A stretch of 64,000 nucleotides of DNA. Source: Epiperipatus broadwayi (Eukaryota; Animalia; Onychophora). Position 1 is the stretch's first letter. The number at the start of each line of letters is the position of its first letter. Positions 1 to 64,000 of this stretch are shown here, one piece after another. The position numbers and the translations under genes are program-made. The notes beneath the pieces were generated by a model. That model had not been told where the DNA came from and searched no databases. It saw only the letters and a program-made list of their open reading frames with translations. The stretch covers positions 15,376,001 to 15,440,000 of the forward strand of contig JAQFVV010000010.1 of NCBI GenBank assembly GCA_028023455.1, read 5' to 3'.

Positions 1-696
1 AATTGAATATTTCAAAAGTTTTCACTTTTACAAGCTGATTTTAATTTAACTTTCCATATTTACTTATTTATTTTTTATAAAAGGAGTTTTCTTTAAAAAC
101 AAAGAGAAAAAACAGTTTTAAATCTTTTTCTAATTCTAGATTCTCCCCTACCTGCTTTTCAATAAAAGCTTTATTTTATTTTTTTTTAAAAAAATGCAAT
201 CTTTTTTATTTTTAAAACTCCATTTTAAAACCACTCCTTAATTAATTATAACTTTTTGACTATTTTCACTTATTTGATTTTTCTTTTTTTTAATAAATCT
301 GATCATATATTTTTAAATATTAACTATGTAATGCTAGACATATGTAACTTTTACAATATTTATTTCTCACTAGCATTACAATATATATGCTAGCAAATAG
401 TCATGATCATAAATTTATATTTACACTTTTAATGATATTTAAGTCTTGGCAATATATAATAATGTAAAAACTTTTTACAATATTTTTTTCTCAATATTTC
501 ATTATATTGTCAACATATATATATGCCATATTAAAGTTTGGTTTAAGCTCATCATGACTTACATTGTATAAATTAACTGTTATCATGGATGCATTTTTGT
601 TTCAGCATATAATTTTATACTTAGAAGTATGATTCTACTTAGAAGTATTATTCTTATATCTTCTTTACTTTTTTTGCATTTCTTCATATATTCATA

Positions 697-1112
697 TATA
701 TTACTTTTTTATACATCTCATATATACTTTAATGCCATTTTTATATAATTCCTCGTTTATTTTTCTAACAGTTGTGATTGTCCTGGAGTCTTCATCAGAG
801 CTACAATATTTAAACATATAATCATATAACCATTATTTTATATACATATAAAATACATGTTTTACATTATTATTCATAATCATATTTTATTTCTAAAATA
901 ATTAGGAAATAAGAGAAGTGAAGTTATAGAATTAAAAATAAAATATGATTATGAATAATAATGTAATATATATATATATATATATATATAATGGTTATAT
1001 GTTTAAATGTAACTCTGATGAAGACTGCAGGACAATCGAAACTGTTAGAAAATGAAGGAGGAATTATATAAATTGCATTAAAGTGTATATGAGATTTATA
1101 AAAAAGTAATAT
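697..1112. mobile_element. Family A palindromic (fold-back) element with two outward-facing hammerhead-like cores
   Basis: Arms ~697-895 and ~930-1112 are imperfect reverse complements. The + arm has CTGATGA-AGACTGCAGGACAATC-GAAACTGTTAG (1015-1048); the - arm has a decayed copy (GAAA->ACAA) at ~765-802. Same architecture as 55962-56436. Confidence 0.75.
1010..1047 (+). ncRNA. Hammerhead-like motif, family A
   Basis: CTGATGA at 1015-1021, stem II GACT/AATC, GAAA at 1038-1041. Stem III is atypical (only CT before GTTA). Confidence 0.55.
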
Positions 1113-1185
1113 AATTTTGTATTTATTAATATCTGCTTCAAATAACTAATATATAAAGCATGAAAATTAGTAGAGAAAGTGACTA

Positions 1186-1288
1186 GCATTGTTAGCTGAG
1201 AGGTCATCGCACCCGCCTTTCAAGCAAGTAGTTGGTTGCAGACGGGTGTGGTATCGCATCCCGGCCGATGCTATGACATATGAAAAAA
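1186..1288 (+). mobile_element. tRNA-derived (tRNA-Gly-like) SINE
   Basis: Starts GCATTG, ends CCCGGCCGATGC like tRNA-Gly, followed by a short tail ending in poly-A. 10-bp TSD AAAGTGACTA at 1176-1185 and 1289-1298. Second copy at 38340-38442. Confidence 0.75.
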
Positions 1289-2925
1289 AAAGTGACTATT
1301 TTCTCAATATATATAGATAAATGTAGCGATGATGGCATTAATAACATTTTTATTTTGAAATCCAATGCAGTCAACACAAAATGTTTAATAATATCTGGTT
1401 TTTCTACTAGTATTTTTAAAACTTTGATATTTTTCAAGATATTCTGGCAAAAATTATTTTTTAATACTACAGATTATTATAAACATTGGCATAAGTGATT
1501 TGAATAAAATAAATTAATTCATGCTTATTATGGCAATGTCATTACTGACATTTCACCAAAACAAATATCCTCTTGTATTCATAGTAAACAAAGTTGATCA
1601 AGTTCATATAAGAGAAATAAATGAATAAAGGATCATTTTGAGGAATAAAGTAGTTACAGTGTTATTTTCTAAATTGAACTGGATGACATCTGCTTTGTTT
1701 CACCAATCTTCCATTTAAAGAAGGTGTCTATTTTATTTCCTTCTCTTAATATTTAAATGTGATCATCCTTATTAGATAATAATAAAGTTCCTCTATCAGT
1801 AATTTGGTACTCTTTATATAAAAAATTAAGTAATTGAATGCCATTTCAGTGAAATCATACCCTTAAAGATTATTTTCTAAAGCTGAATTCAAATACTGTA
1901 ACATCTATTTCACAGATAGTTTTCATACTACTAATTTGAAGGCAAACTTAATATATTTAATATTTTTTGTTAAACAAATGGCATATTTGTTTTGGTGCAT
2001 GGATATAGGTGTATAGTTCGTTACACATGCTAATTACATTATGTTATTTGTATTCTGCAATAGTAACTAAAATATCGTTTATAGGCTATTATGATGCATT
2101 ACATTTTTATGCTTTCCATATATATTTTTATTATACATAATGAATAAACGTTTTTTTGTAAAATAAGCAAAATAAATATTTTGAATTATTATCTTATAAG
2201 AGTGAATTGTAAAGTTGATGGCTCACTTGTCATGAATGGAAAATAATAATTATAAAAAGACTGCTACATGTGACATAAGGTATTCCACATTATATAATGC
2301 ATTAATTATGATAAAGTATGATAGATAGATCTTCTTGATTTGTAGAATGTAGAATCACTTATTCATTTAGCTCACATTCAGGAAGAATGATTATAACATA
2401 TGTTCGTATGCAAGGATAAGATAACATGTTTCTTATTCTTTTGCATTGCTAAGGTAGTTATTTTACCACCCACAATAATAAACGACTTTGTCAGCAACAA
2501 CAGATTTTGTGGACTTCACCCTGAAATGCTGGCTCATACTCACCTGATGGCTGATACATTTCTTCCCTGGGGTTTTTTGGAAAAGCATATAGAAGAAACA
2601 GGTTTTGACAAAAAAGTTATCTTCTTTGAGAGAAATGAAATAAAAACAATTAAAGAATCTTTATTGTTAAAAATTTATGATTCTGAAGCAATTAACTTAT
2701 ATAAAAGTTATTTTAATATTAAGAGTGGGTGGAAGATAAGTGTAATTGTGAGTAATGTTTAGTTTAAAGACATTGTTATTTTTAGTTCTTTACACTTGAG
2801 AAGTGTGCTTGTAGCAGTAAAACCATTGATAGTGTTGGAGTTTATTTTCTTGACTAATCTGTTTGATTTGTGAATTTGGGGTGATTTTGATTATTTATTG
2901 ACTAGTTTAATTTTATGCTTTTATA

Positions 2926-4053
2926 TCATCATCATCAACTATTATCAATCCATTGCTGAATGAAGGTCTCTCCAAGTTCAATCCATCTTCTCCAATCTTT
3001 TCATCCCTGCATACTTTCTTATTTCATCCATCCATCTCACATGTGGTCTCTTTCTGGATTTTTTTAATCTCTTGGAATCCAGTTTAAGATTTCAATTGTC
3101 CATTTATTATCTTTTCTAGCATTAAGTCCAGCTCAACTCTACTTCAGAATTTTAATTTTTTTAATGAGGCCAGTAACACCTGTTTGTTCTGTTACCCATA
3201 TATTGTATTTTTTATCTCTTCTTGTAACTTCTAAAATGCATCTCTCCATATGTCCTTGAGTGGTCTGAAGTCTCTGTATTGCTCCTATTAAGTGTCCAAG
3301 CCTCAGATCCACAAGTAAGAATTGATAAAACATATTTATTAAAAACCTTCCTTTTTAAACACATAGGCATATTTTCTTTTAGTATCAAGTTATCTCTACC
3401 AAAAGCACTCCAACCAAGTTTAATTCTATGATTAATTTCATCCATTATGTTTCCATCTGTATTAATAATCTGATCAAAGTATTTGTAACTGTTAACTTCT
3501 TCTAACTCATCATAATCAATCTTTATTTTCATATTTTGAGAAAATCCATTGAACATTACTTTAGTCTTGTTAACATTTATCTTTAGTCCTACATTTCTAT
3601 TTTTATCTGATAACTCCTGCAACATTTCCTGCAGCTCTAAAGCATTATTTGCAAAAACAACTACATCATCTGCAAAATCTAAATGACTTAAATAATCTCC
3701 ATTCACATTCACTTCTTTAGCTTACCATTTTAAGCCACAAAATACTTCTTGCAGCACTGTTATAAAAAGTTTTGGAGATATAGAGTCATCCTGTCTTATA
3801 CTTTTCTCAATGTTGACTTTCCTAGTGTCATTATGTGATCTAATCATTTCTGTTGCATTTTTATAAATATTCTTCAAAATATGACTATCCTGGATCTATC
3901 CTTGATGATCCAATGCTTTAATCATATGAAGAAATGTTTATAGAATCAAATGCCTTTTCATAATCTACAAATCCAAAGCATAATGGCAACTCATATTCAT
4001 TTGTTCCTTTCTATAACTTCTCTCATACCTGGATATGATCTACTGTAAATAAT
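2926..4053 (-). mobile_element. 5'-truncated degenerate RTE-clade non-LTR retrotransposon (RT C-terminal half plus 3' tail)
   Basis: ORF 3212-3712 contains HLDFADD...GLKINVNKTK...YGSEAW-like motifs. (TGA)n tail at 2926-2937. Near-identical to 10700-11870. Multiple stops and frameshifts. Confidence 0.9.
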
Positions 4054-4260
4054 CTATATACCACCATGCCCTTATTTAATAGCCCACAGGTTTGGGTGGC
4101 ATTTGTAACAGAATGAAAATATGAAATTAATCTAGACAAAATTCATTTCCTTACCATTCCTCATTGGGGCAGCCACTCACAATGGATCAATTGTTTTAGA
4201 TCAATAACCATGTAAGCAGTTTTATACTCCAATTGGACAAACCACTCTATTCCTTTCCTT

Positions 4261-4301
<41 letters not shown>

Positions 4302-4736
4302 ACATCTGGGAACCATTAAGCTATCTAAACCTAGATGAAGTTACATTGGATATCTACTTTTAATCATATCTGGATTGAACCTCAGTTGGTACATTATTTA
4401 TAATAGTATGTAGGATTTTTCATTTTATAACAATACTATTTGCACTTGTATTATTGGTAAAACATCCTCATTATTTTCTAGTTGTGCAAATAAATTATCT
4501 TACAAACTCTCGTATAACTATATTTGATTATTCAACATTATAAATTTTTAGAGCTCATATTTAATAATATTATAAGTTTTACTAGCTCATATTTAATACT
4601 ATAGATCATCGATGGTAATTCACTAAATCTTTAGAGATCTTTGATGGTAGTCATATCTCTTATGATGGCTCACAAATAACAAACTAACAGTGTGAACCAT
4701 TATTTATATACAACCATTTATTATATTTATTTAGAC

Positions 4737-5044
4737 CAATGGTCCCCAACCTTTTTGCACTTAAGAGCACATTCTATAATACCAGCCAGGTGGCAGGCAC
4801 CATTTATTTTTTCAATGTAAATTTATAGTTGGATATTGTTAATGATAGACTCTTTTACGCTGTAAATGTATAGTATGACCTACAATTTGATTACAATATA
4901 ATACAATAATTTATAAGAAATCTTAAAAATTAAATTTATTTGTATCAGATAAATAATTTTTTATAGTGTTCGGATAGCGGCAGGCACACGTAAAATGGTC
5001 TGCGGGCGCCATGGTGCCCATGGGCATAGGGTTGGGGACCCCTG
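4737..5044. mobile_element. hAT-superfamily MITE
   Basis: TIRs CAATGGTCCCCAACC / GGTTGGGGACCCCTG and perfect 8-bp TSD ATTTAGAC (4729-4736, 5045-5052). Confidence 0.85.
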
Positions 5045-6365
5045 ATTTAGACCATGTACTAATTAATAAATGAAGGTGATAATGATGGCAACGATACTTT
5101 CAACCACAGCTTCATGCCTAACTCACAACACAAATCATGTCTTTTATCAATCTATAATTATTTTCCTAAATAATATTACATATTTAAACTGTTTTAACCA
5201 TGTTTTAATGATTGAAATCCATCAGTGATGATGATGACTAAACTAACCTCACAAGACAATAATTAACTCTAAGAAATATATAAACTTTTTTTAATAAAAA
5301 CAAATTAAATTTTATTATTGGTTAATCATCAATATACAAATAGAAAAAATTACATAATTAATAATAAAAATTAGTTACATTCAAATAATAATAATATTTA
5401 TCCCAAAATTCTTCCCCTCTTCCCCGTAATAAACTTGAACTCGATTGTTGATAGCAAATATATACATGTGTGTTAATAAAAATAGCACGAATCATTGAGA
5501 TTTAGATTTCAGAGATAAATACCTCATGCATGCACACCCTTGCACATTGTGTATAATATAAAATTTTATATCTATAATCTTAAAAAATAATAATTGAGAA
5601 AGAGGTAGAGAAAAAGTTAGCTAAATTACAAAGATGGGAATATTTAAAGAGATCTGTTTCCTAATTATTCATCTCAATTTTTATTAATCTAGGTTGCTAA
5701 TTGCTTTAAAATCTATATCTCATTACACTAAATTTCTACCCTTATCCGCTTTTTCTAAAATTGGAGCAATCATACAAGACACTTACTTATCCATGCACAC
5801 AGATAGTATCATGTGTGTGGGTTACTTCCCATTAATAAATCTTGTGTAAAACCTTTATATATGGTAAAAATAACCTATTTTTTATGATACCTGAATTAAT
5901 ACACAATAAAAACATTTTATATAAAAAAAGATACATATATAAATGGTTACATGTAATGGTAATCAAATAATACACAATATACTAATAAAGTCAATATTCA
6001 TAATTATTGTAAAACCTTTTCTAATAATTTATTTGTATTTTTCATACTTAGAGAGAGAGAGAGAGGAAGGAAGTCAATTGGATTTATTTAAAAAAAGAAT
6101 TGTTAATAGTCATTGAGAAAATAAAAATAAAATTGATATTACCAGGTTCATCTTTTTATTTCTGATGTGCAGACAGTTTCACCAGTTTCAATGGGTTTAA
6201 AGAATTTCAAGCCAGTAAACATCACATGACCACCACTTCTTATGCTTGTATATAACTGTTGTTAAAACAGGCAAGACTCACTATACGTATTGCCATACCC
6301 AGCAAGCTAAAGTAATCAATGGATGCCAAAAGGCTTGTGCATAAATCCCCATCTAGTGGCTACTC

Positions 6366-6424
6366 ATCCAATATCCCCAGACTAGTTTCTGTCTTGTGGC
6401 CTTCATTAGTGAGGAGCCTTGGAT
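6366..6424 (-). ncRNA. Type I hammerhead ribozyme, family B, core-mutated (CUAAUGA)
   Basis: Reverse complement reads ATCCAAGGCTCCTCA-CTAATGA-AGGCCACAAGACA-GAAACTAGTC-TGGGGATATTGGAT. G5->A, so probably inactive. Confidence 0.7.
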
Positions 6425-6764
6425 CTGAGAACACCGCACCTAGATCTTAGGATCTTATGCAACCCTCCAGCAGCCACCTTTTATCTCCACTTAACTATAA
6501 AACTATGAGTCTTAAACTGAAAACACCTTAATGTTTTCAATCCAAACCCATTAGCTTATATAGTCATATAGGTCTGAAATCAGTTCAGTACCCATACATT
6601 CTGGTGTCTTTCATTCTTTAATAACCATAACTACCATTATCCTATTATGCAGGATTGGTTTTAAGCCAATAAACATCACATAACCACTACTTCTTATGCT
6701 TGGGTATAACTGTTGTTAAAACAGGCAAAACTCACTATACGTATTGCCACACACAGCTAGCTAG

Positions 6765-6823
6765 ATCCAAGGGTCCTCACTGATGAAGGCCACAAGCCAG
6801 AAACTAGTCTGGAGATATTGGAT
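6765..6823 (+). ncRNA. Type I hammerhead ribozyme, family B, intact core
   Basis: ATCCAAGGGTCCTCA-CTGATGA-AGGC CACAA GCCA-GAAA-CTAGTC^TGGAGATATTGGAT. Palindromic stem III ACTAGT; predicted GUC cleavage after 6809. Confidence 0.85.
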
Positions 6824-8435
6824 GAGTAGGCACTATATGGGGATTTATGCACAAGCCTTCTGGCATCCAGTGATTACTCTAGCTTGCTGTGTGTGGCAAT
6901 ACGTATAGTGAGTTTTGCCTGTTTTAATGAATTTCATTTTGAAGTTAGCTTGCTTAAGGTTAAGAATTTGAATTTTGCAACATACCATTATTTTATATAT
7001 AAATTACAGCAGTTTTACTGGAAAAGTTCCATTTAAGTTTAGGCTTGTAATTCTTCTGCTCTACTGCAATGATGAGGATGCTGTGACATAAATTGCATTT
7101 CTTTAATGACCATTTTAATATTGTGGTGGTTTCTTCATTTCTTCTTTTTCTGCTCTGGGTATGATTATGTCTAAAGACAAATGGATATTTTCTGCTTTTA
7201 ATATAAGTTTAGCAAATTTTACTTTGTGCTTTTATTTGGATTTGGATTCAGCAATGGCATAGGTGAAGCAATAGCAGGATATGAAGTCTTCTTTTGACTT
7301 TGGTGATCAGCCAGAGGATGCTATTTGTTAATTTTCTTTCCAGATTTAACTCTTTTGATGTGCATAGAGTTCCCTGGGTAACCAAAAAAAGGCACCCTCA
7401 ACACAAAATATCTATCTAGCCCTTCATAATTTGTAGAATCCTTAAAAAAATATAAAAATAATGATGTGTTGGATCCAAGAAGCAATCAGACACTAATTTC
7501 AACTGTCTTATTTTTCAGACTATATATGTGCTGGCCTTTTGAATGACTTCACACACATTTAGTTGCTGAAACAACTGGTTATCTATAAAGTATACTTTAT
7601 CAGTGCAGCTGCAATACAAATATCTTTAACCCTTATATTTTTCCCAAAATTTGTTATTTGGTGTGATTCAAAATAATCAGTGGCTTCTTTGGTCTTTATC
7701 TTATTTTTTGGGTGGTCTAAAGTAATCAACAGTTCTTAATTTTGAAACTGCTTACTAATGAGTTATTTTTCTTCAATTCCAATTTTCTCACACTAAAGTT
7801 AAGTTAAAATTGATTTTATCTCTCTCAATATTTTTTTTTAACACTAGATTGAAATCTTTAGAATTGGCAATCTTTCTCACTTAGTTTTAACACTTTTTTT
7901 AAAAAAAAGACTGGATTTAAATAATATAAAAAGAACAATTTTTTACACAGAAAATATGAAATCATTATAAAAAACATTTTAATATATCTGTAAATGTTTA
8001 TGCTTTGGTGTTTGTACATGCACACGCATATACATATATCCACTCATCTGTAAAAACTTGTCTATTGAAAGTAGTCTAAATGATCAGAAAAGCTACAGAT
8101 TATTAATATTATTAGTATTAAAGTCATAGAATAAATTAGCAATGACAAGTATTTAATTAAAAATATTATTAGGAAAGAATAAAATTATAATTCATTAGAT
8201 ATAAAATGAAATAGAACAAATTAATAAGTAAACCTAGAAAACTAATATTGTATGGAGTTTATGTCTACAGACAACTATTCATATCTGCTTAATATATTTA
8301 ATTCTTAAATATAACTATTAAACTACTCATATATATATTATCTCTTTCACTAATAAAATTGGTTGAATAGAGATAAAATATTTCTCCCATTTTTCTTCTG
8401 AGGTCTTGGGAATGTAGGGTTTAAACTCAACACCT

Positions 8436-8438
<3 letters not shown>

Positions 8439-8509
<71 letters not shown>
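8439..8509. repeat. (TA)n microsatellite, ~35 units
   Basis: Directly visible. Confidence 0.95.
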
Positions 8510-8512
<3 letters not shown>

Positions 8513-8605
8513 ACCAACTGACAAAGTACCAGGAACAGGAATCAAGATAAGCAGTGAGAGTATAAAGTGGGTGAAAGCAATAATCAAACAATAATAATAA
8601 CTACT

Positions 8606-9003
8606 GTGATATGTTGGACTATTTCTATCATCTATGAGTGAATGTTGAATGTATAGAAAATTTTAAACTTTATTTAAACTTTCCAATTACAAACAATTTG
8701 TTAATAATAACACACAAATAGACAACACAGGTTAGTAATTACACAATGTTTTGAATAGTATTATTCTCCACTCTTCTTCATGTCTTGCTGGCCTATATGC
8801 ACAGTGACAGTATTTGCTTAGAAGTTGAACTAGCACCTTTAAATTCTTGAATATTGAATTTAAGGTAACACTCTACCAACTGAGCTATTTGTGTATTATT
8901 ACTAACGAGTTGTTTGTATTTGGAAAGTTTAAATAAAGTTTAAAATTTTCTATACATTCAACATTCACTCAAAAATGATGGAAATAGTCCAATGTATTAC
9001 ATC
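8606..9003. mobile_element. Fold-back element with ~115-bp inverted arms and an internal tRNA-like (A/B box) segment
   Basis: 8606-8720 vs 8888-9003 are reverse complements. The minus strand has TAGCTCAGTTGGTAGAG and GTTCAA. A related partial copy lies at ~32540-32810. Confidence 0.65.
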
Positions 9004-9095
9004 TAATAATATACCATCATCACAAACCTTCAGACAAAAATAACCACTGGTCTCAATCTGCTTTAACGAATTATCAATTAATAATTGCCTAGCTC

Positions 9096-9130
9096 AGAAG
9101 AAGAAGAAGAAGAACAACAACAACAACAAC

Positions 9131-9162
<32 letters not shown>

Positions 9163-9220
9163 TAATAATAATAATAATGATGATGATGATGATGATTATG
9201 ATGATGATAATAATAATAAT
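9096..9220. repeat. Compound trinucleotide microsatellite (GAA)n(CAA)n(TAA)n(TGA)n
   Basis: Directly visible. Confidence 0.95.
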
Positions 9221-9964
9221 AAAGTTAATTATGAGACTGTGTTTCCATGCTAAAAGGTACAGACTGCTTTAAAGTCAAATATGTATCAAAAACACATATC
9301 TGACTGCATTGACATAACATTGGATCCCAACCCTTTAAGAATCACAATAATATCTCAATGACTAACAATAATGATCCTACTTCAATAAAGCTAAAATGAT
9401 ATATCAACTAAATATTTAAGAATAATAATAATAAAATTTATTGTAAAAATAATATTTCTAACTTTAATTTGAATTAGATCTTTATCTGAATCTTTATTAT
9501 ATCTAAATCTCTATCTCAGGGACATCATACTATAGAAAGAACAAAGCATAGGATATTGGATAATAAAAGATACATTTATGGAAATCCGATAATCCAGACA
9601 AATTCAGAAAATATACAATAATATTATATAATTTAATAGACTATAATAACTTTGCTCTGCAATATGATAAACAATTAAACGAATAACTTTGGGTCATCTA
9701 GGGTTGTGAAATTAATTGAAGAAAGATCTATATTATAATTTAAGCGTTATAATACAAATATAGTTTGGATTATTAAGAATAATAGGCAATCATCTCTCAT
9801 GATGACCATTAATAATAATAACAATAATCCTCAATAATACGAATATAATAACAGTACTCTTATAATGTAAATGTTTTGAATAAATTATTTAAAATAAAAA
9901 AAAAACAATAATTAAGTAATTTGCATAAGGATATTCAAATAAAGCTCTGCTTACACTTTTAAAA

Positions 9965-11870
9965 ACTTCAACAAAGATAGCTGGTAGAAAAAAGTGGCAA
10001 TAGACCAATAAATTTTCTATTGAGACTAGAGAATTTATGAAGAAAAGAAGAAATATGAAGATATACAAAAATGATGCATTAAAAAGGATTGAATACCTTG
10101 AATTCTGTAAAATAGTGCGGAAAAAAATTGAAAATGATATAAGAAAGTATAACTGTGAACTAGCAAGGAAAGCTGTAGAAGAGAATAAAAGTCTCAAGAA
10201 TATAAAACAACATTTTGGTATTGGTAGGAAATTTATATTTGCAATAAGAAAAAAAGATGGAACTATTATTAAAAAGAGAGATGACATCATGAAATGGGTA
10301 GAAGACTTCTATCAAGAATTATATAGTAATAAAGAATAAGTACCTCCTATATCTATTATATCTTCTGTATTGCCCAGAATTTTAAATGAAGAAGTGAGAC
10401 ATGCAATTAAATTTATGAAGAAAGGATAGGCTCCAGGTAATGATGGAATTATAATTGATATATCAAAAGAAGCAGGTGAAGGAATAGATTTTTTTTTAGC
10501 AAAGTTATATACCAAATGTCTAAATAATAAAGATGTACCAGATGATTGGAAGAATGCAGTATTATTATTAATATTTAAAAAAGGTGATAAAGAAGATATT
10601 AGAAATTACAGACCTATCAGCCTTTTATTAATTTCATACAAAATTTTTACCAAGATAATTACAATTCGTCTACAGAGAACATTGGATTTCCACCAACCAA
10701 GAGAACAAGCTGGATTTAGAAGTAGTTTTAGTACAGTAGATCATATCCAGGTATTGAGAGAAGTTATAGAAAGGACAAATGAATATGAGTTGCTGTTATG
10801 CTTTGGATTTGTAGATTATAAAAAAGCATTTGATTCTATAAACTTTTTTTCAGCGATTAAAGCATTGGATCATCAAGGTATAGATCCAGGATATTGTCAT
10901 ATTTTAAAAAAATATTTATAAAAATGCAACAGCAACAATTAGATTACATAATGATACTAAGAAAGTTAACATTGAGAAAGATGTAAGACAGGGCAACTCC
11001 ATATCTCCAAAACTTTTTACAGCAGTGCTGTAAGAAGTATTTTGTGGATTAAAATGGGAAGCTAAAGGAGTGAAAGTAAATGGAGATTATTTAAGTCATT
11101 TAGATTTTGCAGATGATGTAGTTGTTTTTTCAAATAATAGTTTACAGCTGCAGGAAATGTTGCCGGAATTGTCAGATAAAAGTAAGAAAGTAGGACTAAA
11201 GATAAATGTTAAAAAGACTAAAGTAATGTTCAATGGATTTTCTCAAAATATGAAAATAAAGATTGATTATGATGAGTTATAAGAAGTTAACAGCTACAAA
11301 TATCTTGGTCAGATTATTAATACAGATAGAAACATAATGTATAAAATTAATCATAGAATCTTGGTTGGAGTGCTTTTGGTAGAGATAACTTGATACTAAA
11401 AGGAAATATGCTTATGTGTTTGAAGAGGAAAGTTTTTAATAAATGTGTTTTACCAGTTCTTACTTATGGATCTGAGACTTGGACACTTAATAAAATAGAC
11501 TTCAGACCATTCAAAGAAATATGGAGAGATGCATGTTAGGAATAACAAGAAGAGATTGAAAACGTAATATATGGGTAAGAGAACAAACAGGTGTTATTGA
11601 CCTCATTGAAAAAATTAAAAGCTAAAGTGGACTTAGGCTAGACATATTTCTAGAAGAGATGATAATAGATGGACAATTAAAATCTTAAATTGGATTCCAA
11701 GAGATTATAAAAGATCCAGAAAAAGACCACATGTGAGATGGATGGATGAAATAAAAAAATGTGCAGGGGTGATGTGGAGAAGAGAAGCTAAAGATTGAAT
11801 AAGGTTTGAACTTGGAGAGACCTTCATACTGCAGTGGATTGATAATGGTTGATGATGATGATGATGATGA
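9965..11870 (+). mobile_element. Degenerate RTE-clade non-LTR retrotransposon (RT domain, 5'-truncated)
   Basis: Fragments NYRPISLL, QPREQAGFR, GFVDYKKAFDSI, HLDFADD, YGSETW. (GAT)n tail at 11847-11870. Many stops and frameshifts. Confidence 0.92.
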
Positions 11871-12702
11871 CACATCTTAGATTAATAAGTTCTATATTTG
11901 AATGCAAAATAAATCAAAAAGTAACATTAGTTATTGTTATATCAATTTCAAATAAACACACGGAAATTCTTAAGTCTAACATGAAATAAATATGTGATAA
12001 TTAAATATGACACTCTTGTACATGATCAGATAAACTTTGATTTCTTCAATAACCTTTATGAAGCAATCATAACTTATGAGCAAATTATCATACCCTTTAA
12101 TAAAACAATCATCTTCATAAGTCATTTTCATCAGTGCAATAAATATTTCTAAATAAAATAATTTATTATGGTTGTGCAATTAAGAAATAATGTGAATACT
12201 GAATCTAATCAGTATTTGTGATGATAACAAATAGAAATATGAAACATAAATAATGGCGAACTATAAAACTTTAAATTTCACAAAAAATCAATTTATTATA
12301 AAGACAATCTTTATAAGTTACAGAACAATATTTAAGTTTTTATTCACATAGTACGAATTACTTACAAATTTTACTAGAAGTAATTTTAAAGTTACAAATA
12401 TTTGAATAAAATTCACAATAAATTAGATTATTAATAAATCAATCTATACAAGCAAATTTTCATATCCCTTCATAATAAAAAATACCAGTATTCCTCTATA
12501 CTATCACATATTTTAAAGTGGGTAAATATTTTACTAAAGCTGGCATAATTCTAATTATAAGTATACATTTTATTTTAATTACAATAATATAAGTAATAAA
12601 AAACACTATACCACTAAGTACTTTATTTAATCTTGGCAAAAAGCATGTTTTATCTTTTCATAATAAATACATAGTTACTTTACTTAATTAAGTAACAAGA
12701 AA

Positions 12703-12893
12703 ATTTACTAAGGCAATAAACCTAAAGCATGTGCAGTTGAAAATGCGAAGGTAGGGACCTCTACAGGTCTTAACCACAAGTTTACGCATTGGAATAAAAG
12801 TGGGGAATGCATAAACTTATGGTTAAGACCTGTAGAGGTTCCTACCTTCGCATTTTCAACTGCACATGCTTTAGGTTTATTGCCTTAGTAAAT
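12703..12893. repeat. Near-perfect 88-bp-arm palindrome (foldback/MITE-like)
   Basis: 12703-12790 vs 12806-12893 are reverse complements with ~4 mismatches and a 15-nt loop. Confidence 0.9.
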
Positions 12894-15141
12894 ATTACTT
12901 ACGTAATCAATGTGCGTTAAGTAAATTTATAATTATAACAAAAAAATATAATTAATACTTTGTTTTAATTAAATAATAATTATTTGGCAATAATTAATCT
13001 TTTTAGAGGTTTAACTTTCAAAATAATATTCAATATGCTTATGAATAATTAAAGTATTTTGAAGCAAATAATAATTTAAGTCATACCTAAAACTAGTTTT
13101 CCTGCTTAAGAATTGATGTATTGCAATTACTCCCATTATATATTTTTTAAATAGCTATTGTTAACTATCTTCCAGTTATCAACACAATTTAATTAACTGT
13201 CTCTATTACTATCAAGATTATTTGGCAAAATCATGATTATTTAAATTTTTATATTTAATCATCTATCATTAAATTTGCATATGTGTAATCCTATGTAACA
13301 CTCATATTATTACTAACCCTACATTCATAGAGGGCATAAATCCTAGATTTTATAACTATGTACAAATATATGTTTAAGTGGATGGAATCATCAATATTTG
13401 AATATGGTGCAATGTTCGTAACTAGGTTCTTTATAGAAACGCTTTAATAACTTGGAAATAGGAATTTCATGGGAATTACATCAAAAATGGCCAAATCTGC
13501 ACTCGTGGCTAGAAAATCTATGTTCACCCTATGACTTATCATTAGTGCTATGGGAATAAAACATAAAACTGAATACCCATGTGAACTAACAATCACATTT
13601 AGACAAGAAATCCTTAAGTTTAAAAACACTATAAGCACACCTAAGCAATGAACTACAAATATGAATATCATGGTACCTTTTATAATAACAACTGAAATAT
13701 TATTCAGAAATAAAATATAAAATTCCACCACATAAAAAAATAAATGCTTAATAGCAGGTCAATAATCACTTTAGCATAACTATAATGCACCAGCATAATC
13801 TAATTATAACTATAGCATACATATATAGCAATAAAACACACATAAATAAGTATTTAATAAAACAATTCATCATATAGCATATATAAAATTATGACTGCAC
13901 CAATAATCAATCCTAAAGAAACATCATTTATTCTGAAGCACATATTTCTTATAAATTTAAAGTGGCAATTAGCATGATATGAAAAATAATTTTTAGAAAA
14001 AACATACACCAGGTTATTTTACTTTTAAATTGTAAAATAATCCTACAACAATAAATAAACTACCTAAGCATATAAAAAATAATTATACTCATTATAATAT
14101 TCTATTAGCATATTAAAATAATGAAATTATCAAAAAAAAGTTATTGCTTAACAACATTTATCCAGCTACGGTCAGTTTTAATGTCAAAATAAATTTATTA
14201 TTTACCACTCCCTTAATATAACCAAAATATAGATAAATCTATCCAATACACTATATTATTTCATACAAACATATATAATACATTTTTGAAATAACTTTTA
14301 AATATATATATATATATATATATATTGTAAGGTGATGCCCAATCCTTATAAAAAAATAATAATAAGTAACTGATGTTTTGGAATAACATGTATAAAGATT
14401 AAATAGGCAGCCAACTTTTAAAACATAATTTTTTTAGATATTTGGAGACATACACACATATATATATACAAACATAACCATACATTTATAAAGGAATGAA
14501 CTAATTTATTTTTTTTATTAAATGTAGAATAAAATATATACATACACACATTTATACATGAATGTTTAGAATTTTAAATCATGACGTGACAAAAATAATA
14601 AAGAAAATATCTGACATTAAATTTTATTAACCAAGTTTATTTTGTTTAAAAGAGAGAAAAAAGAGTAAACCTTTGTTGATTTTGGAACGTGGAAAAAACT
14701 AAGCAACAGGAATTTTTAGTTGTTGGTTGGTTTTTGTTCAAATGAAGTACGTGAAAGTAAAGCTATAGAATAAGAATATTTTTAATTATCATTATATTTG
14801 TTATTATGATTTCATTTCATTATTAAAAAAAAATTGTGTAATATTTTGAATTACATTATTTATTAGTGTAAAATATTTTAAAGATGAAAAGAGACATTAT
14901 TTAAGTGATGAACTTTCGTTCGTTCAAATAAATTCTAATTCATATTTGTTTATCATCCTCGAAATATAATTATTATAAAATGGTTTTTTTTTAAGATAAA
15001 GCCAACTAATAATGAAATAGAATTTTATCAACACTAATTTATATTACTTTTAAAGTAAAATCTTTATCATGCGTCTCATATATATATATAAATAAAAACT
15101 GCATAGAAATAGTGTTCGTTTTTATATCATAACGCAAGCCT

Positions 15142-16733
15142 TGGAAAAAGATTTATATTTAACAATTTATACGTGTGTATATAAAATCTAATGATGCAAT
15201 TTTGCTAATTAAGTGTCACAGGATCTATCTCCTTGGTGTTATTGGAAGGTGATGGAGTATAATATTCATTGGTATGCCCAGTGTAAAAATCAGCAAGGAA
15301 TAATTTGGAGATAAATTGGAAAGGCTATGGCTACAAAATCAAAAGCCCAGGAATTCGATTTCGTCATGGGAATTGCTAAATGGTTAGAATTCTTAATAGG
15401 ATTCAATATGTATGAATAAATGAAAGACACTATCTGCTAAGAACACTGAAGCCACTATTGAAAATTTAACCTGCTATTGTTTTAAAGAAGTCCAAGATTT
15501 CAATTAATGCTTATAAATGTTTTAAATTTTGTATTTTTTTTTAGTGTATACTGAGAGTTGAGTTACAAGTTTTCTCATCCTGTTATTCATTTGCAGAAAA
15601 CATTTTTTTAAAAAAAAGAACCCATTTATTTAAATTCATATAAGGGAAAACATCTTTTTTTAAAAAAAAGAACCCATTTATTTAAATTCATATAAGGGAA
15701 GAGAGATACAAATAGACAACTCGGGGTATGCATAGATAATTTTTATTTATGTTTGTAAATAAAATATTAACATAGTTGGACACATTAAATGGACAATGAC
15801 TTAAAAGACAAAAGGTAAGATTTTACACATATACATATTAATTAGACTTACTAATAAGTAATTTTATATAAATACATTTTCATAAATATTACCAAAATTC
15901 TACTTTTCTTTATGTTTGCCGTAATATCCTATAAATATAATTTGTCCAAACTTCAAACACTTTTTAGCTAACTCTTTATTTTATTTTGTTCATTGTATAA
16001 TAGCTCTGAAGAAGACTGCAGGTCAGTCGAAACATAGGTGACTGTGAATGTACAAATAAATAGTTTGCTAAAAAGTGTTTGAAGTTTGGACAAATTATAA
16101 ATACATTTTCTTGTTTGCATGAATAACCGTTTATGAATGAACTATATCTACAAAACACAAATTAGCAATTCATGGATATAACCTTGACATACATTTAAAG
16201 AACATAAACAAAATGATAATAGTACATCTAGTAATATATGTTCATATTTAAAATAATTGATACTTTATTGTACATTATGCACTACAATTTTATAATTTTT
16301 ATTTCAATTGATATTTTAATATTTAAATCACAGCTTCTCTTATTGTAGTAAAGACAAATCAATATTTTATTATATACATGTATATGTTTTATTAATTTAT
16401 AAATATTATAAATTTAACCCCGATTTGTTAATAAATATTGGTTGTTTGAAGTTAAAATCTTTGTTTCTCTGGTCTCTAGATTATTAAGCATCATTCATAC
16501 TTCACTCACCAGAATAGCTATTATCCATGTATACAGATTTTTTAATATATTATTAGCAAGAGCCATTAAGGATCTATATTGAGGTCATATTATTGCCATC
16601 CTATTTAAATCCATCCTTGAGCAGAGTTAAAGGCAAATGTCTACACTGAGTTAGAACCCTGAGTCATAATAGGACCTGTAAGTAGAGAAGGCTCTGGATG
16701 TACCATCCTAAAGGGTCTTTCCGGTCCATTACA
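15142..16733 (+). repeat. 5' LTR of Ty3/Gypsy element (shared portion; true start may be TGTAAGG at 14326)
   Basis: High identity to 22623-22970 plus 24935-25900. Ends ...CCATTACA. ATAT lies before 14326 and after 25900, a possible 4-bp TSD. Confidence 0.85.
15882..16095 (+). mobile_element. Family A-related HHR mini-element inserted in the 5' LTR
   Basis: Absent from the 3' LTR. 15-bp TSD TATAAATACATTTTC (15867-15881, 16096-16110). CTGAAGA-A-GACT GCAGGTC AGTC-GAAAC lies inside a ~35-bp inverted repeat (~15940-15973 / 16061-16095). Confidence 0.8.
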
Positions 16734-16738
16734 TATTT

Positions 16739-16756
16739 TGGCACCCAATATGGGGC
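16739..16756 (+). promoter_or_regulatory. Primer binding site, tRNA-Lys(1,2)-type
   Basis: TGGCACCCAATATGGGGC just downstream of the LTR end; differs from TGGCGCCCAACGTGGGGC by 3 transition changes. Confidence 0.75.
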
Positions 16757-17689
16757 ATGAAAATTCAAGTTCATCACAGATACAAACTACATACTGTTAC
16801 ATTTTTGACACCATCAACAGTGAAGCCTGAATAATAGGTACACCAGCATATATTGACTTAATGAAAGTTGATTATCATGTTGCATTCATAATAGCCAATT
16901 ATTAAATTCATTCTAGTTTATTGTCTGTTACATTTTTGACATGCAATGTGGTAAGCTCGAGTACTTAGGTTCTGCATGTGAATAGTTATGTCTATTACAT
17001 TTTGATATACAATGTGTTGAGCTTTAAAGAGTTAAGTCTACCATATTTTACTATATATTTTTAGTGTGACATAAATTGAATTTATGAGAAATTGTCCATA
17101 ATTTCAGTATAACCTGATACATCATATTTTAGTTAATCACTTAATAGACTATATATTATATAACCCTATGGATTAAATGGTGTGGCAACTTAATGGTATA
17201 ATTAACTTAGTCAATCAACAATAAGTTCAAATAACTCTGAGTGAAAGTATGAATTGATAAATAGAGACCAAAACTAAATAGATGATCAAGAATCTAATAA
17301 GAGTAGGCAAGTGAGGCATATAAAGGGCAAAATATATAAAGCTGGCATTAATACCAATGATATGTAAAATACTTAAGGTAACCAAAATCACATGATATGA
17401 CACAAGTTGGTAGGAGAACCTATGACATATTATAAAGTATTCTATAGAAAAGAAATAACTTTGCATTCATAGAGTAAATATTTTAAAGAAAAATATTAGT
17501 TTATTTTGTATGTTGCTTAGAAGTGGGAGATATTTAGTAGATATGAATAAAGAGTTAAATGTAAAGCCACAGGATGTTAGTGGCAATGAAGTTGAGGGTG
17601 ATCCTGAGGTGGAACCAGTAGGGTCTGTAGACATATATGTGTCCAGGGGTAATGGTTGGAGTTGAGCATTCTTTATCAATGCAAGGGGA

Positions 17690-19260
17690 AAGGCAAATGA
17701 TATCTGAAATTCAAGGAGACTCAGGTGAACAGGCTATTCAATCACATGGAATTGGACTAACACTGGTACAGAAGATAAGGGAGCCATGATGCACATGTTC
17801 CAAATGTTATTGGACCAGATGGATAGCATGAGTGGTCAGATAGGTAGCATGAGTGGTCTTATGGATGACATGGTAACCAAGGCTGATATAAGCAACATAA
17901 GTGGGTGAATGGATGCTATGCAAGTTGATATGAATGGTCAGATGGATGCCATGAGTGGTCAAATAGATATAGTCAAGGCTGAAATAAGCAACTTGGTAAC
18001 CAAGGTTAATATTGACAAAATAGAAACTGGATTGAAAGAAAATATATGTGGTTTAAGAGAATATTTAAAGATATTGACAAATTGGATGAGGAGGTTAAGA
18101 AAAGAATTAGTGGCATTGAAATGAAATTTTCCACAGACATGTAACAGCTATCTTTGGAGATGGTTAAAATAAATAACAGTAAAATGGAATTGAGGCAAGA
18201 TGTAGAAGAGATGAGAATAGTGATAGATGTAGTGAACTTGCAGTGTCAAGAGTGATTTACTGGGTTTAAAGAAAGCATTACCACCCAAATTGATAACAAA
18301 ATTAAGGAGGTACACCAAGCCCAGGAATACACTAAAGAAGAAATGAGGCAGGGTCAAGAGAGACACAGGCAAGAAGTTCAAGAAGATTTGGAACTCTTAT
18401 GGATAGAATTAAACCAACCCCAGATTAAGGCAAGTGTGGAAAATGGGGTTCAAGAGAAAATGATGCAAGCCATGAATCATCACTTACAACAGTTGGACAT
18501 AAGACATCTTCTATGGAAATAGATGCTGTCTTATGCAAAACAACATTAGAAAAACTTGTGGAAAAAAGCACCAAAACACAGAGTCAAATTGACAGTTTTG
18601 ACAAGACCGTAAAGCAAGGGTCGTCGAGGGGCAAGTCCCAGATCAACTTAAAGACACCAATTCATCTGAAACCACTGTTAGGGAATGAAAAAAAGATCCA
18701 ACATGACCAAGAAGATTGGAACCATGATGAGGCACATTTGAAAGTAGCTTTTAGAGATTTACAAGCAGCATATGACTCATATGAAGAACCCACTTTTCAC
18801 TCTTATATGATGCCTGAAGCAGACGGCCTTCATGAATTTCATATAGATGAAGCACAACCAGATGAATATCAAGCTGAGATCGATCATCTCCTCATGAATC
18901 TACAAATAAATACACAAGAAAAACTCATGTAACCAGCGCACAGATAAATGCTATTAACCAATTTGTGAAACTGAAAGTTTTTAAAGGTTTCAATAATGAA
19001 GGCTCCAATTGAACATTTGAGAAGCTTAAAGCTTTATTTCATGGTGAATAGAAGTTTGTCTGAAAGTGAAAAAATTATAATCGCATATAGTCACCTCCAA
19101 GGTGATGCTTTAATGTGGTGGGAGTCATTATTTCAGCCCCCATCCATGTTTGATGATTACCAGACTCTATTGGTTAGAAATTTTTGGAATAGAGATAAAC
19201 AGGAAGCCATTCTGTACCAACCTTTCCAGGAAAAATATAGGTCTGCACCTGGGGAAACAC
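17690..19260 (+). pseudogene. gag: Degenerate gag region of Gypsy element
   Basis: Met-rich coiled-coil-like N-terminal region (ORF 17909-18124). ORF 18996-19601 begins with a retrotransposon capsid-like segment (HLQGDALMWW). Confidence 0.65.
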
Positions 19261-21990
19261 AAAGATTTTTAGGTGACAAGTTACCAAGTGCAGTAGAGTT
19301 ACGATCTATAATTAATCAGTTTAGCCTGATTTTTTTGGAGTTTCCAGCTGTTATAGCTGGGTTCCAACAGAAAATTAAATTAAAGGATGACCAACCCTTT
19401 CAATCCAGATCGTATCCTATTCTGTACCAATATCAGCAGGAAATATCCAAACAGATCAATAAAATGCTGGATTGGGGGATCATTTCCAAATGCTCTTCAC
19501 CTTACTGCAATCCAGTTGTAACTGTGAAGAAGAATGATGGGTCGATGAGATTTTGTTCCGCAGCTAACTGTTCCAGACAGAAATCTGCAATCCAGTTGTA
19601 ACTGTGAAGAAGAATGATGGGTCGATGAGATTTTGTTCGGCAGCTAAACAAAATTACTGTTCCAGACAGAAATATTCCACCACCCATTCATGAGTTGCTC
19701 GTGAGATTTGGAAACAAGAAGGTATTTTCTACCTTTGATCTAACTTCCAGCTATTGGCAGATCGAACTCCATCCTGATGATTGCCAGTATACTGTTTTTC
19801 AGTATGAGGGTTTTACCTATCAGTTCAATAGGATGCCATTTGGATTGATCACTAGTGGCGCTGGTCTGATTAGATGCATAGATAAGACCCTTTCTCCTGA
19901 GGTTAAGTGAATCGTAACCATTTATGTGGATGATGTGATTATCGCATCTTCCACCATTGAAGAACATCTTCAACAGCTCACCATATTTTTTCAGGAGTGC
20001 TTTCACAAAGGGATAAGAATCAACTACAAGAAAAGTATCCTAGTATCCGATCAGGTAGTCTTCCTAGGTCATATTGTAGGTTGTAATGGGATAGCACTTC
20101 ATCCAGACAAGATCTCTGCATTCAAAACTTTCCTAGGCCTATTAACAAAAAGCAAATTCAGTCATTCTTAGGTTTGTGTAATTTTTACCACCATTTCTAC
20201 AAAACATTTGCTGACCACATGGAACCTTTATTGAAACTAATCAGGAAAGAAGAGAAATGGAATTGGACCAAGGAATAGGAGAGGGCCTTTGAAAATATCA
20301 AAACAGGGTTTTTACAACAAATAATTTTGGTCTTCCCTGATTTTGATAAACTATTTGTCATTCAAATTGACAGTAGTGGTTTTGGGTTAGGGGTAACATT
20401 ATCCCAAATCCAGGAGGATGGTCAACCAGGTGTCCTCTGCTTTATCAGTAGACTCCTGAAAGGTCCAGAGTTGAATTATATGGTAACTGAGAAGGAGGCA
20501 CTAGCTATAGGGTGGGCCTTCCAGAAGTTCCGACAGATGTTTCTCGGATCTGAGGTGATAGTGGTTGCAGACCATAAATCCTCAAATTCTTGAACCACAG
20601 CTATTTGACCAACAGTTGCCTAGTTAGGTGGAGTCTGCTGTTGCAGGAATTTAATTATACTGTGAGGTATTGCAAAGGATCCGAGAACATAGTAGCTGAT
20701 ATATTTAGTCGGAATCCATGTCAGTCAGATCAAAATATCTATCTGTAGAAGATGCCTATATTACAAATGTCGACTTAATAATCGATAGTAATGTAGAGAA
20801 TAAATTGGTAAAGTTACCCAAATTACAATTTGAAGATCCAAATTTAAACTTAGTCATAAGAGCCCTAAAAGGAGAGGAAGTTTTGAATGTGCACAAGAAT
20901 TTTATACTTTATAAGATAGAAAATCAGGTCTTGTTCTATAAAATTTATACAAATACTGTAGAGTGGAGGGTAGTGATACCTACAATTTTACGCGTCCCAC
21001 TCATAAAGTACATTCACTGTTTGTATGGACACTACGGTGCCTGTAAAACAGAACATACTATAAAAACTTGGTTTTACTGGCCAGGTATGCATAAAGATAT
21101 CTTGAGAACACTCCAAGATTGTATAGTATGCCTAAAAGCTGAGACAGTGAACCAAAATTTTAGTGAGGCATTAAAATCTATAATTCCTGAGAGACCAAAT
21201 GAAACCTTGGAGATTGATTATTATGGACCATTACCTCCATTCAATAAACAAAGATATCTCTTGGTCGCCTATGATCCCTTTTCGAAATATGTCTCTGCTC
21301 ATCCTATACCCCAGGCTAATACCAAACACACAATCAGGGTATTAGACAATCTTCAATTTCCCAAAATAGGAAAGCCTAAAACTGTTTTGACATACCATGG
21401 AACACCTTTCCTATCTAAGGAATGGAAAAGTTGGGTGGAGAAATTACAAATTAAACACGTACTCACTTCCATTAGGAATCCATAGTCAAACCCTTGTGAA
21501 CGCGTAATGCAGGAGCTTGGCCATTTGTTCAGGACTTACCTAAACGATGCGCATAGGGAATGGGTGAAGCAGACAGAATGGGTAGTGAATTTCATTAATT
21601 GGGGTGCAAATGAATCTACTGGATTTGCACCAATCCAACTACATTTTAACCAACTTATTCCTTCATTATTTGTAAAATACCAGCCTCCAATTGAATGTCA
21701 TCACTATGACATAGAAACTAAAATTCAAATGGCTCGCCAACAGTTAATTAATAAATCTAATTTTAGAAATAAGAAGAGGAAGAAAAGTAGACATCACTTT
21801 AAGATTGGAGACAAGGTATTTGTGAGAACACATCACCCAAGTAAACCAATGGATAATGTTTATCATAAATTTTGTCAACAATATGCTGGACCATATGCTA
21901 TTGTGAAACAAGCTGGCCCAAATGCATTTTGGTTAAATGTTGATGGAGAAATAAAAGGAAGTTATAATGCTTGGATATTATAGCCATACA
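19260..21990 (+). pseudogene. pol: Degenerate Gypsy pol (RT - RNase H - integrase), frameshifted
   Basis: RT motifs FSTFDLTSSYWQI, RMPFGL, YVDD. RNase H segment DSSGFGLGVTLSQ...NYMVTEKEALA. Integrase HCLYGH...CIVC, IDYYGPLP, ERVMQEL. The RT-RH-IN order indicates Ty3/Gypsy. Confidence 0.93.
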
Positions 21991-22622
21991 GTGGTTGTCA
22001 AGAAGAACTGCCAAATACAGAAGCTCAGTTATTCATAAACAGATGATCATGATTAAAGTAGGTGAAAGAAGAGTTTATAAAAAAAATGTAAATGGGTATA
22101 TGCAAGTATATTGTAATGAGAAAGATAGCATTGTTCATGAGTAAATGGCTAGAGTAGGTAGATGTGATGAGGATGCACTCAAATTAATGTTGAAACATTT
22201 TATTGAGATATTTTAAAATCGGCTGAGATGTGGGAATTGACTCATACAATGTGGGTATCCCATATTTCATTCAGCTCTTATAAAAATCCAATAAAACTCC
22301 CTGGGAGCAGGATATAGGCTGATGAACCCAAATATGTGCCTTCTGGAACAGAGACACTTAACCAGTCAAATTCAGGATATTCAACCATCATATAGTCAGT
22401 AATTCTAGTAAAGATAATAAGAACAATGTTAATGGTGACAGCAATTCAATGTTAAGATGAAAGAGATAAGGGTAAGAATCTAACAAACATGAGATATATA
22501 TATATATAAATAAATAAATGTATATTACTGAGTAAATTAAAATAAGTATGAAAGCATTAGAATTCTCCCTATTTAAAAAGAATAAAATTATCCAACACGA
22601 TAATCATCCAAACCTTTGTTTA

Positions 22623-25600
22623 TGGAAAAAGATTTATATTTAACAATTTATATGTGTGTATATAAAATCTAATGATGCAATTTTGCTAATTAAGTGTCAT
22701 GGGATCTTTCTATCTTCTTGGTGTCAATGGCAGGTGATGAAGTATAATATTCATTGGTATGCCCAGTGTAAAAATCAATGAGGAATAATTTGGAGATAAA
22801 TTGGAAAGGCTATGGCTACAAAATCAAAAGCCCAGGAATTCGATTTTGTCGTGGGAATTGCTAAATGGTTAGAATTCTTAATAGGATTCAATATGTATGA
22901 ATAAATGAAAGACACTATCTGCTAAGAACACTGAAGCCACTCTTGAAAATTTAACTTGCTATTGTTTTAACTACTTCAGCTTCAAGCCGCCATATTGAAC
23001 TTTTTAAAATACTGGCCTGATACACAATTTTCACAATAACTTCAGTTTTAATTATGTTAGAGCAAAAACAATTACATTGCTAGAAACTAGAAAAACTAAG
23101 GAAAACAATAAGCATAAAATAAATAGTGATAACTATATAAAAAATAAGGAAAAAAAGAAATTTTCACAACCGAAATAATTATTATTTTATTGCTTGTTCA
23201 TAATTTGGAAATTAACATTAACTAAAATGCAAATTACATCTTCAGTGATAATTTCTTTGTATTCCTCACAAAAAAATCTTTCTAAAGATATATAATAAGT
23301 CTTACCTGAGATAATCCATAGCTTTACAATGTCTGAAAATGTTCCTATAAGAGTTCTTCATTTTTATCTTCTACCCCAACTGTTGCAAATTGTCAAGGCG
23401 CCTGGAAGAAAAGAGTTCTCCCTAATAAAAGATAAAAAATAAAAAAATTAAAATTCTAACAGAATATAAAAATAATGAAGGAAGTGGAAAATTATTACTT
23501 ACCATTATAAATACAATAAAAAATAAAATTCATCATCATCATCATAGTACAGGTATATTATATTATAAAAATGTGTATATTATGAATCATGAAAGTTTCT
23601 AATTTATGAAAACTCAAAAGCCTTTAAACAAGATGCACTATTTTCATTTTAGACTTTATAACAAACCTTTTATAACATCATCATCATACTGAATAATCAT
23701 CCAATACAGAAAACAATTTACAAATTTCTCATTTCAAGAGGCAGACAATGATTACTAAAAAGGTTCTATGCAGATATTTATATAAAAAAATGTTTATATT
23801 CTACCTCTTCCAAGATACTCTTCAGAAACATACCTTTCATATACTAATATAAATATCAAAATATTTCATCATGCAGATCTTTTTACCAATTGGAAAAAGT
23901 AATCAGTAATGAAGCTGAAACAAAGTCTAATAAGAAGGAATCAGCAGTCATATCCTATAAAGTATAAAATGAAGTTAGTAAAAAAACAAGTTAATAAAAC
24001 AACAAATAAAAACTAAATTAGTAAAACAAAAACAATGAAAACATGTTAGTAAAACAAAAATTAGTAAAAACAGAATAAAAAAAATTACTCATTATATACA
24101 ATCAATTTCTGAGAGGAATAAATTGTAAATAGTCTTGAATCAGTGTGTCAACCATTACATTTTTACTAAAACAAACCAACAAAAAAAACAATAACAAAAA
24201 ATTACCTTTCATAGTCTACCTATCACAGAGTAAAAAATCAGTCAGTCATTTTCAGTGGCATATTTATTAGTTTCTTCATAATAGTTGATAAAAGTTTTTT
24301 ACAAATAACATTAAAAAAAAAATCTAAAATTGAATACTTACCTACTATAGAAAACTTCAAACCTGGAGTTTTAGTAAAATTCTCTACATTCACAGGTTTG
24401 CAGGTTACGTTCGGACACAGATTACTGTTACTAGATGAAGGGCCTGGCCTATTGATATCGTTGGGAACACTTGTTGACGGGCCTGGTGTATTGATATCAT
24501 CCAGAAAAGCACTCGTAGTTTTTCTTTTGGCTGGTAAAGGAGTTTCTTCTTCTGATGGCGAAAAATATTCTTCAAGATCACAACAACTAACACTATCCTC
24601 GGAGTCAAAGGGCTTAGATGGGACAAATTCATCACCGCTGGAATAATCCGTATCAGAGGCCATCATGTCCCGTTCATTTATTTTGCGTACTTTTGTTTCC
24701 GCTAATCTAACAAATTGTGAAAAAAATTTTTTAAAAAATTGACCTTATTCGCAAAAAAATTAATAAAAATTTTATTTTTAACACAGAAAAATGGCGACAC
24801 CTACGAAAAGAGGAAAAACGCGAAGAGAATATGGTATAGGCGCATGCGTAGCCTATAGTTTTTCCGTAATTTTAAACAGAAACGAACCAACAAACGAACA
24901 TTAACCGCAACGCGCCGACAAACCGAAGAGTTAAAGAAGTCCAAGATTTCAATTAATGCTTATAAATGTTTTAAATTTTGTATTTTTTTTTTTAGTGTAT
25001 ACTGAGAGTTGAGTTACAAGTTTTCTCACCCTGTTATTCATTCGCAGAAAACATTTTTTTTTTAAAAAAAGAACCCATTTATTTAAATTTATATAACGGA
25101 AGAGAGATACAAATACACAACTCTAGGGATGCATAGAAAATTTTTTTGTTTGTAAATAAAATATTAACATAATTGGACGCATTAAATGGACAATGACTTA
25201 GAAGACAAAAGGTAAGATTTTACACATATACATATTAATTGGACTTACTAATAAGTAATTTTATATAAATACATTTTCTTGTTTGCATGAATAACCATTT
25301 ATGAATGAACTATATCTACAAAACACAAATTAGCAATTCATGGATATAACCTTGAAATACATTTAAAGGACATAAACAAAATGATAATTGTACATCTATT
25401 AATATAATTTCATATTTAAAATAATTGATACTTTATTGTATATTATGCACTATAATTTTATAATTTTTATTTCAATTGATATTTTAATATTTAAATCACA
25501 GCTAGTCTTATTGTAGTAAAGACAAATCAATATTTTATTATATCCATGTATATATTTTATTAATTTATAAATATTATAAATTTAACCCCGATTTGTTAAT

Positions 25601-25900
25601 AAATATTTGTTGTTTGAAGTTAAAATCTTTGTTTCTCTGGTCTCTAGATTATTAAGCATCATTCATACTTCACTCACCAGAATAGCTATTATACATGTAT
25701 ACAGATTTTTAATATATTATTAGCAATAGCCATTAAGGATCTATATAGAGGTCATATTATTGCCATCCTATTTAAATCCATCCTTGAGTAGAGTTAAAGG
25801 CAAATGTCTACACTGAGTTAGAACCCCAAGTCATAATAGGACCTGTAAGTAGAGAAGGCTCTGGGTGTACCATCTTAAAGGGTTTTTCCGGTCCATTACA
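22623..25900 (+). repeat. 3' LTR of Gypsy element, interrupted by a piggyBac-like insertion
   Basis: Matches the 5' LTR on both sides of 22971-24930. Ends ...CCATTACA at 25900. Confidence 0.85.
22971..24930 (-). mobile_element. piggyBac-like element (deleted/degenerate transposase)
   Basis: TTAA duplicated at 22967-22970 and 24931-24934 where the 5' LTR has one TTAA. Imperfect CT(A)CTTC.G.. termini. Minus ORF 24238-24666 has an acidic N-terminus, then DFF...(frameshift)EETNKYA, typical of PGBD/DDE_Tnp_1_7. Confidence 0.8.
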
Positions 25901-27208
25901 ATATAAACAATTTAAAATTAAAAGTGAAAGAACGTTAATTCTCTTTTTACTGAAACATAATTCCCATAACACAAGTTTAAAAAGTCACTTTATCAATTAA
26001 AACTTTTTCCCCTTATTTACTTGTAATGCTGAAAACAAACTTTAAAATGATAAATAATGAATATCACATTAATTCAACAAACATCTGCTGTAAAACTTTC
26101 TAAAGTAGCAGAGAAAAAGAATATCTTTTATATTATCTATTAAATAAGGTTAATTAATTATTCACATGTTCTATTAGTTTTATGATTCTTTTAATATTTT
26201 AAAGATTTAAGTACTGCACACAGTTTTTCTTTATAAGTGATTCCAGTTTGAAATAAATCATTTTCCCTTTTCCTGGATACTGTTTTATGGTAAAAGATGC
26301 ATTATATAAATTTACTGCAGCAGCTATATTAACTTCTAGAATATTTTATTCATATGTGTATAGGCTTAAAATTGATTTCCACATTTTTTACTTTGGAAAA
26401 CATAATTATATACTGTCATAGTAGATACGATCATATGTATATGTTATTAACTTCAATTTTAAACATTTTCTTACATTATAAGTTATTAAACATTATTGTA
26501 GCAACAAGAGAAATAATTAAAATAACAGTTCTACATCAAGATGCTAAGAAGAAAGAGAAAGTTATATAACACAGCATAAACCATTCCTTTATCAGTTGTT
26601 CCCATATGAGTAAACTTTCTCCATGGATATAAGCAAATCTTTTGGCTGCAATATATTTTTGTTAAAGCCATTCTATGTATTCTGTCCTTTTTCTTTAGCC
26701 ATTATAACAAGCAATATTAATGTGGCATTTGAAAAGCAGACTAATTAGTTTTCTATTATGTTAGAACTTTTTAATGGAAAAAAATTTTAGACATTTTTTA
26801 AAATAATAATTGTTTACTATAAATAATTTATGCACACAATTTCTTAATAATTTTAAAGCACAATTCTTAATTGTCTACACACAGCCTTAATAATTTCTGC
26901 ATACTTTTTTTTCCACTTCCACACATACTTCTAGTTCTACTTTTATAGCTAATCCAATTGATCAGCTGACATATTTTAAAATTGACTAACCAATAAGATC
27001 AAGTTTTGTTTCTATTTTTAGATTCTATTTTTAACCTTAATTAAAAGAAAGAAAGAAAAAAAGATTTTAAAAACAACAGTTTAATTATATAATATTTTAA
27101 CTTTTCATTTAATATAATATTTTTATAACTGTTTAATGAGCTAAATATTATTAAATTAGAATTACCTGACAAATCAATTATTTCTCATATATTTTAATTA
27201 TTAAGTAT

Positions 27209-27443
27209 GGTAGTTTTACCCGACGTGCTCTATCGTGAATTTGAATTTTATAGCATTTTCTTGTTTTTTTTTTATAATTTGTACTTTCGATGTATTTCTT
27301 GGGTATATATAGCTTCAGGCATTTTTACTTGTCAATTTTCAGCCACTTTTGGATATAAATTTATCACTTGCAGCCTTCAGACTGGTTGTTGATGGTCCTG
27401 CAGCATGACCTGGTGGCGATCGAGCACGTCGGGTAAAACTACC
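27209..27443. mobile_element. 235-bp MITE with GG-terminal 22-bp perfect TIRs and 8-bp TSD (Merlin-like)
   Basis: TIR GGTAGTTTTACCCGACGTGCTC (27209-27230 / 27422-27443). TSD TTAAGTAT (27201-27208, 27444-27451). Superfamily assignment is inferred from GG ends plus 8-bp TSD. Confidence 0.8.
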
Positions 27444-28538
27444 TTAAGTATTAAACATAAGTCAATTTTAATACCTTTTAACAAAGATAATTATTACTTA
27501 GAAAATTAAATGTTTTTAAAGCAATACACATGTAAGCACACAGACATATACATATATAATTAAAAATGCTTTAACTTGGCATTGCTTTTTTCTTACATAA
27601 TATTCCACAATAACTAATTTAAAATATTTTAAGTTAACTAAACTTTGCATATTTAATCTATAATTGTTGAAATTAAACTTACTTAAAGTGTAAGCTATAT
27701 TATTTTAACAATTCTTTAAACTACTCTATTATTAAAATTTACATTTATAATAGATTAGAACTTTAAACATAATTCGTTTTATTTTAGTTTAAATGGCCAC
27801 AAAGAATATCACTCATCTAAAATTTAAAATTTTTACCATTCTATGCACTTAACTATTTTATTTAGGCACAAGGCTCAATTAAAATGGATACAATATATAT
27901 TATACTTAGCAATGCAAATGAAAAACAATGGCTAAAATAAATTTATATGTTTAAATGTAGTTTACGTGCCTTCATTACACATTCACACATACAGCAATTT
28001 GCCCTAGTTAAAATTTAAAATTGAAGTAAATATACATAGGTCCACATATATACATGTATGTAGCTTCAGTGGTATAGGTTTTCTTTTATTAGAAATATAA
28101 ACTCCCTCACATGATTGACTTTTTTGATCTGAATATTTAATTCATGTTTAAATTTATAAGAAGATATCTTGTATTACACAATGAATGTTTTTTTATCTTT
28201 TGTAATTTCTGTAAAGATAAGAGTCTATTATTTACATTTCAGATAAATTAATAAGGTTGAAAAACCATTATTTGATAAGGACTATCTGAAATTAACATAA
28301 AATATATTTTTACATTTTGAGGCCATTTAATAAGACCATAAAATTAAGTAGTTATTAGAAATAAGTTTTTAAACTAGATCTTGTTGTAAGCATTTTCCAC
28401 CAGTTACTATTTATAAAATAAGTAGATTAACTTAAAAATTGTTGTTATAATTTTGAAACAAAACAAAAAATAGTAAAACCATGGGAAGATGTCACAGATA
28501 AGAGAGCAATGATTTAAAAAGCATTATTGTTTTGATTA

Positions 28539-29695
28539 CACCTGGGTCTCTTTTTACGTGGACTTATTTAACACGATTTTAAAGTTACGTGATTCATGTT
28601 TCACCGGAAGTCGAACTCCGATAATGCGATATTACTTTAAATAATAAATTTCGTGCACTTACGTCATATTGAAAGTAATAGCACATTATTGGAATTCGAC
28701 TTTCATCTTAGTAATTTCAATATTTTCAGTGCTTTATAATAGTAAGATTTTATGCAATAATGAAATTAAAATCATGATTTCCACATTTTATGTATACACA
28801 CATTAAATTTTACAAGATTATAATGTAAATTTGTTCAAACATTGTGCGTGTTAATTTTGCATTTTAAATCACATTGTTTTTGCTTTTTAAAAAAGAACAT
28901 AATCAATTATTAATCATTTAGTGTCCGCAAGTTTATTTTTAAAAGGTGAGTAATAGCAGTGGGCACAATTAAATTTGACAATTAAAAATTAAAATCTGAT
29001 TTTTAATTGTAATTAACAATTTAGAAATTACTTATGGTGACTTGAAATTAATGTGATGTAAAACAAAATTTGATTTTTAAACGGAATTGAAAATTAAAAA
29101 ATTCAAGACAAAAATAAGAATTTAATTTTTAGTTGATAGTTTTAATTAAATTTTTCCCAGCAGTGGTGAATAAATATCTTTTTATTATCATAAGTCTAAG
29201 TGCATAAACAATTAATAAAATCATCATCTCAAAGATTAATTACTAATTACGTTGTCAACTGAAAACCATTAACACAATATGAGAGTGAACTTGGCACTAG
29301 TTGAATTTCCTCCTGTGAAGAATCTATTTTTTACCACTTTGCAAACGAAACTGTTTATCAGCAAATAGCAATAATAATTAAAACGCGTATAAAAAAATGT
29401 AAATTACTGTACTGTAAATTATGCATAAAAATATATTATTTTGAATAAAATTAAATATAGTTAAAAAAAGTTTGTCTTGTATCAATTTTTTTCAAATTTG
29501 AAATTTTTTATTAGTCATATTTTATTTCCTTATTTTTTTTGTGCGAATTTTAAAGTAAATTTTATGTTGGTGCTTTGCTTTTATGCGAGTTTTGAAAATC
29601 ACAGTCTGTATCCCCCCTTTTTCAAGGTAAGTTACGTCTATTTTTGCGCGTGTTTTCTGAGGAACTTATCTATCGTGGAAAACGAGACCCAGGTG
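28539..29695. mobile_element. Non-autonomous TIR element flanked by TA (Tc1/mariner-like)
   Basis: CACCTGGGTCTC(T/G)TTTT.. at both ends in inverted orientation. TA at 28537-38 and 29696-97. No transposase ORF. Confidence 0.7.
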
Positions 29696-30049
29696 TATAT
29701 CAGTTGAAGGAAAAATTATTATTTAGAAATTATGGAAACTAGATGTGTATTGGATTAAAGAATTTTATGATCCAATCCAGAAGTCAAATTTGAATGAATT
29801 AGAAACTGTCTTTCATTTTCTGTTCTATTATAATGAATTACACAAATTCAGAAATATTTTAGTCACTATTACTTGTTCTCACATTCTATCATTAAATGGG
29901 AATTACACGAATTCAGAAATATTTTAGTCACTATTACTTGTTCTCATATTCTATCATTAAATGGGCCAATTAATGACTTTTCATCATAATTACTTTGTAA
30001 CTCTATGAAGGTTTACTTCTTTTCTTTTATTATATAATTCTATTACTAG

Positions 30050-31065
30050 CATTCATTCACTTCGAAAGAAAATATTATTTTATTTCAGTTAAACAAAAAC
30101 TAGCTGAGCAATGCTTTCAACATAGAAGGTCATATTCATAGCACAAACTTATCAGCTGAGTTTAATTAATTAAGAGAAAAACACAAAAATTGATATAAAT
30201 TTGTCAATTTACAGATTAAACCTTTTAATGTTTGTTGTGTAATACATCTCCAATTGCATACTCCCACATCACACAAGTTGACAGGTTTCAAATGCTTTCT
30301 TTACAGAAACCAAAAATTACGCAAGTTTGAAGCAGATCAGAAAAGTAGCATTGAAAGCTATATTAAAGACCTGAGCAATGTAGGTTATAATTAGACCAGC
30401 TTACTTAGAATGCTAAAAACATTCTACTAAAGAGTGAATCCCTACCCTCCAGATTCTAAAAATACCAATAAGTGGATAAGTCTTCCCTTTATGCCTGGGT
30501 TATCAGTGTTTACAGAATATATGATCTGACACATTTAATGTCAGTTTCAGAATCCCTTCAAAACTAAACAAGCTCCAAAATAACATGAAGGGTGGGTTGC
30601 CTTTGAGCCAGGCCCTACAGATTGTTTACAATATCAGTTTCAATGAGCCTGGTTGTAGAACAATCTATTATAGGGAATCACATTCTAACAGCACTAACAG
30701 ACTAGGACAACATAAGTATATTTACAACCATGCAAAGAAAGATCCCAATATCAAATCTGAATTTCTGGAACATGAAATGACATATGGCCACAGTTTAAAT
30801 CCATATAATATTAAAGTAGCATGTGCGGAGCACAATGATTGAAAAATGATAATAAAAAAGACTCGTGTATTACCTTATCCCCAAAGTGGGATAATGTAAA
30901 TCGACAAATTTAGGATAATAACTATCAGTTATTAAACTTGAAGCTTTTTTTTTTAATTAAATAATCTCTGCCAACAAGTTTGAGCACTGTGAATATGATC
31001 TATTACATTGAAAGCATTGTTCAGTTAGTTTTTGTTTAACTGAAATAATTACAATCTTTTCTTTA
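30050..31065 (+). mobile_element. Degenerate Penelope-like element fragment (GIY-YIG region) with inverted pLTR-like ends
   Basis: ORF 30585-30842 IVYNISFNEPGCRTIYYRES...RLGQHKY resembles the PLE GIY-YIG domain. ~30050-30150 and ~30965-31060 are inverted copies. A third copy of this end sequence is at ~47695-47870. Confidence 0.65.
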
Positions 31066-31123
31066 TGGTTTCTAAGATGCTATTTTGTGTTTAACTTTAT
31101 CTCTTCCCAACTTCTTTTTTTAT

Positions 31124-31320
31124 AAGCCAATAAACATCACATGACCACCACCTCTTATGCTTGGGTATAACTGTTGTTAAAACAGGCAAAACTCACTATA
31201 TATATTGCCACATACAGCAAGCTAGAGTAATCAATGGATGCCAGAAGGCTTGTGCATAAAATCCCCATCTAGTGCCTACTCATCCAATATTCCCAGACTA
31301 GTTTCTGGCTTATGGCCTTC
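31124..31320 (-). mobile_element. Family B insertion truncated inside the HHR core
   Basis: Matches the unit from AAGCCAATAAAC to GGCCTTC. 13-bp TSD CTTCTTTTTTTAT (31111-31123, 31317-31329), with 4-bp overlap with the element. Confidence 0.88.
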
Positions 31321-31770
31321 TTTTTTTATTCTATAAAATACACAAAATTAAACTTAAAAATTTAATCCAAATCCTTCTTGTTATTCATGCAAACATTTGA
31401 AGACTTTTCTCATTTCTCGTAAATTTGTAAACACACCAAGGCTTGTAAATGTTTGTTTGATTTTTGCCCTCTCCTTTTTTGGTAATTTTTTGAAAAAGTT
31501 ATTTGAATATAACTATGTTGAATATATTTAAATGTACGTTTTCCTTTTTTGTTTTGTAAATACAGCAAAAGATGTACTTTTCAGATAATTTTTATTTTAT
31601 TTTATACAATCTCAAAATTTTACATATTTTGACCCCTTTTCTTTAAATATATATTATACATTGTAATTCGAAATTCTATCTTATTTAGATAATTTAGAAA
31701 ATAATCTAAGCAATACTATATAATTATATTTATTTATAAAATTAAATATACTTTTCTTAGACAATTGTAA

Positions 31771-31928
31771 ATTATAAATATATGCGCTAACATGCCCGCA
31801 CATGAAAAGCTATAATTGCATGAAAATGAGGACATTTAATGCCCTCGAAAGCGCTTAATCTTCGATAATAATTTTTATACAATTATAGCTTTTCTTATGA
31901 GAGCGTGTCAATGCATATATTTATAACA
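31771..31928. repeat. Imperfect ~55-bp inverted repeat (MITE-like)
   Basis: TTATAAATATATGC...AAAAGCTATAATTG vs CAATTATAGCTTTT...GCATATATTTATAA. Confidence 0.6.
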
Positions 31929-33143
31929 ATGTTTATATAACTTATATATAGAGTTTTATAGTAAAACTATATGTGCATGTATTTACTTGATATTAATAAT
32001 TAAAATTTTACTTTAAAATAGAATTAAATTTCAATATTTCATCATTCTAACGTAAGTCATTCAAACGGAAATTTTGATGTTTGTAATAATATTTTTAAGT
32101 TATTTTAATGTATTTAAAGATGTAGCATTTTATCCAGATATTTTAACAGTTATCAAATATATATTCTTAGAAAGATTATAATAATTTTCTGTGTTTATAT
32201 TTGTTCATTAATTTCAAGTTCAAAAAAATGCGTTCTAATCTTGATAATTAGTAGAAAGTTTACTAGCCTGTGAATCGAGAATTCACATTACTTATTAGCA
32301 ATGAGATATGGAGTTTGTGATCCCTTAACTCTAAGTGAAAGAATTATTAGTGTAATAGTTTGGGAAATGCTGATAGTTTAATTAGAATGGCAGATCATTT
32401 TTAGAATTGATCAGTGATATTGTATTTATAAATGTATTAGAGTTGGATTAATTTTTAAATATTTGATGGGTCATGTGTTTTATAGTATTAAGTGTATAGG
32501 TGAATTATTTATAGTATCTAAACGTTTGTGATGATGATGTATTATTAGATGTGATATATTGGACTATTTCCATCATCTATGAGTGAATGCTGAATGTATA
32601 GAAAATTTTAAATTTTCAAATGCAAACAACTTATTAGTATAACACCCAAATAGACAACCCACATTAGTAATTACCCAAACGTTTTTAGTAGTATAACTCT
32701 CCACTCTTTTTCAAGTGTCACTGCCCTAATATGCACAGTGACTGTATTCGCATAGAAGTCAAACCTGCACCTTTAGATTCTTGAATATTGAATTTAAGGC
32801 AAATGCTTTTTTTTTTGTCTATTTAGTATACTTATGCCTTTAGGGTGCACATGCAGTATATGTGGTTATAATAAGAGTATCTGTGAATATATTATCATAG
32901 TTATATGAGTAGGAAGTAATAATCATTTTAGATGATTAATTGAATTAAGTGCTTGAAAAAAATAATCTGAATGTTTGGAATTTACCTAATTATCAAGATA
33001 TTTTTACTATTTTAAAAACCTGTAATTAAACCCAATTATTAAATATCTATGAAGAACTTATTGTTAAATATCAAAATTATTTTTCGGTTTAAAAAAAGGG
33101 TTAATGGCTTTATTGCACAGGAGTTCATAAGAAGTTCAATATC

Positions 33144-33313
33144 AGAACTGTGAGTGCCAGAATCGGTCCTGGGATCTCTCAATCCCAAGTTGATACTCTA
33201 TCAATTGTGCCAAATTGCACAAGGCAAACATAAGAACTGTGAGTGCCAGAATCGGTCCTGGGATCTCCCGATCCAAGTTGGACACTACCAACTGTGCCAA
33301 AATGCACAAGGCC
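33144..33313 (-). mobile_element. Tandem pair (89-bp period) of tRNA-derived SINE heads
   Basis: Minus strand has TGGCACAGTTGGTAG (A box) and GGACCGATTCT (B-box-like) twice. Confidence 0.55.
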
Positions 33314-33353
33314 AAAAAGAGTAATGGTTTTATTGCTTGAGAATCATAAGAAA

Positions 33354-33474
33354 TTTAATCAGCCATTTAAGCTATTGTGCGCTTTTTCACGAGTGTTGAA
33401 TAATAATAAATGAGTACTTCCGCTTACAACACAAGATATAGAATTTAGGACAATAGCTTAAATGGCTGATTAAA
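33354..33474. repeat. 25-bp perfect inverted repeat
   Basis: TTTAATCAGCCATTTAAGCTATTGT (33354-33378) / ACAATAGCTTAAATGGCTGATTAAA (33450-33474). Confidence 0.85.
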
Positions 33475-36235
33475 TATATTGAATAAAATATTGTTCTAAA
33501 TATAAACGTCTTAGTTTATTTCTTCATGCTTAAAAACAGGTGGTACCCATGTAATTTATGTAAATAAATAGACAGAAAAATATAAAATTCTGAAATATGC
33601 TAGTCTGACCATTATTATATCTAGGTGATGGAAATAATCTACTCCATAATTAGAAATTAAGAGATTTATTATTAACATTTCTAGACAGGGAAAAAAATTG
33701 CCTATAGTTAAAAAATAACTGAGGTTATTAAATTATATATATACTGGTTGAGAATCATATCCATGTTACTGTTCAAGTAGGTTGATATGGGTTGAAAATC
33801 TTGTGTTGTTTTTAATTTCAGGCTTTTAGCTTGAATAGTAAAATGGAGTTAAAGGTGATTTTTAGTTAAATAACTTCCAACATTGAATTTCAAGTTTTTA
33901 TTGATAAAAACAAAAGGCGGATATCATTTTTATCATATACTGTGTAAACTAAAGAATCAAGTGATTTGTTTTCAATATATATAAAAGCCCTATTTTCTCT
34001 GTTGTCTGATTGGTTAATGTATGTTTGTCCACAAGACTGTCATGTGTCCAATTCACAACCAATTAAAAAAAGAATATTATGTTTGTCTGCATTACAAATA
34101 ATATTTTATGCAAAGGCAGTAATTCCGCCATTAATAGTTTTCTGTAATGCTGTCAAATTCACATATCAAATTTAACAGGTATATTTTAAATTTTAATTTA
34201 GAGGTTTAATTTGATCTAGAGCATTTTATTCAAAGCAAGTAATTCTGCAAAGCAAAAAAAACTCGTTAAAGCAATGAATTAAAAAACATGGTCTTCATAT
34301 AGGGTGGGTGCATCTGGTTATTATATATAGCTACTATGTTTATGCATATACATACAATCTCTCCATAAATATGCATATATATAAGTACTTTAAAATTATG
34401 ATTTTATCTTTCAAATAAGTAGAAATTTAATTTATATGATTTACATCATAATTATTGTTATGACATTAATATATTCATATTTGCAGTTTCTTAACACATC
34501 TTTTATATATATATGTAATTATATTAATGTTTATTTATAAAATAAAAACATTTAAAATTATGTTTGAATTTGAATGATTTTTTTTTTTTTAATAGAGAGA
34601 CTGAGAGAAAATTAATAGTCATATAGAGATTTATTTATTTGCTTGTTCTTTTAAAAAATGTAATTATTCTACCTTTTTCACAGCATTAAAAACATTTTGT
34701 TGTTAATTGAAATTTTTTATTACTTTACTATAAATTGAGAGAGAGATGAAAAAACATTTTCTTTTATTAAAGTTGAGTAATTTAAAAGTTTAGAAGGAGT
34801 TAATAAAAATAAATTAATAAATACTAAAAAGAATGCTGTATTATATTTACTAACATTGTTTATTGATACTTAAATGTAATTAAAATCAGTTTGTTTGTTT
34901 CAGCAAGAGTTTGAATCGTTTTATATATATATTAATCATTGCAAATATCCTGTACAGTTTAGAGTAGATGGTAATGTAACAGACTCAAGAACTAAAGGTT
35001 CCTGAATTGAAATTCTACTATCATTCTAGCGCTTGCATATCACATGATCTCTAAGCAATAAAAATTCAACTACTATTTATTGCAAATGATTTCATGCACT
35101 TTTTTTATTTCCTCATTAATTTGCTTTATTTTCTTCATATTAGATCTTGGTTTAAAATTATCTCTCCATCTTATTTGGGACATTTTCTCTTTTTATTTGA
35201 TATTCTATGACCTTATTCTTTAACTACTTTTTTTATATGCACTTCACATGTTATTTCTTTTAGTGTATGTTTACTTTTCCTAATGAAAGATTTTGTTTTG
35301 TCTTACTCCTAATCTTTTATTATTTTTATACCATTTACATGTTCTATAGAAATATTTTTAGTATATATACTACCAGTATTTATTAACTTTTAAATATTCT
35401 TTATTTTTTATATTTATTCCATTTATTTTATTGCCTAAATATGTAAACTCTCATATTGTTTTTGTTGGAAGGTTGTTAGGTATAATGATCTAATTGGCTA
35501 CCTACATTTCCATTTCTAACTTTTATTAACTATTTAAACACTGCTTTGATATCACGAAAGAATACTAAGATAACTAATCAAACATTTGAAGATTTCTTTA
35601 GAAAAACAATGATTTATTGTTCAATTAAAAATTCAATATGCAATCTAAATCTCTTAATATTAGTTATCATTGACAAGGTCTTCTTTTTATGAACATTTAG
35701 TTGTATTTGTTTTTTCAATTTCTAATAAAAAGGCAATTCTAACTTTTCAAGGTTTTTTTGAATTTCTTGTTGTAATCTAGCTAATATTGATTTGCAAAAT
35801 TGATTGATTTAGAATTTCATAATGTTTTTTTACTTTATAATTGAAGATTTATTTTGAAAATTTTGTCTTTAAAAAGTTGTAAATTTCTTCTCTTATTGGT
35901 TTTTTAAAAATTGAGAAGATGGAGGCATCAATTGAATCTGTAGTATTATCTAATTTAAATAGTATCTTTTGATTGACAGATGTTTTGTAAATATTTATTT
36001 GTCTTTAAAAATTCTTTAATTTCTTTCTTATTGACTTTTTAAAGTGATAGGAGAGTGGATTGGGATATGGGTAAATTGCTTTGTGGACTTTGGTGCAGCT
36101 GCATCCAATACAAATCCAATCAAACACTCCAAATAAAAATGAACTGGTTGGATTTGAAATATCAAATTAACCACAAAAATAAATAATAAATAAAAACTTT
36201 TTTATTGATTTGAATTTTACTTTTTTTAAATTAAA

Positions 36236-36352
36236 AATGGATGGATGAAATAAGGAAGTGTATTGGAATGATGTGTAGATGAGATGATAGACATCAGAGA
36301 AGAAAAATTGAACTTGGAGACCATCATCATGCAGTGGATCGATAATTGTTAA
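36236..36352 (+). mobile_element. RTE 3'-end fragment
   Basis: Similar to 11740-11850 (TGGATGGATGAAATA...GAACTTGGAGA...GCAGTGGAT). Confidence 0.7.
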
Positions 36353-37795
36353 AAATGATACTTTATTAATATTTCATATATAATACATATACATTATTGA
36401 TTCTATTATATCCTCCTGAAATAAAAAGTTATTCCAGAATTATAAAAAAGAATGTTGATATTTCAACTGTTAAAAAACATACAGTCGTCATATTATGATC
36501 TGCTTTAAAAATCACATTTAATAAAAAGGGAAACTGTTTTAAATAATTTTAAATTAATTTAGATAATTTTAATGGTTGAAATTAAGCTAATATTTTTTTT
36601 ATGTAGCTAACAAGTTTAAATCCAATTCCACCTATTACAGTATGTATGTGTGTGATGTTATAGTAAATCTAAAAATATATATATATGTACTTAAAATTCC
36701 AATATGATCTTATTTACTTGAAGAAAAAAAATGAATTAGATGTTTCAAAATATGCAACCAATGTGTGTGTGGAGGGTTCATCTGATTTCTAGATTGATGG
36801 ATATTTTGGCATCTGTACTTTACCCAATTTTGTCCCATTTTATATTCAGGGTCATTTCTAGTCCAATTAACAATTTTCAAATTATTCAATATTTTCAAAT
36901 TTCACTTATTGATGTTACTACCACTTTTACTGACTCCAATTCATAAACACAATTTGCAATACCATGGTAAATCATCTTTAGTCTTTCTCTTTATTTGAAA
37001 TTTCTAGTCCGTCTAAACCAGTTTTTACCGAGAATATGAATTGTCTCTTAACTATATATGATGGTAGAAATTTTACTTTGGGATTGGTTTTATTGAGTAA
37101 TTACTTTGCCACATAAACATATTTTATTCCCATTAGTATCTGTGGTATTCATGTTTGTTTTCTTGAGTATTAATTTCATTTTATTTTTTTCACTAACTTT
37201 AGACCAGTATTTCTGTGATAATAAAAATAAACCAGCCCTATTATCTACTTCCATAGTTTTTCTTCTTTCATTACCACTCCATGATTTAAAGCCTGAACTT
37301 GACTTAGTTTTTATACTCTTGTCTTTATTTCAACAAATGCAAGCTAAATATCCTATTAAACTACAGACACTATATTTTTCTTTTCATAAAATTTACATTA
37401 TTTCTTTATATGGTCTTTTCCTCCACAGTAGTAACATATTAAAACAGTATTTGAGCTTTTACAGCTCAGTCTGTCAGCTTCTATTTTTTTAACGGTTATT
37501 GGGGTCTTAACACCTATTTGAAATTCTGAAGCATTCTCAACATTACTTTCGGTGCAAAATATTTTCCCATTGTGTACTATAAGTAAGGTTCAGTTCACTT
37601 AATAACATTTTCCTCAACTTGTGATCCATAATACCATACAATAATTGTTTCAAACTTACACTCTTTTGTAAGTATCCTTAACACAATATCATAATCTTGA
37701 TGTCATTTACAAGGTAACTGTTTTTCATTCCTAAATCTTAGGTATACCACCTATTTAGTTGTTGTTGGCTGAATATAAACACTTAACTTGTCCTT

Positions 37796-37967
37796 TAAAA
37801 CTTCATATGGAATGTCTTTGAGAACTTTGGAGTTGCATAGTTGTTTCTTGGATAACAACAAAAGTATAGCTACTTTAATTTTTAACACTTCATATGGAAC
37901 GTCTTTGAGAACTTTGGAGTTGCATAGTTGTTTCTTGGATAACAACAAAAGTATAGCTACTTTAATT
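37796..37967. repeat. 87-bp tandem duplication within a probable decayed LINE fragment
   Basis: CTTCATATGGAA recurs at 37801 and 37888. Confidence 0.85.
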
Positions 37968-38339
37968 TTGTTGTCATCAAATCTATTAATAAACATATCT
38001 TTTGACATGTTCGATCAATTCACAGATATTGTTATTTAATAATGCCATTATAAAGGTTTATACAGATTCTTCAATTATTAAAATGCTTCATTTCTCATTC
38101 TTGCACAAATTGTTCTGCTATAGTTATATCTACACCATACTGCTACTGTTTATACAAGTTCTAATTCGTACAGCTTTTAAAAAACTGTTGACTGCATCAT
38201 TCTGCTTGCTATCTACACAGATTCTTCTACTAAGATATTCATCTTGTATGTAAATGTTTCTAGAGTGAAAATAATAATGAAGGGTGACAGATATACATGT
38301 ACTACCTCTACATAATTACAATACTTTATTTACACTTTT

Positions 38340-38442
38340 TTCTCATGTGTCATAGCATCAGCCGGGAAGCGAACCCGCTAACCCAGGTCAACTGCTTGTA
38401 AAGCAGTTGTCACTGACCTCTCAACCACCAATGCTTGACAAT
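38340..38442 (-). mobile_element. tRNA-Gly-like SINE, second copy
   Basis: Reverse complement: GCATTGGTGGTTGAGAGG...GGGTTCGCTTCCCGGCTGATGC-TATGACA. TSD ATTTACACTTT (38328-38338, 38443-38453). Confidence 0.75.
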
Positions 38443-41400
38443 ATTTACACTTTAAATATGTACCTGCACAGACAGTCCAGAAATACTGCAAATACCATTT
38501 TTAAATTTACCACCAAATTAATCATATAATATAAAAACGGAGGAATAATCTTCCAAAAATTTCACTTTCATAAAATTATTAACTATAATTTTTTTTATTA
38601 ATTCTGAAATTTATGGAAATATTATTCCCGCATTGCTATCATATATATATATCGACAAGATAGCGCGTAGAACTTAAGTAATATTTTTTTTATTTGTATT
38701 TTTAATATCTTCTAAATTCTTTTTGAATACAATAATGTTCTTCTCATTATCTATTCTTTTTTATTCCCATTAATTTATACACTATATTGGATACTTTAAT
38801 AAATTATTTCTGCTTCTTTCCTACTTAGACAAGCTGTGCCTTCATTTTAGCCATTTACCTTCTGTGACCTTTTACCTAATCTAACCGTTATAATCTCAAT
38901 AATTCTGCTTCTTTGTGTTCTAATCAGATTAAACAAAGATTTTTTTTTACAGCCCTAACATTAGAATCTTGAGCTGATATTACACAATTATTTATAACAA
39001 TTCTTAATTTCTCGATGAAGAGGAGTAGAATTTTTCAATATCTTCTTTTTTTAATTTTTTATTTAATGCCCTCGATTTCAAAGATCATCTAGAAATTTGA
39101 AAATATTCACAACCTGATAGAGAATATGTTGTCTGAAATGATTGCTATTCCGCTGTTTTTCAAGGTTAAAAAAAAAAAAAAAAGTATTTAAATCAACACG
39201 TGTTAAGATAAGATATATATATAAGGTTAAAATTATTTCTTTGCTATTTGGATGATACAAATTGCTGAATTATGGAAGCCACATTAATAGTATTCTATCA
39301 GTATATTATTTAATATAATATTGTAAAAAAAAAAAAGAAGTAATTACTGTATATAAATTAATTAGTAAAAAGTACTATAGAGGGAACTATTTACAAAGTA
39401 TGACCTTAGAAAATTAAAATGCACATGACAATTTTTACAAATAAAATAGTGATATAAAGATATGGGGGGGGGGTAATTAAATAAATTTACAATAATAACA
39501 AAAAAATGAATAATAATTAAATAAAATTGTATATTATTAATCATCACTACTGTATGGAGAGTTTTGCCTGTTTTATTATTTATCATCACAGTCATTCTAA
39601 ATGAGTATGGGCCATTCCAATTCCAAGAATAGAAAAGAAAGAAAAACAAAGTAAAAGTAATATGCTAGAAATGAGTTTGGTGAAGGCTATACAAATCAAT
39701 CCGTAAAATCCAAATATGTCCACATACAATACAAAACACACTAGTTCATTAATCTATTTGATATTTTGCAATGCTGTCCTTTAACTATTTCTGCAGTGAA
39801 CTTAGAAATACCGTGATTCTCTAATTGTAGCTCTTTATTGTATTCTACTTTCAGCCATATATTTCTAATAAAAGTATATGTGAATTAAACTTATAAACAG
39901 GGTCTGCTTCTTTTACAAAAAAAAAACCTATGCTCTACCAAAAATTACTCATTTAGAAAGCCTATTATTGGTCATTCAATTCACATGTCCAATCCAATGA
40001 GAATGTGATTTAAATCCAACAAAGCATCACATGATCATCATTTCTATGACTTCACAAGCAGTTATTAACAATGTGATGTGATGTACTGTAGCTTCTCCTT
40101 AAACGAGATCAAGAATATCTCAGCAATTATGCCCAGGTAAACTTGTTAGCCACTTAATTTTCCATTCCCCACTCTAAGTTTTCCCATATTCTGCTCCATC
40201 CCATTTCCACAACATAATCTTTGTCAACTCTATGGCCTTTATATCTAAATCCTTCTTATCTTTTCCCAAACCCAGCATAAAAACCAATAATTCACTTTCT
40301 GTATAATCACTTTTTTCATATTTATTCTTCCATAACTTCATTATGTGTAACCTTTCAGTTTTCAAGCATTTACATTCAATTATCAAACTCTCCAACAGTA
40401 GTGCCACCCAGTGCAAGCTTTAGTAATCAATGGATGCTGGAAGGTTTGTGCACAAAATCAGCATCCTTAATTTTTTTTCTAATGTCTTTATATTAGGTTA
40501 ATAGAGAGTCCAATTCTCACATTCGTGAAATAAATTGGGTAAAATAATAGATCTATGTATAAGTAATTTAGTTTCAGTATTTATGTCACTGCATGAAACA
40601 TCTTTCCTTTTCCATTTTTTAAATGCAGTATCATTTTAAAGTTTGTATTTCATCTCAACATCCAAGTCTGCTCAATCATCCACAGATATTTCTTCCATTA
40701 CTGACTATCTTTATATGTTTTATTTGAAATGTTAAGTCCATTTTATAGACCATTTTTGAATTTGCAAGGATATCAAAATCAGCACATTATAAATCTAATC
40801 ATAGGCCGACCAGTATGGTGAAAAAACAAATATGAAATTTATAAAATGATGGATAGGTGCCCATATAGTATATCACATATTTAGCAATCCAACAAATGTT
40901 CCCCATTAGTTGTAGTCATAAGATTTGCATACAGTAGTTGTCCAAATCATAGATTGAAAACAACATCACAGGCAGAAGGACGACTTGAAGTGTGATTATT
41001 AAATACCATGCAGCAATGAAATGATCACTAGGTCAAATGTTAATGAGTCAAACAGAATATTACCTGCAAGATCTAAGAAACCAGATCAGAAAATGAAGCA
41101 AAAAGACAATCTAAACATCTACCAGTTTATCTCAAGGCTTATATAATCTAAAGCTAATCTAAGATAGGGAGTATGTTGTGAACACATAATAAATTTCAAC
41201 AATGGACCTGTTCAAACTATAAACTGGATTCAGAATAAAACACAGTTGGCCAAGGAAACAACAATAATATAAATAAATAGCCAATGGCACAAACAGGTTA
41301 ATTATATAAGAAGATCAGTCACACTGATTCTTCAAAGCAAGATAAGAAGATGTGGCTTTAAAACGTATGTCTATTTGAGTGAATCAATAGTTATTGAGCC

Positions 41401-42204
41401 ACAGTCAGAACAGTAATTCATTGCCTTGGAATTGCTTTGACAATAATGCACATTGTCCACTATTTGAAGAGAGCTGTCTGTCATATTCAAATGCAGATCA
41501 AGAAGCTTTGAGCAACAAATAGCATCAGACCTTTCACAAGGCAAACCAATGTAGTTGGAAGTGTTAGATTTATTAGAAGTCACAACATTCTTCCAATTCC
41601 TAGTAATTAATGAAACTATGTATTTGTAATCTTGTCAACTATAATGGACAATGAATTCTAGCAATTGTTTTAAATATATTATTACTATAATGAGATACAA
41701 TAAATGTTTTAACATTACTTTATTTGTATTTTAATTACTTATTAGTCAGGAAACATTTTCCAGCAGCAAAACATATACACACAACATGGATATGCAAAAC
41801 GATAACATGGTAAATATTTCAATTGTATATACACAAAATTTGCATCAAATTTCTAAGATTAAAAATATCAGGGGGAAATGTTTGTTGTTTTTTTCTACAT
41901 AAAACCAATTTTAATTAGAAAATGGTTATTAAAAAAAAGTGTCATTATCATAAAACTCTTCTCAAACTGTCTAAAAATACAATCATTTTATTAAACACAG
42001 CACTTTGCTTTAAAAGATAATGAAATGTTGCATAAACAGTACTATTATTTAGATGAATAAATGAAATATTGGAGACTGTGGATATGTACTTGCAACAGAT
42101 TCATTATAATATGAGAAACAGAAGAAACCTTTACACATACATAGTTACAAAGAGTTGACATTTAATTGGAACAAAATAGCATAAAAGAAAAAAACCCTAT
42201 AATA

Positions 42205-42237
<33 letters not shown>

Positions 42238-42243
42238 ATGTTT

Positions 42244-43514
42244 TTACAATTATATGATGTAAATAAAGTAGTTTTTGGTCAAATGGTGCTTTTATTTTTT
42301 CTTCCCAACATTTTGATGAGATAACATCCGCCACTGTCAAGGTTAATTTTTCAAAGAAAAACCATTAGATCTCAAGTAGTAACGAGATTGAGTGTGAGGT
42401 AAAGAATGAGATGGAGTGTGAAGTAGTTGAGTATTCAGAAATGTAAATTAACAATATGTTTATTTTTTGGGGGGTTTCATCACTAATTAATTTCCAAATT
42501 TATATTAGAAGAAAGAAATAAAATAAGTGGTCTCCATACGGCTGGAATACATTATGCTTCATCAGCTCTATTTAAATCAGTTGGTCTTTTTAATATTTCA
42601 GCACCTTCCTCATAATTCTCAAATCATAGTTTTCCAAATTAATAAATATTTTAGCATTATCAAAATCAGGTTTGTGATCAATTTCTAAAAAATGTGTAAA
42701 AAATAAAAAAAAAATGCATTTAAACCTAAACAAAGAAAGAACATCGGTTGTAATTGGTTGTTAGTGAGCTCTCAGCCGAAAAAGACATTCTGATTGGCTG
42801 GAAAGAACAAAGAAACCGCCTGATCAAAGAAGTAAAAACTGATATATTTAACTTCTGAGTAAAGGCATTTTGATGTTCATTAATTCTAACATTAATTCAT
42901 CTATTAGACTGATGTACATAACTTTTCAAGCATTGTAAACATGGAATTGTATAAATATCCTGGTATTCCAAAAGTACTCTGTCTTTAGGTTTATGAAAAA
43001 AATCACCATTTTTTTTGCTAGTGGAAAAAGTAGACTTTATGCTAAAATTAGATAGTTTTCTACTGATTTTTTCAGAGATTCCTTTAATATAAGGTAAAAC
43101 TTACTCTATAACTAGTTGAATTATCAATTTTATCCTCTTTCTTCTTTTTAACATACAAAAGATTTTTTGTTACAGAAAATATTTGTACACGATGATGATG
43201 AGAATTAAAATATCTGTTTGTATGGGTGGTTTTTCTGTAAACTGATATTGATAAGAAATCACATTTTCTTGCAATCAAAACATCTTGAAAAGAAAGTGAT
43301 TTGTTAATTTCAACTTCCATAGTGAACTTAATATTAGGATGCCAATCATTAAGAAAAACAAGAAAAGAGTTCAAAGCATCAATACTATGAGGCTGTAAAA
43401 CAAACATATCATCCACATATCTGATCCAAATAGGTTTGTTAGTAACTGCATTTAATACCTGACTTTCAAAATTATTTATGAAGAGATCAGCAATTATAGG
43501 TGACAGTGGATATC
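42244..43514 (-). mobile_element. Left arm of palindromic Penelope-like element (RT C-terminal half, GIY-YIG, 3' UTR)
   Basis: Reverse complement encodes (G)xPLSPIIADLF...WIRYVDDMFV...WHPNIKFTMEVE...VYRKTTHTNRY, the PLE RT signature. Mirror of 43549-46020, with an internal ~150-bp deletion and a ~135-bp insertion. Confidence 0.88.
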
Positions 43515-45484
43515 TCTTAGAAAGTCATTTAATTTGTTTATACTTTGGGATCTCCACTGTCACTTGTAATTGCTGATCTCTTCATGAATAATTTTGAAAG
43601 TCAAGTATTAAATGAAGCAACTAAGAAACTTTTTATTTAACTCAGATATATGGTGATAAATTTGTTACATGACCTCATGGTAAAGATGCTTTGCACTCTT
43701 TTCTTAATGATTGGTATCCTAATATTAAGTTTACTATGGAAGTTGAAAATAACAAATCAATTTTTTTTCTAGATATTTTAATGGCAAGAAAATGTGATGA
43801 CTCCTTAGCAATATTGGTTTGCAGAAAATCCACCCACACAAACAGATATCTTAATTTTAATTCTCATCATCATCCTGTGCAAATATTTTCTGTAGCAAAA
43901 AATCTTTTGACAAGAGCTTGTAGTTTGTCTGATAAAGATCATCTGACTCAAGAAATAGAACTAATAAAAAATATTCTACTTGCTAACGGTTACAATAAAA
44001 GCATAATATATAGGGTGTTGTACAGCAATATTAAAAAGAAGAGGATAAAATTGATGATTCAACTAATTATAGTGGTTTTACTTTATATTAAATAAATCAT
44101 TGATAAAATCCATAGAAGACTATCTAATTTTAACATAAAGCAAAAAAATTGATTTTTTCCATAAACCTAGACAGAGTACTTTTGGAATACTAGGATGTTT
44201 ATGAAAATTCCATATTTACAATGCTTGAAAAGCTATATAGGTCATAATAGATAAATTAATGTCAGAATTAATGACCATAAAAATGCCTTTAATCAGAAGT
44301 TAAATACATCAGCTTTCACTTCACATTTTTTAGAAATTTGGCATAAACCTGATTTTGATAATGCTACAATACTTGCTAATTTGGAAAAGTATGATTTGAG
44401 AGCCATGAGGGAGTCGATTAAAATATTAAAAGACCAACTAGTTTATCACATGATCACCATTTCTTATGCTTGCTCTTAACTGTTATTAAAACAGGCAAAA
44501 CTCTCTATACGTACTGCCACTCATTGCAAGCCAAAATAATCAATGGATGCCAGAAGGCTTGTGCATAAAATCCCCATCTAGTGCCTATTCATCCAATATC
44601 CCCAGACTAGTTTTTGGCTTGTGGCCTTTGTCAGTGAAGAGCCTTGGATTTGAGCACACTGCACCTAGATCTTAGGATCTAATGCAACCCTCCAGCAGCC
44701 ATCTTTTATCACTACTTAACTACAAAACTATGATACAAATTAAACACATTATATTTTCAATCTAAGCTAATCAGCTTATATAGTTATATAGGTCTGATAT
44801 ATAGTCATATAGGTCTGAATGCAGTTCAGTATCTATACATTTTGATGTCTTTGGTTCTTTAATAACAATAGCCACCACTATCCTATTGGGCAGGATTGGT
44901 TTAAAGCCAATAAACATCACATGATCACCATTTCTTATGCTTGCTCTTAACTGTTATTAAAACAGGAAAAATTGCCACTCAGTGTAAACCAGAGTAATCA
45001 ATGGGTGCCGGAAAGCTTGTGCATAAAATCCCCATCTATTGCCTACTCGTTCAATATCCCCAGACTAGTTTCTGGCTTTCATCAGTGAGGAGCCTTGGAT
45101 CTGAGAGCACTGTACTTAGATCTTAGGATCTAATGCAACTCTCCAGCAGCCACCTTTTATCTCTACTTAACTATAAAACTATGAGACTTAAATTGAAAAC
45201 ATAATATTTTCAATCCAAGCTCATCAGCTTATATAGTCATATAGGCCTGAACTCAGTTCAGTACCTATACATTTTGGTGTCTTTGGTTCTTTAATAACCA
45301 TAGCCATCACTATCCTATTGGGCAGGATTGGTTTAAAGCCAATAAACATCACATGATCATCCATTCTTATGCTTGCTCTTAATTGTTATTAAAACAGGCA
45401 AAACTATTGACATTCGGTGCAAGCCAGAGTAATAAATGGATGCCAGAAGGCTTGTGCATAAAAGCCCCATCTAGTGCCTACTCG

Positions 45485-45540
45485 TACAACATCCCCAGAC
45501 TAGTTTCTGGCCTGTGGTCTTCATCAGTAAGATTTGGATC
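45485..45540 (-). ncRNA. Type I HHR, family B (core intact, stems weakened)
   Basis: CTGATGA-AGACCACAGGCCA-GAAACTAGTC-TGGGGA on the minus strand. Confidence 0.65.
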
Positions 45541-45584
45541 TAAAAGCACTGCACCTAGATCTTAGGATTTAATGCAATCCGCTA

Positions 45585-45630
45585 CACTGATGAAGGCCAC
45601 AAGCCAGAAACTAGTCTGGGGATATTGGAT
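45585..45630 (+). ncRNA. Type I HHR, family B, in inverted arm (5' stem I mostly lost)
   Basis: CA-CTGATGA-AGGCCACAAGCCA-GAAACTAGTC^TGGGGATATTGGAT. Confidence 0.65.
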
Positions 45631-46945
45631 GAGTAGGCACTAGATGCACAAACCTTCTGACATCCATTGATTACTCTGTCTTGCACTGAGTGGCAAAACA
45701 TACAGAGTTTTACCAACTGGTATAAATAGAGCTGATGAAGTACAATGTATTCCAGCCTTATGGAGACCACTTATTTTATGTTTTTCTTCTAATATAAACT
45801 TGAGAACAATTAATGGTGAAACGGAAGAAAATAAACATTTTGTTAATACTTATATTCTGAATGCTCAACTACTTAATGCTCAATCTCATTACTATTTGAG
45901 ATCCAATGGTTTTTCTTTGAAAAGTTAATCTTGACAATGGCAGATGTTATTTCTTGAAATGTTGGGAAGTAATCAAAAATATCACATAGTTTAACCCCAA
46001 AACTACTTTATATATTGTAATAGTAAAATGAAAGAATTAGTTTGTAGGTAAGATTGGGGGGGGGGGGATTAAGACAAATACAACAATAACATATTTAAAT
46101 ACAAGAGAAGCAATTTAATTTTTTATTTGTAAAAACAATCTATTATCCTTTTTATATACTCTTCTAGACATCCATATTATTGATATTAACCATATATCAA
46201 TCAAAAGAAATGTCACAACTCCATCATCTAGCCTAGTTTTTTTTTAATAATTTGGTACTGCAAATTGATAAAAATAATTCATTAATTCTTTTGTAAATAA
46301 GAATGCAATTTCTGCTAAAATAAATATTTTATTTGTTATCAAAATAAAGTAAGATATTGTATATTATTTAATACTCAACATATTATATTACATTATACTG
46401 TTGTGCAATTGTTTAATAATGTCAGAAATAAACTTGATTAAAATGACTTGCGAATATCTGAATGCTGAAAAAAAATTAGATACAGAAAAAAAAAATTATG
46501 TGAAATTGTCATATCCTCAGCATATAAAAAAAGGCAAAATTATGTGACTGGCAAAACTTCTAAAATGTCTATCTAAATAGGATTTTCTCCAAAATCCTGT
46601 TTCAATTCTCAAAAACTCCTGGATGATTTATTAAGATTACCCTGGAAAAAGAAGAAGAAAACTAATCAGGGAATCACTTATGGGATAGAAACAATGATGT
46701 GACAATTTTATTTTAACATGGCTCACAAAGGATTCAGTTCTTTGTATTGGCAAATCCTGGAGTCCACCTTATCGATCACATGCTTATGTTTTCACTGAAC
46801 TGTCTAAAAGAAAGAAATGTCACATTTTATTTTGTTATACAGAAAAAAATCTATGTATTATAAAAATTCTTATTTATGTATGATTATAATATTTATAAAG
46901 CAATAAAAAACATTTATAATCTGGATTTTAACCTATCCTATATAA

Positions 46946-49765
46946 CAGGGATATCCAACCTGCAGCTCAGGATAATTATGAATGTGGCCAACCCAAAAAC
47001 ACAAACTTAATTGAGACATTCTAAGATTTTTCTGTGTGGTACATGTCTCAATGTGACTAAAATAAATGCAGTACACTATTGCTATTTGTGTGCATGCATG
47101 GTTTCAGGTTTATGAAGGTATGCGACTTCCAGTGCATTATTGTCCAAGGACAGCTAGTAAAATTTGACACCAGACTTTATATTTGCTTGTGATGACTTGG
47201 TAAGGCAGTGATTATCTATAATGTTTTCTATTTATCATTGTAACTTTAGGAGTTTAGAGATTATTTAGAAGCCAGGTGAGCATTCTTATTCGATTATTGA
47301 AGATACTTCTATAGCTTGGCAACACTTAACACATGCCTCATGTAATAGGGATAACAACCAGCTGACAAATGAGCATTTGCTCATTCATGATTTTGACATC
47401 TAACAGATGAATGACCATTTGGACATTTACCAATTGATTTGGTTATTTTGAAAAGCTGAAAAATCATTGGCCATCTACGATATCCCTATGCAATACAGGA
47501 TGTGTGGCTATTCCTGCATGATAACTGGGTCTTATAATAGGCTCAGACAGACTAGAACTATCTAGACCTTTACAATCAGCCCTCCACCTTGCCCTGCATC
47601 AACAGCTGAGAGAAAGTATAGAAAGGCCCAACCCTTGCTTTCTATTTTCCGGTTAATTAATTTTCATAATAACAATAGATAAAATTCCTTATCTATTATT
47701 AGTGTTCATTCATTTCTAAAGAAAATATTAATTTATTTCAGTTAAACAAAAACTAGCTTGAACAATGCTTTCAACCTAGGTCATATTCATAGCATTGTTC
47801 TCCCTTGTTAGCAGAGATTAGTTAATTAAAAGAAAAGCACAAAATTTGATAACTGATTTTTTTTTTAATCCTAGTATAATTTCTATAAGAAAATTCTTAG
47901 AGAAAAATTACGGTTGAACAAGATTGTTCAATAAAAAGTGGACAGATGACGACTTCCTGTTTGTTGATGCAAATATTAAAACTCTGCTTAATTTGTAGAA
48001 TATTTGTGCAAGTTTCCAAAGAATATAATTAAAAGGCACTGCATGCAAAACCATTCCATTAAATTCAAGGTGAATTGAAAAACATATTATAAAAATATGT
48101 AATAATAATCAAATAGTAGAATTGAAAAAAATTATTTTAATAAAAATGTTTCAAAAGAATTTAAATCAGGCAGATTCCATTGTAAATGGGATATAATTTA
48201 CCCTAAAAAAAGGATATTTCTAAAGTCAATTTAATTTACCAAGCTAGTTTGGAGAGGAAAGCTGCTAATTTTAAATTTTATGCTTTGGTGATATAACATG
48301 GGTACTACAGAAATGACTGTGTCCCATTTTTATTAGAGGTATTAATGACAAATATAACATCAATTAAGAAATAGTTTTTTTAAATGTTATCAAAAGAAAC
48401 AACTAAGTCAATAGATTTATATGAAGCAAAATATGGTAAGATGATTTTCTTTGTCCATTGTTACCATATCTGGTAGTCACTGATGGTGCTCCAACAATGA
48501 TAGGTAAAAGAGAGGGGGATTGTAAAATTATCAGAAGATGATGCGATTGCTGCATAAAATACATTTGATGAGGTATCTGTGCATAATTCATCAATTTAAA
48601 GACATTATTAAGACTGTGAAATTTTATACGAGTCAAAAAATTGAATCACCACCAACTCCAGGAATTCCTTAAAAGAATTGATACTAACTATGGCAGCATC
48701 ATTTACTTTTTGAAGTATAATATCTAAGTCAAGGCCAAATGTTATCGTTTACAGTATCAAAAAACAAATTTGTACCAGAACTCTACAATGAAAGCTGACA
48801 TAGATTTGACAATTTAGAGGATTTAGAGACCCATGTAAATAAGGTAAACATAAATCTTCAAGATGAAAATCAACTTACCAATATGTTTCAAACCACAATA
48901 TTCCAAATTGTGGCAATCTCAATTTAAAACAAACAATTTTATGAATCATCATGGTACTTTCACAAATTCTAACACAATTTCCTATAATAACTGCTTTTTT
49001 TAAAAAAAAAACAACAACAACTGCTCTTTGTATTAAAATATGTTGAAAGTACAGGATAGTTTTACTTCCAAAAATTTGACAAACTATTATATTTCATTTG
49101 ATAAAATGTTTTCTTATTTTGATGTTACCTAATCCATCCTGTAAATAGCAAAAAATATGTGGCCTTGCTTTTCAATTTTGAAAGCATATTTAAAGATTTC
49201 TGGGAAAATAGTCAATATTTTGCTATATTTGCAACTCCATTTTCAGTTGTCATAAGTGTTACCTGCCAATTTTAAAATGGACTGAGCCACAATCTGACAT
49301 TTAACTTAAAGAAAAATTTGCTTGTATTTCTTTACTGGAGTTTTATAGAATTTATCTTTTCAGACATATCTGTTACTTCACAATCACACCTTACTCAAGT
49401 CATCATTTTTTGGCAGTACCTACATTTGCAAGCAACTATTTTCAAGAATAAACCATATTAAGAGTAAAATTAAAACCAAAATATCTGACGAGTACCTCGA
49501 GAACTTACCAAGAATTGCAGCTACTTCATTAATTACTTAGATATGTACATTTTCTATATTTGTGATCACAAACTTGGTATCTGCTTGACCATTTTAAAAG
49601 ACTCTGAAAATGGGGCCGCTACATAATTAGACTATGTGATGACTTTTTTGCTTATCTGCGGTGACAGATATATAAAATTATTTACAAATTTTTTTTTCTT
49701 AGCAGCTTTTGATAGTGTTTGTTTATTTGGATTGCCCAGAGATGCCAAAAGATTGGACATCCCTG
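46946..49765 (+). mobile_element. hAT (Buster/SPIN/GTF2IRD2-type) DNA transposon with degenerate transposase
   Basis: TIRs CAGGGATATCCAACC / AGATTGGACATCCCTG. TSD CT(A/G)TATAA. Fragments CLIC...KEYN.KRH, VTDGAPTMIG, LCIIHQ, STYICxQLFS...KSKI at ~47900-49530. Confidence 0.88.
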
Positions 49766-49910
49766 CTGTATAATGTTATTTATTCTATTTAGAATATGAT
49801 AGTTAAACTTAAGAGTATGCTAACGCTCTAAACAAGCTTTTTTTTATTATTATGATAAATGCTACTACAAGAGAAGGCATTCAAATCATCTTTATCTTAG
49901 ATTGTCCCCA

Positions 49911-49951
49911 TCCCCAGACCGGTTTCGACCTATGGGTCTCTTCAGTGAGGA
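49911..49951 (-). ncRNA. Canonical minimal type I hammerhead ribozyme, family C
   Basis: Reverse complement: TCCTCA-CTGAAGA-GACC CATA GGTC-GAAA-CCGGTC^TGGGGA. All core nucleotides present, 4-bp stem II, palindromic ACCGGT stem III, 6-bp stem I. Confidence 0.92.
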
Positions 49952-52146
49952 GTTAAGAAAAATCTAGTTATAGTTATAGTCAATTTATTTATAAATAGAT
50001 TATTTTAATTTCATTCTGTTATGAAAATAATATTATTTTTTTAATATGTGTGTGTGCAGTTATTGGGCTGAATATAATTTTTCTATAATCTATGCCAGTT
50101 ATACTAAAGAAAATGGGAGACAGTATTGAAAAATATTTATTCATATATAACTTGCAGTATATTCACAAATTAATTTTAAATATTTATAGCATGTATTCTT
50201 ATGTGAGATATTTTACTTATAAATTTATTTTATGGGAGATTCTAATGAATGAATATTAGACATTAAATAGATATACAAAGATAGAAATATGAAATACCTG
50301 TTTGTTTAAATTATTTATTAACTTAAAATAATTCAAGAATAATATTAGTATTTATACATGAACTTGTAATCATGTTATGCAATTGATTGATAGAGAATTT
50401 ATTCAACACTATTATTGTATAAATCCTCCAGACAAGATCATTGTGTTATGAGGTAATTAAAGTTTTATATATTTGTCTCTGAATCAAAGATGCATTTGTT
50501 TAAAGAATATTAGGTAGAGTGATCATCGTTTAACCAAAGGGATTTGGATCTTGTTAGTCAATGGAATACTTTATTATCTCTTACAATAATATGCAATCAT
50601 ATGGGTTTGAAAAAGAATGTATTTTTAAAATGAATGCATTTTATTATGTGTGTATTTGGCATATTATTAAACATGTTAGATTGGTGAATAGACAAATTCC
50701 ACAATTTTTCAATCAGAACAGAACATCAGAGTTCTCTCAGCATAAAGTTATGCAAGATTAGTATTGTTTTGCTGAGCCTGGCTGGTGTTATGCACGCATA
50801 TCTTCATGATATTCTATACATTAACCTATAAAGAAATAAATACAAATATAAAAAATGGGTATAAATATTAGGTCTTACATTGTTTATCAGTCTTTATCCT
50901 TATAATACACATTGTATGAGTTCCACAATATATTCAGAATCCTTATTAATTCCAGATACCCAAAATCTGATCATTTATTTATTTTTTTACAGTAGCTTGA
51001 TTTTATAATTAAAATATAATTACAAAAAGATGTATATATAAAGTTAAGTTTGCATTAAAATAAAATTTGTTGTTAAATATAATGCATATCTCATTATTAA
51101 CAAATGTCTCATCTTCACAACCATGAATTACAAGAATGACTAATATTAATGGAATATATATATAAAAAAGGAAGATTATGTGCATGCATAGAGCGAATTT
51201 GTGGAATTTGGGTAATGTGTTTGCCGATGCTCATTATTTTATAAAGAAACTGCATTGAATATGCCAACTTATTTTGTTACATTGGGATTTATTTACTTTA
51301 TAAGAATTCGATTTATCAGTTACCACAGATCTTTTTAAACAAATGAGGCAATTTAAAGCATTGCATTTATCAAAGAATTGCCAAGTATACTCGAAATGAT
51401 TTTTTTTTCATTATATCTCTACTACAGATTAATATTATTTATAATATTTGAAAACATAAATATATTTATTAGCACTCTTAGTGGATCAAATTATAAAGAT
51501 AATTGATGCATATCTCCACTGATAGTTTGTTGATTGATCAGTCTCTCTATTCATAAATCCAGTGCAGATCTGTCAAAGTATATTTGTTTACAACTTTAAT
51601 TAACGTTCTATATGCATATGTATAAAAGCCTCTTTCTCACTTTCTCAGTACAATATAAGCTCGCAAAAAAAAAAAAATAATAATCATTACGAAAATTGTT
51701 GTTATATAATAATTTGTATTTCATAGTTACTCCATAATAACTTTTAAGAAAAAATATTAACAAATATTGGATCTATTCCCCCCCCCTCCCAACCTCCACA
51801 TTAGTTTCACTATTTTTCTTAATACAAACTTAGTCAATTTGGAAATTTCCTTAGATTGAAGCTAAAATAATTTTTTAAATGTTAGTATTCAGACTAAGCA
51901 TTCAATGAATTATTTAGATATATTAATAAGTAATTTTAAAATAACAAAATACAATAAAAAATGTAATTACTGATTTTTTAATCTTCTTAAAAAAAAAATA
52001 CCAAATTTAATATTTTGAACATTGAATAACACTTATAAGCAAAAAGTGTAACTAGCCTTTCTTAGTGAAAATAATCTTCTAGGGAAGAAAGTGTAATTGA
52101 ATTGATGAAAGAAAATTGCATAGTGCAGAATTCATAATTAGGGTTT

Positions 52147-52330
52147 AACTTCATATCTTTGATTTTTGAAATTTCTAAATGTTCTAATAAAACACTAATG
52201 GCATTAAAAAATTGTTTTTTCATGATCTTACTTGTGCTCAACTTCATATCTTTGATTTTTGAAATTTCTAAATGTTCTAATAAAACACTAATGGCATTAA
52301 AAAATTGTTTTTTCATGATCTTACTTGTGC
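52147..52330. repeat. 93-bp tandem duplication
   Basis: AACTTCATATCTTTG recurs at 52147 and 52240. Confidence 0.88.
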
Positions 52331-54899
52331 TGCTATCAGTACTTATTATACTCCAAAAAAGGATCAAAGAAAGCATTTACCATTTTCACTGGTATATAGG
52401 ATGCAGCATAAACCACACCCCTTTTTTATACACATTTTAAAGAAAAATAATAATTTTCTACATTTTTCATGAATTTCCATAATGATTTACTGTACTAATT
52501 TTATAGTTATTTGTCTACAAACAATGGAACTAGAAACACTGTAGTTAGTAACCTTTAAATCTTCATCCTCAAAATCCAAAAATTTATCTCCATAGCTACA
52601 TATTTTGAACATTATCTCTTTTTTTTAATTGTATGTTATTTACTTGTATTTTTATTCACAAACCATAAGAATCATTTACAAAAAGAATGACATTTACATA
52701 TCAATCTCAAAGGAGACCAGTCAACAAAATCAGAGGTTACGCTTGTATATATAAACATAAAACAATTAATTTCATATCAATTACATTAATGCATTAGTTA
52801 TCACCAGAAATTGAAGACATATAACTTCCCATTCCAGAAATCATAGTAGTGGCCCATTTACATTAATCTGATCATGTATATCACATATATGATGGTGTTA
52901 GTTAATTCAAACACATATAAGTTTGTTTAATTTATGAACATGTGGACAATGATTAAAATCATATTTGGCCATTTAGTCTATAGAATTTTATTTTATCAAG
53001 TGAAGAGCATTTCCAATGTTTCTGTGTGTATTAATTTAACATTTTAAATATTGAAAGATTAATCATTATGAATCATATATGAAAACCATACACTTTACTT
53101 ATAGATCATGAGGTTAGCCAATCCAATATAGGGATTGCATTGATAAAATTACTTAAAAGCAGGTTTTCATAGAATACATAAGACTGAAAATTACATGAAA
53201 TATATCATAGATTCTTTACAGTAAACAAATCTGTTCCCATTAAGCATTGTTAAAGCTGTCTTAATATATTTATTGGGTCATTGATTAAAACTGATCCGTT
53301 AATCAGATTAAGGCCATTTCCTATTATTCATCAATTAGGTGGGTAACTTTATAATGGCATTTTACTTTGTGAATAGATTTATATTTTTTGAAATAACTTT
53401 TTTTTTAATAGTTTAACCATTTAATTTTAAAATAACTTTTTAAAAATTATGAAAATATTAAACTATTTTGAATGTTTTGCTCTGATTCTGATATGATTAT
53501 GAGAGTATATATATATATATATTAGTATGACGATGTTATGTAGCTATATATAGTTTACATGCATGCTTATATACATGTGTATTTGTAAATATTTTTTTGT
53601 CTCACAAAAGAACAAAAATGCAAAAAAAACTTATACATGTATATTAATATAAACCAGAAATTTTAGACCATCTGAAATTTCACCTCATAACATTGATTAC
53701 CGATGCATTTCATAGTTTAGACATATATTGAGGGGAAAAAGTGCTTCCTATATGTCGGTAAATACCATATACCTTTTATGATAGTGATATTGCATCAATA
53801 TAATAAAATGTTGATGAGTATAAAAATTATTTTGTAAAATAAATTTAAACAAATAATTTAACATCACATGATCTTCAGCTGTGGGGAAGTCTGATTACTT
53901 GCACCTACATTTCCAGCAATCATTTTTAATTCTACTTTTTGGAGTCCTTAATGCATGTGATATGAAAAGTAAACTATGATTCAAAGTTATTCATAATAAT
54001 AGTTTCAGTGAATTTAAATAGTTTGTTGCTAAGGAATTATTGAATAACATATGGATTGACTATAAATGGAAAATGATTGCATCCTCATTCAAACAATGGC
54101 ATCAGAGTATATAAAAAGTTAATATTAGATTAGTGCTAAAAAATGTAATTAGTATATGTTATATTAAAAATTGCATATTAGTGTAAAATTTGATATTCAT
54201 TCTTTGAAAGAATTGTTTTTCATGCTGTATTTCAATAGACGCAAAATACTAGAATTGCTGATTTAGATTTTCAATCTTGTTGTACTACCGAGGCATGAAA
54301 TTTGTTTAAGCCATATGATATAGATGAGAGTAAGACAGTTCTTGGGCTCATCAAAAAAAAAAATTAAAAGAAAACAAGATATGCTCTGCATAGTAAAATA
54401 AAATAAATGTGGAGTTCATAAGTAACAAAGAGATTTAAAGGTAAAAATCACCTTACAAAGACTTAAAGAGTAATTGGTGAAATAAAACTGCAAACATGAA
54501 CATTTGCTGATTATTGAAAGTTTAGATCTTTTTTTTGGATACATTGAAATAAAATTATGATCGTAAAAAGTGATGGAAAATCCCCATTATATCAGTGGAT
54601 GGCTTTTATATGATAATATTCTGAGCAGATTGAATGAGTATTTTATCATCTTACGAATAATGATGCAAAAATTCAGATTACTGCATTTAATGTTATATCC
54701 AATTTACTGATTCATTTGGTTTTGGGCAGATATCTAGCTTGCTGAAATTAGAATAATTCAGTGTAGTCTTAAGCATGGAAAGAGTAAAGTTCTTAATGGA
54801 TTATGTAGAAAAGTTTTAAAATATAATGATATGAAGTAATGGGTCATGTGATATTATAGTAACTTCTATTGTTTTAATGTATAAAAATAAAGAGAATTA

Positions 54900-55640
54900 A
54901 AAAGACTGTAGTAATAAATATGGATTATAATTCTTATTGATTATAGTATAAGTACTTTTAAGGATTTCATTGAATGGATTACTTTATTTTGGATTCAGTA
55001 TTCATTTTAGAAAATCAAAGATTATAGGTCAGATTTTATTGGCAAGAAAATGTAAAATAATGAACAATTTTTGTTCATTTAATCAAAGCATTTCCTTGTG
55101 ATTGTTTCCCAAAGTTTTTTCTCATTATACAATTTCTTAAGCATTACTGATGGTAATGATGCCATACATGATTGTGTGCAGTTAGAGAAAAACCCGGAGA
55201 CTGAAGGTCCATAGATCACATCCAGTAATCAAATTTCCTATAAACTGCTAAGAAATAAAGCTACAATTATTTATTATAGATGGTGGAAACAGGTATTTCA
55301 ATGAACACTGGTATCAAAAGATGTACTTTCCATTTTTATGGCAGTGGTTGTTATAGCAGTATATAAATAGCTTCATTATCCAGGCATCAAGATGCAAAAA
55401 AAAAAAGCTTAACAATGAAATTTTATTTTGAATATTATTAAAAGCAAAATTGTTAACTTCATCTTCTAGCTTTAAAATATGCTGATGATTTAGTGTTATT
55501 TCTTCCAATTCAAAAATGATCTACAGAATGAAAATAACATATAAAGATTTGGATTTAGTAATTAATTCAAAAAAAATTTACATGGCAAAAATTCTTTGAA
55601 ATTTTAAGATTAGACAATTATCTGAAAGATAATATTAACC
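54900..55640 (+). mobile_element. Highly decayed non-LTR RT fragment
   Basis: KYADDLVLF at ~55475-55500 followed by a GL.IN.KK-like stretch. Upstream KxFxxIEW-like remnant. Confidence 0.45.
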
Positions 55641-55961
55641 AATGTCAGATTTGGATCCTAAAGAGCAACATAGAGTTCAATCTGTCACTGTGTTTAACAA
55701 CTAAATTAATTCTTCATAGGGCTGTTTTTCAGCCAAATTTATTGTGAAAAAAAGTGAGACTTAATCTAAAGGTACAGGAAAAATTTCATTTGCACAGTGT
55801 TGAGATCATAAAATCAATCAATATATATATATAAAATATTTTATGATAGAATTTAAATCTGGTTTTCATTAAAAGGATATAAATGATGATGGAATACAAT
55901 GGAGATAATATAATTTTCTTCTTCTTCCTTTCCTTATGCATTGATTTCTATTTTTACATAT

Positions 55962-56436
55962 TATACCATTTACAACTTCCTTAAACACTTTAACAATACT
56001 ATTTTTTATATGAAAACTTTATTCTAACAGTTTCGACTATCCTGCAGTCATCATCAGAGCTACAATATCCAAATATATAATTATACAATTAATACATTTT
56101 ATACACATGCACATAATTAAATACATGAATAAAACATACATTTTAATCTGATTATTATAGATAATCATTTCCCATTTTATTACTTGATAGAATTAATTAT
56201 GAGTAAAGTAATAAAATGGGAAATGATTATTTATAATAGTCAAGGTAAAATGTATGTTTAATTTGTGTATTTAATTATGTATATGAATGTGTATAAAATG
56301 TATCGATTGTATAATTATATATTTGGATATTGTAGCTCTGATGATGACTGCAGGTCAGTCGAAACTGCTAGAATAAAGTTTTCATATAAAAAAATAGTAT
56401 TGTTAAAGTGTTTAAGAAAGTTTTGTAAATAGTATG
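55962..56436. mobile_element. Family A palindromic element (~225-bp arms, ~20-nt loop) with two outward-facing HHR-like cores
   Basis: 55962-56185 vs 56206-56436 are reverse complements. Cores at 56025-56062 (-) and 56333-56370 (+): CTGATGA-T-GACT GCAGGTC AGTC-GAAAC. Confidence 0.85.
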
Positions 56437-58381
56437 ATAAATACAATGGAGAGTTACATTTAAACAATGTCTTTCAGAAAAACATTTCTCAAAAGTTAAA
56501 AAGTAGTATCGTAAGATCTCAATTAGCATGTAATGTATAAATAAATTTGTTTTTAATGCAATCTATATATCATTTTAAAATTCAGTTTTATCAAAATCTT
56601 TTCTTTTTATTCTTTTTTTACTTTTTCACTAGAATGGCTACAGTCATTTACAAATGGTCTCTAATGAATGATGTTCATAATTTAATTAATTAATAAGTCT
56701 CATTCAATATATTAATATATTATTTTACTTCTCAGATAATTTTTTTTCCACATGTATGGCATAATTTTTTTTATATTTCTCAATTTCAAGATTTTAAATA
56801 TGCTGACTTACATAATTAGTAGATTGTTTTTTCTTTTAAATTTAAATGCTAGCCATGTAATATTGGAGAGAAAAATATAAAATAAAGTCATTAAAAAGAA
56901 TAAGTATGAAATTGTTACTTTAAAAAACTATAACTCATAAAATATTAATTTCAGCACATAAATTATTGAAAATTATTAAACTAAGTATTACTTACTAAAG
57001 GCTCAATCAAGTATAAAATATTTTTCTGCATAGGCTCGAAAAAAATTTTCTTTAGACTCGGATTGGTTCTTGAAAAGTTTATTTCAAGCAAATGATGGGA
57101 TTTGAAAAATCATAAGATCTCCTGATATTTGTAGATAGTAGTCTAAAAGTAGCCTAATCATACAATGATCAATGGAGAGTTGGTTGATTGGCCAAATTAG
57201 AAGTCATAATTGACAAGATACTTATTCTTTCCCAAAACTTATACTTGGAAGATGTTTTCAGCATCCACCACATCAAGTATCAAAAATGTGTCCAGAAGAT
57301 TCCAATTTATCAATGTTTGATTTCAATAGTTTTAAAATATTTAACAAATAAACTAAAATTATCAAGATGAAGAGAGTGATCTAATTCATTCTTTATTTAA
57401 AGTCAAGTTAATAAAAATAAATAAAATTAAGTTTCGTTACAAAATACATAATATAGTTAAATTAAAAAAATTCACACATAAAAAATAGAAAAAGAATAAA
57501 TATATTAACGCAATGACAAGTGAACTTTGAACTCAATAATAAGTAAAAATTACAACAGTTTAAAAAACCTATAAAATCAAATTAAACATAATAATCAATA
57601 GCCATTTACTTGGCATTATTTGATGCAATGGAAAGTGGAAAACTCTGAAGCCCAAGATCCATGGATTGTGGCCCACCTATATCACTTTGAATGCTTGAAT
57701 TCTTAATGAATTCCAAAGGAATAAATTACCATTTATTTAAAAGCCATTTAATAATTAAAAATAGTAAGGGTTTTGCAGTAATTGAGCGTTCCAATCCCCA
57801 CACATAAAAGAAATTTAAATATTTACCACGTACTTGCCAGTTTTATTTAACTCTCGTTTGATTACTTTCTACAAGGCAAAAAATAAACATCTTCCATACA
57901 TAAATTTCAATTACTATTTATTTATTTTCTTTTTATAGTTTCCCAGAATTAATCTTATTGGTTTTCATTTATTTCAGACCAACATTTTTCGCTATTATTT
58001 ACTATGAAGATAACAAAATGCCTTGACTCAAGATATAGTAATTAGCAAATCTGTTTGCTATGTTATTAATCTGAGTTCAATTCTGAGCTAATTGAATTTA
58101 TTTTCAGGTCACTAAGCATGCTCAGGAATTTTCTTTCAGATAACCATTTCATCTATTTTTGTTTCTTAAATGGGTATATTGTTACTATTACTAATAGAAA
58201 TTTCTCAATCTGGATTAGTTAGATAAGTATCAAGTTCCTGACTAAACATAAATATATGATGCAATCTTCACAATTGGGAGGAGAGATATCGTATTCTTAG
58301 AGGCATTGCAGGTGTTGTACCTTACACACTTTTCAATATTTGGATTCACTTAAGTTTCTTAACTGAGAACTTTTATTTATA

Positions 58382-58633
58382 ACAGGCAAAACTCATTATA
58401 CATATTGCCACACACAGCAAGCTAGAGTAATCAACGGATGCCACAAGCCAGAAACTAGTCTTGGGATATTGGATGCATAGGCACTAGATAGGGATTTTAT
58501 GCACAAGCCTTCTGGCATCCATTGATTACTCTAGCTTGCTGTGTATGGCAATACGTATAGTGAGTTTTGCCTGTTTTAAAACAGTTATACACAAGCACAG
58601 GAAGTGGTGGTCATGTGATGTTTATTGGCTTAA
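58382..58633 (+). mobile_element. Family B insertion (short inverted 5' arm plus truncated sense copy)
   Basis: Junction at ~58441. Sense copy lacks CUGAUGA. TSD AACTTT(T/C)ATTTATA (58368-58381, 58634-58647). Confidence 0.88.
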
Positions 58634-59662
58634 AACTTTCATTTATATCAACATTTTCTTTTTCTTTGAGAATTTTTGTACTATTTGTAAAAAATCATAA
58701 TAATCCATTTTTATTGGCTGCTTATCATAATTTATTTTAGAAAATCTATTTTCATTGGTGATTCATCATTATTTATTTTAAAACATTGATTGTTGATCAC
58801 TTTTTAATGGCAATATCTATCAATTTTATATAATTTTTTTGATAACATGTCAATGAGTATAACATTGTAAACTTCTTGATATAAATCTAACTTACAGCAT
58901 TTCATTAAACTTAAAATTATTTCTTAGTTATATTATATTTAATGCTTTCACAGTTATATGATGTAAACGTTATATTTTTTGGGTTAAAACATTAGTAATA
59001 CATGGTTTAATCCCAAAAATGTATATATGTATAAAACCATATAATACAGGAACTAGTTGCTATTAACTGAATAAGTATTCTTTGAGGCCTTAAAAAGCTG
59101 AGTAAGGCAAATTACTGTCTACTCCCTTATTTTTAGATGTTAGTATTATGTGACTATCCATACAATAAATGAATATGGATGGATTGCTCATTAACATTTG
59201 ACTTTATCTCTGAATACTTCTCAAATACTTGATAGTTCTTAAGAAAAATCTTACTTGATTATTCTTAAAGGCAGAACAAATGTGTGAATGAATGAACATT
59301 CTTTTTTATACTGAGTCTCCTTAAGGTATCAATCCAAGGTAGCAGATGGAGATCAAAAACAATGGTGCTTGCTTTTTAGTGATACTTTTTATTTTAAAAA
59401 TCATTTTCATGTGACAGGAAGATGGTATGAATTAGAGGAACTATCTAATATTAAATTTTCCATTTAACATCTTCAAACTTAATGATGTTAGAAGAAACCA
59501 CTAAACATCACATGATCACTATCTCATACTAGCACAATAATTGTTATTAAACAATTCAAAATACAGCAAAACTCTCCATATAGTAGTGCCATCTTGTGCT
59601 AACAAGAGCAATCAATGGATGCCAGAAGGCTTGTGCATAAAATCCCTATCTAGTGCCTACTC

Positions 59663-59721
59663 ATCCAATATCCCCAGACTAGTTTCTGGCTTGTGGCCTT
59701 CATCAGTGAGGAGCCTTGGAT
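59663..59721 (-). ncRNA. Type I HHR, family B, intact
   Basis: ATCCAAGGCTCCTCA-CTGATGA-AGGCCACAAGCCA-GAAACTAGTC^TGGGGATATTGGAT. Predicted cleavage between 59677 and 59676. Confidence 0.88.
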
Positions 59722-59749
59722 CTGAGAGCACTGCAATTAGGGCCTACTC

Positions 59750-59808
59750 ATCCAATATCCCCAGACTAGTTTCTGGCTTGTGGCCTTCATCAGTGAGGAG
59801 CCTTGGAT
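59750..59808 (-). ncRNA. Type I HHR, family B, intact (tandem duplicate)
   Basis: Identical to 59663-59721. Predicted cleavage between 59764 and 59763. Confidence 0.88.
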
Positions 59809-59849
59809 CTGAGAGCACTGCACCTAAGATCTAGGTGCAGTGCTCTCAG

Positions 59850-59908
59850 ATCCAAGGCTCCTCACTGACAAAGGCCACAAGCCAGAAACTAGTCTGGGGA
59901 TATTGGAT
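59850..59908 (+). ncRNA. Type I HHR, family B, CUGACAA variant (G8->A)
   Basis: CTCCTCA-CTGACAA-AGGCCACAAGCCA-GAAACTAGTC-TGGGGA. Confidence 0.7.
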
Positions 59909-60059
59909 GAGTAGGCACTAGATAGGGATTTTATGCACAAGCCTTCTGGCATCCATTGATTGCTCTTGTTAGCACAAGATGGCACTACTATATGGAGAGT
60001 TTTGCTGTATTTTGAGATGTTAGAAGAACAGACAACTAGACAATTGATTTGAAAAATGG

Positions 60060-60680
60060 AATAAGTACTTTACTATAAATGCGCAAATATTGGATGGAAA
60101 AATAAAATGGGATTAATTATAAATGAAAAATCGAAAAACCACTATATGGAGACTGATGGTATATCTGAAAGAGTGACAAGACTTGTTATTAATTTAATAG
60201 AAGATAAACAAGTGTTGATAATTCAAGGTTATGTCTAAACAGTCTCATTCTGAAAGAGAATTTTTATTTAGACTTACAATATGTTTTTGATTAGAGCAAA
60301 CATTTTAAAATTACTATGAGAAACTTTAATGCTAGAAAAGCAAAACAATTGAAAGATGAAAATATTGTGAATAAATTTGATTATAGTGATAAAAATGAAA
60401 AAGAACCCAGATTTGTGAAATTTGAAAAAAAATCAACAACACAGTTGTATATAATGAATTCTTTTACAAAGCAGAAATAGAAAATAACCAAAGAAAGGCA
60501 AAGCAGAGTTAGATCACACTTTGACTAATAGAAAATATATGCTTTAAGTTTATAATGTATTTAATAGATTTAGCACAAAAATAAACATCCATTAGGGGGA
60601 TGTAGAACATGTATTAATGCAGAACTGCAAAGATAAAGGCTTCTGATCATCACATACACTAACAATGAATTTAAACTAGA
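60060..60680 (+). mobile_element. Decayed RTE-type AP-endonuclease fragment
   Basis: Remnants GISERV, IIQxY, FYxDLQ, NFNA, DHTLTNRK and SDH read in order across frameshifts. Confidence 0.55.
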
Positions 60681-63600
60681 ATCTGCAAATTGTTTTAAAA
60701 TATTATCAGAATTTGATGATGGTGTAAACTTGAATGAATTTCAATTCATTTTTGACTGAGATCAACTATTGTACCAGCCAAAATCGTGTGTTCATTCAAC
60801 AAGACCTAGAATCCAAGCAAACGTATATCCATCTAATATGTGCAAGATACATAAGTCAGGAACAATACCAAATATCAACCTATTTACTAGTGTTCCAGGA
60901 TCTATGACTACATGAATAACGCTTTTGATGATACTGACGAGTTTCATTCCCACTCCGTCCCGGCTAGAGTTTTGGGTCCACACACGACTTAATACAACAG
61001 ATTTACATTTCATTAATAAATACCTATCTAAATTTATTACAATTACAGAATGGTATGGAGTGTACCTGACATGATTGATTTGAACTGCAATAAGTGTACC
61101 TGACATGATTGATTTGAACTGCAATAATAATAATTTCATGGCAACATGACAAAAGGAATGAGTTTACACCTATAAAATCTTATAATTAATAAAAGGGATT
61201 TATGTTAGAGATTCGGAATAATGACAAACCGAGATTTCAAAATACTAATATAATATATATTTATTATACATATAAGTGTCATCATACAAAATATATCAAT
61301 GCTTGCCTACACAACTTGGTTATAAATATTGGACTCACAATTACATAATTTAAAATTCATTAAGTAAATCAGATAACATTGTAATTAATCAATACTACTG
61401 CATTTCAATTTAGCAAGCAATTGCGATCTATTTAAGACACAGATTAGGTTTTGATACAGCCAAACATAAAATACATTTGTTTACTAAATATAAACAATTG
61501 GTTAAGCGGTCTGCCAAGTATAAATCAGTAATAATCCATCATTGTAGCCCTCAATAAACTTATAAATTGAAGAAAATAAATCTATTGTCTTCCTCTATAA
61601 ATATATAGACAACTGACATGAATGAGTTGCGTTAGACCATTATTACATTTAAATAGGCTGTAAGTTATGAATGTGGGAAAACAAAGTTTATCTTACGTAA
61701 ATAACAATTCTATATGATATGTGATTAATTAATTAGATGGATTGACTAATGAGAGACATGCCATCACAGTAGAGAGAGCATTTCAGGTTCATAAATAGAG
61801 AATAAATAAGGAATGCTAAAGGTGGTAAGATGTTATGGCTACAAAAAAAGAACACATAAGATCATTTATGATCCTTGAAGAGGCTTTGCTAGGAGAAGTC
61901 AATGAATGAGAGGACATGCTGGCCTGCCGACCAAAACATATCTCTGCACAACAATAAAAGTTGATGTGCTTAGATGGTTTATCCATGTGTACCAATGTAC
62001 ATTTTAATGGCAGTATTTGGAAAAGGGAATCCCTAATAGGAAATACATCTACTTTTATGGGAGACTAACATTATTGGATTAGTCATATTTAAATTTCCGC
62101 AGATCCTGAGAGTTAAGTAGCAAAGCATGACCAATAATAATGACAGTGGATAATTGACAATTGTAACCATAAATTGTGCAAACAAATGTGAATTCAATTC
62201 TGATTTAAATAGTTAGCTCTCTAGTGTAATGGAATGTCCACAAAACCCTTGAGCAATCTATAAAATTTAAGAAAGTATAATATAAAAGAAACAATGAGAA
62301 TTAAAACCAAATTTAAAGGAGTAAATTGTTTTCCCACATATTCAAATTTTAAAATCTCTTATGACTTAAACTTTATAGACAAACGATGTTTATATAACAA
62401 AACATTAAAATAAATTATACATATAAAAAACACAAATTCAATTCTGATGAGAGTTTACAAATCCTGCATGATAATTAATATGTAGGCGGCGCTAAACGTA
62501 AATGAGACATACAATGTAAATACTGATAAAAAATAATTTTAAAATCTCTATAATAGATTTTACCTAAAGAGCTAAGTTTGGTTTAGGAAAATGTGATGGA
62601 TTTTACTTAAATAATTTAATAAATTACATTTTCTTTTAAGTAATGATTACTGGTAAAGATTAATTAAAATTTTAAGACTATTCCTATCATTTAAATCATT
62701 TACAAAATAACAAACATACAAAACTAAATGAGCTTCATCTATTAAGTACTTAATGGAAAATCTACATCTCCTGCAATAATTTTGACTGGAGAAAATAATA
62801 AACTAGGGTTGTAATATGCTCTTTGAATTTTGTACCCAGCTTAATCTAAGTCAACATTAAAATAAATAAATTGCTGTATCAAAATAATATGGAGTTCTAT
62901 TAAGATTAAAACAGTTAGATTTTATAAAAATAAAGTTAATGACGTATTTAAAAAAACTGTATAGACATTACATATAAATATTTTAGAGTGAATAAATGGG
63001 TATAAACTAATCATAGATTAATATTAATTTAAAACCAATATTGTTAAAAGATCAGAGGCTTGTGGCAACGGGGTTACCTCAAAACATAGCTTGAGACAGG
63101 TTTATGAAGGCAGGCTTTCTTGATTTATTCAGCATCACGGGCTAGATATTGGCAGCAATGGAATGGCATCGAGCAGGTGGAGACAAAGCACAAAAAGTGA
63201 ATAGCCTTCTACTTTATCCTGACCTTATTTAGGTGAAACTTAAGCTGACTTGAAGTAGGGTCACTCTGAGAAAAATCTAATTGATCATGATAGCCAAAAT
63301 TTAGCTATTTATATGATTCAGCCTTATCTATCAGGATCCAATGTGCATGATGTTTTCTGATGACATTTTCTGTGGTCAGCATCAGCGTGGGCGAGAAATC
63401 TACAATCCTGCATTAAGGGTTCATTTGCTAATTTAAAAAAACAATAACACAAATCTGATTTTCATCTCAATTAAATTTCACAAGCCATCGTATTAAACAA
63501 AGCCTATTGAATTTGAGATTTGTAATGAAAATTAAATAAAATTAAAAAAAAGAACTTTACTCACAAAAATTTGAGGAATTTGTTATATTCTATAAATAAG

Positions 63601-64000
63601 AAATTTTATAATCCGATGGCTTGTAACACTTATATTTAATAAAATAATAAATTTATAAAGTATGACAAAATTACAAAGTCTGCCTTATAAATACTGAATT
63701 TACTGTTTTTACATATTATTTGGGTATATTTATTAAAACAAAATATAAAATGTTATAACCTGACTAAGTAGAAAACGACTTTAACGAAAAAATCTTAAAA
63801 CATTTGTCACATTTTATACACATCTGATATTATGTTTACACTTATTGCCCATTTATTTTATAAATAATTAGTACTAATAACACAAATAGTCAAATGTTAT
63901 AGCTTAGAAGTACCGATTATAAATATTGATGATAAATTATACATATACTACCGCCTCAAGCAAGATGGGTGTTAGTTAATATATAAGACTGGGTTCAAAC

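Follow-up and report, generated by a model that had tools for sequence, protein, structure and literature searches.

Family B of Epiperipatus broadwayi, a candidate non-LTR retrozyme with a Penelope-like insertion footprint

Judging from its sequence, the ~455-nt repeat that we call family B is likely a non-autonomous element of the non-LTR retrozyme kind, which a Penelope-like element (PLE) inserted through its reverse transcriptase-endonuclease, with a ribozyme part recognised at the level of a motif. The kind is already known from the animal retrozymes, and family B is not a new class. It was found in a 64,000-nt stretch of the onychophoran genome (contig JAQFVV010000010.1, positions 15,376,001 to 15,440,000; hereafter, the window), where the original prediction had described it as a non-coding mobile unit with a hammerhead.

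The unit measures 435–458 nt, has a GC content of 38% and is non-coding as proposed, no stop-to-stop frame in a dimer exceeding 52 aa. Its RNA folds much better than shuffled versions (z = −5.8), and the local hairpins that had been named are present in it. A 35-nt core of the unit occurs in 30,788 exact copies in the genome, compared with 0 for a reversed control, and a first look with the unit gave more than 5,000 matches spread over many contigs. The copies are dispersed, and long arrays were not seen; each arm of an insertion holds one to three units and reaches at most 1,384 nt (locus L011). On contig C1, same-strand core matches were spaced by 456 nt. Family B or close relatives also appeared in several labelled organisms from four studies (Logan contigs from four runs of uncertain library type). 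Units within one arm are 0.88–0.94 alike, compared with 0.884 ± 0.035 between loci, values that discriminate little in an old family; because the family is too old, unit similarity has no power to separate rolling-circle copying from tandem transcripts.

Insertions of family B in the window

The most extensive copy, at 44446–45711, is a 1,266-bp insertion with a 13-bp target-site duplication on both sides (left copy ACCAACTAGTTTA, 44433–44445; right copy ACCAACTGGTATA, 45712–45724). The host repeat has an uninterrupted paralogue at 42250–42750 on the minus strand, and when the two flanks are aligned to it they share 13 nt of its sequence, which shows the block to be an insertion and the boundaries given earlier to be exact. 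One contig of the X2 run, whose library type is uncertain, skips 44431–45711 and represents an empty site. BLAST and arm chaining resolved the insertion into two arms, whose 3′ ends lie at two preferred positions of the unit, sites A and B (see below). The long arm (44446–45577, minus strand) holds 2.5 tandem units in ribozyme sense, at 44446–44905, 44903–45337 and 45335–45577; its 3′ end lies near site B, the tail end, at 44446, and it is truncated at the 5′ side at 45577. The short inverted arm (45585–45711, plus strand; 126 nt), joined to the long arm 5′ to 5′, runs from just ahead of the CUGAUGA core to the neighbourhood of site A, at 45711.

The tandem periods reported earlier were reproduced by two direct-repeat families. 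Copies of the family D1 lie at 6221, 31136, 44445, 44903, 45338 and 59517, with spacings of 458 and 435 within 44446–45711, and D3 gives a spacing of 454 (6262/6716) near 6210–6928. Tandem Repeats Finder did not report the periods 435–458; the units are merely ~83–86% alike and carry indels. The copy at 44446–45711 appears old, at ~9–17% divergence from other copies, and its ribozyme motifs appear dead. Matches of this region to microRNA precursors in Rfam were rejected as an artefact, the inverted arms making the hairpin that was scored.

When one unit was searched against the window with BLAST, matches were obtained at 6209–6900, 31124–31311, 44445–45696, 58445–58631 and 59495–59970. Together with the arm ends, these give four further insertions where the unit had been placed before (6210–6928, 31124, 58382 and 59497). 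The second insertion, 6210–6928, has a minus arm (6765–6210) that ends at site B, a plus arm (6765–6928) that ends at site A, and a 14-bp duplication with one mismatch. The third (31125–31322, minus) is a single 5′-truncated arm with its end at site B and a duplication of 10–11 bp, CTTTTTTTAT(A). The fourth, 58368–58630, consists of a short A arm on the minus strand and a B arm on the plus strand within a 14-bp duplication, and the fifth, 59498–60012, of a B arm (minus) and an A arm (plus) within a perfect 13-bp duplication. Of all motif copies in the window, only two satisfied every check on core and helices, and both belong to this fifth insertion, where they lie in an 87-nt internal duplication (minus strand, cores at 59793 and 59706).

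Insertion footprint and coding partners

We compared 29 loci from the genome with the five in the window. Nearly all of these 34 loci are a pair of diverging arms joined 5′ to 5′. Of ~80 arm 3′ ends, 69 fell at two places, 34 at reference positions 390–410 (site A) and 35 at 440–455 (site B), ~118 nt and ~170 nt beyond the ribozyme cut, respectively. The 5′ ends were variable and scattered across the entire unit. As the 3′ ends are fixed and the 5′ ends truncated in this orientation, the ribozyme-bearing strand is the template strand. All 24 insertions with a clear duplication of 11–16 bp combined one A end with one B end, offset by 54 ± 4 nt, so that the two arms differ by a tail of ~50 nt at one end only. 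On contig C1, where core matches were listed without selection, the 11 close pairs on opposite strands all diverged and none converged.

The predicted hammerhead cut, GUC|U at reference positions 285|286, does not appear to define these ends. Only 4 of 85 arm 5′ ends lay within 10 nt of it, compared with 17 at reference positions 240–270, and the insertions neither begin nor stop at GUC, their arms crossing one to three ribozyme cut sites. Since the arms run through the GUC site, the templates were apparently copied into the genome uncleaved or re-ligated. Most full-length arms begin just beyond site A and thus comprise one unit plus ~48 nt of terminal redundancy, and the inner junction between arms differs from copy to copy.

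This footprint matches the published one of PLEs, which animal non-LTR retrozymes are thought to need for their mobilisation (PMC7229834; bioRxiv 10.64898/2026.07.22.740005), in agreement with the original prediction. PLE insertions are typically 5′-truncated, contain partial tandems, adjoin an inverted 5′-truncated copy and carry a tail at one end (PMC8557442), all of which is also seen in family B. In the Anolis element PAc, both DNA strands are cut and extended, and reverse transcription starts internally at two sites ~85–92 nt beyond the hammerhead cut, the tail being the stretch between them (PMC11167929); family B resembles it in having two apparent internal starts downstream of the cut. 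Family B differs from PLEs in the absence of a reading frame, in the length of the tail (~50 nt versus 30–40) and in the distance of the start sites from the cut (~118 and ~170 nt versus ~85–92). The pairing of an A end with a B end, which holds strictly in family B, did not show up as a strand difference for a PLE in vitro (PMC11167929).

The genome is rich in PLEs, with more than 10,242 GIY-YIG candidates, of which we inspected 38 loci (30 with GIY-YIG and eight with long frames). No PLE protein was present within 1.5 kb at 28 of the 29 family B loci, so that at these 28 loci the coding PLE named as the case against the original prediction was not seen attached to the unit within that distance. 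Chance nearby insertions aside, none of the 38 PLE loci shared the 3′ module of family B from ribozyme to tail. A decayed family-B-like fragment ~1.9 kb upstream of the PLE frame at L081 was rejected as an unrelated insertion, being absent from the sister copy L082. The intact PLEs sampled carry a different, minimal hammerhead with a U3–A8 core, whereas family B has the canonical layout with a C3–G8 core. The minimal hammerheads of PLE pseudo-LTRs are likewise of type I, need a second copy to form helix III and occur in PLE-type insertions, but they combine a long helix II (6–8 bp) with a short helix I, compared with 4 pairs and 6 bp in family B (PMC4209133).

Three other origins were weighed against these data. 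The inverted arms make long hairpins at practically every insertion, as the terminal inverted repeats of a fold-back DNA transposon or MITE would. However, the arms are unequal, each ends on the outside at its own fixed site within a single oriented unit, and single-arm 5′-truncated copies exist; together with the variable inner junction and a duplication that varies between 11 and 16 bp, this makes such an origin highly improbable, and the same holds for a satellite, given the dispersed copies without long arrays. We give equally little credence to a SINE mobilised by a LINE. Family B is short, non-coding, high in copy number, 5′-truncated and flanked by target duplications, but its 3′ ends lack a poly(A) or simple-repeat tail, Rfam found no tRNA, 7SL or 5S head, and 5′-to-5′ double arms with a one-sided tail are unlike the footprint of a LINE. 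A third reading takes the unit as merely the pseudo-LTR of a coding PLE and the copies as its truncated pieces, with no separate non-autonomous family. PLE pseudo-LTRs do bear hammerheads and PLE insertions are heavily 5′-truncated (PMC8557442), the PAc hammerhead and its reverse-transcription starts sit at the junction of pseudo-LTR and ORF in a geometry like that of family B (PMC11167929), and the 38 loci inspected are a tiny part of more than 10,000 candidates. Nevertheless, arms with up to three complete tandem units and no reading frame between them, the results of the partner search and the other hammerhead type of the intact PLEs leave this reading improbable. A separate, non-autonomous family mobilised by PLEs is the account we prefer.

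The hammerhead motif

A consensus built from 73 copies contains a type I hammerhead motif, and at this level the stems described in the original prediction, the palindromic stem III and the GUC site were all recovered. Helix I consists of 6 bp, an internal loop and 6 further bp; the core reads CUGA(C/U)GA, GAAA follows on the 3′ side of helix II, and the GUC site follows helix III, which is one pair with a palindromic CUAG cap. What the earlier description lacked is the state of helix II, whose four pairs stand on an A·A mismatch at the base (10.1/11.1) in place of the usual G10.1. A mismatch at the base of helix II is also known from HHR_Amex2, an axolotl motif that still cleaves (PMC7229834). 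The helix I of 6 bp, the four pairs of helix II and the single pair of helix III with its palindromic tetraloop fit the canonical, dimer-acting metazoan type I design (PMC4209133). The newt and axolotl motifs share with family B this helix III of one pair and a palindromic tetraloop, a design active only as a dimer.

Core, GAAA, UH site and helices I and II were retained in 35 of the 73 sampled copies, and the palindrome as well in 29. The hammerhead region was no better conserved among copies than its flanks (0.923 versus 0.921), and in the thermodynamic fold of a single motif part of the core was base-paired and the active shape did not form. In a sister family, family A, a motif at 49945 (minus) has an identical helix I, a helix II altered by paired substitutions and ACCGGU in place of the palindrome ACUAGU. 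When the proposed hammerhead was checked with Rfam, none was found at the gathering score in the whole window, nor at E ≤ 10 in 44300–45900. The sole match was to Hammerhead_3 over the two intact tandem copies (59677–59771; 24 bits, E 0.005), below the threshold of 48.5. The Rfam hammerhead models cannot score a single copy because helix III is loop-less.

In the tandem units the ribozyme lies on the minus strand of the window, and a plus-strand motif is confined to the 126-nt inverted fragment. One hammerhead per full unit, as originally predicted, holds for the motif, but all four copies in 44446–45711 are mutated or truncated. The copy at 44590–44650 (minus; core at 44634, alignment row WIN_44663; nominal cut between 44605 and 44604) appears dead, with CUGACAA in the core (G8>A) and AAAA for GAAA (G12>A). 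At 45048–45101 (minus; core at 45085, nominal cut between 45063 and 45062), 7 nt are missing from the 5′ strand of helix II. The same deletion recurs in L004, L020 and L023; as a subfamily marker it was rejected, as its carriers do not cluster, and it is uninformative on the spread of ribozyme-dead units. The copy at 45483–45540 (minus; core at 45527, nominal cut between 45498 and 45497) has an intact core and a decayed helix I, in which a 3-nt deletion breaks the outer stem, and an A·C mismatch in helix II. Finally, the copy in the inverted arm (45587–45631, plus; core at 45587, nominal cut between 45616 and 45617) retains core, helix II, GAAA and GUC, but helix I is impossible because the arm starts inside its 5′ strand.

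It is conceivable, though on balance we doubt it, that the hammerhead is a catalytically dead relic, retained as part of an RNA module that the PLE protein recognises, and that no ribozyme-processed circles are made. The A·A pair at the base of helix II and the sub-threshold Rfam score would suit a relic, although the axolotl motif, mismatched as well, does cleave. The cut site is ignored by insertion ends and by inner junctions, and helix-II-deleted copies occur at four independent sites; both point in the same direction, as do the PAc ribozyme mutants, which insert normally, the lack of RNA-seq reads ending at the PAc cut (PMC11167929) and the poor cleavage by PLE hammerheads in vitro (PMC4209133). 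On the other hand, the family ancestor and 29–35 of the 73 copies kept every core nucleotide along with the palindrome and helices I to III, and the sister family retained the fold through paired changes.

Relation to known retrozymes and a possible mechanism

Among known repeats with type I hammerheads, Sm-alpha of Schistosoma and satellite 2 of newts measure ~330 nt, are SINE-like or tandem in nature and occur in both dispersed and tandem form; their ribozymes have been shown to cleave. Family B likewise has a type I hammerhead in dispersed and tandem copies, but it bears no sequence relationship to either, and its hammerhead is known from sequence. The animal non-LTR retrozymes (PMC7229834; 10.64898/2026.07.22.740005) resemble it more broadly: their units are non-coding, low in GC and a few hundred nucleotides long, each bears one type I hammerhead, and they are found as monomers or in short tandems flanked by target duplications of >4 bp; their RNA is highly self-paired, and PLEs reside in the same genome. 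Family B differs from them in the A·A mismatch of helix II, and in its short arrays of one to three units per arm with, as a rule, two inverted arms. The original prediction had placed it toward the large end of the size range; this holds relative to the 170–400 nt of the 2020 paper (PMC7229834), which 455 nt exceeds, but not relative to the 51–972 bp of the 2026 preprint (10.64898/2026.07.22.740005), within which it falls.

We propose that the reverse transcriptase-endonuclease of a PLE copies a structured non-coding RNA of ~455 nt into the genome. Both nicked target strands would prime reverse transcription internally on this RNA, with the two starts situated in potential small hairpins, and the two cDNAs would be joined in the middle. 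The copied template may be a multimeric transcript, or else a circle closed at the hammerhead site. Helix III should be formable only between two hammerhead copies, and the hammerhead probably trims multimers to single units, which a host ligase might then close into circles, as has been shown for other retrozymes. The ends of the genomic copies would be set by something other than the hammerhead, and insertion may not require it. More tentatively, and with less than even odds, family B may record Penelope-type integration in vivo, with both start sites used once, one per target strand. If so, the insertions would fit a dimeric enzyme gripping one RNA at two hairpins. Another fit would be with a template of defined extent, ~500 nt long, whose end redundancy would let the enzyme jump templates and so build tandems. 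On this reading of the family, the hammerhead would have no role in mobilisation.

Family B is a very large family of hammerheads, with at least 30,788 exact cores in an invertebrate genome that is AT-rich and measures 5.6 Gb, and helix II of its motif is of a variant form overlooked by standard models. It poses no question beyond the published work on retrozymes and PLEs. Its thousands of clean insertions could nevertheless serve to test the proposed PLE mechanism, with priming on both strands and two internal starts, on a genome-wide scale, and could reveal whether hammerheads matter for mobilisation.

Insertion boundaries and arm architecture

The element at 44446–45711 lies within another interspersed repeat, present on the plus strand at 44322–44445 and 45712–45985, of which an uninterrupted inverted copy is found 1.6 kb away within 42250–42750 (42286–42696, minus strand). 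Alignment of the flanks to this paralogue delimited a 1,266-bp insertion in a 13-bp target duplication (44433–44445 and 45712–45724), and one contig of a sequencing run (X2, Logan contigs) jumps 44431–45711, so that the coordinates of the original prediction proved exact. The predicted tandem periods of 458 and 435 nt were recovered by a direct-repeat search of the window as the spacings between in-register copies of one repeat family (D1) at 44445, 44903, and 45338, with other copies at 6221, 31136, and 59517. In agreement with the other copies listed in the original prediction, BLAST of one family B unit against the window found four other loci (6209–6900, 31124–31311, 58445–58631, and 59495–59970) besides 44445–45696. 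The unit is also non-coding as proposed, its longest reading frame being 52 amino acids even as a dimer. Its GC content is 38% (25–33% for the window overall), and the reference copy contains 0 CpG vs 15.6 expected. Short, diverged fragments related to family B (63–86% identity, a weak BLAST match) were also seen at 40012–40052 and 40373–40459; these could derive from an earlier insertion or from a related family.

Using a natural 455-nt copy as ruler (L002:1501–1955; core at 256, cut after 285), we defined arms, each one cDNA copy within an insertion, as chained BLAST segments in 29 genome loci and the 5 window loci, with boundaries refined by target duplication. Nearly all insertions have two arms that share an inner junction, from which their sense strands diverge, and the outer 3′ ends fall into two narrow classes, site A (ruler position ~400–406) and site B (~450–455), with 34 arms ending at 390–410, 35 at 440–455, and ~12 elsewhere. 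Clear target duplications were found for 24 insertions (11–16 bp, mostly 13–14 bp); all 24 have one A end and one B end, offset by 54 ± 4 nt, and none is A+A or B+B. The insertion at 44446–45711 obeys this rule, its minus arm ending near B (446) and its plus arm near A (392). At 31125–31322 there is a single 5′-truncated arm with a 10–11 bp duplication. Among the first 100 core matches listed, unselected, on one genome contig, all 11 close opposite-strand pairs ran minus then plus, that is, diverging, and none converged.

The inner junctions, formed by the 5′ ends, are scattered over the unit with an excess at 240–270 (17/85), and only 4/85 are at most 10 nt from the ribozyme cut. Many full-length arms begin just past site A, the upstream piece being most often 408–455 on the 455-nt ruler, and 393–434 or 383–435 on the 435-nt window unit, whose position 434 equals ruler position 455. 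The most frequent full-length arm thus consists of one unit with ~48 nt of terminal redundancy. As the longest arms reach three units (1,384 nt, L011), arms cross the ribozyme cut repeatedly.

Other elements share the window. The family B insertion at 6210–6928 sits between inverted copies, 7 kb apart, at 3150–3879 and 10903–11620 that match over 457 nt (90% identity) and in adjoining blocks; the element to which these copies belong has an RVT_1 fragment (ORF 3212–3712, minus strand). Direct repeats of ~1.6 kb with 95–96% identity at 15142–16733 and 22623–25900 flank ORFs that encode integrase zinc-binding, rve, and Tf2-1 SH3 domains (20718–21983, plus strand); together they make up a Ty3/gypsy-type LTR retrotransposon. 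The T arm region of a tRNA-like sequence at 38354–38434 (minus strand; Rfam tRNA, 36.8 bits) contains a 12-nt insertion; this sequence may be a tRNA gene or a SINE head.

The hammerhead motif and its decay

Across 73 copies, of which 7 are in the window and 66 at 29 loci elsewhere, the majority sequence contains the predicted type I hammerhead motif. Helix I has an outer stem AUCCAA/UUGGAU, an internal loop of GGC opposite UA, and an inner stem UCCUCA/UGGGGA; the core reads CUGA(C/U)GA; helix II (A.A, G-C, G-C, C-G; loop CACAA) is followed by GAAA; and helix III is ACUAGU, with A15.1-U16.1 under the palindromic tetraloop CUAG, followed by C17 and U1.1. This matches the canonical metazoan type I layout, with a 6-bp helix I, a 4-pair helix II, and 1–2 bp of helix III under a palindromic loop, and such motifs are thought to be active only via a joint helix III of two copies (PMC4209133). 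Helix II is mismatched at its base in both family B (A.A) and the axolotl HHR_Amex2 (U.U), 22% of which was cleaved in 1 h as a monomer (PMC7229834). In the minimum-energy fold of a single family B motif, part of the core is paired. The tandem units carry the motif on the minus strand; only the short inverted piece at 45585–45711 has it on the plus strand.

That each full unit carries one hammerhead was upheld at the level of the family consensus; in the insertion at 44446–45711 itself it holds for the motif only, as none of the four copies is intact. Only the motifs at 59706 and 59793 pass all checks in the window. They lie at 59651–59822, where an 87-nt tandem duplication within a family B arm has left two fully intact motifs 87 nt apart. 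Core, GAAA, UH site, and helices I and II are kept in 35/73 sampled copies, and the palindrome too in 29/73. Conservation among copies is 0.923 in the motif vs 0.921 in its flanks, as expected for neutrally decaying copies. Core position 7 was ancestrally C; the dinucleotides there (CG in 24 copies, TG in 35, and CA in 12) carry the signature of CpG decay. Four of the 73 copies, at independent loci (window 45048–45101, minus strand; L004, L020, and L023), show a 7-nt deletion in the 5′ strand of helix II; overall identity does not group these carriers together, suggesting that slippage between AAGGCC and AAGCC has recurred rather than that they form a subfamily.

Rfam did not bear out the hammerhead, giving nothing at gathering score in the window and nothing at E ≤ 10 in 44300–45900. 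Its sole hammerhead match, sub-threshold, is a type III reading (24 bits, E 0.005) at 59677–59771, which spans the two intact motifs, whose palindromes can pair within one strand.

Mode of insertion and alternative explanations

The footprint of family B is the one described for Penelope-like elements (PLEs), namely strong 5′ truncation, partial tandems, and an inverted 5′-truncated copy adjoining the 5′ end, with a short tail that is often at one end only (PMC8557442). The protein of PAc, an Anolis PLE, cuts and extends both DNA strands; reverse transcription starts internally at two adjacent stem–loop sites 111–118 nt into the reading frame, and, as the hammerhead cut is 26 nt into the frame, ~85–92 nt past the cut, the tail being the stretch between the two sites (PMC11167929). 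Family B has the same geometry without a reading frame, its start sites lying ~118 and 170 nt past the cut. Sites A and B fall within potential 5-bp hairpins (CUGUU/AACAG and AUUGG/CCAAU), each pattern occurring 64 times in 29 loci, and the start sites probably reside in hairpins.

The insertions directly display the polarity of the template, the double-arm footprint, two fixed 3′ sites used once each, the target duplication, and read-through of the cut site. We infer that reverse transcription would be target-primed, with both nicked strands serving as primers and two internal sites as starting points, that the two cDNAs would then be joined, that the template may be multimeric or circular, and that the hammerhead, as a dimer, may trim or circularise the RNA. 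Folding predicts a high degree of structure for the unit RNA (−147 kcal/mol vs −114 ± 5.7 for shuffles; z = −5.8), with the ribozyme in a long quasi-rod like that described for retrozyme RNAs (PMC7229834). A run search returned ten runs, each with 7–15% of the sampled words (Logan contigs, the "RNA?" type being guessed); the four runs mapped, from four labelled organisms and four studies, contained thousands of family contigs, which as contigs give no molecule starts or ends.

For the ribozyme part, the main rival, which we regard as less likely than not, is a relic motif retained within the protein-recognition module. In PAc, ribozyme mutants left insertion unaffected, and no RNA-seq reads ended at the ribozyme cut (PMC11167929). 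A second hammerhead family in the window, family A, lies at 49890–49960 (minus strand), with core CUGAAGA at 49945 and a canonical G10.1-C11.1 helix II. Its inner helix I is identical to that of family B; helix II differs yet is paired (GACC/GGUC), and the palindrome is ACCGGU vs ACUAGU. As these differences are paired, they argue that the fold, palindrome included, was selected in the ancestors of both families. Genome-wide, 14 family A variants were found with an additional palindrome base, and at 13 of their loci no PLE protein was matched in the 1.5 kb around.

It appears very improbable that the family B unit is no more than the pseudo-LTR of a coding PLE. The genome holds more than 10,242 GIY-YIG candidates, and the family B ribozyme or tail was found in none of the 30 best loci, bar two chance insertions nearby. 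We also inspected 8 further loci with long PLE frames. An intact high-copy PLE family (L075, L077, L078, L081, and L082; tandem open frames of 871–901 amino acids) bears a minimal hammerhead between consecutive frames, ~300 nt after the stop of one and ~250 nt before the first Met of the next (for example, L075:968–1010 and 4103–4145), which, unlike that of family B, has a U3-A8 core (UUGAAAA), a helix II of at least 6 bp, and an ACGU palindrome. We rejected L081:154–242 as a partner link, this being a decayed family-B-like fragment with a weak match, absent from the sister copy L082. Because the sampled PLEs lack the family B module and no PLE protein lies within 1.5 kb of 28/29 family B loci, family B behaves as a stand-alone non-autonomous family, in a PLE sample that is very small. 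A fold-back DNA transposon, a satellite, and a LINE-dependent SINE each fit the insertion footprint poorly.

Abundance, age, and class of family B

One unit gave more than 5,000 first-look candidates in the 5.6-Gb assembly, the best 40 being 85–91% identical, and exact matches to a 35-nt stretch, which begins at CUGANGA and extends to where the helix I 3′ strand starts, number 30,788 (reversed control, 0). Since a near-central natural copy (L006) had no match above 95% identity among the scored candidates, and unrelated copies average 88.4% identity, the family is either old or of only moderately recent origin, and the insertion at 44446–45711 is a decayed copy.

The retrozyme interpretation stood as regards class, given the PLE footprint and no attached coding PLE at 28/29 loci, and fell short in the insertion itself, all four of whose hammerheads are damaged. 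Family B falls into a class already described, the animal non-LTR retrozymes, for which descent from PLEs as non-autonomous derivatives is now argued (10.64898/2026.07.22.740005), and the coupled use of two start sites is the one feature that may repay genome-wide study.
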